A stretch of DNA of 64,000 nucleotides from an uncultured Clostridia bacterium (lineage in GTDB: Bacteria > Bacillota > Clostridia > Christensenellales > UBA1242). Position numbers and translations under genes: made by a program. The notes below the pieces were generated by a model. The model had not been told where the DNA came from. It saw only the letters and a list, made by a program, of their open reading frames with translations, and did no database searches. Positions 1 through 64,000 of this stretch are shown here, piece by piece. Numbering within the stretch: the first letter of the stretch is position 1; each line of letters opens with the position of its first letter. Where the stretch lies: the NCBI GenBank assembly GCA_944345365.1, contig CALVMJ010000001.1, positions 75,228 through 139,227 of the forward strand, written 5' to 3'.

Positions 1-975
1 GGCTTTGGTTGTTCGTCGAGTGCAGTTTTAACGGCAAGAAACATGGAAGATAAAAACGCCAAAATTAAAACAGCTTTACTCACTCCTTACATGAGTTGCA
101 GTGCAAAACTTCCACTTTACATTGTGATAGGCGGTGCATTTTTTGGAGCAAAGAACATTTTTTATATTTTATTCCTTTATTTGCTGGGCGTTTTAATTTC
201 TGTCTTGATGAGCTATATTTTCGAAAAAACTGTGCTTAAAAGCAAAGAGCAATCTTTTATTTTGGAATTTCCGCCTTATAGGGGGATTTCGGTTAAAAGA
301 ATATTAAACGTTCTATGGGAAAATATAAGGCTTTTCGTTTCAAGGGTTGGTATTTTACTGATTTGTGTTAATATAATTATTTGGATACTTTCAAATTTTT
401 CGTTTTCCTTAGACTATGTTCCTTCGTCAAATGGAAGTATGCTTCAAAAAATAGGAGAAATCATATCGCCAATTTTTATTCCTCTTGGTTTTGGTGAGTG
501 GGGGTTTGCCTCAGCTCTTATTGCTGGATTAATTGCCAAGGAAGTAATTTTGTCCTCTGTAATAATGTTCAATGGAGTAAATCACGGAGAGGTTATTAAT
601 GTAGCAGATAGCTTAAAAGATCCTTCCAGCAACATTTATTTTCCGGCTATTTCAAACGTGGTTTCTTTTTTAATTTTTACTTTGCTTTATTCTCCTTGCG
701 TGACTACTATGGCTATTTTAAGAAAGGAAATTGGCAAAAAATGGACTGTGATTGGAATTTTGATTCAGTTTGCTGTGGCTTATCTTTTGTCCCTTTTTGT
801 TTTTAATGTTATTAACGCTTTTGAGGATTTTGGATTGTTTCCGGTTTTATTGATCTTATTAGTAATTATTTTAATAATGTTTTCCTTTATTTTTCTTTTT
901 GAAAGATTAACAAGAAAAAGGCATTGTGAACATGCCTGCCCAAACTATGAAAAATGCAAAAGAAAAAAGAGTTAA
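1..975 (+). CDS. feoB: Ferrous iron transporter FeoB, C-terminal membrane domain (5'-partial)
   Basis: Frame 1 is open from nt 1: GFGCSSSAVLTARN precedes the first Met at 43. LLTPYMSCSAKLPLY and a multi-TM C-terminus resemble the FeoB permease region. Cys-rich cytoplasmic tail. Confidence 0.8.
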   Translation, partial: GFGCSSSAVLTARNMEDKNAKIKTALLTPYMSCSAKLPLYIVIGGAFFGAKNIFYILFLYLLGVLISVLMSYIFEKTVLKSKEQSFILEFPPYRGISVKRILNVLWENIRLFVSRVGILLICVNIIIWILSNFSFSLDYVPSSNGSMLQKIGEIISPIFIPLGFGEWGFASALIAGLIAKEVILSSVIMFNGVNHGEVINVADSLKDPSSNIYFPAISNVVSFLIFTLLYSPCVTTMAILRKEIGKKWTVIGILIQFAVAYLLSLFVFNVINAFEDFGLFPVLLILLVIILIMFSFIFLFERLTRKRHCEHACPNYEKCKRKKS

Positions 976-1034
976 TGCACAATAAAACTTTACAATAGTG
1001 CTTTTTTTGTGGTAAAATAACAGCGGAGTAGATT

Positions 1035-2345
1035 ATGTCAAGACCTATTGTTGCTGTTGTTGGAAGACCTAATGTTGGAAAAAGCAGTTTTTTTAATAAA
1101 ATTTGTGGAGAAAGGATTTCGATTGTCGATGATATGCCTGGGGTAACTAGGGATAGAATTTATGCTGACGCAGAATGGTGTGGCAAAGAGTTTACCCTTA
1201 TTGACACCGGTGGATTAGATCCAAAAAGTGACGATATTTTTCAAGAAGTAATTCAAGAACAAGCAAATATTGCAATGGATATTGCTGACGTTATTGTTAT
1301 GATTGTTGATGGAAAAACAGGGGTGACGACTGCTGATGAAATCCTTGCAAAAAAGTTAAGAGTTACAACAAAACCGGTTGTTTTGGTCGTGAACAAATTG
1401 GATAGGTTTAACATTGAAGATGTTTATGAATTTTATCAGCTGGGACTTGGAGACCCTTTACCTTTATCCTGCGCGCAAAGCAAAGGCATAGGAGATGTGC
1501 TTGATGTTATAACCTCATTTTTCCCGAAAGTTGATTTAGATGAAAATAATTTGGGCATAAAGATTGCTGTTGTTGGAAGGCCTAATGTGGGGAAAAGTTC
1601 TATAATAAACAGGCTTGTGGGAGAAAAAAGGGTTGCCGTTTCTGATATAGAGGGAACGACAAGAGATGCTGTTTTAATTCCTTTTAGATATAATAAAAAA
1701 ACTTATCAGCTTGTCGACACTGCGGGACTTAGAAGGAGCAGGGGGGTCGAGCAAGAATCTGTTGAAGGCTACTCAGTGTTAAGGACAATGCGCGCGATTG
1801 AAAAGGCTGATGTTGTTTTAATAGTCTTTGATTCCACCGCAAATCTAACCGAACAAGACATAAGAATTGCCGGATATGTCCACGAAGCAGGAAAGCCTAG
1901 TGTCGTTGTTATGAATAAAACTGATATTATGGAGAGAAAGAAGCAACAAATAACAGAGGAACTGAAAAAGCAACTTGCATTTATGAGTTATCTTCAAACC
2001 GTATTTATTTCTGCAAAAGAAGGCACAAGGCTTGGAGACATTATGCCGGCTGTGTTGCGTGTTTATGAGAATGCATCAAAGAGAATAACAACAGGACTTT
2101 TAAACGATATCTTGCAAGATGCTATTTTAAACTTTGAACCTCCTGCAAAAAAGGGTAAAAAGATTAAGCTTTCTTACATTACAGAAGCAGAAACAAACCC
2201 TCCTACTTTTGTTATTTTTTGTAACGACGCTAAGCTTGTAAATTTTTCGTATCAAAGGTATTTGGAAAATCAATTGCGCGAAAAAGTAGATTTTTCTGGA
2301 ACACCTATTAAAATTATTCTAAAAACAAAAGGAGAAGATGAATGA
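1035..2345 (+). CDS. der: Ribosome-associated GTPase Der/EngA
   Basis: Two tandem G domains, each with P-loop GRPNVGKSS and DTGG/DTAG, plus a KH-like C-terminus. 436 aa. Confidence 0.95.
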   Translation: MSRPIVAVVGRPNVGKSSFFNKICGERISIVDDMPGVTRDRIYADAEWCGKEFTLIDTGGLDPKSDDIFQEVIQEQANIAMDIADVIVMIVDGKTGVTTADEILAKKLRVTTKPVVLVVNKLDRFNIEDVYEFYQLGLGDPLPLSCAQSKGIGDVLDVITSFFPKVDLDENNLGIKIAVVGRPNVGKSSIINRLVGEKRVAVSDIEGTTRDAVLIPFRYNKKTYQLVDTAGLRRSRGVEQESVEGYSVLRTMRAIEKADVVLIVFDSTANLTEQDIRIAGYVHEAGKPSVVVMNKTDIMERKKQQITEELKKQLAFMSYLQTVFISAKEGTRLGDIMPAVLRVYENASKRITTGLLNDILQDAILNFEPPAKKGKKIKLSYITEAETNPPTFVIFCNDAKLVNFSYQRYLENQLREKVDFSGTPIKIILKTKGEDE

Positions 2346-3100
2346 TTGCCTTGTGGTTTGTGATTATAATAATAGTTTGCTATTTCATTGGAAGTGTTAA
2401 TTTCGCAAGAATTCTTGCATGGAAAAGGCATAACCAAGACATAACAACAAAGGGAAGCCATAACCCAGGAACAATGAACATGTTAAGGGTTTACGGGATA
2501 AAAATTGCAATTGCGACAATGCTTTTAGAATTTCTTAAAGGTGGGGTTCCTGCACTTTTGGCTGGATTGATAATGAATCACTATTACCCTGGAATTTTTT
2601 ATGTTGCTTTTCTAACAGCAGGGCTAAGTGCTGTTATTGGTCAAATTTTTCCGGCTATTTATAATTTTAAGGGAGGAAAAGGTCTTGCTACATGTGCAGG
2701 AGTATTTCTCTTTAGTCCTCTTTGGTGGCTTGGGTTGATATTTTTTGTACTCGGTTGCATTGTGCTTTATATCACAGATTATGCTTCGGTTGCCACCTTA
2801 TCTTTTGTTTGCGAGATGACAATTGCCACAACAATTTATCTAGCATTATTTGACAGAGTTGCCCCTTATTGGTGGATTGCAATCATTCTTGTTTGGGTGA
2901 TGTTTGCGCTTATCTTCTTTGCTCATCGTGGAAATTTAGTAAGACTTGCCCACAAAAAAGAAAACAAAGCCAATTTTTCTAAGAGTTTACAAAAACTTTT
3001 TAATAAAAAATCTGATATAACCATCATAGAAAAAGAACAAGAGCAAGAAAAACCTGAAAAAGAAATTATCATAGAAGACGAGGAAAAAGATAATAATTAA
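2342..3100 (+). CDS. plsY: Glycerol-3-phosphate acyltransferase PlsY
   Basis: Polytopic membrane protein with GSHNPGTMN (PlsY GSGNxGATN-type motif) and FKGGKG. The ATGA start/stop overlaps der. Has an extra charged C-terminal tail. Confidence 0.85.
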   Translation: MIALWFVIIIIVCYFIGSVNFARILAWKRHNQDITTKGSHNPGTMNMLRVYGIKIAIATMLLEFLKGGVPALLAGLIMNHYYPGIFYVAFLTAGLSAVIGQIFPAIYNFKGGKGLATCAGVFLFSPLWWLGLIFFVLGCIVLYITDYASVATLSFVCEMTIATTIYLALFDRVAPYWWIAIILVWVMFALIFFAHRGNLVRLAHKKENKANFSKSLQKLFNKKSDITIIEKEQEQEKPEKEIIIEDEEKDNN

Positions 3101-3154
3101 GTCATAAACATGCTTTAACCTTCATAGGATATATTGCAACTATGGAGGTTTTTA

Positions 3155-4633
3155 ATGGAAAAGTTTGAACTTTATAACGACATTAAGTCGCGAACAAATG
3201 GGGATATATATGTGGGAGTTGTTGGTCCAGTTAGGGTTGGAAAATCCACATTTATAACCGAATTTATGAAAAAACTTGTTGTTCCAAACATTCAAGAAAA
3301 AAACACCAAAGAACGAGCTATTGACGAGCTTCCTCAATCGGCAGATGGAAAAACAATTATGACAACTCAGCCAAGATTTATTCCAAACGAGGCCGTAAAA
3401 ATTCAGGTTGCTGATAATGTTGATTTAAGTGTTAGGCTTATTGACTGCGTGGGATATTTGGTTAATGGTGCAGTTGGTCACGAGGAAAACGACAAGCCAA
3501 GAAAAGTTAAAACTCCTTGGAGTGAAGAAGAAATGCCTTTTGAAGAAGCCGCTGAAATTGGAACGAAAAAGGTTATGCAAGAGCATTCTACCGTTGGTAT
3601 TGTTGTGACAACTGATGGAAGTGTAACAGATATTCCAAGAACAAGTTATGCCGAAGCAGAGGAAAGGGTTGTCAATGAAATGAAAGAGAGTAACAAGCCT
3701 TTTGTTATGGTTTTAAATTGCAAAAATCCAGCATCGGCAGATTCAAAAAAACTTGCTCAGTCTTTGTCAGAAAAGTATGATGTTCCTGTTGTGCCTTTAA
3801 ACGCATTAGAATTAAAAGAAAGCGATATCGACAAGGTCTTTGAAAAACTCTTGTTTGAATTTCCTGTTACTTCAATAAAAATCAAAATGCCAAAATGGTT
3901 ACAGGCTCTTGATTTTGAAGATGAAATTATACAAGAAATATCATCTGAAATTAGAAACTTTGCATCAGGAATATCTAAACTTAGCGAAGTTGACAAAGAA
4001 AAGTTGGCTTTTATTGAAAGTAATTCTTTTGATCCTATTACCTTTTCCAACATTGAAATGGGAGATGGAACTGTTAAATTTGATGTCATACCAAAAGAAA
4101 CTTTGTTTTACGAGGTTTTAAGTAAGGAGTGTGGATATCAAATTAACGATGATTTTGAGCTCATTTCTTATATTAAAGATTTGGCAGTTGCAAAACTAGA
4201 ATATGATAAGTTTAAGAAAGCTATTGAAGAGGTTAGGGAAACAGGATATGGTGTTGTTGTGCCTTTAAAAGAAGATTTCCAGCTAGAACAACCTGAGGTC
4301 GTAAGGCAAGGCAACAAGTTTGGAGTTAAGATAAAAGCTTCAGCTCCAAGCTTGCATATAATGAGAGTAGATGTAAACACAGAGGTGACCCCTCTTGTTG
4401 GAACTGAAATTCAAAGCCAAGATCTTGTAAATAGTCTTATTGAGCAAATAGAATCTGACCCAGAATCCATTTGGGAGACAAATATTTTAGGCAAAAACCT
4501 TCAATCTTTAATTGGCGATAATATTAATTCAAAGCTTGTTATGATGCCTCTTGATGCTCAGAAAAAAATGAGAAAAACACTTGGAAGAATAATAAACGAA
4601 GGAAAAGGCGGAATGATTTGCATCTTATTATAG
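3155..4633 (+). CDS. spoIVA: Stage IV sporulation protein A (spore coat morphogenetic ATPase)
   Basis: N-terminus MEKFELYNDIKSRTNGDIYVGVVGPVRVGKSTFI matches the SpoIVA Walker A region. About 492 aa. ATG at 3155 follows GGAGG, so it is preferred over the upstream TTG at 3134. Confidence 0.9.
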   Translation: MEKFELYNDIKSRTNGDIYVGVVGPVRVGKSTFITEFMKKLVVPNIQEKNTKERAIDELPQSADGKTIMTTQPRFIPNEAVKIQVADNVDLSVRLIDCVGYLVNGAVGHEENDKPRKVKTPWSEEEMPFEEAAEIGTKKVMQEHSTVGIVVTTDGSVTDIPRTSYAEAEERVVNEMKESNKPFVMVLNCKNPASADSKKLAQSLSEKYDVPVVPLNALELKESDIDKVFEKLLFEFPVTSIKIKMPKWLQALDFEDEIIQEISSEIRNFASGISKLSEVDKEKLAFIESNSFDPITFSNIEMGDGTVKFDVIPKETLFYEVLSKECGYQINDDFELISYIKDLAVAKLEYDKFKKAIEEVRETGYGVVVPLKEDFQLEQPEVVRQGNKFGVKIKASAPSLHIMRVDVNTEVTPLVGTEIQSQDLVNSLIEQIESDPESIWETNILGKNLQSLIGDNINSKLVMMPLDAQKKMRKTLGRIINEGKGGMICILL

Positions 4634-4658
4634 AAAAAACAGCTTTTGCTGTTTTTTT
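4634..4658 (+). terminator. Rho-independent terminator after spoIVA
   Basis: AAAAAACAGC-TTTT-GCTGTTTTTTT hairpin plus T-run. Confidence 0.75.
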
Positions 4659-4986
4659 CTGCACAAATTAGGGACGCCTTTCATATAAAAAATTATGGAA
4701 AAAGAACAAAACAACAAAGAGAAAAAATTTAAAATCATTTGCGTTAAAAGCCCTAAGTGTCTGAGGAGTCTTTTAAAACTTTTTAAAAAGAAAGAAAATG
4801 TCGAAGAATAATAAACTTTTTATAAATTTTAAGGGGAATTTATGGATTTTGTCTTCTAATACAAATCCAACAGATTATTTAGTGGGTTGAATTTTAATAA
4901 AAAACCATTAAATTTCTAGTGGAAAATTATATGGGTTTTATAAAATAAAAAAACACTAGAAATCTAGTGTTTTTTCTACATCAATA

Positions 4987-5175
4987 TTATTTAGTTGTTT
5001 TTCTTGCAGTTTTAATGCATTTTGTACAAGCTGTTACTTTTTTTGGTTTTCCATTAACCTCTATTGTTGTTGTTTGCAAATTAACTTCAAATGTTCTGTT
5101 AGCTTTATTATTTGCGTGGCTTACAGTCTTGCCAGCCATTTTGCCTTTTCCACAAATTTCACACACTCTGCTCAT
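4987..5175 (-). CDS. rpmB: 50S ribosomal protein L28
   Basis: [29 protein letters not shown] is the typical L28 N-terminus. 62 aa. A hairpin (CACTAG/CTAGTG) plus T-run lies downstream at about 4938-4966. Confidence 0.95.
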
Positions 5176-5370
5176 CGTTAATTACCTCCGTTTTCATTCA
5201 GCCTTTGTATTATAGCACAAATCCAAAACAAAATCAATCAATTTTTCAAAAAAATATCTAAATAAGTTCTATTTAGGCAAAAAAATTTAATAAAATTTTA
5301 TAAAAGACTTGGCTTTTTGCCGTTTTTGGTGTAATATACTTATGAATAGGCTACAAGGGAGATTTTTAAA

Positions 5371-5721
5371 TTGACAGTAGATACAAATAACTATTATGGA
5401 AATATTTCTATTAGCGACGACGCAATTAGGGTGGTTGCAGGTTATTCTGCAATGGATTGCTATGGCGTCGTTGATCTTGTTTCTAAGTCTTTTAAAGATA
5501 GCGCCAAAGAACTTTTTAGAAAAGAGTCTTATTCCAAAGGTGTGAAAATACACAATATTGAAAATAGAATTTATATCGATATTTACTGCATAATGAAATA
5601 TGGGGTTTCGATTAGCGCAGTTTCAGAATCTTTAAAAAAGTCGGTTAAGTACAGCGTTGAAAACTTTACCGGTATGATAGTAGACAGCGTCAATGTTCAT
5701 GTTGTTGGCGTGCGTGTTTAA
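5371..5721 (+). CDS. Asp23/Gls24 family envelope stress (alkaline shock) protein
   Basis: 116 aa. ISDDAIRVVAGYSAMDCYGVVDL is an Asp23-like N-terminus. TTG start after AGGGAGA. Upstream of yloV as in Bacillus (yloU-yloV). Confidence 0.8.
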   Translation: MTVDTNNYYGNISISDDAIRVVAGYSAMDCYGVVDLVSKSFKDSAKELFRKESYSKGVKIHNIENRIYIDIYCIMKYGVSISAVSESLKKSVKYSVENFTGMIVDSVNVHVVGVRV

Positions 5722-5730
5722 TAGGAGAAA

Positions 5731-7368
5731 ATGATGACAAAGACGATAAATGCTCAAACATTTAAGAAAATGATTTTAACAGGGGCTGGATTCCTTGAAA
5801 AAAATAAAAAATACGTGGACTCGCTTAATGTCTTTCCTGTTCCAGACGGAGATACTGGGACAAATATGTTTTTAACAATGAAGTCAGCTGTTAACGAGGT
5901 AACCTCTTGCCCTTCTTCTTCCATTGAAGCTTTGAGTCAAGCTTTTGCAAAAGGAGCTTTAAAGGGAGCAAGGGGTAACAGTGGGGTTATAACCTCGCAA
6001 ATATTTAAGGGGTTTTGTTCTGTTACTGCAAAATGTCAGGAAATAACCACAAAAATCTTTGCTAATGCTTTGCAAGAAGGGGCTAATATCGCTTATAAAG
6101 CTGTTACTAAGCCAAAAGAGGGAACAATCTTAACGGTTATAAGGGTTATGGCCGAAAATGCTGTTAGCATAGCCAAGAAAACAGATGATTTTGAAGTTTT
6201 TTTGAAAAAAGTGCTTGATACTGGTGAAGAGATTTTAAGGCAAACACCTGAAATGTTGCCGGTTTTAAAAAAGGCAGGAGTTGTTGATGCAGGTGGAAGA
6301 GGTATAATTGTTATCTTTACTGGGTTCCATAAGCTTTTAATCGGCGAGGAAGATATTGAGGTGTTGTTTGATGATGAAAAGCCTGTTCAAACAGTTGACG
6401 ATGTTATCGCAGATATAAACAAGCTTGAAGATATTGAATTTGGGTATTGTACCGAATATATGGTGGTTCAAATGAAAAAGAAGACCACTGAGGCAGATAT
6501 TGACAAGCTTCGTGAGAAACTTATGAATATTGGTGATTCTGTTATTTGCATTGGCGACCTTCAATTAGTAAAAGTTCATGTGCATACCAACGAGCCAAAC
6601 CTTGCACTTGCCTATGCTTTGGAGCTTGGGGAATTGACAAACCTAAAGATAGAAAATATGCGTGAGCAAAACAGAGAACTAAAAAAGAAAGCAAAAGCAA
6701 TGGAGGAAACTAAAAACCTTGGAATTGTTGCCGTTGCTCCAGGAGATGGGCTTGCTGCAATTTTAAAAGATTTGGCAGTAGATGAAATTATTGTTGGTGG
6801 GCAAACAATGAATCCTAGTGCTGCTGACATTGCAAGTGCTGCTGACAAAGTGCCAGCTAGAACGGTTTTCGTCTATCCAAACAACAAAAATATCATTCTT
6901 GCAGCAGAGCAGGCAAATGACTTAACAAACAAAAACCTTGTGATTATTCCTACAAGAAGCATGCCAGAGGGCATTTCTGCAGCCATTGCCTTTGACCCAG
7001 ATGGAAGCGTTGAAGACAACACAGAGGCAATGAACGATGCTATAAAAAATGTAAAATCCGGTGCTGTAACTTATGCTGTCAGAGATACTCATGTTGACGG
7101 ATTTGACCTTTCCGTTGGAGAAATAATTGGTCTTGACGACAAAGCTATTTTGGCAAAAGGAAACACCGTTTCTCAGACAACCGAGGATTTGGTTTCAAAG
7201 ATGATAGATGATAACGTTATGACGATAACACTTTTCTATGGAGAAGATATTAAAGAGGAAGAAGCGATTGTTTTACAAGAAAAACTTGCTGAAAAATATC
7301 CAGAATGTGAGGTAACTGTTGCATATGGTGGTCAGCCAATTTACTATTATCTAATTTCTTTGGAGTAA
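5731..7368 (+). CDS. yloV: DAK2 domain fusion protein YloV
   Basis: DhaL/Dak2 signature VFPVPDGDTGTNM near the N-terminus plus a DegV-like C-terminal half. 545 aa. Confidence 0.85.
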   Translation: MMTKTINAQTFKKMILTGAGFLEKNKKYVDSLNVFPVPDGDTGTNMFLTMKSAVNEVTSCPSSSIEALSQAFAKGALKGARGNSGVITSQIFKGFCSVTAKCQEITTKIFANALQEGANIAYKAVTKPKEGTILTVIRVMAENAVSIAKKTDDFEVFLKKVLDTGEEILRQTPEMLPVLKKAGVVDAGGRGIIVIFTGFHKLLIGEEDIEVLFDDEKPVQTVDDVIADINKLEDIEFGYCTEYMVVQMKKKTTEADIDKLREKLMNIGDSVICIGDLQLVKVHVHTNEPNLALAYALELGELTNLKIENMREQNRELKKKAKAMEETKNLGIVAVAPGDGLAAILKDLAVDEIIVGGQTMNPSAADIASAADKVPARTVFVYPNNKNIILAAEQANDLTNKNLVIIPTRSMPEGISAAIAFDPDGSVEDNTEAMNDAIKNVKSGAVTYAVRDTHVDGFDLSVGEIIGLDDKAILAKGNTVSQTTEDLVSKMIDDNVMTITLFYGEDIKEEEAIVLQEKLAEKYPECEVTVAYGGQPIYYYLISLE

Positions 7369-7412
7369 AAAATTATATAAAAAATAAAAAAATTGAGCTT
7401 TCGCTCAATTTT

Positions 7413-8009
7413 TTAATTTTGCTTTTGGAATTTTCCGTCCTTTTTCTTAACTGTTAGGTTAAGGTTTTGCTTTTGTGAAAGAGCCTCTGCATATTCTAGC
7501 GCTTCAGCTTTTGTCACGAATCTTTTGCTTGCCCTTGAACTACCTGTTTTTTTAACAACCCAAAGTCTTGCATTTTTGTCATAGCTTATTATATATTTTG
7601 CAGGACGAGATTTGCTTTTCTCCAAACCTTCTGGTTTTTCCTGCGTGTTTGCAACTTGCGCTGAAGATTCCTCTTTCTTCGCTGGCTCTTTTCTCACATT
7701 TTCTTTTTTGATACTTTTTTTCTTTAAGCTCTCAGTTTGAGCTTTTTTACCCGATGTAGATGTCTTTACTTGATTTTTCTTTAAGCCTTGGTTATTAGAT
7801 GATTTAATTGCATTTTTAGAAGATGAACTTGACTTAATTGAAGGTGTTTGTTCTTCTATTACTTCTTCCTTTTTATGCTCTTCTTTTTTTGTTTTTTCTT
7901 CCTTGCCTACTTGTTTCTTTTTAATAACAACAGCAATCATTATTGATATTGCAACTAATACTACCAAAGCAACAACGATAATCCACCAATATTCTTTCAA
8001 AAACTCCAT
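7413..8009 (-). CDS. Membrane-anchored lysine-rich protein with C-terminal DUF2188-like domain
   Basis: N-terminal TM (WWIIVVALVVLVAISIMIAVVI), a low-complexity K/E/S linker, and a C-terminus YDKNARLWVVKKTGSSRASKRFVTKAEALEYAEAL that resembles DUF2188. Confidence 0.5.
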   Translation of the reverse strand: MEFLKEYWWIIVVALVVLVAISIMIAVVIKKKQVGKEEKTKKEEHKKEEVIEEQTPSIKSSSSSKNAIKSSNNQGLKKNQVKTSTSGKKAQTESLKKKSIKKENVRKEPAKKEESSAQVANTQEKPEGLEKSKSRPAKYIISYDKNARLWVVKKTGSSRASKRFVTKAEALEYAEALSQKQNLNLTVKKKDGKFQKQN

Positions 8010-8174
8010 AATATCCTCCTTATCATTTGTATATTATTATTATATCATCTTTTTAATAAAAAGCAATACTGAATTTATAATTTAATTACTTAATTGTAAC
8101 AATTAAAGGTTTATATAACTTTAAAATTAAGAAAAATGCTTTATTTTCTTTGATAAATATGGTAATATGAGCAT

Positions 8175-8948
8175 ATGTTTAGACTTGATATGTTTTTAGT
8201 TATGAAAGATTACTTTCCTTCAAGAGAGAGGGCAAAAGAGGCAATTGTCCAAGGAAAAGTTTTTGTTGATGGAAAAATAGCAAAACCTTCTTTAAAAATC
8301 GAAGGGAGTGAAATTATTAAAGTTGAAAGTGATTTTTCATATGTTTCCAGGGCCGGGTTGAAACTTGAAAAAGCAAGAGAAGTTTTTAAATTAGATTTTA
8401 CTGATAAAGTTGTGCTGGACATTGGTTCTTCCACCGGAGGCTTTACAGAAGTTGCACTTTTATCTGGTGCAAAAAAAGTCATAGCTGTTGATGTTGGGAG
8501 CAATCAGCTTAGTGAAAAGCTTAGAAAAGATGAAAGAGTTAGGCTTTATGAAAACTGTGATTTTAGGTTTATTGAAAGCGAAAAATTAAAGGAAGTTAAT
8601 CTTATCGTTTGCGATGTTTCATTTATTTCACTTAGGTATATTTTCCCAAAGATTATTGAGGAATTTGGAACCAAAATTGAAGGCGTTTTTCTTTTTAAAC
8701 CTCAATTTGAATGTGGAAAAGAAATTGCTTCAAAATATTATGGGGTAATAAGAAACAAAGATATTCACAAGGCTATTTTTCGTGAATTTTGTGATTATCT
8801 CGAAAATTTAGGTTTTGTGGTTAGTAATATTGATTATTCTCCTATAACAGGTAAATCTGGGAACATTGAGTATTTAATTCACATAAACAAAAAAAGGTCA
8901 AATTATAAAATTGATAAAGTTATAGACAAGGCATTTGAAGAACTTTAA
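8175..8948 (+). CDS. tlyA: TlyA family rRNA (cytidine-2'-O)-methyltransferase
   Basis: S4-like N-terminus (RLD.FLV) followed by an FtsJ-type SAM site VLDIGSSTGGFTEVAL. Confidence 0.85.
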   Translation: MFRLDMFLVMKDYFPSRERAKEAIVQGKVFVDGKIAKPSLKIEGSEIIKVESDFSYVSRAGLKLEKAREVFKLDFTDKVVLDIGSSTGGFTEVALLSGAKKVIAVDVGSNQLSEKLRKDERVRLYENCDFRFIESEKLKEVNLIVCDVSFISLRYIFPKIIEEFGTKIEGVFLFKPQFECGKEIASKYYGVIRNKDIHKAIFREFCDYLENLGFVVSNIDYSPITGKSGNIEYLIHINKKRSNYKIDKVIDKAFEEL

Positions 8949-9051
8949 TAAAATTTTTATTTTATTAAAAAATATCGAAAAGAGCATTTTTGCAACTTTG
9001 TTTTGTTTTTTTCATATATTTATATACAGATAGACAAAATAGGAGGTAAAA

Positions 9052-9720
9052 ATGTCTTTTTATATCAATAATACCAATCAAAACAAACCGGGACCTATTT
9101 GTGGAAATGCTTTAAACGGACTTTGTGAAAAGGTGCTTATTGAAACAACAAAAGTATTTGATGCATGTGTTTCTCAAACAACCGACACAGGAGTTGTTTT
9201 GCAAGTAACGAATTTAACTCCTGCAAGCCCTGCTTTACCACTTACATTTATTTCGGCAGAAAATACGCCCGGACAAAGCGCAACAATTTCTAATCTTGTG
9301 ATAGAAAGATTGGAAACAGCGCCAAACTATGCAAACGTCAGCCTAGATGTTACAATTCCTGTTACCGTTTTCTATCGTGATAATAATGGGGTTTTGGGTC
9401 AAGGAACATCAAGTGTTACAATTTCAAAAAATGTGATTCTCTTCGTTCCTCAGCCAGCCGCAACACCTGTTAATATTACTGCAATGGGAATATTTAGCTC
9501 GACCATCGGCTCTTACACAGCTGAAAACACTTTTACGGTTACCGGTTGTATAGAAATCGTTTTAAAGGTTGTTGCAGTGGTTGATGTCTTGGTTCCATCT
9601 TACGGATATCCGGTTATTCCACCTTGTCAGGTTAGTCCAACACAAAGCGCCTGCCCTGGAACATTTGAACAGCCATTATATCCAACTGCTACAAATAATG
9701 TGCAGATGCCAAGATTTTAG
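9052..9720 (+). CDS. Hypothetical T/S/P/V-rich protein (possible spore-surface component)
   Basis: Strong RBS (AGGAGGTAAAAATG) and a long ORF followed by the terminator GAAGCTTGCAAGCTTC plus T-run. I recognise no family. Confidence 0.6.
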   Translation: MSFYINNTNQNKPGPICGNALNGLCEKVLIETTKVFDACVSQTTDTGVVLQVTNLTPASPALPLTFISAENTPGQSATISNLVIERLETAPNYANVSLDVTIPVTVFYRDNNGVLGQGTSSVTISKNVILFVPQPAATPVNITAMGIFSSTIGSYTAENTFTVTGCIEIVLKVVAVVDVLVPSYGYPVIPPCQVSPTQSACPGTFEQPLYPTATNNVQMPRF

Positions 9721-9842
9721 GTTAATAATTTAAATTAAAAGAAGCTTGCAAGCTTCTTTTTTTTATTGAAAAAATGAACTGATTTGTTTTCTTGACTTAA
9801 ATTTAAGCAAATTGTATAATAATACTTATTAGGAGAAAAAAA

Positions 9843-10938
9843 ATGATTGTTGACAACGAAAAAGAAGAATTAAAAAAGGTAAAAGAAGATTTTAAGTTTA
9901 TAAAGGAGTGTCTTTGACCCCGCTAAGTGTGAAAAGGAACTAGAAGAATATAAACTTTTGCAAAGCCAGCCAAACTTTTATTCAAATCCCGAAAAAGTCA
10001 GCGAAATAGGAAAAAAGTTTAAGAGGGCAGAGGGAAAAATTGAACTTATAAAAAACTTAGAAAATAAGATATCGGACATTGAGACTTTAATAGAGTTTTG
10101 TGAGCTTGGCGAAGATGACATGTTTGATGAGTTGAAAAAATGCTTGGAAGGGTTAGAAGAAAAAATCGAGCAAATTAAGCTGGAAACACTTTTAAGTGGT
10201 AAATATGATGGTAATAATGCAATAGTTAACATTCATGCAGGAGCTGGGGGAACAGAGGCTCAGGATTGGGCTGATATGCTAATGAGAATGTATTCTATGT
10301 ATGCCAGCAAAATGAATTTTGATTTTAAGGTGTTAGATTTAATTGAAGGAGATGAAGCTGGCATTAAAAACATAACTTTCTTAATTAGTGGCGAAAATGC
10401 TTATGGTTATTTAAAATCCGAAAAGGGTGTTCATAGGCTAGTAAGAATTTCTCCTTTTGATTCTAATTCTAGGAGGCATACAAGTTTTGCAAGTGTTGAA
10501 GTAATGCCAGAAATTGAAAGTGCGCCTGAAATTCAAATAAGATCAGAAGACTTAAAGATTGACACATTTAGGTCTAGCGGGGCTGGTGGACAGCATGTCA
10601 ATAAAACAGAGTCTGCTGTGAGAATAACCCATATTCCAACCGGCATTATCACTGCCTGTCAAACAGAAAGGTCACAAATTCAAAACAGAGAGACGGCAAT
10701 GAAAATGCTTTACTCCAAACTTACACAGCGTCAAGAAGAAATTGAACAAGAAAAACTTGCAAATTTAAAAGGGGAGATTAAGAAAATTGAATGGGGAAGT
10801 CAAATAAGGAGTTATGTTTTCTGCCCTTACACTTTGGTTAAAGACCACAGGACAGGTTTTGAAACTAGCAATGTTGAGGCCGTAATGAACGGAGATATAC
10901 AGCCTTTTATAAATGATTATCTTAGAAAATCATCTTAG
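9843..10938 (+). CDS. prfB: Peptide chain release factor 2 (programmed +1 frameshift at 9912-9918)
   Basis: A 24-codon frame-0 ORF ends in CTT TGA C. The +1 frame continues into the RF2 body with SPF and GGQHVNKTESAVRITH motifs. Confidence 0.9.
9903..9918 (+). promoter_or_regulatory. prfB: prfB autoregulatory +1 frameshift site
   Basis: AAGGAG-TGT-CTT-TGA-C: an SD-like element 3 nt upstream of the slippery CUU UGA C, the same architecture as E. coli AGGGGG-UAU-CUU-UGA-C. Confidence 0.9.
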
Positions 10939-10952
10939 GCAAAGGAGGAAAT

Positions 10953-12011
10953 ATGTCTTATATTAAAGATGTTAAAGTAAAGTTTGAAGAACTTAGAAAT
11001 AAAAAAGATGTCACGATTTTGGCGATAGAATCTTCCTGCGATGAAACCGCAATTGCTATTGTTAGAAATGGAAGAGAAGTTTTGTCAAATGTTATTTCGT
11101 CTCAAATAGAAATTCACAGAAGATTTGGTGGAGTTGTTCCAGAAGTTGCATCAAGAAATCATTTGCTTGCAATCTCGAATTTATATGAAGAGGCATTAAA
11201 GGAAGCAAATATCACAATAAATCAAATTGATGCGATTGCTGTTACATATGGAGCTGGCCTTGTAGGGGCTTTGCTTGTTGGAGTTAATTTTGCAAAAGGC
11301 CTTGCCTATTCTCAAAATCTTCCGCTTATAGCCGTAAATCATATACATGGGCATATTGCATCGAACTATATCTCTCATCAAAAATTAGAACCTCCATTTG
11401 TTTGCCTTATGGTAAGTGGAGGGCACACAGCTCTTTTAAAAATTAGTGATTATACAAAGCAAAAACTCATTGGCTCAACGGTTGATGATGCTGTTGGTGA
11501 AGCCTTTGACAAGGTTGCAAGAGTGCTTGGCCTTTCTTACCCAGGAGGCCCTGAAATTGACAAACTTGCAAAAAAAGGGGAAAATATCATAAAATTTACA
11601 GTGTCAAATGCCCTTTCAAAAACATATAATTTTAGTTTTAGTGGAATAAAAACAGCTGTTATAAACTATGTCCACAACAAAGAGCAAAAAAAAGAGAATA
11701 TTTGCAAAGAAAATGTTGCACGGAGTTTTGAGGAGTGTGTTACTGATGAGCTTTGCACAAAATCATTAAGAGCAACCAAGGCAAGTGGTTACAAAAAACT
11801 TGTCATTGCTGGTGGTGTTGGAGCGAATTCTATGCTCAGGGAAAAAATGACAAATCTTGCGAAAAAAGAAAATATAGAAGTTTATTTTCCTGTCCTAAAA
11901 TATTGCACTGACAATGCAGCTATGATTGGTTCAGCAGCTTATTATTATATTCAAAAAGGTCTTGGCAGGGCAGATTTAAGTTTGACGGCGAGACCGACAA
12001 TTGACTTATGA
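10953..12011 (+). CDS. tsaD: tRNA N6-adenosine threonylcarbamoyltransferase TsaD
   Basis: ILAIESSCDETAIAIV, VNHIHGHI (metal-binding His pair) and the Kae1/Gcp fold length of 352 aa. Confidence 0.9.
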   Translation: MSYIKDVKVKFEELRNKKDVTILAIESSCDETAIAIVRNGREVLSNVISSQIEIHRRFGGVVPEVASRNHLLAISNLYEEALKEANITINQIDAIAVTYGAGLVGALLVGVNFAKGLAYSQNLPLIAVNHIHGHIASNYISHQKLEPPFVCLMVSGGHTALLKISDYTKQKLIGSTVDDAVGEAFDKVARVLGLSYPGGPEIDKLAKKGENIIKFTVSNALSKTYNFSFSGIKTAVINYVHNKEQKKENICKENVARSFEECVTDELCTKSLRATKASGYKKLVIAGGVGANSMLREKMTNLAKKENIEVYFPVLKYCTDNAAMIGSAAYYYIQKGLGRADLSLTARPTIDL

Positions 12012-12784
12012 AAGAAAAAATAAAAGACTATCTTAAAAATTTTAATATTTTAGATTATTGGTTGTTGGCTTTTGGTGTTTTATCAATAACAATATCTTCT
12101 ATTATTGTAAAAAGTTCAGCTTTAGCAACAATTTGTAGTATTTTGGGTGTTTTTTATGTTCTTTTATGGGTAAAACGTTATAACATAGGTTTAATTTTTT
12201 GTTTGGCTTATTTGAGCCTTTATATTTGGCAATCTGTCATTTATAAAAATTGGGGCGAAGTTATTCAAAGTTCTTTTTCAATAATTACAGCATTAATTTT
12301 AATTTGTTTATGGTTGTTCAATAAAAAAGAAAAAAAAGCAAAACTCATATCTCAAACAAAAAAAATTACATGGCCAGAATGGATTATCGTTGCAGTTGTA
12401 ACAATTGGCTTCGCTGTGGGATATTATTTTTTGCTTAAACACTTAAACACGCCAAGTTTATATTTTGCTACGGCCAACCTTACAATTTTGACAATTGCGT
12501 TATATTTTATGGTTAGAAAAAACTTTTTAATGTTTGTGTTATTTATTTTATCAAATATTTTGCAAGTTTTTATCTGGTTGCGTCCGGTTTTTCAAGGGGA
12601 ATCTTTTGGAATCGAAAATTTACCAATAGTGTTTTCTTTTATAACTTTTTTTCTTTCAAATATTCGTGGAGTCATTGAGTGGAGAAAGAAAGTTGTTGAG
12701 AGCAAGAAAAATCAATGTGATAAAAAGTTTACTGGTGAACAAAAATGCGATGAATTAGAGAATAAATTAGAAAATTTTGATTAA
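12008..12784 (+). CDS. Putative nicotinamide riboside transporter PnuC-like membrane protein
   Basis: About 7 TM segments and loose resemblance to PnuC (ICSILGVFYVLLWVKRYNIG, LYIWQSVIYKNWGEVI). Start overlaps the tsaD stop. Confidence 0.45.
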   Translation: MKEKIKDYLKNFNILDYWLLAFGVLSITISSIIVKSSALATICSILGVFYVLLWVKRYNIGLIFCLAYLSLYIWQSVIYKNWGEVIQSSFSIITALILICLWLFNKKEKKAKLISQTKKITWPEWIIVAVVTIGFAVGYYFLLKHLNTPSLYFATANLTILTIALYFMVRKNFLMFVLFILSNILQVFIWLRPVFQGESFGIENLPIVFSFITFFLSNIRGVIEWRKKVVESKKNQCDKKFTGEQKCDELENKLENFD

Positions 12785-12800
12785 ATTTTAGGGGGTTAAA

Positions 12801-13988
12801 ATGGAATTATTAGCACCAGCAGGGAATTATGAAAAGTTTTTAACAGCTTTGCATTTTGGCGCAGATGCCGTTTATTTGTCTGGAAAAAGTTTTGGTCTTA
12901 GAGCTTTTGCGGGAAATTTTACAAATGAGGAGATTTTGCGTGCCTGCAAGGAGGCACATTCTCTTAATAAAAAGGTTTATGTGACACTGAACATTCTTGC
13001 AAAAGACATTGACTTTGTAAACTTAAATGAATATCTTGACTTTTTGACGAGTGCAAAAGTTGATGGAGTGATTGCATCTGATGTTGGGATAATTTACCAT
13101 ATAAGGAAGTATGCACCAAACCTAGATGTTCATGTGAGCACTCAGGCAAATGTGACTAACTCAGCTTCTGCCAATTTTTTTGCAGATATGGGAGTGAAAA
13201 GAATAGTTTTGGCAAGGGAACTGTCTCTTTGCGAAATAAAGGAAATAAGAAAAAATTTGGACAAGTCCGTAGAGTTAGAAGCTTTTGTTCATGGGGCTAT
13301 GTGCATATCCTATTCTGGAAGATGTTTGCTTTCAAACTATTTCACGGGAAGAGATTCTAACCATGGGGAATGTGTACAGTGTTGCAGATGGAAATATACC
13401 GTTAAAGAAACTTCAAGAGAAGATGAAAACGAAGTCCAAGAAGATGAAAGGGGAACATATATTTTTAATTCGAAGGATATGAACCTTATTAACCATTTAA
13501 ACGAACTTAAAGAGGCCGGTGTAGACAGTTTAAAAATAGAGGGAAGAATGAAATCTGTTTACTACGTTGCGACAGTTGTTAATGCTTATAAAAAAGCATT
13601 AAAGATGCTACCAAATAAGCCGACAAAAGAAATATGTGATGAACTTGAAAAAACAAGCCACAGAAGATATACTACCGGATTTTTGCTTGGTGATGATGAC
13701 AAGGAGTTTTTAGAAACATCCAATCCTGTGCAAAAAAGTGAATTTATGGGAGTTGTAGTTAAAGAGGAAAATAAAAGATTATATTTAGAGCAAAGAAACA
13801 ACATAAAAAACGGATATGTTTTGCAGGTTTTAAGTCCAAATGACGATGTTTTTAACAAAGAGTTTGTTGTGGAAGATATGCAAAACGAAGACGGAGAGAA
13901 AATTGAAGTTGCAAATGTTGCAAAACAAATTATAAGCATCAAGAGCCCGGGATTAAAGTTGAATGCAGGGGATATACTTAGAAAGTAA
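12801..13988 (+). CDS. Peptidase U32 family protein
   Basis: MELLAPAGNYEKFLTALHFGADAVYLSGKSFGLRA is a typical U32 N-terminus. E..VHGAMCISYSGRCLLS is the signature. Confidence 0.85.
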   Translation: MELLAPAGNYEKFLTALHFGADAVYLSGKSFGLRAFAGNFTNEEILRACKEAHSLNKKVYVTLNILAKDIDFVNLNEYLDFLTSAKVDGVIASDVGIIYHIRKYAPNLDVHVSTQANVTNSASANFFADMGVKRIVLARELSLCEIKEIRKNLDKSVELEAFVHGAMCISYSGRCLLSNYFTGRDSNHGECVQCCRWKYTVKETSREDENEVQEDERGTYIFNSKDMNLINHLNELKEAGVDSLKIEGRMKSVYYVATVVNAYKKALKMLPNKPTKEICDELEKTSHRRYTTGFLLGDDDKEFLETSNPVQKSEFMGVVVKEENKRLYLEQRNNIKNGYVLQVLSPNDDVFNKEFVVEDMQNEDGEKIEVANVAKQIISIKSPGLKLNAGDILRK

Positions 13989-14026
13989 AAAGAAATGAAT
14001 TAATTATATTATTTTTAAAAAACAAT

Positions 14027-14064
14027 AAAACAAGGACTTTGTTTTTGCAAAGTCCTTGTTTTAT
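14027..14064. terminator. Bidirectional terminator between U32 peptidase and ABC exporter
   Basis: 11-bp perfect stem CAAGGACTTTG/CAAAGTCCTTG flanked by A-run and T-run. Confidence 0.75.
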
Positions 14065-14083
14065 TTTGATAGTTTTTAAATTT

Positions 14084-15898
14084 TTATTCTATTTTTTCAG
14101 CATAGAACATACTTTTAAATTTGTCATTTCTTTCGAAAAGTTCGTCAAATGTTCCGATATCTTCAATTTTTCCATTATCCAAGAAGAAAATCTTGTCGAC
14201 ATTTCTTATTGTAGATAATCTGTGAGCAACAATAACTATCGTACTTTTGCCTTTTAAATTGTCTATCGATTTTTTTATGTTTTCTTGTGCAAAATTGTCA
14301 AGAGAACTTGTGCTCTCATCAAAGATAATTATTGGAGAATTTCTCAGTAATGCTCTTGCTATTGCCAGCCTTTGTTTCTGTCCACCAGAAAGCTTTATTC
14401 CACTTTCGCCAACTTTTGTATCTATTCCTTTACTTAATGTTGAGATGAATTCCTTTAAAAATGCGTTTTCAATAGCATAGTCTATCTCTTCCTTTGTTGC
14501 GTCTTTTTTTGATAAGATCAAATTTTCTTTAATTGTCATATCGAATATATAAGGAAATTGATTTACAAGAGAAATTGAAGATCTTAGTGTTTCCTTATCC
14601 AAATCATTAATATTCACGCCATCAATTAAAACTTTTCCAGAATTAACTTCATACATCTTTGACATTAAGTTTAAAATTGTAGATTTGCCAGAACCTGATT
14701 TTCCAACAAAGGCAACGGTTGTGTTTGGTTCAATTTTAAAGGAAAGCTTGTCAAAAATTTTGTTGACATTTTCTATCTTTCTCTTTTTGTTTTTTCTTTC
14801 TTTTAATTCATTTTTTGTTAAAAATTTGTCATTGTTATTTTGTTCGTATTCTACAAATGAAAAGGAAACATCTTTAAATTCAATTTTACCTTTGACATTA
14901 TCTAGGTGCACACTTCCAAATTTTTCACAAACAAATTCATTGTTGTCAAAAAGTGAAAACATTCTCTCACTGCTAACTTTAACATCTAAAAAGATGTCCA
15001 TAATTTTTCCAATACACCAAACAAAGGAAGACAAACGTCCATTATTTGAGTAAATGATCATAAATGAGGCAAGAGTTAAAAGTGAAATGTCAATCATATA
15101 AACGCCTAAAATGAGTAATAATACAGCAAATGTTTCGATTATGAAATTTCTTAATGTCCATGAGTTCATATCTTTAACTTCATAGTTATATGAAGCTTTT
15201 TTATATTCATTATAGTTCATTTTTGAAATCTCACTCAATCTTTCTTCGAGTCCAAGCGATTTAATATCCTTTTCACTCCTAACAATTTCTGTCGTCAAAG
15301 AATAGATTTTATCATTTTTTCTTTTCACAATAAATTTATTTTTTCTATTTCTTTTTCTTCTATGTCTTTCTATTAACAAACATATTAATACTACTACCAC
15401 AATAACTATTGAGATATAGATATTTAATGTCGCTATATAAATAATCATAACAAGAGAAGTTACGCAATCTGTGAGTAGATCAATTAAGTCTGCCAGACGC
15501 CTAACTACATTTTCGGGATCAGTTACAATTCTTTGGACAAAAATTCCCGTTTCGTGATCGGCATAAGTTTTTGAGTTAAGTTTAAAAGCTTGTTTTGCTA
15601 AATCAAGATTTAGATCTGCCATTATTCTGTTAGTATATTTTTGATAAATAAGTCCTGAAAGATACCAGCACATTCTTCTTACAAAAGCAATCCCTGCGAT
15701 TATTGCCAACATTATCATTGCTTCTTTATATAATAAGTATGTGATTTTTTCAATTGCATTAGCAGTCAATATTGTTTGCGCAACGGTGCAAGCTCCTGCG
15801 ATAAGATAAACAAGAATATACATTGATATTCCAAATTTATATTTTGCTAAGTATTGCTTTAATGATATTTTATTTTGTTTATTTATTTTTTTTGACAT
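14084..15898 (-). CDS. ABC exporter, fused permease/ATP-binding protein (MsbA/BmrA-like)
   Basis: N-terminal 6-TM domain. NBD with Walker A GKSGSGKST, signature LSGGQKQR and Walker B IIIFDE. Has a Lys-rich insert of about 30 aa just before the Walker A strand. Confidence 0.9.
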   Translation of the reverse strand: MSKKINKQNKISLKQYLAKYKFGISMYILVYLIAGACTVAQTILTANAIEKITYLLYKEAMIMLAIIAGIAFVRRMCWYLSGLIYQKYTNRIMADLNLDLAKQAFKLNSKTYADHETGIFVQRIVTDPENVVRRLADLIDLLTDCVTSLVMIIYIATLNIYISIVIVVVVLICLLIERHRRKRNRKNKFIVKRKNDKIYSLTTEIVRSEKDIKSLGLEERLSEISKMNYNEYKKASYNYEVKDMNSWTLRNFIIETFAVLLLILGVYMIDISLLTLASFMIIYSNNGRLSSFVWCIGKIMDIFLDVKVSSERMFSLFDNNEFVCEKFGSVHLDNVKGKIEFKDVSFSFVEYEQNNNDKFLTKNELKERKNKKRKIENVNKIFDKLSFKIEPNTTVAFVGKSGSGKSTILNLMSKMYEVNSGKVLIDGVNINDLDKETLRSSISLVNQFPYIFDMTIKENLILSKKDATKEEIDYAIENAFLKEFISTLSKGIDTKVGESGIKLSGGQKQRLAIARALLRNSPIIIFDESTSSLDNFAQENIKKSIDNLKGKSTIVIVAHRLSTIRNVDKIFFLDNGKIEDIGTFDELFERNDKFKSMFYAEKIE

Positions 15899-16130
15899 AA
15901 AAAACCTCCGTAGTAATTTTGAATACGAAGATTCTGAATAAACTAGTTTGAAATACTATTTAAAAAGAACCATTCGTATATGGTTGTTTAAATAATTTAA
16001 TTGTAGAAATTTAGTAGATTTAACCATTTTAAACAGTTCTCCTTTTTTAATTTTATTTTAGAAGTCAAATGATAAAAATACTTCTATCGACATAAAAATT
16101 GTAACATAATATTTTTGATATGTCAAGACC

Positions 16131-16157
16131 TTATTTTGAAAATCGTTTTTTAATTAT
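16131..16157. repeat. Left copy of 27-bp direct repeat (attL or target duplication)
   Basis: TTATTTTGAAAATCGTTTTTTAATTAT is identical to 27105-27131. Confidence 0.9.
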
Positions 16158-16218
16158 GAAATTATACAATTAGTGTGTTAATGAAACTTAACACACGAAA
16201 GTATAGCTTATTTTTGAG

Positions 16219-16256
16219 TTCTCGTGTAATGAGTTTTCATTATACGAGAATTTTTT
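16219..16256 (+). terminator. Strong hairpin plus T-run just inside the left end of the element
   Basis: 14-bp stem TTCTCGTGTAATGA/TCATTATACGAGAA (one G.T pair), GTTT loop, then TTTTTT. Preceded by a second hairpin at 16173-16196 (9-bp stem GTGTGTTAA/TTAACACAC). Confidence 0.65.
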
Positions 16257-16351
16257 GTTAAAAGGGGGTGATGTTTATAATCTCTAAAAAAGACTTATAG
16301 CAAGAAGTTTCAAGACTTAATGACAAGTATTGTCGTGGTGGAAAAAACAGA

Positions 16352-16564
16352 TTGGTTGTAAGTCAGGCGTATGGGGGTTATCAAGTTTGTATAACTGGTA
16401 AACGCAAAAAGTCCGGCGGTTGGTATAAAAACTCGCTTGGCAGTGGTTGTGCAGATGTTACTTATGGTCATAAGTCTGCAAGAGATAATTTGTCAGAGTT
16501 GTATAGAAGTGATAGCAGAGGTTATTTGCGTTCTAGTATTAAGCACTACAACAAGAGAAAATGA
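16352..16564 (+). CDS. Small basic hypothetical protein (frame continues upstream through an in-frame TAG to an ATG at 16271)
   Basis: TTG-start ORF in the track. The same frame is open back to 16301, and an ATG at 16271 with GGGGGTG upstream is separated from it only by the TAG at 16298. Confidence 0.35.
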   Translation: MVVSQAYGGYQVCITGKRKKSGGWYKNSLGSGCADVTYGHKSARDNLSELYRSDSRGYLRSSIKHYNKRK

Positions 16565-16676
16565 CCCTTTTAGAAAAAACTGAATAAAACTGTAAGCCCT
16601 ACTAAGGTTGTAGGCTCACCCCTAATAGTTGAAGTTAGGTAAAACTAAAATCAAAAATATAAAAGGAAGTAAAGAA

Positions 16677-17045
16677 ATGAAAAACGAAGAAAGAAAGTTA
16701 TTTGTTGAAAGAGAAAGTTTTAAAGGAAGTGACGGCAAGGAATACTGGTCATATATCGTAAAAGGTCAAGTTCGTGGTCGTGATATTAAGGTCGATTTCG
16801 CTCCAAAAGATAAAGGTGGATATGAGCCACTTGATATTGTTTTTGATGTTGCACCAAAAGCAGAACTCGTTATGTCTGACGAAGAAATGGTCGATAGTAA
16901 CGGCAAAGCAACAAAATACACATCATACAAGGTTTTAACAGTTGATGAAGACGGTATGCCTTATGAATGCGGTGTTAAGCCGTCAAGAGATAGCGACAAG
17001 GCTCTTTTGAAAATGCTTTTAAATCAAATTGGTGGTGTTAAGTAA
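16677..17045 (+). CDS. Hypothetical soluble 122-aa protein (candidate ssDNA-binding/gV analogue, speculative)
   Basis: ATG at 16677 has an AAGGAAG RBS at 7-nt spacing. Beta-rich, charged, no TM. Stop overlaps the next start (TAATG). Confidence 0.65.
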   Translation: MKNEERKLFVERESFKGSDGKEYWSYIVKGQVRGRDIKVDFAPKDKGGYEPLDIVFDVAPKAELVMSDEEMVDSNGKATKYTSYKVLTVDEDGMPYECGVKPSRDSDKALLKMLLNQIGGVK

Positions 17046-17311
17046 TGGAAGCTGTCGAGAAATTTAGAAAAGGCTTAAACAAGTTTATTAAAGGTGCGAA
17101 TGAAATGGTAGATGTTTTTTTGGAAGTTACGGAAAAATTTGACGACATAAAGGTTTGCGTTCCTCTTAAAAACATAAAGTCTGTTTCTTCTGAAAAAGAC
17201 GGAACTTGCTTTATAGAAACTGGTGTTGACAAAGACGGAAATGCCACAGGGATTTATTGCAAAGACCCTTATTCGCAAGTTATCTTAAAATTATTAAAAT
17301 ATATTTTATAA
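17045..17311 (+). CDS. Hypothetical 88-aa protein
   Basis: Translationally coupled to the upstream ORF (TAATG), with GGTGGTG SD-like sequence upstream. Confidence 0.6.
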   Translation: MEAVEKFRKGLNKFIKGANEMVDVFLEVTEKFDDIKVCVPLKNIKSVSSEKDGTCFIETGVDKDGNATGIYCKDPYSQVILKLLKYIL

Positions 17312-17328
17312 AGGAGTTTAAAAAAAAT

Positions 17329-17418
17329 ATGAAAAAAATAAATTGGAAATCCGTTTTAACGGGTTGTGCAGTTGTCGTTGTTATGGTTTTACTACTGGCA
17401 ATCTGCATTAAAATATAA
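17329..17418 (+). CDS. 29-aa single-TM peptide (candidate coat-type protein)
   Basis: Not in the ORF track because it is under 60 aa. AAAGGAG RBS. Sequence MKKINWKSVLTGCAVVVVMVLLLAICIKI. Confidence 0.5.
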   Translation: MKKINWKSVLTGCAVVVVMVLLLAICIKI

Positions 17419-17432
17419 CTTGGAGGTTTAAA

Positions 17433-17918
17433 GTGAGTAAATTAAATAGTCATGTTAAAAAAGATAAATGGAAATGGGCAATCACTTTTATATCAATTAT
17501 TTTGATATTGGGTGCTGTTATTGGTTTGTTTTTTGCCCTTGGTCATGTAAATGATACAACAAAAACTCTTACAACTTCTAGTTATTCGATAGGAAGTGTC
17601 GATACAACAACTGGAAAAGCTATTGAGTCAAGACAAAATGCTTATACACATGATATGTATAAAACACAAGATATGAAAATCGTTGTAGATGAAGACGCTA
17701 CTGTTAGCTATAAAGTTGTATTCTATGACGAAGCCAAAGATTTTGTGTCTGCAACTGACAGCTTAAATGCTGATTTTGACAACAATTCTATTCCTGCAAC
17801 AGCAAAATATTTTAGAGTTGTAGTTACTCCAGCAAAAGTTGACGGAGAAAATGTTAATTTAACTATATTAAATATGGGCAAATATGTTGGTCAAATCACT
17901 GTGACTGTTGCTAAATAA
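17433..17918 (+). CDS. N-terminally anchored 161-aa protein, paralog of the next gene
   Basis: GTG start after TGGAGG. TM segment AITFISIILILGAVIGLFFAL. Shared blocks with the 276-aa neighbour: VSYKVVFYDEAKDF vs VSYRIFFYDKEEKY, and AKYFRVVVTP vs AKYCRIVITP. Confidence 0.75.
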   Translation: MSKLNSHVKKDKWKWAITFISIILILGAVIGLFFALGHVNDTTKTLTTSSYSIGSVDTTTGKAIESRQNAYTHDMYKTQDMKIVVDEDATVSYKVVFYDEAKDFVSATDSLNADFDNNSIPATAKYFRVVVTPAKVDGENVNLTILNMGKYVGQITVTVAK

Positions 17919-17941
17919 AAAAATAAAGGAGATTTTTTAAA

Positions 17942-18772
17942 TTGAGTAAACAAAAAATTAAAAAGTCTACATATAAGGTTATTCTTATTGTGTTAGGCTG
18001 TATTCTATTGATTGGTGCTGTAATTGGTCTTGTCAGTCTTTTTGGAGAAAAAGGAAATGAAAAACAAACAACATTATCTACAAATATTTATAGCGTTGGT
18101 GGTTTAACTGAGCAAGGCTCTTATTTAGAAACATCTAGTTCTATTTATACTAAGGAACTAATCGGTTGTATTGGACTAAAAACTGAACTTGTTTTTGATA
18201 ATAGCGTAAGTTATAGAATTTTCTTTTATGATAAGGAAGAAAAATATTTATCTTCTACAGGTAAGTTGACAGGAGATTTTAATAATGCACCTGATTTTGC
18301 AAAATATTGTAGAATTGTAATAACACCAAATGAAGATAAAAACATTAAATGGTATGAAGTAAAAGGCTATGCTAAGCAACTTACAGTTAATGTTGACAAA
18401 AAACAAGTATTTGCCTATGAGAATAATTTGTTTGTTGCAGATAGTTCAAAAGATGGTCATACTGCACCAAATATTGGAGAAAGTATGTTAACAGCTGGCT
18501 CGGCTCTTGAAAATTGTTCTATTAGTGAAACTTTTGAAGTTAAATCATATTCTAAACTTGTCGTTTTTGTTCCAAATAAAACTATTTGTAAATATACAAA
18601 TTTAATTGAAGGAAATGCAAGTCATATTATTACTAAGAAAACAGTTAAAACAATTGACGTTGACGACAGTGGTGATTTAGTTAAAATTGAATTTGATTTA
18701 TCTGCTGGAACTGAATATGCTCAAATAGTTTATGGTCGTGGCTGTGATATACAAATTTATGGTATTAAATAA
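17942..18772 (+). CDS. N-terminally anchored 276-aa protein, paralog of the previous gene with a C-terminal extension
   Basis: TTG start after AAAGGAG. TM segment VILIVLGCILLIGAVIGLVSL. Paralogous domain followed by about 120 extra residues. Confidence 0.75.
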   Translation: MSKQKIKKSTYKVILIVLGCILLIGAVIGLVSLFGEKGNEKQTTLSTNIYSVGGLTEQGSYLETSSSIYTKELIGCIGLKTELVFDNSVSYRIFFYDKEEKYLSSTGKLTGDFNNAPDFAKYCRIVITPNEDKNIKWYEVKGYAKQLTVNVDKKQVFAYENNLFVADSSKDGHTAPNIGESMLTAGSALENCSISETFEVKSYSKLVVFVPNKTICKYTNLIEGNASHIITKKTVKTIDVDDSGDLVKIEFDLSAGTEYAQIVYGRGCDIQIYGIK

Positions 18773-18824
18773 CAATTTGATATTGTGTTAAAATGTGTTA
18801 TAATACTTATGTTTAGGTAAAAAT

Positions 18825-19547
18825 ATGAAAAAAATAATAATTATTATTTTATGTTGTCTTGTAGTTGTTTTTTGTGCAACGTTCTTTTCGACCTTTTTTA
18901 GAAAAGAAACTGAAATAGAAGTAAATTACTCTCAATTAACGTATGTTGCTTTAGGTGATAGTATAACTTATGGTAAAGACGGTATTACTGGGGAAAAAAT
19001 GAATTCCCCATATCCTGAATTAGTTGCAGAAAAATTGAACTTAAAAAGTATCAAAAATTATGGCATAAAGGGCTCTACCTTAGCTGTTAATGATAACGGA
19101 TACGAGCCAATGTCTATTCGATACAATGAAATGGAAAATGCTGATATTGTAAGTGTTTTAGGTGGGGTTAATGATTTCTTTCGTTCTGTCCCTCTTGGAA
19201 CTTTAGGAGATACTAAGAATACTACTGTTTATGGGGCGTTGAACGTATTGGCTTCTGGACTTAAAAAGAAATATACTAACTCTTTTATATTCTTTATGAC
19301 ACCTTTTCAAGTTGTAAATCGAACTACAAATAGTGTTGGATATTCCGTTCAAGATGTTGCGATTGCTATAAAAGAAGTATGCAGTGCATATAAAATACCT
19401 GTTTTAGATTTATATTCTTATGGAAATTTTGAATTTGAGGCAAAGACTAATTCTTTAAGTGATAAAGTTCACCCCTCACAAGAGTTTTTTGAAAAATATA
19501 CTGCTCCACAAATAGCACAATTTATAAAAGACAACTACAAAAAATAA
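18825..19547 (+). CDS. SGNH/GDSL-family hydrolase (esterase) with N-terminal signal/anchor
   Basis: Block I YVALGDSITYG, block III GGVNDF and block V DKVHPS (DxxH). Own promoter-like TTGATA-17-TATAAT at about 18777-18805. Confidence 0.85.
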   Translation: MKKIIIIILCCLVVVFCATFFSTFFRKETEIEVNYSQLTYVALGDSITYGKDGITGEKMNSPYPELVAEKLNLKSIKNYGIKGSTLAVNDNGYEPMSIRYNEMENADIVSVLGGVNDFFRSVPLGTLGDTKNTTVYGALNVLASGLKKKYTNSFIFFMTPFQVVNRTTNSVGYSVQDVAIAIKEVCSAYKIPVLDLYSYGNFEFEAKTNSLSDKVHPSQEFFEKYTAPQIAQFIKDNYKK

Positions 19548-19571
19548 TTTTAATAATGTAGGTGCAAAGAA

Positions 19572-20129
19572 ATGAAGAGAAAGTCAAATAATTCTTTCGC
19601 TACTTTATTGTCGGGTTTAATAATCTTTTTGATTGTTGTTTTGGTCGTTGGTTTTATTTATATAAGGACTGACGGCCTTACAAGCCCATTAAAAAATTTC
19701 TATGTGTCTTATGGAAACGACGACATTATGAGCGATAGAGCAAATTTTGATGTTGTAATTGAAAAAGAGTATAAATTTGACATTACAACAAATATCAACA
19801 TCACTGGCAAAGAAAGCAAATATAAAATTGCAATAGTGCCTAATGATATTGAAAAAACAAACTTTACATTCTCTGCAGACGAAACGCAAGTTGAATATAA
19901 GACAATGGAAAGTTTGGCAAAAGGTTTTTCTATTTCTGCACATGAAGATTACTTTACTTTTATGGCAAATTTGGACTTACCCGAAATTATTGGGTTATAT
20001 TATTCTGATATGACGATTACGGGTTGCCCAACTGCTATTGATAGTGATATACCTTATTTTAGGTTGGTTATTTCTAGTGTAGATAATAGTGAAACTATAA
20101 ATATAAATTTTAGTTTGAAAAGTGAGTAA
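19572..20129 (+). CDS. N-terminally anchored 185-aa hypothetical protein
   Basis: RBS AGGTG. TM segment LLSGLIIFLIVVLVVGFIYI followed by a beta-rich ectodomain. Confidence 0.7.
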   Translation: MKRKSNNSFATLLSGLIIFLIVVLVVGFIYIRTDGLTSPLKNFYVSYGNDDIMSDRANFDVVIEKEYKFDITTNINITGKESKYKIAIVPNDIEKTNFTFSADETQVEYKTMESLAKGFSISAHEDYFTFMANLDLPEIIGLYYSDMTITGCPTAIDSDIPYFRLVISSVDNSETININFSLKSE

Positions 20130-20137
20130 ATAAAATT

Positions 20138-21592
20138 ATGACAAAGACAAGAAAAATACAAATATTATTGTTGACAATAGTATTGATTGTTTCTTGTTTC
20201 TTAGCTGGTTTTACATCAACAATGGGTGTTGTTCATGCGTCAACAATAGATGTTGTCGGTGGTTATACAAATGTTATGGAAGATTTGAAAATGGACACCA
20301 ATTTTGACGCAATGGACTACCCTGTAAAACAAAATGATTATTCGTTGTCGGTTATACAGCTTGCAGAAAGTAGCGACAAAGAAATATTTGTTTATGTATA
20401 TCAACCAAATCAAGAATACGGGAAATATGTTGCGTCAACAATCAATATTTCGACATCTTTACATAATAGAGACAAGATTAAAAATTATAAATTAACATTG
20501 CTTAATTATGACGGGGTGTTTCAAAAATATCTTGTTAATGGTTTAAAAGCACAAGAGGGCGAAACAAGATATTATGATGTTGTTTCAATATATCGTGTGT
20601 TTGACGAAAATATTGACGAGGGGCTTCCAGACGATAACGAAAATACGATTGACGAAGTTGTTTTTAAGGTTGCACAGCAATATACAATTAAAACAGCAGA
20701 AGACGGCAATGTATATATTTCAATGACAGCAACCGAATTTGAAACAATCGCAGTGACAAGTAAATATGTCGGTTTTATGCGTTATAAAGACGGCTGGCAT
20801 TTCTTCCCTAATAACTATTCAATGTGTGATAGCCATTTTGTTGCATTCTCAACCGACAAACCAATTGATAAATTGTATGAGATTGATGTGGCTTATACAA
20901 CACAAACTTACTTGTTTGCTATGATGGGTGCTCCAAATTATAATATTATAGGGCCTGTGTTTATGCCCGAAAATCCCGAAGACTATGTTCAATATGCATA
21001 CTTAAATTGGGAACAACAAGGTGTTTATACTGGAGATGGTTTGTTTGCACATTCTTATAAATGGAATGTTATAGAAACAGCCGAAGATTTTATAAAAAAT
21101 GAAAATGAAAATATGGATAACATGTTTTCTATGGGAATTTTTAATATTGGAACACGTAATAAAATGACCGCAGAAGGGCTCGCAGATATTCAAAATCAAC
21201 AATGGGTTGTGCGTTTTGCTGAAACCGAATATAGAAAGGTCACAACAGGTGATAGTTCAAGTGAAAGTTATACGATTGTCGGAGATGTTTCAATCTTGCG
21301 TTTGGCATTTGAAACAGACGGCGTGTATTATGATTTGCCTGTAATTGATAACAAACAAACCGGTGACGGAAATCCCGATAACGTGCAAACAACAGTGTTT
21401 GAAATTGCTGATTGGTTTAAAATTTTGCTTGCCATTTTGCTTTTAATTTTATTACTTGTTGTTCTTTGGCCTATATTGCCTATTGTATTTAATATTATTT
21501 GGTGGTTGATTAAAGCAGTTATTAAATTTGCTTGGTGGCTAATTTGTTTGCCGTTTAGGTTGTTTAATTCAGTGTTTAAGAAACGAGAATAA
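20138..21592 (+). CDS. Secreted 484-aa protein with cleavable signal peptide and C-terminal double-TM anchor (pIII/spike-like topology)
   Basis: Signal peptide ending VHA-S. C-terminus WFKILLAILLLILLLVVLWPILPIVFNIIWWLIKAVIKFAWWLICLPF. Confidence 0.75.
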   Translation: MTKTRKIQILLLTIVLIVSCFLAGFTSTMGVVHASTIDVVGGYTNVMEDLKMDTNFDAMDYPVKQNDYSLSVIQLAESSDKEIFVYVYQPNQEYGKYVASTINISTSLHNRDKIKNYKLTLLNYDGVFQKYLVNGLKAQEGETRYYDVVSIYRVFDENIDEGLPDDNENTIDEVVFKVAQQYTIKTAEDGNVYISMTATEFETIAVTSKYVGFMRYKDGWHFFPNNYSMCDSHFVAFSTDKPIDKLYEIDVAYTTQTYLFAMMGAPNYNIIGPVFMPENPEDYVQYAYLNWEQQGVYTGDGLFAHSYKWNVIETAEDFIKNENENMDNMFSMGIFNIGTRNKMTAEGLADIQNQQWVVRFAETEYRKVTTGDSSSESYTIVGDVSILRLAFETDGVYYDLPVIDNKQTGDGNPDNVQTTVFEIADWFKILLAILLLILLLVVLWPILPIVFNIIWWLIKAVIKFAWWLICLPFRLFNSVFKKRE

Positions 21593-21601
21593 GGAGATTT
21601 A

Positions 21602-21967
21602 ATGAGGTTAGCGAAAATTAAAAATAGTTATTTGTTTAAGAGTGACAAACCACACGGAAGTCACACTTACGCAATTTACTATGATAAGAAAAACAAAGAA
21701 AATCGAGCTGTTGCCTTAACTCATTTGTATATTAAAGACGAAAAACGATTTAAGCAAGTTCGTAAAGGAAATATACGAATTGAAAAGTTTAAAGAGTTTG
21801 ATGCCCCTAGTGGGGTTCAAAATTATTTTTATAGTAGAAATACTAAAAATAATAAAATCAATTTGAATGATAAATCAAGTGTTCGTTTAATTTCAAAGAG
21901 ATATTTGAGTAAAAATCAGTCAAATAGAATTAAGGCATTTGCTCGAAATGATTATAACAAGAAATAA
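21602..21967 (+). CDS. Basic 121-aa hypothetical protein
   Basis: Strong RBS TAAGGAG. K/R/N-rich. Followed by the hairpin TTCCACTG...CAGTGGAA (about 21976-22008). Confidence 0.65.
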   Translation: MRLAKIKNSYLFKSDKPHGSHTYAIYYDKKNKENRAVALTHLYIKDEKRFKQVRKGNIRIEKFKEFDAPSGVQNYFYSRNTKNNKINLNDKSSVRLISKRYLSKNQSNRIKAFARNDYNKK

Positions 21968-22106
21968 AAAAAAGAATTCCACTGCCCAACTTTAAGATGA
22001 CAGTGGAAAAAGAAATTTAATTTACTTTCGTTGTTAATATTATACGCAATGAAAATAAAAAAGTCAATGGTTTGAACGGAAAAATTAAAAAAAGGTAAGT
22101 AAAGTT

Positions 22107-22202
22107 ATGAAAAAGTTTAAAAATATCTTAAAGGTATTGCTAGTAATTTTAATTTTGTTTGTGGTCGGCTACTTTATCTTTACAATCGGTAAAATTCAAT
22201 GA
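22107..22202 (+). CDS. 31-aa single-TM peptide
   Basis: Not in the ORF track. Sequence MKKFKNILKVLLVILILFVVGYFIFTIGKIQ. Its stop overlaps the next start (ATGA at 22199-22202). Confidence 0.5.
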   Translation: MKKFKNILKVLLVILILFVVGYFIFTIGKIQ

Positions 22203-24430
22203 AATTTAAGGTTTGGTTAAAGAAGAATTATTTACATATAATTTGCGTTTCGATTACACTTGGCTTTATTGCTTGTGCTATTTGGGCTTTCCCTAACGCA
22301 TGTGTAAGAATTAAAGAAAGCTGTGTTGATGTTTGGAACTCTTTAAAGTTTTATGTTAAAGAAATGTTTATGTTTGATTATGATGTAAATCCTACTGTAA
22401 ATAATTATTCAAGTGTAGGTTTTACTCCATTTTTTGGGTTGCCCTCAACTTGGGAAGAATTTACGGTGTCATGGTCAAGCTATTGGAAGATTTGGGCAAG
22501 CAAGGAAAATTTTGTTGGCTATTTAAGTTCTATATCGAGTTTTTTATATAAATTTGCTAAAATTTTTCTTCTTGCTATTATTCCTATAATTTTAATATTG
22601 TATTTACTTTTTAGAATGTATTTGTCAAGGCATAACAATAAATATAACAAAGATAGCAAGCCTTTAAAATTCCATAAATGGCTTGTAAGCAAAACTTACA
22701 CCCCAGTTAAAAATTGGCTTAAAACATTTTTTGACTTTGTTAAAACAAATAAAAAATATTTTGGTTTATGGCTTTTAATTTGGGCTTGGAATTTTAATTT
22801 GATAACAATATTTATTGAATTCTTGGCCTTTTACTTTTACTTTGTTATGTCGTTTGACTTTAAAAATATTTATAGACAGGTATATAAACTCTTTTGTGAC
22901 CTTTCGGTTATGATTTCAACTATGCCATTGTTTGTTTGGCTTATGCTTGGCTTTATGTTTATTTGCTGGCTTAGAAAGAAAATCGCATATCGTCGTTTAC
23001 ATCACATGGAACGCAAAAATTGTGGCTTTATCAATGAGCGGCCTATTGTCTTAATGGTATGTGGCACTATGGGAAAGAAAAAGACAACGGCAATCACTGA
23101 CATGGCACTTTCTCAGGAAACTATGCTAAAAGATAAGGCCTTTGAAAAAATACTTGAAAACGACTTAAAGTTTCCATATTTTCCATGGTGTAATTTTGAA
23201 AATGCTATAAAAGAGGCTATGAAAACGCATAAGATATATAATCTTGCAACTTGTAAAGAATATATTAAAGAACTAGCAAATTATTTTTATATCGGCTTAA
23301 ATACTGACAAACAATCTTGTAAGTCAATAAGACGATATGTCAAGCGAAAATATAATTTGAAATTTAAAAACTTAATCTTTGATTATGATTTTGAAAGATA
23401 TGGTTTATTTTATAACGATAAACTTCAAGTTGTAAGTGTTTGGCAAGTCTTGGAAACTTACGCACAGCTTTATTTTGTGTATATTATTCAATCGAGTTTG
23501 ATTGTTTCAAATTATAGTGTAAGAACTGATAATTTGTTTGATAGTTTAGGAAATTTTCCTATGTGGAATATGGACTTTTTCAAACGAGATAGCAGGCTTA
23601 TTGACGCATACAGCAGACATTCACATATTATTGATTTTGACGCACTAAGACTTGGAAGAAAGGTTATTGAAGATAACCCAAAGAAAGATACTTTTGAGTT
23701 TGGTGTTGTAAATATAACCGAAATAGGAAAAGAAAGAAAAAATCAACTTGAACTAAGGGAAATGAAGAAAAAGGAAGATATAACAAACCAAAAGAATGAC
23801 GGCTTTACTGATTGGCTTAAAATGATAAGGCACTCTGCAACGATTGACAATTATCCTTTTGTAAAAGTTATTTCTGACGAGCAAAGACCGGAAAGTTTAG
23901 GTGCTGACGCAAGAGATTTATTAGATATCGTGCATATCAAAGATACAAGCGAAATTAAACTTGCAATGCCATTTTTCTTTGTGACGGAGCTTATATACTC
24001 TTTTGTGTTTAGTAAGTTTATTGACCTTTATTATAGGTATAGATATATACGCAGTGATAACACTTTGCCTATGTATTTATTAAAATCTTTTACAAGCAAA
24101 TTTAATCATTATTACAAAGGCACTTATAATACCTTTGGATACTCTAAACTTGCTATTCAAGTTGAAAGTGGAACGCAAGACGGACAAATTGAAGATAGAA
24201 AATATTATTTAATGAGCAAAAAGATTTACAGTAAACGATTTTCAACGGATTGTTTTAGTGAGTTTTTTAACAAGAAAAGTTTACAATCAAAATTAGGAAT
24301 TGAAGACTTAAAAGAATATGAAACGGAAAAGGCTACCTTTGAAGAACTGAAAGAACAGAATAGTTATTTTATAAACGATTTAATAAGTAAAGAAAGGAAT
24401 ATGACGGACAAAGATGATATTGATATTTAA
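22199..24430 (+). CDS. 743-aa polytopic membrane protein with central P-loop-like motif (candidate assembly/packaging NTPase)
   Basis: About five TM segments in the first ~270 aa, then PIVLMVCGTMGKKKTTAITDMAL (a non-canonical Walker A-like motif) and a large soluble C-terminal region. Confidence 0.7.
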   Translation: MKFKVWLKKNYLHIICVSITLGFIACAIWAFPNACVRIKESCVDVWNSLKFYVKEMFMFDYDVNPTVNNYSSVGFTPFFGLPSTWEEFTVSWSSYWKIWASKENFVGYLSSISSFLYKFAKIFLLAIIPIILILYLLFRMYLSRHNNKYNKDSKPLKFHKWLVSKTYTPVKNWLKTFFDFVKTNKKYFGLWLLIWAWNFNLITIFIEFLAFYFYFVMSFDFKNIYRQVYKLFCDLSVMISTMPLFVWLMLGFMFICWLRKKIAYRRLHHMERKNCGFINERPIVLMVCGTMGKKKTTAITDMALSQETMLKDKAFEKILENDLKFPYFPWCNFENAIKEAMKTHKIYNLATCKEYIKELANYFYIGLNTDKQSCKSIRRYVKRKYNLKFKNLIFDYDFERYGLFYNDKLQVVSVWQVLETYAQLYFVYIIQSSLIVSNYSVRTDNLFDSLGNFPMWNMDFFKRDSRLIDAYSRHSHIIDFDALRLGRKVIEDNPKKDTFEFGVVNITEIGKERKNQLELREMKKKEDITNQKNDGFTDWLKMIRHSATIDNYPFVKVISDEQRPESLGADARDLLDIVHIKDTSEIKLAMPFFFVTELIYSFVFSKFIDLYYRYRYIRSDNTLPMYLLKSFTSKFNHYYKGTYNTFGYSKLAIQVESGTQDGQIEDRKYYLMSKKIYSKRFSTDCFSEFFNKKSLQSKLGIEDLKEYETEKATFEELKEQNSYFINDLISKERNMTDKDDIDI

Positions 24431-24476
24431 ATAATAGCAGTAGTCGTGTCTGTGGTAAAGTGCGTAAACTCTTTAG

Positions 24477-24588
24477 GAGTTTTCCACTTTTCCAGTTATT
24501 GTTGATTAGTGTGTAAAGTCAAAGACTTTTCCACTTATCAAAGAGTTTTCCATAATTGCACAATTTGTTGTGTGATTGTGGGAAACTC
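24477..24588. repeat. Iteron cluster upstream of rep (candidate double-strand origin)
   Basis: GAGTTTTCCAC at 24477, TTTTCCA at 24488, GACTTTTCCAC at 24524, GAGTTTTCCAT at 24543, and an inverted GTGGGAAACTC at 24578. Confidence 0.7.
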
Positions 24589-24640
24589 GGCAATAACCTT
24601 GCAGACATAAAAACAATATCTTTAAGGAGCATATTTTTTT

Positions 24641-25567
24641 ATGAGAAAAAAACATATTGAAAATGAATTAAAGCCTATAACTTTAAAAAATGACCCATTT
24701 GGTCAGCATCTTAAAATATATCATGACGGCAAGCACTTTGTTGGCACGAGGACTTTTAAGATTGAGAAGAGCAAAACAAACACCAAGTCAAAGTCCGAGC
24801 AAGATGAATATTTTGACAATATGTATTTTGAGGCAGTTAAACAAAATCTAACACATTCTGCTTTAAGAAATTTTTTAAATGACAAAATGCTTGAAAGTTA
24901 TCCTACAATTAAAAATATTGATAGTTATATCGAAAGCCATATAAAAGCGAAGATACATAATTTTTATAGTAGAATAAAACGATTTAAGCGAAAAGCAAAT
25001 CTCAATAAATGGAACTATTTTGTGACAATAACCTATGACAATAAAAAAATGAACTCTAGTATTTTTAAGAAAAAACTTAGAAAATGCTTGTCAAATTTAC
25101 ATTGTCGCAGGTCTTGGAATTATATGGGTGTTTTTGAGCTTTCTCCAACGGAGAATAGGCTTCATTTTCACGCATTGATGTATATCCCTAAATCTGAAAT
25201 GGTGGGAACTATTACTGAAGAAACCAGTTATTCTACAAAGAAAAAAGCAATGCAAACAGCTAAGATAAACTCTTTCTTTGCCGAGAAATTTGGCCGTAAT
25301 GATTTTTCAGAAATTACGGAAGAAGATTTAAAATTTGGTAAGACTATTGCGTATATAACTAAATATCTTTATAAGACAAATGAAAAGATAGTTTATAGTC
25401 GAGGTATTCCAACTGAACTTAGTTTATATATAAACAATGAAGACATAGCAACCGAATATGTCGATTTTGTTGTTAAATTTGTTTTATTCGACGATTGCAT
25501 TGTTGATAATGAATATATTTCTTCAATCAGTTATAAGCCTTTGCAGTATTCGTTTTTAGACGGATAA
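24641..25567 (+). CDS. rep: HUH-superfamily rolling-circle replication initiator (Rep)
   Basis: Motif 1 FVTITYD, motif 2 RLHFHALMYIP (HUH) and motif 3 IAYITKYLYK (Y-x-x-x-Y-x-x-K). This layout matches pC194/phiX174-type Reps. Confidence 0.85.
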   Translation: MRKKHIENELKPITLKNDPFGQHLKIYHDGKHFVGTRTFKIEKSKTNTKSKSEQDEYFDNMYFEAVKQNLTHSALRNFLNDKMLESYPTIKNIDSYIESHIKAKIHNFYSRIKRFKRKANLNKWNYFVTITYDNKKMNSSIFKKKLRKCLSNLHCRRSWNYMGVFELSPTENRLHFHALMYIPKSEMVGTITEETSYSTKKKAMQTAKINSFFAEKFGRNDFSEITEEDLKFGKTIAYITKYLYKTNEKIVYSRGIPTELSLYINNEDIATEYVDFVVKFVLFDDCIVDNEYISSISYKPLQYSFLDG

Positions 25568-25696
25568 TTGGCAATTTTTCTTGTGCATATTCCTTTTTTA
25601 GGTCTATATTATAGGCTTATTTTTTGCGTAAAAAATTCTATATTTATGATAAAAATGAGGTAAAACTTCAAAGAAGTATAATGTAAAAAACAAAAA

Positions 25697-25743
25697 GGGC
25701 GATTTTAAACAAGCGGTTTAGCGTTTAAACGCCCTTTTTTTTA
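25697..25743 (+). terminator. Rho-independent terminator downstream of rep
   Basis: GGGCG(at)TTTAAAC ... GTTTAAACGCCC stem followed by a run of about 10 T. Confidence 0.7.
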
Positions 25744-25769
25744 CATCTTCTGCTGGCTCAATTTTACTT

Positions 25770-25835
25770 ATTAGACGGCACCTTGTCTGCCGTGCGTCAG
25801 CACGGCACTCGTTAATAGACAAGGTGCCGTCTAAT
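25770..25835. repeat. GC-rich nested inverted repeat upstream of the transposase gene
   Basis: Perfect 19-bp arms ATTAGACGGCACCTTGTCT / AGACAAGGTGCCGTCTAAT enclose a 7-bp hairpin GCCGTGC-GTCA-GCACGGC. Confidence 0.85.
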
Positions 25836-25898
25836 GCTCTTTGGGGTATTTACAAAACTCTTGATTATTGCTATAATACTTGAAATTTGGGGGTGGCT

Positions 25899-26900
25899 AT
25901 GAGCAGAAGAAAAAAGGAAAAGAAAGTTTACAAAGTTGCTTATTCCAGTGAGGAAAAGCTTAGAGCTTTAAAGATGTTAAGACAAAATATGTCTTTTGAA
26001 TTTGTCGCACATCGTTATCATTGCACAATTCAAACTCTCTATAGGTGGAGAAGAATGTATGACGGAACGCTTGAAAGTTTAGAGCCGAAATATCATGCAC
26101 CTTATACTCCTCACCCTAATAGGCATACTGACGAGGAACTCAAACATATAAAGGACATGATAAGGCGAAACCCCAATATAGGGCTTAACGAACTTTACGG
26201 CAAGTTGCGTCTTAATTTTTCATATAGACGTAATCCTGTAAGCCTTTATAGGCTGCTAAGAAAGAATGGTTGGTATGCTGACGTAAAGAAAAGGTCGACA
26301 TATAAGCCACAGCCTTATGACACGCCTATACATATCGGCGAAAAATGGCAACTTGATGTTAAGTGTGTTCCTAGAGATTGTTATGTTGGCGAATTTAAAG
26401 AAGAACGCAGATTTTTTCAATATACAGTAATCGACGAGGCAACACGTGAAAGATTTATCTTTCCATACATGGAGCAGATAGCCAATAATACCATTGACTT
26501 TATTAAACGTGCGATAGTTTATTTTGGGTATAAACCAGTGCAAATTCAAACCGATAATGGAAGTGAATTTACATATACAAAGCAAACTCGAAATGATAGA
26601 GAACACCCGTTTGATACTTTCTGCCGATTGGAAAATATCGAGCATAAGACGATAAAGCCAAGGACACCTCGCCATAATGGAAAAGTAGAACGTTCGCATA
26701 GAAATGACAATGAGCGGTTTTATAAGTATTTGCACTTTTATTCTTTTGAAGATTTAAAGTTGCAAATGAAAGCATATTTGCAACGCTCAAACATGATTCC
26801 AATTTCGGTGTTAAAAACTCGTGATAATAAAACAGGTTGGCTAACTCCAAAAGAAAAACGAAAGGAACTTCTTTTGCTTGACTGGGGTGTTATAGAATAA
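25899..26900 (+). CDS. DDE (rve/integrase-core) transposase with N-terminal HTH, IS481/IS3-like
   Basis: WQLDVK (D), QTDNGSEF (D) and PRHNGKVERSHR (E), plus an HTH-like N-terminus (TIQTLYRWRRMY). The upstream TTG at 25887 is also possible. Confidence 0.85.
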   Translation: MSRRKKEKKVYKVAYSSEEKLRALKMLRQNMSFEFVAHRYHCTIQTLYRWRRMYDGTLESLEPKYHAPYTPHPNRHTDEELKHIKDMIRRNPNIGLNELYGKLRLNFSYRRNPVSLYRLLRKNGWYADVKKRSTYKPQPYDTPIHIGEKWQLDVKCVPRDCYVGEFKEERRFFQYTVIDEATRERFIFPYMEQIANNTIDFIKRAIVYFGYKPVQIQTDNGSEFTYTKQTRNDREHPFDTFCRLENIEHKTIKPRTPRHNGKVERSHRNDNERFYKYLHFYSFEDLKLQMKAYLQRSNMIPISVLKTRDNKTGWLTPKEKRKELLLLDWGVIE

Positions 26901-26971
26901 ATTTTTAATCTTCAGTAAAAAAACAAACATATTTTTCAATATGTTTATTTTTTCACATCAAACTTGGCCGA

Positions 26972-26989
26972 AATTCCCCTAGGGGAATT
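26972..26989. repeat. Perfect 18-bp palindrome downstream of the transposase gene
   Basis: AATTCCCCTAGGGGAATT. It is GC-rich relative to its surroundings. Confidence 0.85.
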
Positions 26990-27104
26990 GTTTTGTTTGG
27001 TTTTATTCTCAAAAATCAATGCTTTTCTTCTATTAAATCATATAAATATTAAAATATTTTAATTTTTTTTGAAAATCTATTAAAAAACATTTGACAATTC
27101 TTCA

Positions 27105-27131
27105 TTATTTTGAAAATCGTTTTTTAATTAT
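27105..27131. repeat. Right copy of 27-bp direct repeat (attR or target duplication)
   Basis: Identical to 16131-16157. A partial third copy of its core, TTTTGAAAATC, lies at 27067-27077. Confidence 0.9.
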
Positions 27132-27348
27132 TAAAATGTTTCTTTAATAAATAATTAGTGGAGATAAATTATTTTTCGTAAATAAATTATTTATTGATAC
27201 TTAAAACCTATAATTAATTTATTGCTCCAAAAAATTAGACCTTTTTCGACAAGTTTTCAGCAATAATATTAAATAATTTGTTTTGTTAAATATTAAAAAC
27301 ATTGTAAAATGTTTATTGTCTTAATAAACAAAAAAAAGGAGAAATAAA

Positions 27349-27687
27349 ATGGGAAATAAGCTATTAAAAAGCCTTGCAATAAATGCAAGAAACAGGTTAA
27401 TTAATAAAGGGGCAGAAAAAGGGAATCTTAAACAAAGAAACGCTGTTTACAGTCCAAATGTTAAATTTAAAATTATATCTAACGAAGATGTTGATTTTAT
27501 TGCAAGAGCAAGCTCATTAAGTGATGAAGATCTTTTTAATCCTCTAAAAAAGCTTATTGATGAAGCCTATTTTTCAAAATTAGATGCGTATGGCAAGGAA
27601 AAACTCCTTTTTGACACAATCGATAAATACGCAAAGTTTAGACGAAAGGTTGAATATGAAAATTCAGATAAAAAAGTTTTAAGCTAA
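27349..27687 (+). CDS. Hypothetical 112-aa protein
   Basis: Good RBS (AAAGGAGAAATAAAATG). No family recognised. Confidence 0.6.
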   Translation: MGNKLLKSLAINARNRLINKGAEKGNLKQRNAVYSPNVKFKIISNEDVDFIARASSLSDEDLFNPLKKLIDEAYFSKLDAYGKEKLLFDTIDKYAKFRRKVEYENSDKKVLS

Positions 27688-27746
27688 ATAAGAAATAAAA
27701 GCCTTTTTTGTTTTGCTAAATTCTTGTATTATGTTAAAATGCTTTT

Positions 27747-29888
27747 ATGGGAACTTATAATCTACAATCATTAAATGAAGAGCAAATTAAACCTTTGTTG
27801 CAAACAAAAGGTGCTGTTTTAGTTACTGCAGGGGCTGGAAGTGGAAAAACAAGGCTGTTAACGCATAGAATTGCCTACATAATTGAAAACGGGGTTAATC
27901 CATATAATATTTTGGCCATTACCTTCACAAACAAGGCCACAAACGAAATGAAGGAAAGGATTTCTTCTATGTGTGAAGGAAGCAATCAAATTTGGATATC
28001 TACCTTTCACTCTATGTGTGCCAAGATTTTAAGAAAAGAAATATATAACATTGGCTACACAAATGATTTTACAATATATTCCGAGTCTGACTCCGAAAAA
28101 GTTAAAAAAGATATTTTAACCGAACTTGATGAAGATGATGATAAAATGAAAAAGCTTTTTTCATTTCATCTTTCAAATTGGAAAAATGGTGTTTTATCAC
28201 TAGAAGAATATGCCAAGAATGAAGAAGATGAGGATTTTGAGGTAATCATAAAAGCAATTAAAAGGTATGAAGAAATATTAAAAGAAAACAATGCGCTTGA
28301 TTTTGATGACCTTTTAATAAAAACATATCAGCTTTTTAAACAATGTCCACAAGTGCTTTTTTATTACGCCAACCGATTTGAATATATCCTTGTTGATGAA
28401 TTTCAAGACACAAATGTCGTTCAATATGAGCTTTTAAAACAGCTCTCTTCTGTGCATAAGAATATTTTTGCCGTTGGAGATGAGGATCAATGTATTTACA
28501 GTTGGAGAGGGGCAAATTTTAAAAACATTTTCAATTTCAAAAAAGATTTTAACGATGTTAAAATTTTTAAGCTTGAAAGAAACTACCGAAGTACACCAAA
28601 CATCTTAAATCTTGCAAACAATTTAATAAAGAACAACAAGGAAAGACTAGAAAAGAAGTTGTGGACTTTAAAATCAGAGGGCGAAAAGCCTGTGATTTAT
28701 CCGGCTTATGACGAAAGAGATGAGGCCGAGTTTGTGGCAAAAACAATATCAAATTTGCTTTCGCAAGGCTATAAACTAAATGATTTTGCTGTTTTGATGC
28801 GAGTTAATGCTCTTTCAAGAAGTTTTGAAGAAGCCTTTCTTTCCTATAACATTGCCCACAGAATTTATGGTGGATTTAAGTTTTTTGAAAGAGTTGAAAT
28901 TAAGAATATAATTGCATATCTTAGATTGTTTGTTAATCCAAAAGATGATGTTTCTTTTGAGAGAATAATAAATTTTCCAAGGCGAGGAATTGGTGAAAGT
29001 GGCGTGGGAAAAATCAAGCAGATTGCAGGAAATGGAAAAATGCTTGAAATTGTTTTAGGAGAAGAAATAAAAAGTGAAAGCGCTGTTTATAAAAAACTGC
29101 AACTATTTGTTGATACTTTTAAAAATCTTGAAAAACTTAAAAAAAGTTTGGGCTTAACTGAGTTTGTCAAAAATGTTATAACCCTTTTTGATATAAGGTC
29201 TGCTTTTAATCCAAAAATAGATGAAGATTTTAACAAACTTATGAATATTGACAGTTTTATTGCATCTGTTGAGGAATTTGAAAAACAAAACGAAGGGGCA
29301 ACACTTTCTGATTATCTTGAAAGTGTTACATTGATATCCGATGTTGACAGCGTTGGGCAGGAAGGATCTGTTACAATTTCGACAGTCCATGCAGTGAAGG
29401 GTCTTGAATTTAAGGTCGTGTTTGTTGTTGGTTGCGAGGAGGGGATTTTCCCAGGAGCAAGATCCTTGGGAAGCAATGCAGGGCTGGAAGAGGAAAGAAG
29501 GTTGATGTATGTTGCAGTGACAAGGGCAGAGGAGAGATTATTTGTCACCTATTGCGGGAAAAGATATATTTACGGACAGACGAGGTTTGAAATTCCAAGC
29601 AGATTTTGCAAAGAGCTTGGACTTGTGAAAAAAGAAAAAATTGAAGAGAAAAAAAGCAATATGCAAGGTTTTTCTGTGTTAAATCTGTTTAAAAAGAGGG
29701 AGGAAGAGGAGGAAAAACCGAAAAAAGACACCTCAATCTATTTCGTAGGACAAAAAGTTAGTCACCCAAGATTTGGAGATGGCGTTATAAAATCAATAAC
29801 CGACGACAGACTTGTTGCCGACATCGAGTTTGAGGGATTTGGGGTTAAGAGTTTAATGCTTGAAATTGCACCGTTAGAAATACTGTAA
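27747..29888 (+). CDS. pcrA: ATP-dependent DNA helicase PcrA/UvrD
   Basis: AGAGSGKTRLLTHRIAY (motif I), ILVDEFQDTN (motif II), YRS, and TVHAVKGLEF / VAVTRAE C-terminal motifs. Confidence 0.95.
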   Translation: MGTYNLQSLNEEQIKPLLQTKGAVLVTAGAGSGKTRLLTHRIAYIIENGVNPYNILAITFTNKATNEMKERISSMCEGSNQIWISTFHSMCAKILRKEIYNIGYTNDFTIYSESDSEKVKKDILTELDEDDDKMKKLFSFHLSNWKNGVLSLEEYAKNEEDEDFEVIIKAIKRYEEILKENNALDFDDLLIKTYQLFKQCPQVLFYYANRFEYILVDEFQDTNVVQYELLKQLSSVHKNIFAVGDEDQCIYSWRGANFKNIFNFKKDFNDVKIFKLERNYRSTPNILNLANNLIKNNKERLEKKLWTLKSEGEKPVIYPAYDERDEAEFVAKTISNLLSQGYKLNDFAVLMRVNALSRSFEEAFLSYNIAHRIYGGFKFFERVEIKNIIAYLRLFVNPKDDVSFERIINFPRRGIGESGVGKIKQIAGNGKMLEIVLGEEIKSESAVYKKLQLFVDTFKNLEKLKKSLGLTEFVKNVITLFDIRSAFNPKIDEDFNKLMNIDSFIASVEEFEKQNEGATLSDYLESVTLISDVDSVGQEGSVTISTVHAVKGLEFKVVFVVGCEEGIFPGARSLGSNAGLEEERRLMYVAVTRAEERLFVTYCGKRYIYGQTRFEIPSRFCKELGLVKKEKIEEKKSNMQGFSVLNLFKKREEEEEKPKKDTSIYFVGQKVSHPRFGDGVIKSITDDRLVADIEFEGFGVKSLMLEIAPLEIL

Positions 29889-30056
29889 AAACTTTTTTGC
29901 AGTATTTTTTTAAAGGGAAATTTGTAATAAAAAAGTAAAAAACATCTTGAAATATGCTTTTGTTTGTGCTATAATATGGCTGGAATTAAAATTATAGTCA
30001 TATGTTGCGATATCTAAGTTATAATGACGATATCTAATTTAAAAGGGGAAATCATT

Positions 30057-33000
30057 ATGGAAGAAAAGAAAAGAAAAGCAATCTTAAAGAAGAGCAACAA
30101 GGTTTTAGGGTTTATTCTTGCCGTTGGTTTGGCTGTGGGAACAAGCACAATTTTGACGGGGTGTTTTGTTAAGGATACTGGCACACCAAAGCCACCTGTG
30201 ACCGATCCTGTTGACCAAGATAAGGAAAACGACAGTAAGCCGGTTGAAGTTGAAGACTTGGCAAGCTTTGAAGAAAAAATTAAGGATTTTTTTGGTGGTG
30301 AAATTGTACAAAGTGATTTTAGTGCTAAAAAATTTAGTTGCTACATAAATAAAGATGGCAAAATACAACTTTTTGTGATTGATGTTTCACACGAGGCAGG
30401 AAATCAGACAAAAGGCGAACTTAAAAAACTCACAGAAGAAATTTTGGCATCAACCCCAACAGCTCTTTGCACATTTAACGACAATGAAAAAACTCTTGAA
30501 TATGACGGAATGAAATACAACAAAAACGGAATTAAAGGTTACAATATTTTTGCTCTTAAATTAGGGGTGAATTTATTACAGTCAGTTACAAAACTTAAAG
30601 GTCCAAGCACTAAATGGGTTGACGGGAAATATGTTTCCACTTTAAATGTCAATGTAGTCACAAACACTAACACAATAATAGGAGATATTGAGTATATTCA
30701 TTTTGAAAAATTAGAAGATGAAGAAATTTACGCAGGACTTCTTGGAGAAGAAGGAAATGTTGAAAAGCAAGAGGTTCCTATTGGGCTTGTTGTAAGCCAG
30801 TTAAAGGCAAGTCAACCTGAAGAAATTAATGAGGAAGTTATTGATCCAGCCCCAACACAAGAAGATCTTCAAGCATTTAAAGATTTAATTTCATCAAAGG
30901 TTGAAGGGTTTGTTGAATATCAAATTAACGACGGATTCTTGGTTGCTTTTAGCGATGTTACAGACAGTTTAAAATTCTCTTTCTATAAACTTAAAGAGGG
31001 AGAAGGACTTGACAAAAAGTCCCAGCTTGAAAAACTTTCAAATTCCATTGAAAATGAAGGACTTGAAACAAAAATATCCCTGTTAAAGAAAAATCCAAAT
31101 CAGTTTGAATTTAATGGATATAAGTATGGCTATAACATAAAGGGAGCTAACCCATTTGATTTAACTGCAACCGCCGACACAATAACAAGCATAATCTCAA
31201 TCAAAACGGCTCAAAACAGTTTGGGAGATTTTGAAGCAAAAGCCGAAATGGTTGTTGGAAAAGGTGACTTTACAAGTATTGTTGTTATTACAGCACCTTG
31301 CAACGAAAACGCAAGCATAGAAGAACAAATCACGGCCCTAACAGGACCAAGTGCCGTTAAGTCGACATCAAACTTAATGAGTGGAAATCAGCTAACAACT
31401 CTCACTTCGGCAGAAAGAGAAGAGGTTGAAGAAGAGGTTGTTGAAAGACCTTCCACCCAAGAGGAAATTGAACAGTTTAGGCAATTCTTGGACAGCAAAG
31501 TAAGTGGAACGCTACTTGATTGGGAATTTGTTGAGGATGAAAATTATAAGTATCTTCAAACCTACGAAAAAACAGCAAACGGGTTGCTTGTAAGTTCAAT
31601 CACACTTGAAAAAGACCAAAGCATAGACACAAACTTTAAAATGCAAGCCCTCACCGAAATTATCAACAAAGAAGGCTTATCAAGATATGTCGAGGTTAAA
31701 TCAAGCCAAACAACATATGAATATGAAGGGTATAATTACAACAAAAACTCACTTGGAGTAAACCCTCTTTTCCCAAATGCAAGCAGTGATTTTAAGTCGA
31801 GTATGTATGCAATTGGTTACACGCCAAATGCTGAGAGTTCGACGGGATACTACGCAGTTGCAAAGTTTATTGCAGAAGAAAACGGCGAATTAAAGCTATA
31901 TGAATTTAAGGCAGAGTCTCCTTCAACTCAAAGCATAAAAATTTTGCTTGACAACCTTAAAGGGACACAGCCAACAACAAAGACAATCACAAACAAAGTT
32001 TCTTTTGAAGATGCAGGAATTGTTTTCAGGGCAAGAGAAATTGTGCTTGACCAAAGCCAGCCTACTGCTGAACAGATTGCAGAGTTTGAAAGCGTGCTTG
32101 AAACAAAGATTGACGGAACAATGCGGGGCTACAAGATTGGCGAGGACAAAATGCTTCAAGTGTGGGGAGAGACAAACGACAAGTTGAAAACATATTACTA
32201 TATGCTTCAAGAAAATGAAGGCATTGATATGGTGTATAAACTTGAAAACCTTGTTGAGGCAATGAAAACGGGAGCAGATTTCAGTTTAACAATGGGCAGG
32301 GAGTTTTTAAAAGAAAGCACCACAACTTATTCCTTTGCAAGTGACAACATAAAATACACATATAACGCAAACACAATCGGGCAAGACTTGTTTGGATTTG
32401 CTGAAACAGACCAAACAAAAACTCATACAATAATAGAACTTGTTAACGAAAACGGAAAGTTTACGGCAGTTGCCGGAGTGCTTATCGGCGAGGGAAATCA
32501 AACAAAATTTGGATCTGTTTATGCAGATTCACACGAAAATGCAAGTATTGACGAAATGATCGAGGCGTTAAAGTCGGCAAGTGCAACAAGAGGCCCTGTG
32601 GAAACCATATTTGAAAATGTTAACGCACTTGAAAACTTTGTTTGCAAATCAGTGCAGACCGAGGATATTCTTGACCAAAGCCAGCCTACTGCTGAGCAGA
32701 TTGCAGAGTTTGAAAGCGTGCTTGAAACAAAAATTGACGGAACAATGCTGGGTTACAAGATTGAAAACGGAAAACTTGAACTTTGGGAAAACGAAGCAGA
32801 CAGAGTTGCTTGCTATCAATATGTTTTGGGAGAAAATGAAGGGCTTGATATGGTGTACAAACTTGAAAACCTCAAACAAAATGTCAACCCACAAATGACT
32901 TATCAAATTTCCAAAACATCAAATGTGAAATATTCCTACACTCTTGACAACACAAAATATACATACAGTGCAAACACAATCGGGGAAGACTTGTTTGGAC

Positions 33001-33974
33001 TTTTCACAGACAACAATTCAAAGAGTTACACAGATATCCAGTTTAATCCAACCAACGCAGTTGCAAAAGTTTATGTTGAAAACGGAAACGACACAAAACT
33101 CTATGAAATCAGGGCAGATTATCAGCAAGGCACATCGCAGGAAGACGCAATCAAAGCCCTTTTGGTTGCAAATGAAACACTTGTTTCGGAAAGTGTTTTG
33201 CCGGGAGTGAATGTTTTAGCAAACCTTAACTGCGAAAGAGTGCAAACAGAAATAATCCAAACCCCAACCGACCCGGAAGAAACCCTCGACTTCTCGGCGT
33301 TAGAAGCGAAGTTGAAGGAAATAAGTGAGGTGGTGAAACCTTACTATACTTTAAAAGAAATTTTAAGTTATTCAATAAAAGATGGAAATATTTATTTAGT
33401 TTTGGATGCTCAATTCATGAAAAACAATAAAATAACTGTTTACAAATCTACAAATATTTATGATTTCAGTAATCAGAGCAAAATAAATGAAGTAGTTAAT
33501 AGCATAACAAAGGATGACTTTGTTGAAGTTTCTGATTTAATGAAAGCCAAATCCCAAATAACCGTTACAGTAACAGAGAAAGACAAAGATGGAAATGATG
33601 TGAAAAAAACATATACATCAGAAAATGGTACATTCGTTGGAAATAATCCTTTTGCAAGACAGTGCGGAATTGAAAATGCCGTTAAAACTTATGTGAGTAA
33701 AATGGGGAATCAAGGGTTTGCAGATTTTGGTACGGGGTACGGCAGGGAGGTTTCTGTATTAGTAGTTAGTAAAGATAAAAGCAATGATACAATAATAAAA
33801 TTATCTAAATTTGCTGTAGAAAGCAAATCGAATTATACACAAAAAGAGCTATATGAAAATTTAGTTACAGATGGTAAAAATAAGAAAATTTCAGAAGAAG
33901 TCATTAATATTGGCGAAAATATAAAAGATGAGCAAAGTCAAAACATCAGTTACTCAAACGGAATTGAACTTTAA
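30057..33974 (+). CDS. Large lipoprotein made of six tandem modules of about 208 aa
   Basis: Lipobox STILTG-C after a K-rich N-terminus. ATG at 30057 follows AAAGGGGA. The recurring module starts P(S/T)Q(E/D)E(I/L)..F...L.SK(V/I).G and ends Y.Y..N..G.(N/D)(P/L)F. Confidence 0.85.
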   Translation: MEEKKRKAILKKSNKVLGFILAVGLAVGTSTILTGCFVKDTGTPKPPVTDPVDQDKENDSKPVEVEDLASFEEKIKDFFGGEIVQSDFSAKKFSCYINKDGKIQLFVIDVSHEAGNQTKGELKKLTEEILASTPTALCTFNDNEKTLEYDGMKYNKNGIKGYNIFALKLGVNLLQSVTKLKGPSTKWVDGKYVSTLNVNVVTNTNTIIGDIEYIHFEKLEDEEIYAGLLGEEGNVEKQEVPIGLVVSQLKASQPEEINEEVIDPAPTQEDLQAFKDLISSKVEGFVEYQINDGFLVAFSDVTDSLKFSFYKLKEGEGLDKKSQLEKLSNSIENEGLETKISLLKKNPNQFEFNGYKYGYNIKGANPFDLTATADTITSIISIKTAQNSLGDFEAKAEMVVGKGDFTSIVVITAPCNENASIEEQITALTGPSAVKSTSNLMSGNQLTTLTSAEREEVEEEVVERPSTQEEIEQFRQFLDSKVSGTLLDWEFVEDENYKYLQTYEKTANGLLVSSITLEKDQSIDTNFKMQALTEIINKEGLSRYVEVKSSQTTYEYEGYNYNKNSLGVNPLFPNASSDFKSSMYAIGYTPNAESSTGYYAVAKFIAEENGELKLYEFKAESPSTQSIKILLDNLKGTQPTTKTITNKVSFEDAGIVFRAREIVLDQSQPTAEQIAEFESVLETKIDGTMRGYKIGEDKMLQVWGETNDKLKTYYYMLQENEGIDMVYKLENLVEAMKTGADFSLTMGREFLKESTTTYSFASDNIKYTYNANTIGQDLFGFAETDQTKTHTIIELVNENGKFTAVAGVLIGEGNQTKFGSVYADSHENASIDEMIEALKSASATRGPVETIFENVNALENFVCKSVQTEDILDQSQPTAEQIAEFESVLETKIDGTMLGYKIENGKLELWENEADRVACYQYVLGENEGLDMVYKLENLKQNVNPQMTYQISKTSNVKYSYTLDNTKYTYSANTIGEDLFGLFTDNNSKSYTDIQFNPTNAVAKVYVENGNDTKLYEIRADYQQGTSQEDAIKALLVANETLVSESVLPGVNVLANLNCERVQTEIIQTPTDPEETLDFSALEAKLKEISEVVKPYYTLKEILSYSIKDGNIYLVLDAQFMKNNKITVYKSTNIYDFSNQSKINEVVNSITKDDFVEVSDLMKAKSQITVTVTEKDKDGNDVKKTYTSENGTFVGNNPFARQCGIENAVKTYVSKMGNQGFADFGTGYGREVSVLVVSKDKSNDTIIKLSKFAVESKSNYTQKELYENLVTDGKNKKISEEVINIGENIKDEQSQNISYSNGIEL
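32046..32763 (+). repeat. Near-identical intragenic duplication (modules 4 and 5 of the lipoprotein gene)
   Basis: 32046-32139 and 32670-32763 differ at 4 of 94 nt, with a period of 624 nt. Further matching blocks lie at about 32223/32846 and 32347/32950. Confidence 0.9.
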
Positions 33975-33975
33975 G

Positions 33976-34003
33976 AAAAAAACGGGCAAGCCCCGTTTTT
34001 TTT
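33976..34003 (+). terminator. Rho-independent terminator after the lipoprotein gene
   Basis: AAAAAAACGGG-CAAGC-CCCGTTTTTTTT. Confidence 0.8.
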
Positions 34004-34058
34004 GCAAAAATTTTTGAGATTTTTGGAAAAATGTTGTAATATAGCAAAGAGGAATGAT

Positions 34059-34862
34059 ATGGAAAAGACGGAAATTGTTTGCTGTCCGGTTTGTGGAGAG
34101 TCACTTAAAAAAGAAGGCAAGAACTATGTTTGCAAAAACAATCATTGTTTTGATATTTCCAAGGAAGGGTATGTGAATCTTTTGCTTGTTAGAAACAAAA
34201 AGACAAAAAACCCCGGAGATGACAAACTTATGGTTACGGCAAGAAAAGAATTTTTGGAAAAAGGGTATTTTGAAAAACTCTTGGAAGAGGTTGTGAAGAT
34301 TTGCAAAAATGAAAGAGGGAGGGTTGTCTTGGACGCAGGTTGTGGCACGGGGTATTATCTTAAAGGTCTTTCAGCAGAGTTTCCCTACAAAAAATTGATC
34401 GGTGTTGACATCTCAAAAAGCGCGATCAAACTTGCGTCAAAGTCGGACAAAAAATCTCTTTACATTGTTTCTTCCATTTTTGATATGCCTTTTTTTGAGG
34501 AAAGCGTTGACATTATCCTTAATATTTTTGCTCCAAAGCCGGAAAAGGAATTTGAGAGAGTTTTAAAGAGAGGGGGCTGTGTTGTTGAGGTTGTTCCGGG
34601 GAGATTTCACTTGAAGGAATTAAAAGAATTGATCTACAAAACACAGGCAAAGGAAAATCAAGAAAAGTTTGCATTTCACAACTTTTTGCAAGAAGATGGG
34701 AGAGTCGTTTTGTATAAGCAAAAGTTAAGTTCAAGAGAAGATGTCAAAAATCTTTTGAAAATGACGCCTTATTGGTATAAAGGTGGACAAAAAGAAGAAT
34801 TTTTGGGAGAGGGAGATTTTGAGGTTATTTTTCACTTTTTGATTAATGTTTGGAGAAAGTGA
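34059..34862 (+). CDS. rlmA: 23S rRNA (guanine-N1)-methyltransferase RlmA-like
   Basis: Zn-ribbon CPVCGESL...YVCKNNHCFDISKEGYVNLL followed by the SAM motif VLDAGCGTGYY. ATG at 34059 has an AAGAGGA RBS. Confidence 0.8.
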   Translation: MEKTEIVCCPVCGESLKKEGKNYVCKNNHCFDISKEGYVNLLLVRNKKTKNPGDDKLMVTARKEFLEKGYFEKLLEEVVKICKNERGRVVLDAGCGTGYYLKGLSAEFPYKKLIGVDISKSAIKLASKSDKKSLYIVSSIFDMPFFEESVDIILNIFAPKPEKEFERVLKRGGCVVEVVPGRFHLKELKELIYKTQAKENQEKFAFHNFLQEDGRVVLYKQKLSSREDVKNLLKMTPYWYKGGQKEEFLGEGDFEVIFHFLINVWRK

Positions 34863-34931
34863 TTTAATTGTCAAAACTTTTGATTAATGTTTTTCTTGAC
34901 TTTTAAGTCAAAAAAGGGTTATACTAAACTT

Positions 34932-36845
34932 ATGAAAAGCAAAAAGAAAAATTTGTTTAAGAGGTTTTGCTCCGGTGTGCTGGGCTTGTGCTTTGCGTCG
35001 GTTTGTTTTTTGGCGAGTGGGTGTGTTCCTTCACTTCTTGGTGGAGACTGGATTAATGACCTCAATGAGCAACTTGAAAACGGAGAAATAACCCAAGAAG
35101 AATATGACAGACTTTTTAATGAATATTCGGGTGGGGTTGAACTTGAAGGCATTAAGGTTTTAAGAAGGCCAAAGAGTTACGACTACGACGGCAATGTTTC
35201 CGATGGCGGTTCGAATTATTACTATCAATTTTCAGAAGATATATTTAGCAATATATATGCAGTATATGGGGTAGTAGGAGATGTATTCGTTGATCCAGAT
35301 AAGTTTCCTCCAAGTGATGACAAAGAGGAGCAAAATATTTTTGATGTGCTTTACAACTTAACTGAAAACGATAATATCAAAACTTTGAAGGATTGGTATG
35401 AGGGAAGTGCCAGCGACAGCGACAACCTTAAATATTTTTATGACGCAATCAGATATCAAATTGTGGACGAAGAAGAAATTGATGAAGATTTGGACGGCAC
35501 AAAAGACTATGTTCAGGTTACTGCCGACACAAATCTGGCTTGGAACTGGGTTAAAGGGTATGAGGAGTTTAATAGTGAAAATGATTCACAAAGTCGATAT
35601 ATTTCGAATTACATTACTTCTATTGTTAATTCAGTTGACGGCACGACAGGCGTAGAAGAAAATAACAAAATAATGAATAATAAAATTGCCTCATCTTACA
35701 ATTTTGCAGGATTTCAAAATTATTATAAAGATTTTATTGATAGTACAGCCTATCAAGAATTATTCGCAAACGATGACTTTATTTCCACCCTTGCTTATAT
35801 GATCTACAGAATTGTTTTGGGGCTTGACACCGATGTTGAGGTGGGCTTTAACGAGAGTGGCGAGTGGGTTGTTGAGGGCTATGAGGGAAAGGACGGCAAG
35901 ACTTCGGCTCAGATTGCACTTGAAGACATTAAGCGCATATTTAACTCTGCTGGCTCGTATGTTGGGCTTACACAAAACAACAAACAGCAGATTGCTGACT
36001 ACATTTTGGAAGAGGTGATTGGGCAAGAGGCGCAAGTTTATGGAAGGCAGAACCTGTTTTATGAAGATGTTGTGAATGCTGTTGTTGAGTATTGTGGAAA
36101 GCTGACGACGGTTGGAAATGCCGGCGAGGACGACGAGATAACCAATGTGGGCGACACATTTATTGCGTCGGAGATTATTGACTATCCTTCGACATCGTTC
36201 TTCATTTCGCAAAACGAGGCTGATCCTTTTGAGGGGATCAATTCCCATGAATATCAGAGTATGGTTTTGATGCCAAAGAATGTTTTAAATTTAACGGACA
36301 TTTGGCTTGACTTTAAGTATGTTGCAAAAAATGAAGATGGAAGCATTATTGATGACAGTGATTTGTTTATCAACATAACGACCTACATCAGGTGGTGGAC
36401 TGGCACGGAACTTAGGGTTTATTCGAGGACGATTAAGGTTTATAACGGAGTGGTTGATCCGGGGAGCAGTAAGACGACGATTGACTTTGAGCTTGATTCA
36501 AACGAGGTGTTTGGCGAGGCTGTTAAGGTTGGCAAGTTTAGTTGTGATGCTATTAATCCAAGCCTTAATCCTTCGGGCAAAGATGAATTGACGGGGTTTG
36601 ACTATTCTATCCTTAGTGGAAAGACGACGGCAAGGCATTATTATCAAGTGGTGAATTCGGCTAGTTATGGTGGATATGGGGTGCTTAATCAAGAGAAGAT
36701 TTCTTCGGAGCAACCGGAGATGTCGTATCTTGAGATTGCGTTTGATGTTTCGAAAGAGGTTGGAGATTTCACGACTAACTACGACTTTTATGTTGGTTTT
36801 TCGCAACTTTACAACGATGACCGAGATTTTAGTTGGGTTAAGTAG
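34932..36845 (+). CDS. Large acidic lipoprotein, function unknown
   Basis: MKSKKKNLFKRFCSGVLGLCFASVCFLASG-C lipobox. About 637 aa, D/E/N/Y-rich. An alternative upstream start lies at 34887. Confidence 0.75.
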   Translation: MKSKKKNLFKRFCSGVLGLCFASVCFLASGCVPSLLGGDWINDLNEQLENGEITQEEYDRLFNEYSGGVELEGIKVLRRPKSYDYDGNVSDGGSNYYYQFSEDIFSNIYAVYGVVGDVFVDPDKFPPSDDKEEQNIFDVLYNLTENDNIKTLKDWYEGSASDSDNLKYFYDAIRYQIVDEEEIDEDLDGTKDYVQVTADTNLAWNWVKGYEEFNSENDSQSRYISNYITSIVNSVDGTTGVEENNKIMNNKIASSYNFAGFQNYYKDFIDSTAYQELFANDDFISTLAYMIYRIVLGLDTDVEVGFNESGEWVVEGYEGKDGKTSAQIALEDIKRIFNSAGSYVGLTQNNKQQIADYILEEVIGQEAQVYGRQNLFYEDVVNAVVEYCGKLTTVGNAGEDDEITNVGDTFIASEIIDYPSTSFFISQNEADPFEGINSHEYQSMVLMPKNVLNLTDIWLDFKYVAKNEDGSIIDDSDLFINITTYIRWWTGTELRVYSRTIKVYNGVVDPGSSKTTIDFELDSNEVFGEAVKVGKFSCDAINPSLNPSGKDELTGFDYSILSGKTTARHYYQVVNSASYGGYGVLNQEKISSEQPEMSYLEIAFDVSKEVGDFTTNYDFYVGFSQLYNDDRDFSWVK

Positions 36846-36932
36846 TGAAAGGTTTTAAGAAGAATAAACTTTTGTGATTGTGGGAACAATCAATTTAAAA
36901 AGTTGGCGGAAAAATGGTGGTAGCGAAAAGGA

Positions 36933-37030
36933 GGGGCTAAGGACGCCCCCTCTCGCCCATGCGGGGGCGTGAGGGGGCAAGAAACGGAGTTTCTGACAAA
37001 ATGCGGGAGCGTTTTGTTGTCCTTAGCCCC
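36933..37030. other. 98-nt GC-rich cloverleaf-forming element (candidate structured RNA or palindromic repeat element)
   Basis: 12-bp closing stem GGGGCTAAGGAC/GTCCTTAGCCCC encloses three hairpins: 36945-36978 (8+5 bp), 36980-36994 (6 bp) and 36996-37017 (6 bp). All pairs are Watson-Crick. Confidence 0.6.
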
Positions 37031-37039
37031 TTGCTTTGA

Positions 37040-39022
<1,983 letters not shown>

Positions 39023-39081
39023 TATTGACGAACTTTGTCGATTGGTGTATGATTTAGTTATCAATGAAAAGGAGAAAAAAT

Positions 39082-39702
39082 ATGGAAAGATTAATTAATA
39101 AAAATAAATTCATTGATTTGGATGATTTGGAAATAAATGATAAATATATGCTTTTAGATATTATGAAAGATTGTGAAGTTTCTGCTACAAATTATGACTC
39201 CAAGCTTTTGTATAAATTAGAGCAAAGAGGAGATGAAGGTGAGCAGATTGACAGATTTATTGATTCTTATGACAAACGACAATTGTTTAATTTGTTGGAA
39301 AAATCTCTTGTTAGTTCTACGAAAATTACTGAACATCAGGCTGTTATACTTATTTTAAGATTTGGATTAGTTGATGGAAAGGAGAGAGGAATCAAAGAGA
39401 TTGCCAATATATTTAATGTGTCATATCAAGCTATAACTCAAAAATTTAATGTTGCTTGTAAAAAGCTGAAAGCTTCCTTATACCTTAGAAGAGTTTATTT
39501 TGAAAATGTTTCTGATGAAGAGGGGATGCAGAAAAGTCGGGTTAAATTTTATGATGAAAACTCGAAAAATATATTAAATTATGGAGAACTATTAAGAAAT
39601 TATATCACCAAATCAAGGGAAGAAAATAAAAATATTAATTATTCTATATTAGAAAATCTTGTTAAAATATACGAAAATAAAGAATTAACCAAAGATAGAT
39701 AA
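39082..39702 (+). CDS. Stand-alone sigma-70 region-4-like HTH protein
   Basis: ITEHQAVILILRFGLVDGKERGIKEIANIFNVSYQAITQKFNVACKKLK resembles region 4.2 of primary sigma factors. I saw no region 2. ATG at 39082 follows AAAGGAG. Confidence 0.6.
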   Translation: MERLINKNKFIDLDDLEINDKYMLLDIMKDCEVSATNYDSKLLYKLEQRGDEGEQIDRFIDSYDKRQLFNLLEKSLVSSTKITEHQAVILILRFGLVDGKERGIKEIANIFNVSYQAITQKFNVACKKLKASLYLRRVYFENVSDEEGMQKSRVKFYDENSKNILNYGELLRNYITKSREENKNINYSILENLVKIYENKELTKDR

Positions 39703-39750
39703 GCTAAAATAACAATAATAAAAAACTTCTTGTTAAATGTTAGAAAAAAC

Positions 39751-39779
39751 TTGACAAGAAGATTTTTTTTGTTTATAAT
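39751..39779 (+). promoter_or_regulatory. Consensus sigma-A promoter of the str operon
   Basis: TTGACA (39751-39756), a 17-nt spacer, then TATAAT (39774-39779). This implies a leader of about 275 nt before rpsL. Confidence 0.8.
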
Positions 39780-40060
39780 CCTTCCTGTATGTTCGGTTGT
39801 CATGGGCATACTGCTTTTAGGAGCATAAACAAACAGCAGGTGGCATACCTTTGCTTCACCGATCTACTTGATTTCACTTGTAGAGTTTTTGATGTTTTGA
39901 TCAAGAATCGTGTTGTGAGTGTTTTATGAAAGTGTTTTACAGTTTTATCTGTTTATTTTTATGACAACAAAACCTTGAATAAAAGGCTTTTTTATTTGAG
40001 GAAATTTTTAAAAGTCGATTTACAAAAATTTTCAGTTATCTGATTAAAAGGAAGTGTACT

Positions 40061-40435
40061 ATGCCAACTATTAACCAATTAGTTCGTCAAGGAAGAAAAA
40101 CTTTCGAGGATAAATCAAAAGCTCCACTTTTAGATGAATGTCCTCAAAAGAGAGGAGTTTGCTTGTCTGTTAGAACTGCTACTCCTAAAAAACCTAACTC
40201 TGCTCTTCGTAAAGTTGCAAGAGTTAAGCTTTCGAACGGAACAGAAGGAACTTGCTATATTCCTGGAGAAGGTCACAATCTTCAAGAACACAGCGTTGTT
40301 TTGGTAAGAGGCGGAAGAATTAAGGACTTGCCTGGTGTGAGATACCACATCATTAGAGGAACTCTTGATACTGCCGGCGTTGCTAAAAGAAAACAGTCTC
40401 GTTCTAAATACGGCGCTAAACGCCCAAAGAAATAA
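40061..40435 (+). CDS. rpsL: 30S ribosomal protein S12
   Basis: [13 protein letters not shown]...[14 protein letters not shown] is canonical S12. Confidence 0.98.
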
Positions 40436-40487
40436 AAAATTAACAATTTGATTCGACAATTTAATTTGTCTTAAAAGGAGATATATT

Positions 40488-40961
40488 ATGCCAAGAAGAA
40501 ATAGTGCCGTTAAAAAACCAGTTCTTCCAGATCCTATTTATAAAAGCAAAACTGTAACTAAACTTATCAACCAAGTTATGCTTGATGGAAAGAAAGGAAT
40601 CGCTCAAAGAATTGTTTATAAAGCATTTGACATCATTAATCAAAAAACAGGGCAAGAAGCTATTGAAGTTTTTAACAAAGCTCTTGAAAATGTTAAGCCT
40701 GTTCTTGAAACAAAGGGTAGAAGAGTTGGAGGAGCAAACTATCAAGTTCCTATGGAAATTCGTCCAGAAAGAAGACAAACTCTTGCTATTCGTTGGTTAG
40801 TTGCTTTCGCTAGAAAGAGAAGTGGTGAACGCGGAATGGAAGCAAAGCTTGCAGGGGAAATAATCGATGCTTCAAATGAAACAGGAGCTTCAATTAAGCG
40901 TCGTGATGAACTTCACAGAATGGCTGAGGCTAACAAGGCTTTTGCTCATTTTAGATGGTAA
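40488..40961 (+). CDS. rpsG: 30S ribosomal protein S7
   Basis: [18 protein letters not shown]...VMLDGKK is canonical S7. Confidence 0.98.
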
Positions 40962-41043
40962 TCATTATAAAAATATTGTTTAAATAACCTTTTTAAGGTT
41001 AATATTGAATTTATAAAAATTTAATTTAATAAAGGAGAAAATT

Positions 41044-43122
41044 ATGGCTACTGACCTTAAACTGACTAGAAACGTTGGTATTATGGCTCACATCGATGCC
41101 GGAAAAACAACAACCACAGAAAGAATTTTGTTTTATACCGGTAAAACTCATAAAATAGGGGAAGTGCATGATGGTAGCGCAACAATGGACTGGATGGCTC
41201 AGGAACAAGAAAGAGGTATCACAATTACATCTGCCTGCACAACATGTAGTTGGAAGGGACATAAGATAAATATTATCGACACTCCTGGACACGTTGACTT
41301 CACAATTGAAGTTGAGCGTTCCCTGAAAGTTCTTGACGGGGCCGTTTTGGTTTTAAGCGCTCGTGACAAAGTTCAACCTCAAACTGAAACAGTTTGGCGT
41401 CAAGCTACAAAATACAAAGTTCCTACAATTATCTATGTAAACAAAATGGATAGGGATGCAGCTGATTTCTTTGCTTGCGTTGAGTCAATTGAAAAGAGAT
41501 TAAAAACAAAAGCCCTTCCTATTCAAATGCCTATTGGCGAGGCTGACACTTTCAGAGGAATTATTGATCTTTTAAAAATGAAAGCTGAAATATATAAAGA
41601 TGATATGGGACAGGTTTTTGAGGTTGTTGATATCCCAGAAGAATACAAGGCCAAAGCTGAACAACTTCATAATGAAATGATTGAAAAAATCGTTGAAACA
41701 GATGACTCTCTTTTGGAAAGATATTTTGAAGGAGAGGAAATCGGAATTGATGAGCTTAAAAAAGCAATCAGAAATGCAACAATTTCAAAAGCGTTGACAC
41801 CTGTTCTTTGTGGATCATCTTATAAAAACAAAGGTGTTCAAATGCTCTTAGATGCAATGGTTGAATACTTACCATCACCAGTTGATATTGATGCTATTTC
41901 AGGAATTAACCCTGATACAGAGCAAACAGAAACAAGAGAGGCAAGTGAATCAGCTCCATTTGCAGGACTTGCATTTAAAATTATGACAGACCCATTTGTT
42001 GGAGGACTTACATTCTTCCGTGTATATAGTGGTGTATTAAAGGCTGGAACTTATGTTTATAACTCAATAACAGGAAAGAATGAAAGAGTTGGTCGTCTTA
42101 TCCGTATGCACGCAAATACTCGCCAAGAAATAACAGAAGTTGGCGCTGGTGATATTGCTGCTATTGTTGGTCTTAAAGACACAATTACAGGACACACTCT
42201 TTGTGATGAAAAACACCCAATTCAACTTGAAAGCATGGATTTCCCAGAGCCTGTTATCCAACTTGCAATTGAACCAAAAACAAAAGACATGCAAGAAAAA
42301 ATGGCCCTTGCTCTTGCAAAACTTATGAGAGAGGATCCATCTTTCAGAGTTTCGACAAACCAAGAAACAGGTCAAACCCTTATTGCAGGTATGGGAGAAC
42401 TTCACCTTGAAATCATTGTTGACAGACTTTTGCGTGAATTTAAGGTCGAAGCAAACATTGGACAACCACAAGTTTCTTACAGAGAAACAATTAAAAAAGC
42501 AGTTAAAGGTGTTGAAGGAAAGTTTATTAGACAATCTGGTGGTAAGGGTCAATACGGACACTGCGTTATTGATATGGAACCACTAGCACCTGGCTCGGGA
42601 TATGAGTTTGTTGACAAGACTGTTGGTGGATCAATTCCTAAGGAATATATTCAACCAGTTAATAATGGTATCGAAGAGGCAAGAAAAAATGGTGTGGTTG
42701 CTGGATACGAAACAGTTGATTTTATAGTTACTGTTGTAGATGGTTCTTATCACGAGGTTGACTCTTCCGAAATGGCATTTAAGATTGCCGGATCTATGGC
42801 TTTCCAAAATGCTTGTAAACAAGCAGATGCAGTTTTGCTTGAACCAATTATGAAAGTTTCGGTTGAAGTTCCGGACGACTATCTTGGAACAGTTATGGGT
42901 AACTTAACTTCAAGAAGAGGTGTTTTAACCGGTAATGAATCATCTGCTGGTGTGCAAATAGTTAATGCAGAAGTACCTCTTGCAGAAATGTTTGGTTATG
43001 CAACAGATCTTCGTTCTCAAACACAGGGAAGAGGAACATATGTTATGGAACCTCTTAAATATCAAGAAGTTCCTCGCTCAATCGCTGAAAAAGTTAAGGG
43101 CGAAAGAGCTAAAAAAGATTAA
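41044..43122 (+). CDS. fusA: Elongation factor G
   Basis: [29 protein letters not shown] and NKMD. 692 aa. Confidence 0.98.
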
Positions 43123-43226
43123 TTAAAAAATCGATAAAAATATTTTAAATTTTTAATTAAAATCGTTTTGAAAAAATCTTATTTTATGCTAAAATGCAAT
43201 CGTAAGTAAAAAAAGGAGAATATAAA

Positions 43227-44429
43227 ATGGCAAAAGAACAATTTGACAGAAGTAAAGAACATGTTAATGTTGGTACCATTGGTCACGTAGACCACGGTAA
43301 AACAACCCTTACTGCTGCTATCACAATGTATAGTGCTGGAAAGGGAAATGCTGAAGCTATGAGATACGATCAAATCGACAAAGCTCCAGAAGAAAAAGCA
43401 AGAGGAATCACAATTAACACAGCTCACGTTGAGTATCAAACAGCAAATCGTCACTATGCTCACGTAGACTGCCCAGGACACGCAGATTATGTTAAAAACA
43501 TGATTACTGGTGCAGCTCAAATGGACGGAGCTATCCTTGTTGTTGCATCAACAGACGGTCCTATGCCTCAAACAAGAGAGCATATCCTTCTTGCAAGACA
43601 AGTTGGTGTTCCATACATCGTTGTATTTATGAACAAAACAGATCAAGTAGACGATCCAGAACTTTTGGAACTTGTTGAAATGGAAATCCGTGACCTTCTT
43701 ACTGAATATGGATTCCCTGGTGACAAGACACCTATCATTAAAGGATCAGCTCTTAAAGCTTTGGAAGCTGCTCAAGCAGGAAAAATTGACGACCCAGCTT
43801 GTGCTTGCATTCAAGAACTTTTGGATGCTGTTGACTCATATATTCCAGCACCACAAAGAGAAACAGACAAACCTTTCTTGATGCCTGTTGAAGATGTTTT
43901 CACAATCACTGGTCGTGGAACAGTTGCAACTGGTAGAGTTGAAAGAGGTGTTATCCGTATGAACGATACAGTTGAAATCGTTGGAATGGGCGCACAAAAA
44001 CAAACTGTTGTTACAGGCGTTGAGATGTTTAGAAAACTTCTTGACGAAGCTAGAGCGGGAGATAACGTTGGTCTTCTTCTTAGAGGAATACAAAGAACTG
44101 ATATCGAAAGAGGACAAGTTCTTTGCAAACCTGGTTCAATTAAACCTCACACAAAGTTCACAGCACAAGTTTACGTGTTAAAGAAAGAAGAAGGTGGCCG
44201 TCATACTCCATTCTTCAATGGTTACAGACCTCAATTCTATTTCAGAACAACTGACGTTACTGGAACTATCGAACTTGAAAAAGGTGTTGAAATGGTTATG
44301 CCTGGTGATAATGTTAAGATGGAAATCACTCTTATCACACCAATCGCTATCGAAGAAGGACTTCGTTTCGCTATCCGTGAAGGCGGAAGAACAGTTGGTT
44401 CTGGTGTTGTTTCATCAATCATTGAGTAA
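43227..44429 (+). CDS. tuf: Elongation factor Tu
   Basis: [27 protein letters not shown] and NKTD. 400 aa. Confidence 0.98.
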
Positions 44430-44444
44430 TATAATTACTGAAAC

Positions 44445-44475
44445 AAAAAACTCGATTCTAGAATCGAGTTTTTTT
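44445..44475 (+). terminator. Rho-independent terminator after tuf
   Basis: AAAAAACTCGATTC-TA-GAATCGAGTTTTTTT. Confidence 0.85.
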
Positions 44476-44527
44476 GACCTATCCAAACATTGAGTATAAT
44501 AAATATTTGTTTAAAAGGTGGTAGATA

Positions 44528-45025
44528 ATGAAAAGAGTTGCGCTGTTTGAAAAAATTAATTTTCCACAGTTTAAAAAGGATTTTTCAATTAGTGGAAAAA
44601 ATGTTAATGATGTTTATGATGAATTAAAAATTCCCAAAAGAGCAACAAGATTTTCGGCGGGGTATGATTTTTATGCCCCATTTGATTTTAGCTTAAAGCC
44701 TGGCGAAACAATAAAAATTCCAACAGGAATAAGGTGTAAATTGAAGCCAAGTTGGGTTTTGCAAATTTTTCCAAGAAGTAGTTTGGGAAGTAAATTTAGA
44801 CTTCAAATCGATAACACAGTAGGGATTATAGATGCCGATTATTATTTTTCTGATAACGAGGGGCATATTTTTGTTAAAATTACAAATAGTAGTAATGATG
44901 GTAAAACATTGGAAGTTCTAAAAGGGCAAGGGTTTGTACAAGGTGTATTTCTTCAATATGGAATAACTTTTGATGATAAATGTAGAAATAAGAGAAATGG
45001 AGGCTTTGGAAGCACCACAAAATAA
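44528..45025 (+). CDS. dut: dUTP diphosphatase (trimeric dUTPase family)
   Basis: RATRFSAGYDFYAP, PTGI, FPRSSLG, GIIDADYY and the C-terminal RNGGFGST motif 5. Confidence 0.8.
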   Translation: MKRVALFEKINFPQFKKDFSISGKNVNDVYDELKIPKRATRFSAGYDFYAPFDFSLKPGETIKIPTGIRCKLKPSWVLQIFPRSSLGSKFRLQIDNTVGIIDADYYFSDNEGHIFVKITNSSNDGKTLEVLKGQGFVQGVFLQYGITFDDKCRNKRNGGFGSTTK

Positions 45026-45085
45026 TGAAATTTTGTTGACATAATTAAAAACACTGTGTTAATATATAATATAAAGGAGAGAGAA

Positions 45086-45349
45086 ATGGAAAATCAAAAC
45101 AACATACCACAAAATCAAAACAATATTCCTCAGCCAAAGAACGAAAGCAAAACAGTTATTGGAGTAGTTATGGGCTTATTCTTGGGGTTAATTGGTCTAA
45201 TAATTGGGCTTATTATTTACAAAGAAGGAACATATGAAAGAAAAACTTTTGTGAAAGCATGGGGTTGGACATTTTTGGCAGTGGTACTTGTTAGCATTGT
45301 TTCTAGTATTATTTACGGAGTTGTTATAGCTAGAATGCTTACAGCTTAA
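45086..45349 (+). CDS. Small two-TM membrane protein with N/Q/P-rich N-terminus
   Basis: ATG at 45086 follows AAAGGAGAGAGAA. NIPQNQNNIPQP repeat followed by two hydrophobic helices. Terminator ATATGTGCA-TT-TGCACATAT plus T-run downstream. Confidence 0.65.
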   Translation: MENQNNIPQNQNNIPQPKNESKTVIGVVMGLFLGLIGLIIGLIIYKEGTYERKTFVKAWGWTFLAVVLVSIVSSIIYGVVIARMLTA

Positions 45350-45418
45350 TTTAAACTAAAAAATATGTGCATTTGCACATATTTTTTTTAGTGTATGGAA
45401 TAATAATTACATAGAAAA

Positions 45419-46117
45419 ATGAGTTTGAAAAGAAAAATTTTAAGAAGTTTATTCGTGGCTTTAATATTTGCTGTTGTAATAATCGGCGGATATTTTGTTC
45501 TATTGTTTACAGGGGTTTGGGAAAAACTTAACTCAGTGGAAAAGTTGAGAGATTTAATTTCTGGGCTTGGCTTTTGGGGAAGAGCAGGGTTCTTATTTCT
45601 TCAATTCTTGCAGGTAACTTTTATTCCTATTCCTTCAACTATTTTAACAATAGCAGGAGCAATAGTATTTGGTCCATTACAAGGAGCTTTATTAAGCTTA
45701 GCTGGTATTTTGCTTGGCAGTGCTGTTGCATTTATGCTTGGTCAGACATTTGGAAGAAAATTGGTTGTGTTTATGGTTGGAGAAGAAAGCTGTGAAAAAT
45801 GGGTTAAGTTTTTAAGCAAAGCAAAATACAGCTTTGCAGTGATGATGCTTTTACCTATGTTCCCAGATGACATTTTGTGCCTCGTCGCAGGGCTGACGAA
45901 TATGTCTTGGACATTTTTTATGCTTACAAATTTTATAACAAGACCTATTGGTATTTTTTTGACATCTTATCTTGGTAGTGGCGACTTTATTCCTTATTCT
46001 GGATGGGGTATTTGGGTGTGGGTAATTATCTTTCTTTTGTCTTTTTTGGCAATATTTTTACTTACCAAATATCAGGATAGAATTGAGGGATTTTTGATAA
46101 AAAAAGCTAAAAAATAA
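45419..46117 (+). CDS. TVP38/TMEM64 (DedA-related, SNARE-associated) family membrane protein
   Basis: FLQFLQVTFIPIPSTILTIAGAIVFGP..G...S..G..LGS..AF.LG..FGRK is the characteristic motif. Confidence 0.8.
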   Translation: MSLKRKILRSLFVALIFAVVIIGGYFVLLFTGVWEKLNSVEKLRDLISGLGFWGRAGFLFLQFLQVTFIPIPSTILTIAGAIVFGPLQGALLSLAGILLGSAVAFMLGQTFGRKLVVFMVGEESCEKWVKFLSKAKYSFAVMMLLPMFPDDILCLVAGLTNMSWTFFMLTNFITRPIGIFLTSYLGSGDFIPYSGWGIWVWVIIFLLSFLAIFLLTKYQDRIEGFLIKKAKK

Positions 46118-46175
46118 TATTTATCATATTGACAGCTTGCTTATGTTGTGATAGAATTAACCTTGAGGAGATGCT

Positions 46176-46808
46176 ATGAAAAACTGGATAAATAAAGTTT
46201 ATGAGGAAATCAAAAGAGATCCATTTAAAAGAAATCTTAATATATTAATAATTCCGGAAGATTGTAAAAAAATTCATACCGCTGAGTTTAAATATAATGA
46301 GGATATTCAAATTATAATAATACCAAATTCTGTTGAGGAAATAGAGGGAAGTGCATTTGAAGGTTGTTTTAATTTAAAGCATGTTTACATTGAAGAAAAT
46401 GAAGGAGAAAGAGGGTTAAAAAAAATAGGAAATAGAGCATTTAATAATTGTCTTTCGTTGAAAACTATAAAGTTTCCTTCATCTGTAAAGGAAATTCATA
46501 GGGACGCGTTTAGTCGCTCTGCTATTAGCGAAATTGAGTTAACCGAAGAAATAGCTGAAAAATTTATTCGCAAAGAACCGGATTTAAATAATTTTTCCAT
46601 AAAAGTTGATAGGGAAGAAGGGAAATACTTCTTATATAGAATAAATGGAACTAAATATTATTCTGTTACTAGAAAATTGTTTGAAAATGTTGACAAGAAA
46701 AGAAGAAATTATTTGCTTTGCGAGAAACTTAATCAGAACGGTTGGATTGAAAAATCATTAAAAAAAGAAGAAAACAATAATCAATTAGATTTAGCATATG
46801 AAAAATAA
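46176..46808 (+). CDS. BspA-type leucine-rich-repeat protein (no signal peptide seen)
   Basis: Repeats IPNSVEEIEGSAFEGCFNLKHVYI, IGNRAFNNCLSLKTIKFPSSVKEIHRDAF. Confidence 0.7.
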   Translation: MKNWINKVYEEIKRDPFKRNLNILIIPEDCKKIHTAEFKYNEDIQIIIIPNSVEEIEGSAFEGCFNLKHVYIEENEGERGLKKIGNRAFNNCLSLKTIKFPSSVKEIHRDAFSRSAISEIELTEEIAEKFIRKEPDLNNFSIKVDREEGKYFLYRINGTKYYSVTRKLFENVDKKRRNYLLCEKLNQNGWIEKSLKKEENNNQLDLAYEK

Positions 46809-46908
46809 TTTTTACATATTGAATATATAATTTATTCAATATGTTTTTTGTTTGATTTTTTTTGTTTTATATGTTAATTTATTTTTATAAAGGAGATATT
46901 AAACAAGT

Positions 46909-47280
46909 ATGTTTAGTAGATTATTTAAAATTTTAGGCTTTGAAAGCGCTGAAAAAAAAGTTAGCCGTAAATCAAAAAAACAGCAGAAAGTAAAGGCTAG
47001 CTATAACTTTAAAAAGAAGCAGAAGGTAGAAAAGATTGACAATATTGATGGTATTAGAGTAATTTATCCAGAAATATTTGATGATGCAAAGCAATATAGA
47101 GATCTTGTGAAGCAGGATCAACCATTTATTATAAGCATTGAATATTCTCAAAAAGAAGAATTAGACAAAATATTGTCCTATTTTTGTGGCGCTATTGAAA
47201 TGATGGGTGGAGAGCTTAAACTTTTAGAGAAAGATAAGTACTATGTTGTTTTACCGGAGGGAATGGAGATTGAAGAGTAG
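46909..47280 (+). CDS. sepF: Cell division protein SepF
   Basis: The C-terminal DUF552 core (VIYPEIFDDAKQYRDLVKQDQPFIISIE...ILSYFCGAIEMMGGELKLLEKDKYYVVLPEGMEI) matches the SepF pattern. Confidence 0.8.
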   Translation: MFSRLFKILGFESAEKKVSRKSKKQQKVKASYNFKKKQKVEKIDNIDGIRVIYPEIFDDAKQYRDLVKQDQPFIISIEYSQKEELDKILSYFCGAIEMMGGELKLLEKDKYYVVLPEGMEIEE

Positions 47281-47788
47281 TATTATTAAGGAAAACAAGA
47301 GAATATTATTTATTTTTCTTCCTGTTTTCGTTTGTGCGATTATCTTGGACTTATTAACAAAGCATTTCACAAATCTTAATTTAAATTTGGGAGAAAGAAA
47401 AGAGTTTATTCCTGGATTTATTGATTTTATAAATGTTCATAATGATGGGGGAGCGTGGAATCTGTTTTCGGGGAGCCAATTCTTCTTGATTGTTTTTACT
47501 TTTATTTTTTTGTGTTTCTTTTCATACTTTTACTATAAAGAGCGAAAAAGGGGTTCATTATTTCATTTGGCATCTGCCTTAATCTATTGCGGTTGTGTGG
47601 GAAATTTGATTGATAGAATAGCTTTTGGTTATGTTAGAGATATGATCCATTTTGAATTTTGGCCTAATTTTCCTGTTTTTAATGTTGCTGATATTTGTGT
47701 TTGTGTTGGAATGACTTTGCTAGTTATTTTCTACCTGATAATTCTTGTTAAAGATTCAAAACGAGGTAAGCAGAAAGATGAAATTTGA
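47270..47788 (+). CDS. lspA: Lipoprotein signal peptidase II
   Basis: VHNDGGAWNLFSG, GNLIDRIAFGYVRDMIHF and FPVFNVADICV. TTG at 47270 has GGAGG 8 nt upstream, so it is preferred over the ATG at 47243. The start remains uncertain. Confidence 0.85.
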   Translation: MKSSIIKENKRILFIFLPVFVCAIILDLLTKHFTNLNLNLGERKEFIPGFIDFINVHNDGGAWNLFSGSQFFLIVFTFIFLCFFSYFYYKERKRGSLFHLASALIYCGCVGNLIDRIAFGYVRDMIHFEFWPNFPVFNVADICVCVGMTLLVIFYLIILVKDSKRGKQKDEI

Positions 47789-48674
47789 AATGATTGTTCA
47801 AAAAGATGAAGAAAAAGCAAGGCTTGATGTCTTAGTTGCGAATAAAATGCCCAATTTGACTAGATCAAGAATAAAAACTTTAATTGAGAACGGAGAAATA
47901 TTGCTTGATGGGAAAAAGGTTAAATCGGGAGAAAAGGTTAAGGCTGGGCAAAAGATTTTGGGAATTTTCGAGGACGAAAAACCATTGCAAGCCGTTCCAG
48001 AAGCGATTGATTTTGAAATTGTTTATGAGGATATGGATTTGCTTGTTGTTAATAAGCCACAGGGGTTGGTTGTTCACCCTTGCTCTTCAACAAAGTCGGG
48101 GACATTGGTAAACGGACTTCTTTCTAGGGTGAAAGATCTAAGTGGTATTAATGGGGTGTTAAGACCCGGAATAGTTCACAGATTGGATAAGAATACATCT
48201 GGGTTGATGGTTGTTGCTAAAAATGACCTAGCACATTCATCACTTTCAAAACAAATTAAGGATAAAACCTGCAAGAGAAAATATCTTGCACTTTTGGAGG
48301 GAAACCTTAAAGACGACGAGGGGAGAATAGAAACATATTTATCTAGGAGCAAAAAGGACAGAAAAAAAATTGCCGTTTCGGCCGAAGGTAAACTGGCAAT
48401 AACTGACTATAAAGTTATAAAAAGATTTTCAAAAAATTGCTTGGTTGAGTTTTCGCTTTTAACGGGAAGAACTCATCAAATCAGAGTTCATTGTGCATTC
48501 TTAAATCATGCTATTGTGGGTGACGATGTCTATGGACATGCTGAAAAAGCCTTGCAAGGGCAACTGCTTCATTCCTATAAACTTTCTTTTGTTCACCCAA
48601 GGACAAATAAAAAAATGAATTTTGAAATACCTTTGCCTAATTATTTTGATGATTACATAAAAAAATTGAGTTAA
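47778..48674 (+). CDS. rluD: RluA-family 23S rRNA pseudouridine synthase (RluD-like)
   Basis: S4 domain followed by the catalytic HRLDKNTSGLMVVAKN and GRTHQIRVH motifs. ATG at 47778 overlaps the lspA stop. Confidence 0.9.
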   Translation: MKFEMIVQKDEEKARLDVLVANKMPNLTRSRIKTLIENGEILLDGKKVKSGEKVKAGQKILGIFEDEKPLQAVPEAIDFEIVYEDMDLLVVNKPQGLVVHPCSSTKSGTLVNGLLSRVKDLSGINGVLRPGIVHRLDKNTSGLMVVAKNDLAHSSLSKQIKDKTCKRKYLALLEGNLKDDEGRIETYLSRSKKDRKKIAVSAEGKLAITDYKVIKRFSKNCLVEFSLLTGRTHQIRVHCAFLNHAIVGDDVYGHAEKALQGQLLHSYKLSFVHPRTNKKMNFEIPLPNYFDDYIKKLS

Positions 48675-48714
48675 TTCGAAGTTTAATAAACTCGAAAAAC
48701 TCAATTTTTTGTTT

Positions 48715-49101
48715 TTAAATTTGAAATTCTGAAACTCTTACACCACGGCTTGCACGCTCTTCCTCAATAAAGCTTGAAAGCATATCTCTGAGTTTATAAG
48801 GGTTGGCTACATGCCTAAGAGTAAAAACAGAGGATCTTGTGTCGTTGCTATAAAGAGTAATTGTTCCTGTTCTAAAAATCTTGTCACCAAGTGTTTGGTG
48901 CAGAGAAATATCTTTTATTCTGTAAAGATTTACCTCATCTACGGTTGTGTAAAGAAGACCTATTTCAGAAAAAACCTTAAACCAATCGTTATCTTTTTTA
49001 ATTAAAGAATATCTTGTGAAAGACCAAGGTAATCCAAAATATCTTTTTCTGTCTTTCCAAATGAGTTGAGCACCCTCTCCATACTTCTTCTTTACATTCA
49101 T
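48715..49101 (-). CDS. Bacterial PH-domain (bPH_2/YdbT-like) protein
   Basis: 128 aa. IKDISLHQTLGDKIFRTGTITLYSND...FTLRHVANPYKLRDML resembles the bPH_2 pattern. ATG at 49101 follows GGAGGA. Confidence 0.6.
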   Translation of the reverse strand: MNVKKKYGEGAQLIWKDRKRYFGLPWSFTRYSLIKKDNDWFKVFSEIGLLYTTVDEVNLYRIKDISLHQTLGDKIFRTGTITLYSNDTRSSVFTLRHVANPYKLRDMLSSFIEEERASRGVRVSEFQI

Positions 49102-49235
49102 CTTTAATTCCTCCATTTCCTTACATATTTTTATAATACACTATTTTAAAGAAAAAGTAAATAGAAAATAGAAAATTTTTATTATTTAATAAAGAAAAAA
49201 GAGGGGTTAAGCCCTCCTTTTTATGGATTTCTTAA

Positions 49236-49451
49236 TTATCTACAACCACAGCCACCGCAGCAACTTAAAAGAAGTAAAATTAAGATGATGTTACAGCAGT
49301 CACAACCGCCCATGCAAGAGTTGTCTCCACAATGGTTACAACCGCAACCACAGCATTGTAAAAGCCATATTAAGATTATGAGTGTAAAACAATCACAACC
49401 ACAGCAGTTGTTGTTTGCACAACCACCGCCAAATCCTCCAAATAAATTCAT
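49236..49451 (-). CDS. Cys-rich 71-aa protein with two hydrophobic cores (duplicated YjcZ-like tiny sporulation protein?)
   Basis: Strong RBS (TAGGAGGTACATATG) and a terminator GAGGG-GTTAAG-CCCTC downstream. 18 Cys arranged as CC/CGC clusters flanking FTLIILIWLL and NIILILLLL. Confidence 0.7.
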   Translation of the reverse strand: MNLFGGFGGGCANNNCCGCDCFTLIILIWLLQCCGCGCNHCGDNSCMGGCDCCNIILILLLLSCCGGCGCR

Positions 49452-49742
49452 ATGTACCTCCTAAAAATTTTTTCTTGATGTATTCTTGTGCATCACCTAC
49501 ACACTTTTATCTTATGCTGGAATAAAAAAAATGTTACAATCTGCTTTTTATGGAAATAATTTATATGCTAATTCTCTATTTGTGGTGAATTAATATTCTG
49601 TTGCTTATATAAAAAAGCCAAATGATTATTTTAATTAGCGACAGATAATTTTATAAAAACATGGGTGCTTTTGGTTGACTTATCCTATTGATTATATTAA
49701 AATTAAAGGGTAATAATTTACACAAATATATGCGAGGTAAAA

Positions 49743-52700
49743 ATGAACAGAAAATTACAAACAAAAAATGATAAATTTTTAAAAGGAACAGCTCTTGCTT
49801 TTGCAACTGCATTTGCCTTTACTTGTCTTCCTGTTGGTCTGGCAGATGATGTTTCTAAGGCAGATACAACACTTACCGACAAAACGATATATTTGCTTGA
49901 AGCTGGCGATGGAAAGGTTAATGTTGGAAATGACCATGTTATCAGGACAGCATATTTTGATAAGACTCAAAAAGTGCCTGTTGGACTTGAAAGCTACACT
50001 GATTATACTGGCGCAAATATTGAGGAATCAACTGTTAAAGTAACTTATGTTTCAACAGGTGAAAATGTTGAAATAAAAAAAGATGAAGACTCTAATATTA
50101 AAGGTGAAATGAGTGGAAGTGCAAGTGGTATGACATATGGCTCTTTTGATGTGCAAAAGGCTGGTGCATATATGGTTTCTTACTCTATCACGGTTGACGG
50201 AAAAGTTTACTCAATGAGCTTTGAAGTTGAAGGTGTGAGAAGTAGTGCCTCATTATCACTTAACGAGTTTGACGCAAATGTTTTGCCTACGGTTTATGAT
50301 GTGGCTTACGAAAAAGCAAAGGCTGATGGCAAATATAAATCTGTTGTTTTGCCTCTTCCAAAAGTTATGGGTGAAAATGCTAAAGAAATTGAAGGTGTTA
50401 AGTATTTTACAAACTCCGAATCAATCCCAGCAGAAGAAACGGATTATGTTGTAATTAGCGCTATGGGTGCAAATGGTAAGGCTGTTGGATTGACAAATGA
50501 CAACGGTAAAATTATTATAGATGGAGAGTATTTCAATCCTTCATCAGAATCTTATGTGGGACTTGGAATAACAAGTATATCATATAGGTATTACTCAAAA
50601 GCAAAGGGAAGCTCTGATGCAATTTTTGTTTCTTCTTTGCAAAAACAAATTAAAGTGGCAAATGAATATTACAAGGATTATGAAGTTAAAGCAACTGTCA
50701 ATGGAGATGATTTCTCGCTTGTAACAGGTGTTGAAGCAGAGCTCCCAGATATTTCAGCAACAGCTTCATTTAAAAATGTTGCTGGTACTACACAAAGCGA
50801 AAAAATAAATGTTAGCTATGACATTAAAGTTTCTTACCTTAATTCTGGAAAGTGGGAAGAAGCAACTGAAAGTATTGTAGATAACAAATTTACTCCTTCA
50901 AAAATCGGGGAATACAAATTTGAATACACTGTTACTGATTTTTATGGTAACAACAAAACAATTGATCCGATCACTGTTAAAGCAGAAGACACACAAGCTC
51001 CAGAAGTTTTTATGTTTGACGCAAGTGATTTAAGAAACTATAAAGATGAAGATATAACCAAGGTAATTGAAGAATATATTGATGCCTCGGCAAAACTTAA
51101 ATCAAAAACATCTACTGAAAATATTGTGATTTATGCTATTGGCGCAAAAGACAACTATTCAAAACTTGAAAACATTGACTTAACAAGAACAATTAGAAGT
51201 TCATCGTCTTCGGTTATAGAAATCAAGGATTATAATGAATATAACCTAGTATTTAACTATAATTATAAGTCTCTTAGCAGTAATGATTGGCTGGGAAAAG
51301 CTATTAAAGAGGCAATTTCTTCGGTAGCAGATGATAAAAAAGAAGAAGAAGCTGATACTTGGTTAAAAAAGAATAAATTCCTTAAAGTTGCTTACGAGCT
51401 CACTGATTATGGTCTGAAAGAAAAACTCACACAAGCAGGAGTTGAAACTGATAAAGATGCAGAAGGTTATGATATTGATCTTATAAAGATAAAATCAGCT
51501 GAGCTTGGGTATGCTTTCATTGATTCTGATAACGAATTAACAGGAAGTGAAAATGGAACAAATTACACAGTTATTTACAAGGCTAAAGACGAAGCAGGAA
51601 AAGAAACTACATGGCAAATGCCTGGTAATTTGACTGTTGTTAGTGGAGATTTTACAGAAAGCACGGAAGCTCCTACTGTTAATATTTCAACAGTTTTCTC
51701 TTCAAGTTATACAACAAAAGACATAATTAAATTTGAAGAGCCTACTGCTAGTCATGATATAGATAGCAGACTTGAGATAATTACTTCATATCAATTTAAA
51801 AATGCAAGCAAAGAAAACATTGGTGAGCCAGTTATCCTTGAAGACAAGTTTGAAATTGACCTTTCAAAAGCACCAGCAGGCGCAAGTTATGTTGTGATTA
51901 AAGCAAGTGCCACAAGTGATTATGGTGTTGAAGGCGTTTTTGAGAAGGAAATAGAAATTTCTGACATCAATGACAGTGTTGTTCCAACAGTCACAAGTGC
52001 TGGAAATGTTAGTGGAATGCTTGAACAAAATGCAGAAGTGATACTTCCAACAGTTGTGTATAGTGACGATTATGTTGCTGTTATGAACTCAAAGGTTGAA
52101 GTTTATAACTTAAAAGCAGATGGAACAAAGGTTGATGTAAGTGGAAGCGTTTATGACAAAAAATCTGTTTATAATATTCTTAAAGGTGAATACACTTATA
52201 CAGCTGGAAAGATAACACCTCCATATGCAGGAGATTATGAGGTTGTTGTTATTTCAGAAGATCCAGCAAATAACATCATTTCATCATATTATTTCTTCAC
52301 AGTTACATCAACTGAGCAGGATTTTATTAGAATAAACACATCTTCATCAATTAATGGAGACGGAACAGCTGTTGTTGGCAAATCTGTTGCTTTTGACATT
52401 CCAACAATTTCATACAATGTTGCAGAAGGGAAAGAAATTTTTGGTCTTGCAAGCAAAGAAGATAGCTCTGCAAAGTGGTTCCAAATAGAAAGTGTTTCTG
52501 CTCCGGGCGAGTTTGAAAAGACAAGTGAGAACACATTTGTGTTCAATAAATCTGGTGAATACAGCTTTAAATACACAGCAGATTTGTTTATTGTAGATTC
52601 AAGCAAAGGGTTAAAAGAAGATAAAACTGGTGTTTATTATGAAAGTGCAGGTAAAAAATATTATGCAGTAATTTCTTCAGAAGGAATGGTTACTGAATAT

Positions 52701-53666
52701 AAAACTCGTGAAGGAGAATCACTTAGTGGAGTTGACCTTGCAAATGCCTGCGAATATAAAGTTGTTCAAAGTGATGTTTACACACTTAAAGTAACTGATT
52801 CAACAGAATCAAGAACATATTATGTTAACTTTGGTGAGAATGGGGATTATGAAGAAAGTTACGCATTGGGATCAGAGATTAAAATTTACTCAGTTGGTGG
52901 TGACAAAAACATAGATCCTGAAAAATCAACAATAAAAATTAGCTATAATGGTCCAACGAGCAGTTCAAGAGAATATAAATTATCTGATTTTAATGGAAAG
53001 CTTGCAGACGAGTATTACGATGAAAATGGGAATATTATTTATGAGTTAAGCAGAAATGGATCATATACAATATCTTATAAAATAGTTGATAGTTATGGTA
53101 AAGAGTATCAATCAGCAAATGGAAAAACAAGTTATACTATAAGGGTTGGTGATACTGATAAACCAGAGATTGCTTTTGCAGAAGACTTCACCAAGGAAAC
53201 TTATAGCCTAAATGAAGAGCTCACGATTGATATTTCAAAAATCATACTTTCCGACAACGGAATTGGAGCAGGAGACTCAGAAGCTGATAAAGCTATGAGA
53301 GAAAAACTCCTTGAAACAATCAAAATATCTGTATCGAGAAAAGATGATTCAGGAAATTGGATTGCAGTTGAAAACAAAGGAAATGCCGAGGACTTGATTT
53401 TCAAATATAAGCTTGAAACTGCTGGTGAATACAAAATAACTGTTTCTGTTGAAGACGAAGTTGAATGGAAAACAGAACAAACAAAAACATTCACTGTTAG
53501 CACAGAAGGGAAAAAACCTGGTGTTCCAACTCAGACAATTGGAATAATTTTGATTGTTCTTTCAGTTTTAGTCCTTGCTGGTGTTATTGCTTACTTTGTG
53601 ATTTCAAAGGTTAAGGCAAACAAAAAAGGTGTTAAGACAGTTAAGAAAAGTAAAAACAAAAAATAA
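49743..53666 (+). CDS. 1307-aa cell-surface protein with signal peptide, multiple Ig-like/beta domains and a C-terminal TM anchor
   Basis: Signal peptide GTALAFATAFAFTCLPVGLA. Domain boundaries of the D-T-x-x-P-E-(V/I) type (EDTQAPEVFMFD, GDTDKPEIAFAE). C-terminus TIGIILIVLSVLVLAGVIAYFVI plus a K-rich tail. Confidence 0.85.
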   Translation: MNRKLQTKNDKFLKGTALAFATAFAFTCLPVGLADDVSKADTTLTDKTIYLLEAGDGKVNVGNDHVIRTAYFDKTQKVPVGLESYTDYTGANIEESTVKVTYVSTGENVEIKKDEDSNIKGEMSGSASGMTYGSFDVQKAGAYMVSYSITVDGKVYSMSFEVEGVRSSASLSLNEFDANVLPTVYDVAYEKAKADGKYKSVVLPLPKVMGENAKEIEGVKYFTNSESIPAEETDYVVISAMGANGKAVGLTNDNGKIIIDGEYFNPSSESYVGLGITSISYRYYSKAKGSSDAIFVSSLQKQIKVANEYYKDYEVKATVNGDDFSLVTGVEAELPDISATASFKNVAGTTQSEKINVSYDIKVSYLNSGKWEEATESIVDNKFTPSKIGEYKFEYTVTDFYGNNKTIDPITVKAEDTQAPEVFMFDASDLRNYKDEDITKVIEEYIDASAKLKSKTSTENIVIYAIGAKDNYSKLENIDLTRTIRSSSSSVIEIKDYNEYNLVFNYNYKSLSSNDWLGKAIKEAISSVADDKKEEEADTWLKKNKFLKVAYELTDYGLKEKLTQAGVETDKDAEGYDIDLIKIKSAELGYAFIDSDNELTGSENGTNYTVIYKAKDEAGKETTWQMPGNLTVVSGDFTESTEAPTVNISTVFSSSYTTKDIIKFEEPTASHDIDSRLEIITSYQFKNASKENIGEPVILEDKFEIDLSKAPAGASYVVIKASATSDYGVEGVFEKEIEISDINDSVVPTVTSAGNVSGMLEQNAEVILPTVVYSDDYVAVMNSKVEVYNLKADGTKVDVSGSVYDKKSVYNILKGEYTYTAGKITPPYAGDYEVVVISEDPANNIISSYYFFTVTSTEQDFIRINTSSSINGDGTAVVGKSVAFDIPTISYNVAEGKEIFGLASKEDSSAKWFQIESVSAPGEFEKTSENTFVFNKSGEYSFKYTADLFIVDSSKGLKEDKTGVYYESAGKKYYAVISSEGMVTEYKTREGESLSGVDLANACEYKVVQSDVYTLKVTDSTESRTYYVNFGENGDYEESYALGSEIKIYSVGGDKNIDPEKSTIKISYNGPTSSSREYKLSDFNGKLADEYYDENGNIIYELSRNGSYTISYKIVDSYGKEYQSANGKTSYTIRVGDTDKPEIAFAEDFTKETYSLNEELTIDISKIILSDNGIGAGDSEADKAMREKLLETIKISVSRKDDSGNWIAVENKGNAEDLIFKYKLETAGEYKITVSVEDEVEWKTEQTKTFTVSTEGKKPGVPTQTIGIILIVLSVLVLAGVIAYFVISKVKANKKGVKTVKKSKNKK

Positions 53667-53667
53667 T

Positions 53668-53696
53668 AAAAAAAGTCACTAATGTGACTTTTTTTA
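53668..53696 (+). terminator. Rho-independent terminator after the surface-protein gene
   Basis: AAAAAAAGTCAC-TAAT-GTGACTTTTTTT. Confidence 0.8.
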
Positions 53697-53853
53697 TTGA
53701 AAAAAAATAAGTGTTTAAAATAAGTCTGTTAATCTTTTTTAATTATATAAAACTTATTATAAGAAAAATTTATGACATAATTGTTTAAAAGGCAAATTGT
53801 CATTTTTATGGCAAATCAAAAAAAACAAAAACATTTTAGATTACTTAAAACAC

Positions 53854-53882
53854 TTGACAAAATTTTGCGTTTATGATATATT
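53854..53882 (+). promoter_or_regulatory. Sigma-A promoter of the rplU-prp-rpmA operon (followed by a leader of about 75 nt)
   Basis: TTGACA, a 17-nt spacer, then TG-A-TATATT (extended -10). Confidence 0.7.
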
Positions 53883-53963
53883 ATCAAAGTATCCGCATAC
53901 AAAAGGTTATAAAAGTTCGAAAGACACCTGGTAAGTAGCGAGTTTGGTTAGAGGAGGTTAAAT

Positions 53964-54272
53964 ATGTTTGCAGTTATTCAAACTGGTGGGAAACAATACA
54001 AGGTTTCTGCTAACGAAGTTATTCGCGTTGAAAAACTTGACGCTAGTGTTGGCGACAAAATAAGCTTTGATGTTTTACTTATATGTGATGAAGATAAAAC
54101 AGTTGTTGGAACACCTTATGTTAAAGATGCTGTGGTTGAGGCAGAAGTTCTTGGTCAAGGCAAAGAAGACAAGATTGTTGTTTTTAAGTATAAGCCAAAG
54201 AAAAATGTTCGTAAAAAACAAGGACACAGACAACCTTACACAGAATTAAAAATCGTTTCAATAAAGAAATAA
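53964..54272 (+). CDS. rplU: 50S ribosomal protein L21
   Basis: [14 protein letters not shown] is the canonical L21 start. Confidence 0.97.
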
Positions 54273-54274
54273 TT

Positions 54275-54601
54275 ATGACAAAAATAGTTTTTTATTCAAA
54301 TAAAGGAAGATTGATCGCTTTTGAAATAAGTGGACATACAGGTTTAATGGAAAGTGGAAAAGATATACTTTGTGCATCGATTTCCTCTATTGCTCAAATG
54401 GCAGTTTTGGGGATTAAAGATGAACTTAAACTAAAACCTTTTATTAAGGTCAAAGATGGTTATTTAAAGCTAAGCCTATTACAAAAAGATTTTGATAATC
54501 AAGGGGCACAACTTTTGCTAAAAACCTGTTTAGATTCCCTTAGACAAGTGATTAAGCATTACAAAAAATATGTTATTTTGGAGGTAAAAGAGAATGTTTA
54601 A
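54275..54601 (+). CDS. prp: Ribosomal-processing cysteine protease Prp
   Basis: SGHTG...DILCASISS catalytic His/Cys dyad, positioned between rplU and rpmA. Confidence 0.9.
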
Positions 54602-54863
54602 TTTTAATATTCAGCTTTTTGCTCATAAAAAAGGTGGTGGTAGTTCCAAGAACGGTAGAGAATCACAAAGCAAAAGACTTGGAGTTAAGGCGTATGATGG
54701 ACAAAGAGTTCTTGCTGGTTCAATAATCGTAAGACAAAGAGGAACAAAAGTTTATCCTGGTGCCAATGTTGGACTTGGAAAGGATTATACACTTTTCGCC
54801 ACAAAAGATGGGGTTGTTAAATTCGGCTCATCAAGAGGCAAAAAGATAGTTAGCATAATATAA
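54594..54863 (+). CDS. rpmA: 50S ribosomal protein L27 (with cleavable N-terminal extension)
   Basis: [32 protein letters not shown]: the Firmicute pro-sequence precedes the mature AHKK. Confidence 0.97.
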
Positions 54864-54868
54864 TATTT

Positions 54869-54896
54869 AAAGATACGAGAAAATCGTATCTTTTTT
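54869..54896 (+). terminator. Rho-independent terminator after rpmA
   Basis: GATACGA-GAAAA-TCGTATC followed by TTTTTT. Confidence 0.8.
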
Positions 54897-54922
54897 AATT
54901 GCTTTTGTGCTATAATTTTCTT

Positions 54923-55753
54923 ATGGAATACAGAATAGAAAAAGATAAGATCAAAATAATTGGGAAAGAAGATTTTAATGTTTTTCACATTTTAGAATGT
55001 GGGCAAATTTTTGCTTTTGATAAAAATGTTGTTTATTCAGGTAAAGAAAAAGCTGAAATAATTGAAAATGAAGAAGGGTTTGAAATAATTTCTACCAACG
55101 CAGAATATTTTGAAAACTTCTTTGATTTAAAAACAGATTATTCAAAAATTAAGCTTAACCTTAAAAACTATCCAATATTAACAGGACCCATAAAGTATGG
55201 TAGTGGGATAAGAATTTTGAAAAACGATATATTTGAAGTTCTTATTTCGTTTATAATTTCGGCTAACAACAACATTAAAAGAATCAAGTTGATACTTTCA
55301 AGACTTAGATTAAACCTTGGAGAGAATATGGGGGATTATTACGCTTTTCCAAGCTATGAAAAATTAAAGGGGGCCAGTCAAAATTTTTTTGAAGAAGTTG
55401 GTTGTGGGTATAGGGCGAAATATCTTTACAAAGTTTTAAGAGAGGTTACGCCGAACGAGTTGGTGTCTTGGCAAAAGCTTAGTACTTGTGATCTTAAAGA
55501 AAAGTTAATTAATCTTTCTGGGATTGGTCCAAAAGTGGCTGATTGCATAATGCTCTTTGGATATGGAAGGAAAGATGTTTTTCCGGTTGATACATGGATT
55601 AGCAAAATGTATAATCTTTATTATCAAAAAGAAGACAATAGAAACATAATCAGAAAAAATTTGCTAAGTGAATTTGGAGATTTAAGCGGATATGCTCAGC
55701 AATATTTATTCTTTTGGCAAAGAAATTATTTAAAAAAAATAATAGGCAATTAA
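54923..55753 (+). CDS. ogg: 8-oxoguanine DNA glycosylase (OGG1-type HhH-GPD enzyme)
   Basis: GIGPKVADCIMLFGYGRKDVFPVDTWI contains the catalytic Lys and Asp of the Ogg family. ATG at 54923 lies 7 nt after TGCTATAAT, which suggests a leaderless mRNA. Confidence 0.8.
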   Translation: MEYRIEKDKIKIIGKEDFNVFHILECGQIFAFDKNVVYSGKEKAEIIENEEGFEIISTNAEYFENFFDLKTDYSKIKLNLKNYPILTGPIKYGSGIRILKNDIFEVLISFIISANNNIKRIKLILSRLRLNLGENMGDYYAFPSYEKLKGASQNFFEEVGCGYRAKYLYKVLREVTPNELVSWQKLSTCDLKEKLINLSGIGPKVADCIMLFGYGRKDVFPVDTWISKMYNLYYQKEDNRNIIRKNLLSEFGDLSGYAQQYLFFWQRNYLKKIIGN

Positions 55754-55859
55754 GGAAGATAACACCTTCCTTTTTTTTATATATAGATTACTTATTTTAA
55801 AAAGGGTATTTACAAATACAAACTTTTGTGTTAAAATAGGCTAACAAAGGAGAAAAAAT

Positions 55860-56384
55860 ATGGAATTTGCTCTATTTTGGACAGAAATGTCGTGGATTGT
55901 TATCTTATTATTCGTTCTTTCCATAGGTTTTGCAATTGCTGAAGGCCTTATTCCTGGCTTTGGCGTTTGTGGAATTATGTCAGTAATTTGTGCTACAGGT
56001 GCTCTAGTTTTGGAGGGAGTTTTTACAAAATCAGTTTTTGCTGTTTTGTTTTTACTAGTTTTGTATATGGTTATTGGCATAGTGCTTTTTGCTATTTTTG
56101 TTCGTTCGGCAAGAAAGGGTATTTTAAGAAAAACTCCTATAATAGAAAGCAAAAGTTCAGTTCCACAAAACTATGGTGAGGATCTAGAAAAAAAGCTTCT
56201 TGTGGGGAAGGTGGGGGTTGTTGTTTCAGAATGCAAGCCAGTTGGAAAGGCTGAATTTGAGGGTAAAACCTTTACAATTATTTCACGTAATCATAATATT
56301 TCGATTGGAAAACTGGTTGTTGTTGAAGAAATAAAAGACAATTCCATTTTTGTTAAAGAAATTAAAGGAGGAAAAGATGAATAG
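55860..56384 (+). CDS. NfeD-family membrane protein
   Basis: Three or four TM helices followed by a C-terminal OB-fold segment GKVGVVVSECKPVGKAEFEGKTFTIIS. Immediately upstream of floA. Confidence 0.8.
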   Translation: MEFALFWTEMSWIVILLFVLSIGFAIAEGLIPGFGVCGIMSVICATGALVLEGVFTKSVFAVLFLLVLYMVIGIVLFAIFVRSARKGILRKTPIIESKSSVPQNYGEDLEKKLLVGKVGVVVSECKPVGKAEFEGKTFTIISRNHNISIGKLVVVEEIKDNSIFVKEIKGGKDE

Positions 56385-57387
56385 TTTAATGTTAGCATTA
56401 GGGGCAGGGTATATAGCTTTAATAGTTATTGCCTCGCTATTAATATGCTTTGTTGTGGTTATGTTAATTCTTGTGCCACTTAAACCTTGGTTTATGGCAG
56501 TTGTCTCAGGAGCGCATATTTCAATGGTTAGACTTATTGGTATGAGGCTTAGAAAGGTTGATACTAAAAACATTGTTCTTGCTTACATAATGGCAAGAAA
56601 GGCAGGACTTGATATTTCTGTCGTAGATCTAGAAACTCACTACATGGCCGGAGGTAATGTCGACAAGGTTATTAAAGCTTTAATTGCAGCGCATAGTGCT
56701 AAACTTGACCTTTCAATAGATTTAGCAAAAGCGATTGACCTTGCTGGAAGTAACGTTGTTGAAGCCGTTGAAACTTGTGTTACACCTAAAATTATCGAAG
56801 TTCATGACATTGCAGCTCTTGCACAAGATGGTATTGAGGTAAAAGTTAATGTTAAAGTTACCGTTAAAACTGACATAAAAGAACTTGTGGGAGGGGCAAG
56901 AGAAGAGACAATCATTGCCCGTGTTGGTAAAGGTATTGTTAGTTGTATAGGTGCAGCTGAAAGCTATAATGCTCTTTTAGAAGACCCTGCTGCAATCGCA
57001 GAGAGAATTCAGAGTATGGGGCTAGATGATGGAACTGCCTATGATATTATCTCGGTCGATGTTGCTGACATTGATATTGGTAGAAATGTTGGTGCAAAAC
57101 TTGAAACAGAAGAAGCAGAAAAAAATAAAGTACTTGCCCAAGCTCAGGCAGAAAGGATCAGATCTATTGCTGTTGCTGAAGAACAAAAGATGAAGGCTAA
57201 AACCCAAGAAATGAAGGCTGGCGTGCTTGCAGCCGAGGCAGAAATTCCAAAAGCTATCGCTCAGGCAATTAGAAATGGTCAATTTGGAGTTTTAGATTAT
57301 TATAAACTTCAAAACTTGCAAGCTGACACAGCTATGAGAAATTCTATCGCTGGAGTAGAAGAAAACAAATCTGATGATGAAGACTAG
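56377..57387 (+). CDS. floA: Flotillin-like protein FloA (SPFH domain, YqfA)
   Basis: N-terminal hairpin TM, SGAHISMVRLIGMRLRKV, and an A/E-rich coiled C-terminus. RBS AAAGGAGGAAAAG. Confidence 0.85.
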   Translation: MNSLMLALGAGYIALIVIASLLICFVVVMLILVPLKPWFMAVVSGAHISMVRLIGMRLRKVDTKNIVLAYIMARKAGLDISVVDLETHYMAGGNVDKVIKALIAAHSAKLDLSIDLAKAIDLAGSNVVEAVETCVTPKIIEVHDIAALAQDGIEVKVNVKVTVKTDIKELVGGAREETIIARVGKGIVSCIGAAESYNALLEDPAAIAERIQSMGLDDGTAYDIISVDVADIDIGRNVGAKLETEEAEKNKVLAQAQAERIRSIAVAEEQKMKAKTQEMKAGVLAAEAEIPKAIAQAIRNGQFGVLDYYKLQNLQADTAMRNSIAGVEENKSDDED

Positions 57388-57404
57388 GCATCTGAGGTGA
57401 AACC

Positions 57405-57845
57405 ATGTGGTGGATAGGAGTTATAGTAGTTTTTGGACTTTTTATCTTATACATTATTTATGATCAAAGAAAAAAGATTTTTAAGAAAAGAAAAAAGAAG
57501 GAAAAGATAAAAAAACAAATTTCAACTGAAAGTAAAGAAAAACCTAAAAGTGTTGAAAAAAAAGAACTTAAAGTTTCTTTTGAGGAGAAAAGTCTTTCGA
57601 GTGTTAAACCTGTGATTGAGGAAATTGAAAATCTATCTAATGAAGACGAAAAAAATGAAGAAATTTTTGAAGATTTTCAGGGAGAGAAAATTAATCAAAT
57701 GAAAAGATTTTTTTCAAAAAACAGCAGAGTTTATAAAGACGAAAACCTTTCTAAATCTGCATCAATAAAGAAGCAAATAAAAGATCTTAGTCCCGAAATG
57801 AAAGCAATTTTATTTGCAGATATACTTAACAGAAAGGAAGATTAA
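57405..57845 (+). CDS. Single-TM charged protein (YqfB-position hypothetical)
   Basis: N-terminal TM WWIGVIVVFGLFILYIIY followed by a K/E-rich tail. Confidence 0.6.
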   Translation: MWWIGVIVVFGLFILYIIYDQRKKIFKKRKKKEKIKKQISTESKEKPKSVEKKELKVSFEEKSLSSVKPVIEEIENLSNEDEKNEEIFEDFQGEKINQMKRFFSKNSRVYKDENLSKSASIKKQIKDLSPEMKAILFADILNRKED

Positions 57846-57882
57846 TTCTAATTTAAATTGGACACGCATAAGATAAATTGAG

Positions 57883-58146
57883 GTGAGCGTGTTCAATTTT
57901 TTTTCTGAAGTGAAGAAGGGAGTTAAAAATTTTGATTTAACCGGCAAGTATAACATTGTCAATATTTCTGGTGAGATCCTTTATGTTGAAGGTCACAAAG
58001 GTGTCGCATTGCTCTCAAAAACTCAAATTTCTTTTAAGGTAAAAAATGGAAGACTTCTTATAGAGGGAGATAACTTGGTTTTAGTCGAACTGACCGAGGA
58101 CACCTTAAAAATTTCTGGTAAAATTTCAAAAATTGAGGCTTTATAG
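57883..58146 (+). CDS. yqfC: Sporulation protein YqfC (YabP family)
   Basis: 87 aa. ISGEILYVEGHKGVALLSKTQISFKV...LLIEGDNLVLVELTEDTLKISGKISKIE matches the YabP/YqfC pattern. GTG start after GAGGTGA. Confidence 0.8.
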   Translation: MSVFNFFSEVKKGVKNFDLTGKYNIVNISGEILYVEGHKGVALLSKTQISFKVKNGRLLIEGDNLVLVELTEDTLKISGKISKIEAL

Positions 58147-59264
58147 TGAAAAGTTTTTATCAATTTGAAGTCAAAGGATATAATCAGGAAAAGTTCTTTA
58201 ATGAATTGTCAAAATCTTGTAAGGTTTTTGATATAAACAGAATTTCTAAGGAACATTCTTTTTTTAAAACTAATTTTTTTGATCATAGTAAAGCGGAAAA
58301 GTTAATTAATGAGTTTAATTTGCAGATAATTTCCGTAAAAAAAACAGGCATATTTTCATCTTTAAGTAAAATTTTAACCTCTTATGGTTTGATTATTGGC
58401 TTTATAATTGGCTTAGCATTATTAGTAATAGATTCTTGTTTTATAAGAAAAATTGAAGTTTGGGGAAATGAAAAAATTTCTGATAAAGAAGTGATTGAAG
58501 TTGTTGATGACAGCATAGGAAACGGATTTAAGTCAAAAATTGACACAAAGATTATTGAAAGCCTAATTTATTCTAGTTTTGAAAGCCTTAGCTTTGTTTC
58601 AGTGGCTGTTGTCGGACAAACAATTATTGTTAATATCAAAGAAGAACTTATTCCAGAAGAAATGACTGGTAATTTTTTGCCGGTAATATCAAACTTTGAT
58701 GGTCGTATTACTAAAACAGAGTTAATACAAGGAACTCTTTGCGTTAAGGTTGGAGATATTGTTCAAAAGGGTGATACACTTGTATTGCCCTACATTACTA
58801 ATTCTAGTGGAGAACAAATGCCTGTTAAGGCAATGGCTAATATTTGGGCTGATGTGTGGATAATAGAAGAGGAAATCCATAATAGTTGTTATGAAGAAGT
58901 TTATAGAACTGGAAAAAAGATTATTAATAACGAAATATTTTTATTTTCACTAAAAATTTATGAAAAAAAACAAGAAAATGTTTTTGAAAATTATGAAATA
59001 GTGGAAAGCGTTAGTACATTAAATAAAAACAATCTCTTGCCGTTTGTTTTAAAAACAACAACAATTTATGAAGCTGCAACTAAATTGGTAGAAATTCCTT
59101 TTTCACAGGTAAAAGACTCTTTAATAGAAAAAGCCAAGGCAAAAGCCTTGCAAAAAGTTGAGGAATATGAGATAATAAAAGAAGAAAGGGTGGATATAAG
59201 AGAGGTTGGAAATATAACATCAATTTCTTATATTATTACACTTAACCGTAAAATTGGAGAATAG
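58146..59264 (+). CDS. yqfD: Sporulation protein YqfD
   Basis: About 372 aa with one central TM, immediately downstream of yqfC. RKIEVWGNEKISDKEV is the typical block. Confidence 0.75.
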   Translation: MKSFYQFEVKGYNQEKFFNELSKSCKVFDINRISKEHSFFKTNFFDHSKAEKLINEFNLQIISVKKTGIFSSLSKILTSYGLIIGFIIGLALLVIDSCFIRKIEVWGNEKISDKEVIEVVDDSIGNGFKSKIDTKIIESLIYSSFESLSFVSVAVVGQTIIVNIKEELIPEEMTGNFLPVISNFDGRITKTELIQGTLCVKVGDIVQKGDTLVLPYITNSSGEQMPVKAMANIWADVWIIEEEIHNSCYEEVYRTGKKIINNEIFLFSLKIYEKKQENVFENYEIVESVSTLNKNNLLPFVLKTTTIYEAATKLVEIPFSQVKDSLIEKAKAKALQKVEEYEIIKEERVDIREVGNITSISYIITLNRKIGE

Positions 59265-59726
59265 ATGAAAGTATATACAAATAGATTAATTTTCAAAAGA
59301 AAAATAAAGAAGATTTTTGACTTAGCTCTAAAAGAATGTGAAATAAAAGAAGATGTTGCTGTAAATGTTTTTTTTGTGAGCGAAAAAGAGATAAAAAGCC
59401 TGAATAAAGAACATAGAGATATTGATAAGATAACCGATGTGCTTTCTTTTCCTATGCTTGAAATTAAGCCGGGAGATAATTTGGAGAATTTTAAAGACGA
59501 TTTATTTAAAGAAATATTTCTGGGAGATATAGCAATCTGCATAAATAGAGCCAAACAACAGGCAAAAGAGTATGGGCATTCTTTTAAAAGAGAGGTTTGT
59601 TTCTTGGCTTTGCACGGGCTTTTACATCTTCTTGGGTATGATCATATCAAAAAGCAAGATGAGACTAAAATGATGAGCCTAGCTGAAACTATTTTAAAAA
59701 AATCTGGGATTAGGAGAAATAAATGA
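59265..59726 (+). CDS. ybeY: rRNA maturation endoribonuclease YbeY
   Basis: HGLLHLLGYDH zinc-binding motif. Confidence 0.93.
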   Translation: MKVYTNRLIFKRKIKKIFDLALKECEIKEDVAVNVFFVSEKEIKSLNKEHRDIDKITDVLSFPMLEIKPGDNLENFKDDLFKEIFLGDIAICINRAKQQAKEYGHSFKREVCFLALHGLLHLLGYDHIKKQDETKMMSLAETILKKSGIRRNK

Positions 59727-60583
59727 AATATAGATGTGGATATGTGAGTGTTGTAGGAAGAGCAAATGCAGGGAAAAGCACCCTAATTAATAGAGTAGTA
59801 GGCGAAAAGGTCGCAATAGTTTCAAATAAGCCACAAACAACCAGAAATAATATTCTAGGGATAAAAACAGGCGAGGATTATCAACTTATCCTTGTTGATA
59901 CTCCGGGGATTCATATAAGCAAAAATCACCTGGATAGATTTATGAATAAAAGTGTTAGAACAGCTCTTGTTGGGGTGGATTTAATAGTTTATTTAATTGA
60001 CGGGAGCAAGTTTACTGACGAGGACGAAAAACACTACATAGAAAAGTTAAAAAGTGGAGAAATTCCAGTTATAACAGTTTTAACAAAGAGTGATAAGTCA
60101 TTAAAAAGTGATTTTAAAGCTGATTTTATAATTTCAAGTTTAAGTGGCGACAACATTGAAAATTTAATAGAAAAAATGATTGAATTCTTGCCAGAATACA
60201 GCGAAAAAAAACCTATATATGATGAAGATTATTACACCGATAAAAATTTAAAGTTTTTGGTGGCAGAAAACATCAGAGAAGTTGCTTTAAAAATTTTGCA
60301 AAAAGAAATCCCACACGGGATTGCCGTTGAAATTATCAGATTTGAAGAAAAAGAAAGCTTAACCATAATTGAGGCTGATATCATTTGCGAAAAGTTTTCT
60401 CATAAGGGGATAATAATAGGCAAAGGTGGGAAAACCTTGAAAGTTATAGGACAACAAGCTAGAAACGAGTGTGAAAAACTGATAGGAAACAAAATTCTTT
60501 TAAAGCTTTTTGTTAAAGTTGAAGAAGATTGGAGAAACAAGCCAAACCAACTTTCTTCTTTTGGATACAATGATAAAAACTAA
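59723..60583 (+). CDS. era: GTPase Era
   Basis: GRANAGKSTLIN, DTPG, TKSD and a C-terminal KH domain (IIIGKGGKTLKVIG). Confidence 0.95.
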   Translation: MKYRCGYVSVVGRANAGKSTLINRVVGEKVAIVSNKPQTTRNNILGIKTGEDYQLILVDTPGIHISKNHLDRFMNKSVRTALVGVDLIVYLIDGSKFTDEDEKHYIEKLKSGEIPVITVLTKSDKSLKSDFKADFIISSLSGDNIENLIEKMIEFLPEYSEKKPIYDEDYYTDKNLKFLVAENIREVALKILQKEIPHGIAVEIIRFEEKESLTIIEADIICEKFSHKGIIIGKGGKTLKVIGQQARNECEKLIGNKILLKLFVKVEEDWRNKPNQLSSFGYNDKN

Positions 60584-60813
60584 AAAACTCAGCTTATGCT
60601 GTTTTTTTAATTATAGTTATTTATTTATTATCATAATCTAATTTTTTTGATGGAAGGGGCGACGCGTTAAAAAAACAAGCCTGTGAACTTGTTTTTAGCG
60701 AGAGAGCGAAGCAAACGGCAAGCCGGGAGCAACTTGCTAAATTCCGCCCGACAAGGGTCGAACAAAGTTCGATTTCTTCCACCCTTGCAATTTTATGTCA
60801 AAAAAATAATACT

Positions 60814-60887
60814 TGGCAGGGGTGGAAGGAATCGAACCCTCCTCTGGAGTTTTGGAGACTCTTATTCTACCGATGAACTACACCCCT
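60814..60887 (-). tRNA. trnW: tRNA-Trp (anticodon CCA), 3' CCA encoded
   Basis: The reverse complement reads AGGGGTG-TA-GTTC-ATCGGTA-GAAT-A-AGAGT-CTCCAAA-ACTCC-AGAG-GAGGG-TTCGATT-CCTTC-CACCCCT-G-CCA. It closely resembles Bacillus tRNA-Trp as I remember it. Confidence 0.9.
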
Positions 60888-61002
60888 AAATACTTTTCCA
60901 TTTTACATTATTTTTTTTGTTTAGTCAATTATTTTGTGACAAATTCTAATTAAAAACTTTGATTTATTTTTGTTAAGTGGTAAAATAGGGAAGAGGTTTG
61001 AT

Positions 61003-61617
61003 ATGGAAATAAAAAGACTGTCATCTGATTTTTTAGATAGCAACACATTTGTTTTAACAAAAGGAAATGAATGTTTAATTGTTGACGCCGGAGTTAAATT
61101 TAGTGTAATTAAAACTTTTATTGGGAATAAAAAGGTTGTTGGTGTTTTTTTGACTCATGGGCACTATGATCATTCCTACTATTTGGAGGAATATTTAAAA
61201 GGGTTTAATTGCTTGGTTTATGCTTCTAAAAATATATTAAACACTTTAAATGATCCAAAGCAAAATTATGGAGAAAATTTTGTTGTAAAAACTTTTGATA
61301 AAATTATTTTTTTAGAGGGTGATGGAGAAATTAAATGTGGGGAATTTTTAATAAAATATTTTTCTACGCCAGGACATTCAAAATGCAGTATGTGCTTTAA
61401 AATCGAAGATAATTTTTTTGCGGGAGATACGGTTTTTGAAAAGGGTATTGGAAGGACAGATTTAAATGGAGGGAATGTTAAAGAAATGGTTATAAGTTTG
61501 GAAAAGATTAAAGAAATTCCTTTTGAAATGCTTTATAGTGGGCATGGCGATGCTTCAAGCTATGATATGCAAAGGCGAAATCTAAATGCCTATTTAAGAT
61601 ATTTAACAAGAAAATAA
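61003..61617 (+). CDS. MBL-fold metallo-hydrolase
   Basis: FLTHGHYDH metal motif plus later GHS / GD / GH ligands. ATG at 61003 follows GAAGAGG. Confidence 0.85.
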   Translation: MEIKRLSSDFLDSNTFVLTKGNECLIVDAGVKFSVIKTFIGNKKVVGVFLTHGHYDHSYYLEEYLKGFNCLVYASKNILNTLNDPKQNYGENFVVKTFDKIIFLEGDGEIKCGEFLIKYFSTPGHSKCSMCFKIEDNFFAGDTVFEKGIGRTDLNGGNVKEMVISLEKIKEIPFEMLYSGHGDASSYDMQRRNLNAYLRYLTRK

Positions 61618-61641
61618 AAGAAGGCAATAAGTCGACCTCTT

Positions 61642-62553
61642 TTATTTTCTCTTTAACAATCTTTTGTCTTTGCCTTTTAATTCTAGGACGACGGAAGAGT
61701 CTTTATCCATTATTCTTGAGAAAATTCTTTCGTCGTATCTTTCTTTTAGATCATTAGGGGATAGATTTGAAGTTATTACAGTTTTTAAATTTTTCATTCT
61801 TCTTTCGTTGATAATAAGGTAAAAATATTCTTTTGTTATATTTTTAAAAAATGGCTCTGTCCCCAAATCATCAATAAAAAGAACTTCACAAGATAATATA
61901 TCGTCCAAAAGATTTTCATTATCTTTTGCAATGTGGTACTTAACAAATGTGTTATGCATTTCAAAGGCAGTCAAAAGCAAAACAATTTTATTTTGGGATA
62001 TAAATTCATTTGCCATACATTTCATCAAATGTGTTTTTCCCGTCCCTGTTTCTCCTAGCAGATAGATTAAGTTTTTGTTGGAATCGGTTTTATTACACCA
62101 AGTTTCCATCAGTTTGTATATCTTCTTTATTTCCTCTTCATTTTCAAAAATGGAAAAATCAGAATTCTTAAACGATTCTAGGCTTTTAAAGCCACTTTTT
62201 TTAAGTAATATATCTGTAATTTCTCTTTTTAGGCAATCACAATATTTCCCATTTACTAATCCAGAGTCTTCACATTTTGGACAAGAATATTCTGGGAAAA
62301 TTGAGCTAACTTTAAGCTCTTTCAATTTTTTCTCTAGCATTTGTCTTAATTTGTTTAATTTGTTTTCGTCAAATGGTAGTCCAAAAGCCTCACATTTTGC
62401 ATTTTCAATTATAGAGTTGGTGTAATCATTATATAGATCTGAAAAATCTTTGTCTTTAAGAGCAGATTTTAGATTCTGATTCGCTTGTTTTTCGGCAATT
62501 TGTTTTTTTAACCTTAACTTGCCAAGCGCTTCATTTAATAATGTTTGTTTCAT
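61642..62553 (-). CDS. dnaI: Helicase loader DnaI/DnaC-like AAA+ ATPase
   Basis: Zn-binding CPKCEDSGLV..KYCDC and Walker A GETGTGKTHL. Downstream of a DnaD-domain gene, as in Bacillus dnaB-dnaI. Confidence 0.85.
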   Translation of the reverse strand: MKQTLLNEALGKLRLKKQIAEKQANQNLKSALKDKDFSDLYNDYTNSIIENAKCEAFGLPFDENKLNKLRQMLEKKLKELKVSSIFPEYSCPKCEDSGLVNGKYCDCLKREITDILLKKSGFKSLESFKNSDFSIFENEEEIKKIYKLMETWCNKTDSNKNLIYLLGETGTGKTHLMKCMANEFISQNKIVLLLTAFEMHNTFVKYHIAKDNENLLDDILSCEVLFIDDLGTEPFFKNITKEYFYLIINERRMKNLKTVITSNLSPNDLKERYDERIFSRIMDKDSSVVLELKGKDKRLLKRK

Positions 62554-62564
62554 ATTTCTTTCTC

Positions 62565-64000
62565 CTAGATTTCAACTTCGTCGATAGATTGTATCAAAGC
62601 GTCGAGTTCTTCTTTTTTGTAGGTTCGTCCTTTTAACTCTTCTTTGTTTGGAGCAAGTGGGGATTTAGGTTGTGAAGAATTTTTTTGTGCTTTCTCAATT
62701 GTTTTAATCCCTTTTTGATGCCAATTTGATAGAATAGAGTTCATATATTGCATTGGCTGAGTTTTATTTTGTGCAAGTGTTGATGCATATTCTATTAACT
62801 GCTTCGACATAGACCAAGCGTTTGTCCAAGTTTTAAAAAACTCTCTGTCAAGGTAATTTACTTTTCTTTCTAGTCCAATTTTATTAATTATTAACTGTAT
62901 TTCCTTATCTGTTTGTATAATTTCTTCGAGATAGGAATGCAAGCTTTCCACAGATACAATACCAAGCTTGAAGAACTTTTGTATTTTATCATTTAAGCCT
63001 TCGAGCGTTCGTATTGAAGCTTTTCTGCAATATGTTGCGATTTCAAGTATCGCTTCGTCAGAAAAACCTAAATTTTTCCAAGGTACAATGTAGTTTTCTA
63101 CTACCGTTTCTAGATTTTCATAATAAACACCAATAGCAGAGTTTACGCTTCTTGCAAGTGAATACAGCTCTGATTTTTTAGCTTCAAAGTTTTCTATTTC
63201 AATTATTGAAAACAGATTTAAAGAGTAATATTTCATTAGTAGAGTATCAAGTTTTTCAAAATTTGCTCTATTCTTCTTTCTTAAACTTTTAGCAACAAAG
63301 ATGATTACATCATTATTAAAGCCTATCTCCTGCCACTTTTTATAAAGATTTTTTTCTTCTATGAATGAATTTCGTTTAATGCCAAGTGCAGACAAAACGA
63401 GCGAGATTTCTTTTGATGTTTCTTCAAACTCACACAATTTTTCTTCCACCTGCTCGGCAGTTAAGATCCCTTCATTTGCCCAGTTTTTTGCAACTGTTAG
63501 TATGTAGTTATATCCCACATTTGATTTTTTGGAATCTATGCAATATTTTATGATCATTAAAAGAGCTTCTTGTTGCATATGGAATCTCTCCAAAAAGTCA
63601 TAATATTCATAATATTCATTTTTTGTTATTTGACGCTCACCTTCAAAGAGTTCCTGTGCTTGCCTGTTAAAGACTTCATATTTTTCAGGTTTATATAATT
63701 TTGTGCCAGATATAATATTTTTAAGAGGTATGTATCTTATTTCCACCGGAGTTGTTGATAAAACTTGGACAAGTCCCATTTCTTGCCAGTACATAAAACA
63801 AGAAACAACCTCATCTTCTTCTAATTGAAGGTGCTTGGCAAAATTTTCAAGTGAATTATCTGCTTTCAAACTGCTACCGCATAGATACAATCCATATAAA
63901 TAAACCTTAACGCAATTCTCTGGTGCGCTCGGTAAATAATCATTGATAAAAATGTTATCAACTTCTGTTTGATTATTAGCGATATATTCTGTTGAATATT
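62565..64000 (-). CDS. Replication initiation/membrane attachment protein (Bacillus DnaB-type, DnaD domains), 5'-partial
   Basis: The frame stays open beyond the Met at 63890 to the window edge (...YSTEYIANNQTEVDNIFINDYLPSAPENCVKVYLYGLYLCGSS). The N-terminal YLP.AP...VKVYLY block is typical of DnaD/DnaB-type proteins. Confidence 0.75.
   Translation of the reverse strand, partial: YSTEYIANNQTEVDNIFINDYLPSAPENCVKVYLYGLYLCGSSLKADNSLENFAKHLQLEEDEVVSCFMYWQEMGLVQVLSTTPVEIRYIPLKNIISGTKLYKPEKYEVFNRQAQELFEGERQITKNEYYEYYDFLERFHMQQEALLMIIKYCIDSKKSNVGYNYILTVAKNWANEGILTAEQVEEKLCEFEETSKEISLVLSALGIKRNSFIEEKNLYKKWQEIGFNNDVIIFVAKSLRKKNRANFEKLDTLLMKYYSLNLFSIIEIENFEAKKSELYSLARSVNSAIGVYYENLETVVENYIVPWKNLGFSDEAILEIATYCRKASIRTLEGLNDKIQKFFKLGIVSVESLHSYLEEIIQTDKEIQLIINKIGLERKVNYLDREFFKTWTNAWSMSKQLIEYASTLAQNKTQPMQYMNSILSNWHQKGIKTIEKAQKNSSQPKSPLAPNKEELKGRTYKKEELDALIQSIDEVEI

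Follow-up and report, generated by a model that had tools for sequence, protein, structure and literature searches.

A prophage-like element of a probable inovirus-related lineage carries a DDE transposase instead of an integrase

The window analysed here, a stretch of 64,000 nucleotides from an uncultured Clostridia bacterium, contains a block of 10,947 bp (16158-27104) flanked by two identical 27-bp direct repeats. This block is a mobile insertion, present in some strains of one species and absent from others. It is probably a prophage-like element from an unrecognised inovirus-related lineage in which a DDE transposase replaces the site-specific integrase. The element is most likely a filamentous-phage-like virus that would enter the chromosome by transposase rather than by integrase. 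It belongs to a very large, hitherto unrecognised family in spore-forming gut bacteria: the family of its ATPase comprises about 3,100 protein clusters, was detected in 460 stretches of species-representative genomes and is nearly missing from virus databases (only two IMG/VR contigs carry the ATPase). That the host forms spores, as the first-pass annotation held, is confirmed by the SpoIVA and YqfD encoded in the window.

The repeats and the ends of the element are as follows.

16131..16157, no strand: left copy of the 27-bp target-site duplication (TTATTTTGAAAATCGTTTTTTAATTAT), exact repeat of 27105-27131
27105..27131, no strand: right copy of the 27-bp duplication, exact repeat of 16131-16157
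16157..16185, + strand: left terminal inverted repeat (T)GAAATTATACAATTAGTGTGTTAATG; ...TTGxTACAAT... and a subterminal motif are common to the left ends of L023, L062, L065 and L083
27076..27104, - strand: right terminal inverted repeat (reverse complement TGAAGAATTGTCAAATGTTTTTTAATAG); ...AATTGTCAA... is common to the right ends of L023, L062, L065 and L083
16174-16197 and 16216-16253, + strand: two hairpins in the left non-coding region, found by direct sequence inspection; the second is a 17-pair terminator-like stem

The direct repeat described previously is real, with 27 of 27 positions matching (31 nt with one mismatch). The empty site predicted for related genomes was found in the conspecific strains L092 and L098, which carry one copy of the 27-mer and flanks that differ from the element-bearing site at a few positions only. 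The 27-mer had been read as the core of an att junction. A conserved att site was rejected, since the 26-28-bp repeats flanking relatives are unrelated in sequence. Five IS481-type elements, with the same type of DDE enzyme, combine such unrelated flanking repeats with adjoining common imperfect terminal inverted repeats. The repeats are therefore target-site duplications, the footprint of transposition, and the transposition unit is the whole element. The left-end subterminal motif covaries with its own element's right end (window, L023, L062, L065, L083), and the right terminal repeat shares GTCAA with IS30-type relatives. Taken alone, the left and right repeats of the window element form a weakly significant pair (69/2000 shuffles).

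25899..26900, + strand: 333-aa DDE transposase, IS481-like, oriented outward toward the right end (Pfam rve 1.2e-12, HTH_32, rve_3)

The transposase, whose start codon was taken from the gene call in L094, matched the NCBIfam IS481 model at 2.7e-49 (168 bits, under the cutoff of 224). Relatives with an IS30-family DDE enzyme make target duplications of 15-17 bp: 19 of 23 candidate flanking repeats of 15-19 nt adjoin the common termini TGTAAAGTTTTA / TGAAAAGTCAAG, and those nineteen are 15-17 nt long. Junctions of right end, 2 bp and left end are present in six assemblies (L013, L014, L120, L121, L123, L124), among which L121 is a closed 11.8-kb circle with a 43-nt terminal overlap. Such junctions were recovered in relatives only; neither particles nor ssDNA, nor any circular or excised form, were observed for the window copy or for any IS481-type element.

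The replication genes and signals lie 5′ of the transposase gene.

24478..24552, + strand: four TTTTCCA iterons 5′ of rep (copies at 24480, 24488, 24527 and 24546), candidate Rep-binding or origin region
24641..25567, + strand: 308-aa HUH rolling-circle Rep of the phiX/gpII class (PF23343 REP_ORF2-G2P 5.4e-10; PHROG 942)
25691..25838, + strand: conserved two-hairpin element of 148 nt (~150), defined by covariation, fold and covariance model

An HUH Rep, iterons and a DDE gene had all been predicted, and each is borne out, by PF23343 and the Rep motifs (FVTITY 126-131, HFH 175-177, YITKY 238-242), by the TTTTCCA copies and by the rve match. Four of the 19 TTTTCCA copies in 64 kb lie upstream of rep (P about 3e-5 after correction), and the DNA of this region is 70-84% conserved in L008, L011, L012 and L014. 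In the two-hairpin element, the loop of hairpin 1 is AAGCGGTTTAGCG, and hairpin 2 is bipartite and followed by TAATGCT. Pairing was found in 94.2% of cells compared to 78.6% in shuffles (0/500), with compensatory change at 26/35 pairs (slid controls 36-53%), and the DNA folds at -45.1 kcal/mol (z = -10.6). The covariance model detected ~60 loci, on the + strand and, where a DDE gene was found, directly 5′ of it; no Rfam family matched. The element is a candidate complementary-strand origin or packaging signal.

The link to inoviruses comes from two genes.

20138..21592, + strand: 484-aa protein with signal peptide and C-terminal double-helix anchor (TM 4-22, 418-436, 437-455)
22199..24430, + strand: 743-aa membrane-anchored P-loop ATPase (AlphaFold2 pLDDT 94.8, pTM 0.90)

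The 743-aa protein has about four N-terminal TM helices (residues 1-260), followed by Walker A (GTMGKKKT, 289-296; canonical GxMGxGKTT in the family consensus), a Walker-B-like VVNITE (503-508), RH (544-545) and DEQRP (560-564). K295, E508 and R563 are invariant in the family. The suspected P-loop is confirmed by this consensus and the invariant lysine. An N-terminal TM block had seemed atypical, a worry eased by the SpV1 P-loop protein (itself matching Pfam Zot very weakly, E 0.15) and plasmavirus L2 ORF3, which both have N-terminal TM segments and then a P-loop. The protein itself matched no Pfam or PHROG model. Foldseek searches with its model gave PDB matches all at E >= 1e-3, the weak matches all being ASCE ATPases, and a single BFVD match below E 1e-3, to an unnamed protein. 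Profile comparison by hhalign aligned the family with a 272-aa Zot-like family (A8, g272) at residues 498-582 (90%, E 1.6e-6); the alignment spans 67 aligned columns, and the link rests on those plus synteny. The 272-aa protein matched PHROG 197 (Zot-like) at 1.9e-10 and Pfam Zot at 19.5 bits, and is 30% identical to the Zot of Bajarodino virus 12. It occupies the same gene position as the 743-aa protein in a sister lineage that has the 122-aa, 88-aa, Rep and DDE genes and the element termini in common with the window element. These data show that the ATPase is remotely but specifically related to Zot/pI, and a putative function as a derived pI/Zot-like morphogenesis ATPase is proposed.

The 484-aa protein is homologous to a 541-aa protein (8035-9660) directly 5′ of Zot in Bajarodino virus 12 (E 8e-37 in the phage collection, 9e-55 pairwise), with which it shares a WWLIK...WWL..LPFR anchor. 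Its only database homologues are in two records, this circular genome (entered as an inovirus) and a contig (entered as a bacteriophage). It is a candidate adsorption or terminal protein, pIII-like. Together, the Zot-family profile alignment and the Bajarodino homology support the inovirus-like reading. The earlier proposal of an integrated, rolling-circle, inovirus-like element with virion genes diverged past recognition thus gains the Zot link, the 484-aa homologue and sister-lineage synteny, and loses its att junction.

The remaining genes encode small or membrane-anchored proteins.

16352..16564, + strand: 70-aa basic protein, pI 10.0 (43-66% protein identity in L012, L029, L022 and L068)
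16677..17045, + strand: 122-aa soluble acidic protein, 138 aa from an upstream TTG (44-79% identity in 19 aligned relatives; 66% in L121)
17045..17311, + strand: 88-aa soluble protein, translationally coupled to the 122-aa gene (35% identity to an L121 protein)
17330..17418, + strand: 29-aa peptide with a hydrophobic core, from translation; candidate coat or assembly protein
17433..17918, + strand: 161-aa N-terminally anchored protein (TM 12-30), paralogue of the 276-aa protein; in 30/79 related loci
17942..18772, + strand: 276-aa protein with an N-terminal anchor, paralogue of the 161-aa protein
18825..19547, + strand: 240-aa N-anchored SGNH/GDSL esterase, accessory (Pfam PF13472 1.3e-19); in 12/79 loci
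19572..20129, + strand: 185-aa N-anchored protein (TM prediction and comparison with relatives)
21602..21967, + strand: 121-aa strongly basic protein, pI 10.3 (43-70% identity in 8/79 loci)
22107..22202, + strand: 31-aa single-TM peptide, ATGA-coupled to the ATPase gene (48-79% identity)

As annotated originally, every long ORF between the repeats runs on the + strand, and some overlap: the frame 16629-17045 ends in a TAA whose last A is also the first letter of the ATG at 17045, and ATGA lies at 22199-22202. Every ORF is intact, and gene order is kept across 79 related genome loci. The predicted SGNH esterase was confirmed by its Pfam match, and it also matched PHROG 5240 (tail-fibre C-terminal esterase) at 6e-38. 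Pfam and PHROG scans of the element returned no match for capsid, portal, terminase, tail or Tyr/Ser recombinase, in agreement with the first reading; no major coat protein was identified in the element. The 122-aa protein, for which no family or PDB match was found, is by position only a candidate ssDNA-binding protein. The 121-aa gene lies on either side of the ATPase gene in its eight loci, and the 31-aa peptide is directly 5′ of the ATPase gene in 11/79 genome-collection loci and also occurs in 7-kb variants. Conservation of the 29-aa peptide was below tblastn detection, and the peptide falls under the Kyte-Doolittle TM threshold used. Both small peptides (29/31 aa) carry basic residues N-terminally, not C-terminally. 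Assignments of the small proteins to gV, gVII, gIX or gVIII are guesses.

These features can be arranged in a tentative life cycle. The transposase would copy the element out to a double-stranded circle with abutted ends, from which Rep, nicking near the iterons, would roll off + strands. The two-hairpin element may prime complementary-strand synthesis, mark the strand for packaging, or both. The DNA would be coated by the 122-aa or 121-aa protein, and the membrane ATPase, the 29/31-aa TM peptides and the N-anchored proteins would extrude a non-tailed, probably filamentous particle with the 484-aa protein at its tip. The anchored SGNH esterase may aid in crossing or recognising the Gram-positive wall. 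Once in a new cell, the circle would be pasted into the chromosome, duplicating 27 bp.

It is possible, though unlikely, that the element is instead a non-viral integrative rolling-circle replicon, a plasmid/transposon hybrid that makes no virion; DDE would move it within and between replicons, Rep would maintain the copied-out circle, and the membrane proteins would serve as cargo or as a device for transfer by cell contact or vesicles. In its favour, the transposon anatomy is proven, no coat protein is recognisable and the family is nearly missing from virus collections. Moreover, the ~150-160-nt strand-specific extended hairpins 3′ of rep recall ssoA-type lagging-strand origins of Firmicute rolling-circle plasmids, as does a TAGCGT (CS-6-like) hexamer in a hairpin loop. 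However, the covariance model did not match pT181 palA, the ssoA of that plasmid, and no clear RSB motif was found. The order N-anchored proteins, signal-peptide/C-anchor protein, small TM peptide and ATPase fits filamentous phages, and the 484-aa homologues lie only in the genomes deposited as inovirus and bacteriophage. The ATPase links to Zot-like proteins rather than to the FtsK/TraB, VirD4 or VirB4 families (0/60 diverse family members matched the FtsK_SpoIIIE, VirD4/TraG-type or VirB4-type Pfam conjugation models). The integrated plasmid, an alternative in the first-pass annotation, is less likely.

Rather improbable is a virus with a pleomorphic membrane-enveloped particle of the plasmavirus/pleolipovirus type and no filament, with the N- and C-anchored proteins in its envelope and a genome condensed by the basic 121-aa protein. 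An unusually high share of membrane-anchored proteins, one strongly basic protein, a large size for an inovirus and the parallel with plasmavirus L2 (the ORF3 layout, and genes all on one strand) favour it. Against this, comparison with L2 and HRPV-1 proteins showed no similarity except the Walker A motif, leaving this earlier alternative devoid of sequence support, and the specific homologies point to Zot-like ATPases and an Inoviridae-deposited genome. That the window copy is a defective or domesticated remnant, fixed and immobile, is highly improbable: the five contigs with the exact window transposase are all integrated at one and the same site and no junction reads were found, but all ORFs are intact, the duplication is 27/27 identical, conspecific strains with near-identical flanks lack the insertion, and relatives have active-type junctions.

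For the preferred reading, a transposing inovirus relative, the nearest record among inoviruses (Tubulavirales) is Bajarodino virus 12 (PQ006185.1), which was deposited as Inoviridae and is a circular genome of 9.8 kb obtained from rodent faeces. As in inoviruses and this record, a one-strand morphogenesis module ends with a Zot/pI-type ATPase; as in this record, a homologous signal-peptide/C-anchored protein of 480-540 aa is directly 5′ of it. A gpII-class HUH Rep and small TM peptides are further inovirus-like traits, and a chronic, prophage-type lifestyle as in inoviruses is plausible. Unlike in inoviruses, the ATPase is 743 aa long, has an N-terminal 260-aa four-helix membrane domain and an insertion of ~200 aa separating Walker A from Walker B, and escapes Pfam Zot and PHROG. 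The window element integrates by DDE with a 27-bp duplication, whereas the Bajarodino record has an annotated integrase and repressor; the SGNH esterase and spore-forming host also set the element apart.

Within Plectroviridae, the genus Vespertiliovirus (SpV1-R8A2B) provides a genome coded on one strand that includes an IS30-family transposase and that, in its packaged form, is regarded as a circular transposition intermediate. SpV1, like the window element, has a P-loop protein with N-terminal TM segments, and a 715-aa protein with signal peptide and C-anchor. Plectroviruses, in contrast, have wall-less hosts and genomes of 4.5-8.3 kb, and vespertilioviruses lack the Rep that the window element carries besides its transposase. 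No similarity between SpV1 and the window lineage was detectable save with the IS30 enzymes of the window's relatives (29% identity).

IScream phages are IS30-bound tailed prophages of gut Clostridia with detected circular forms; they are described as exceeding 10 kb and carrying phage structural and lysis genes, with IS30 copies at both ends (PMC12823448). The window element shares with them a gut Clostridia host and an outward DDE gene (IS30 in IScream phages) at one end replacing the integrase, but has a single, IS481-like DDE gene, a rolling-circle Rep and no tailed-phage genes. Long duplications are known from insertion sequences, namely the IS1202 subgroup of the IS1202 family (27-28 bp) and IS1630 (19-26 bp), the latter a precedent for an IS30-type element. 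The window-type duplications (26-28 bp) resemble those of the IS1202 subgroup, as do ends that start with TG and have a second conserved block ~20 nt in, and a transposase only distantly IS481-like. In contrast to the IS-sized IS1202 and IS1630, the same chemistry here moves 7-15.5 kb of phage-like genes.

The 10,947-bp element (16158-27104) lies between genes for an ABC transporter and PcrA, and the direct repeats that flank it (16131-16157 and 27105-27131) are identical over 27 nt, or over 31 nt with one mismatch. As described in the first-pass annotation, all substantial ORFs between the repeats are on the + strand, with stop/start overlaps at 17045 and 22199-22202. Contigs of the same species were collected by exact look-up of the 112-aa protein encoded directly right of the element. 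On two of them (L092 and L098) no gene separates the ABC transporter gene from the 112-aa gene, and alignment to both window junctions identified one copy of a near-identical 27/28-mer, with few differences in the flanks. These contigs thus represent a true empty site, the form that had been anticipated in related genomes. The same insertion is present in L094, L100, L101 and L107-L109. A second strain polymorphism adjoins the insertion site: compared with window positions 12008-15898, five further conspecific contigs (L093, L095, L096, L097 and L099) lack the NMN-transporter and ABC-transporter genes that the window and L092/L098 have, and in them the genes for peptidase U32 and the 112-aa protein are separated by a 50-aa ORF alone.

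The 27-bp repeats had been interpreted as an att junction. Exact repeats of 28, 26, 27 and 28 bp lie on either side of four relatives with the same IS481-like DDE gene (L023, L062, L065 and L083), and these sequences are all different, which rules out the 27-mer as a conserved att site. Directly inside the repeats, all five IS481-type elements have common imperfect terminal inverted repeats (left ...TTGxTACAAT..., right, reverse complement, ...AATTGTCAA...), and within each element a subterminal block at one end covaries with that at the other; the left/right pair of the window element, taken alone, is weakly significant. Because the repeats differ at each insertion while the termini are shared, we conclude that the repeats are target-site duplications (27, 28, 26, 27 and 28 bp over five independent insertions) and that the transposing unit is the whole 11-15.5 kb.

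The DDE protein of the window element is of the rve type with HTH domains (Pfam) and scores 168 bits against the NCBIfam IS481 model (cutoff 224). Reported hallmarks of the IS1202 subgroup of the IS1202 family are direct repeats of 27-28 bp and a transposase distantly related to IS481, with a signature comprising an extra DD between the first two D residues, a Q after the E and a 30-aa indel. The window element resembles this subgroup in the length of its target-site duplications (26-28 bp over the five insertions) and in the only distant IS481 kinship of its enzyme. Among 79 fetched loci, an IS30-family transposase is encoded in 49, an IS481-like enzyme in seven, and both in none. The IS30-type enzymes score 206-209 bits against the NCBIfam IS30 model (cutoff 80) and are therefore true members of the IS30 family; assignment of these relatives to the ISTde1 subgroup, considered on the basis of duplication length, is ruled out by the same scores. 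Nineteen of the 23 candidate repeats of 15-19 nt around IS30-type elements abut conserved termini (TGTAAAGTTTTAyAAT left, TGAAAAGTCAAG right, reverse complement), which also have covarying subterminal blocks, and these nineteen repeats are all 15-17 nt. The IS30 family is characterized by short duplications of 2-3 bp, and the 15-17 bp of these relatives exceed this length; a long duplication has a precedent in the IS30-type element IS1630. The termini of the two classes resemble each other, and the DDE core is the sole part shared by their enzymes.

A circular junction had also been anticipated, and such junctions were observed in relatives but not for the window element. One relative (L014) contains two copies head-to-tail, and in another (L013) the right end is repeated at the contig start. 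A 2-bp spacer connects the right end to the left end in both, and in L013 this spacer is identical to the host bases that flank the right end. A scan of metagenome contigs for the pattern right end-gap-left end identified four further true junctions, each with a gap of exactly 2 bp, so that all six junctions in relatives have 2-bp spacers. Circle and dimer intermediates of IS30 elements typically have abutted ends separated by a 2-bp spacer, and such junctions are expected. The six junctions fit IS30-type intermediates of this kind; a tandem chromosomal array may also lie behind end-to-end junctions seen in assemblies. One of the four junctions from the scan lies in contig L121 (ULVV01036025.1, 11,821 bp), from a sister lineage; this contig has a 43-nt terminal overlap and is therefore a complete circle of 11,778 bp, closed at the junction. 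No junction of the IS481-type class was found, and a search for circular or permuted contigs of the window element and its close relatives returned integrated copies alone. A circle of the window element would join the right end ...GACAATTCTTCA through a few bp to the left end GAAATTATACAATT....

The 743-aa membrane protein (p743) had been proposed to be a pI-like NTPase. It has four transmembrane helices with positive-inside loops, which places the C-terminal 480 residues in the cytoplasm. In this region a strand-P-loop-helix (284-324) precedes a helical insertion; further on are a strand with an invariant ITE at its end (506-508), an RH motif (544-545) and a strand ending in DEQRP (560-564). 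An initial AlphaFold model from 35 close homologues was of low quality (pLDDT 63), with meaningless Foldseek matches; the model built with 122 homologues reached a pLDDT of 94.8 and a pTM of 0.90. Foldseek matches of the latter were weak and all to ASCE P-loop ATPases (STIV2 B204, HerA, A32-like and one Zot), with nothing below E 0.17 in the PDB and one match at 2.7e-4 in BFVD, to an unnamed 269-aa protein. Direct comparisons did not identify p743 as pI or Zot. Neither p743 nor 60 diverse family members matched Pfam Zot or PHROG Zot, and scans of the same set against Pfam, PHROG and NCBIfam gave sporadic generic AAA matches alone. Searching PDB sequences with the p743 family profile (hmmsearch) found nothing, and hhalign of p743 with single pI, Zot-like and VP8 sequences aligned the Walker A motif alone.

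A connection to Zot-type ATPases is provided by the sister lineage. L121 shares with the p743 elements the genes for the 122-aa protein (66% identity), the 88-aa protein, Rep and the IS30 transposase, as well as the termini. In place of p743 it encodes g272, a 272-aa ATPase with no transmembrane helix, directly downstream of the gene for the protein with signal peptide and C-terminal anchor; the two ATPases thus occupy the same gene position in elements that share other genes and ends. g272 matches PHROG 197 'Zot-like toxin' (1.9e-10) and PHROG 1041 (9e-4), scores 19.5 bits against Pfam Zot (cutoff 20.3), and shares 30% identity (E 1e-21) with the protein annotated as Zot in Bajarodino virus 12 (PQ006185.1), whose circular 9.8-kb genome comes from rodent faeces and is deposited as Inoviridae. 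Alignment of the g272 family (802 members) with the p743 family by hhalign gave a probability of 90% and an E value of 1.6e-6 over p743 residues 498-582, covering the Walker-B strand, the RH motif and the DxQRP...D...R.L strand. Taken together, the profile alignment and the synteny indicate that p743 is a remote homologue of pI/Zot-like ATPases through the g272 family. The earlier proposal is upheld to this extent, by P-loop ATPase motifs, the structural model and remote Zot homology, but not by direct matches to Zot/pI models or VP8. A hydrophobic helix follows the ATPase core of p743 (residues 586-617, MPFFFVTELIYSFVFSKFI) and might be the counterpart of the single transmembrane segment after the canonical pI ATPase domain. 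L121 further encodes a SprT-like metalloprotease (10684-11379, minus strand; Pfam 2.8e-6, PHROG 6361 1e-25), which the window element lacks.

The kinship with Bajarodino virus 12 extends to the anchored proteins. The 484-aa protein (p484), whose signal peptide and C-terminal anchor give it the predicted topology of an adsorption or terminal protein, is homologous to a 541-aa Bajarodino protein (E 8e-37 against the collection, 9e-55 pairwise), and an unusual WWLIK...WWL..LPFR anchor is found in both. The 541-aa gene is directly upstream of Zot, with a short 59-codon ORF alone between them, and the gene before it is matched by an N-anchored protein of L121. These homologies indicate that the element has its module of N-anchored proteins, SP/C-anchor protein, small peptide and Zot-type ATPase in common with genomes deposited as inoviruses. 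The 29-aa and 31-aa hydrophobic peptides of the window element matched no family and lack the usual C-terminal basic tail of coat proteins. For the 122-aa protein there was no informative Pfam or PDB match, so a role in ssDNA binding is a guess. Pfam and PHROG scans recognized three products, an SGNH esterase (PF13472, 1.3e-19), Rep and the DDE enzyme, and detected no capsid, portal, terminase, tail or Tyr/Ser recombinase, in agreement with the first-pass annotation. Between the 121-aa and 31-aa genes, positions 21968-22106 are 85% identical in DNA sequence to L014 and 77% to L029, unusually high for non-coding DNA here.

Rep was confirmed as an HUH rolling-circle initiator by its match to PF23343 REP_ORF2-G2P (5.4e-10; 39.9 bits, cutoff 27.8) and by the motifs FVTITY, HFH and YITKY, corresponding to HUH and YxxxY; it is of the gpII type found in Tubulavirales and inovirus-like elements. 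The reported iterons are four copies of TTTTCCA located 90-160 nt upstream of the Rep start codon, in a region whose DNA sequence is conserved in relatives. A further conserved structure lies between rep and the DDE gene:

25691-25838, + strand, two-hairpin element of 148 nt

Hairpin 1 has the invariant loop AAGCGGTTTAGCG, and hairpin 2 consists of a long bipartite stem followed by TAATGCT. Across 14 sequences, 94.2% of cells are paired, compared with 78.6% in shuffles (0/500), and 26 of the 35 pairs contain a compensatory change (36-53% in slid controls). Folded as DNA, the element has an energy of -45.1 kcal/mol (z = -10.6). A covariance model located it on the + strand in ~60 loci of both DDE classes, with far lower scores on the minus strand, and it is directly upstream of the DDE gene wherever a DDE gene was detected. 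The hairpin-1 loop includes TAGCGT, which recalls the CS-6 motif of ssoA origins. Judged against the features of ssoA (CS-6 TAGCGT plus RSB motifs in a structure of ~160 nt), no RSB motif was found; the covariance model did not match pT181 ssoA, and an Rfam scan of the window element returned no family. The hairpin element is a candidate complementary-strand origin, packaging signal, or both.

The element probably works like an inovirus, and for integration like the vespertilioviruses (SpV1), whose IS30 transposase is regarded as the source of the packaged circle. Plectroviridae have wall-less hosts and genomes of 4.5-8.3 kb, and the element is 10.9 kb in a host whose spore-forming character, stated earlier, is borne out by SpoIVA and YqfD encoded in the window; its proteins have no significant similarity to those of SpV1 or MV-L1, the family threshold being >50% for maturation/coat proteins. 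IScream tailed phages of gut Clostridia share an outward-facing DDE gene with it, but they have IS30 at both ends and tailed-phage structural genes, whereas the window element has one DDE gene and none of these structural genes. No Pfam match to an FtsK/TraB, VirD4 or VirB4 ATPase or to a relaxase was obtained with the element proteins and 60 ATPase homologues. The plasmavirus- or pleolipovirus-like alternative gained no support from sequence comparison, which showed no similarity to core proteins of these groups (plasmavirus L2 ORFs; VP4 and VP8 of pleolipovirus HRPV-1).

HUH Rep, the strand-specific hairpin element and the circular contig of a relative point indirectly to circular ssDNA in a filament. 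In the proposed life cycle, the circle of the window element would be copied out by transposition and serve for rolling-circle replication; the + strand would be coated and exported, with the esterase as a possible helper, and a circle would be pasted in with a 27-bp duplication. We tentatively propose, as possible rather than probable, that these elements are an unrecognised non-tailed virus lineage of family rank in spore-forming gut Clostridia. In this lineage DDE copy-out/paste-in (16-28-bp duplications) would be coupled to rolling-circle replication, the transposition circle being the replicative form, and the filament would be exported through the thick Gram-positive wall, with no secretin, by a 740-aa protein in which a polytopic membrane domain is fused to a pI-type ATPase. 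Gram-positive filamentous phages, above all those of gut anaerobes, are barely known, and exit from a walled cell with no secretin is an open question. A 2019 survey anticipated inoviruses with transposases and with Firmicute hosts, and this kind of element is to that extent already known. What appears to be new is the lineage, the p743 ATPase, the conserved hairpin element, and the use of two interchangeable DDE families to transpose a whole genome with long duplications; a literature search found no description of the p743 element family or of Bajarodino viruses. The family offers a testable case in which a small Rep-encoding element has IS-type transposases, from two interchangeable families, as its integration module, and in which the transposition leaves clean footprints.

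Homologues of p743 form 3,130 clusters at 90% identity, all unnamed, and 1,215 representatives at 50%. In 185,579 one-per-species bacterial genomes, 460 stretches were confirmed, nearly all in gut Clostridia/Christensenellales-type MAGs; at least one carrier is cultured, Pumilibacter intestinalis CLA-AA-M10 (L044), with an IS30-type element on contig NZ_CALPCH010000018, and this makes experiments possible. Gene order is conserved and co-oriented over the 79 fetched loci: 122-aa, 88-aa, N-anchored paralogues, (esterase), 185-aa, 484-aa, 121-aa, 31-aa, ATPase, Rep, DDE. INPHARED and IMG/VR contain almost no members of the family, the latter having two loci for the p743 ATPase family and none for the g272 sister family. 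Since the p743 family is very common yet essentially missing from IMG/VR and GenBank phage records, standard virus finders miss it. The sole GenBank phage record with this ATPase (46% identity) is L001 (MT835493.1, 57 kb, 'UNVERIFIED: Bacteriophage sp.', human faeces), which also encodes homologues of the 122-aa, 185-aa and 484-aa proteins and Rep, in order.

Several variants were observed. Minimal forms of ~7 kb (L003, L004 and L005, contigs of 7.0-7.5 kb, and L002) keep the 31-aa peptide, ATPase (713 aa), Rep, hairpin element and IS30 gene, with small soluble proteins replacing the anchored/secreted proteins and the 122-aa protein; these may be satellites or defective derivatives. L002 contains two different elements head-to-tail. 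On two further contigs (L110 and L111), a 168-aa ORF comes after the gene for a 740-aa ATPase homologue, and minus-strand genes come next; neither contig includes a Rep or a DDE gene, and the replication/integration module is accordingly not universal. Elsewhere in the window, three very large + strand ORFs of 1316, 652 and 1307 aa (30024-33974, 34887-36845 and 49743-53666), with no Pfam match at E 1e-5, sit amid the housekeeping genes PcrA, LigA, EF-G and EF-Tu. Several single MAGs contain two different family elements (L034/L036, L025/L041, L028/L081, L030/L040 and L066/L082), which suggests polylysogeny; in the pair L030/L040, one element is IS30-type and the other IS481-type.
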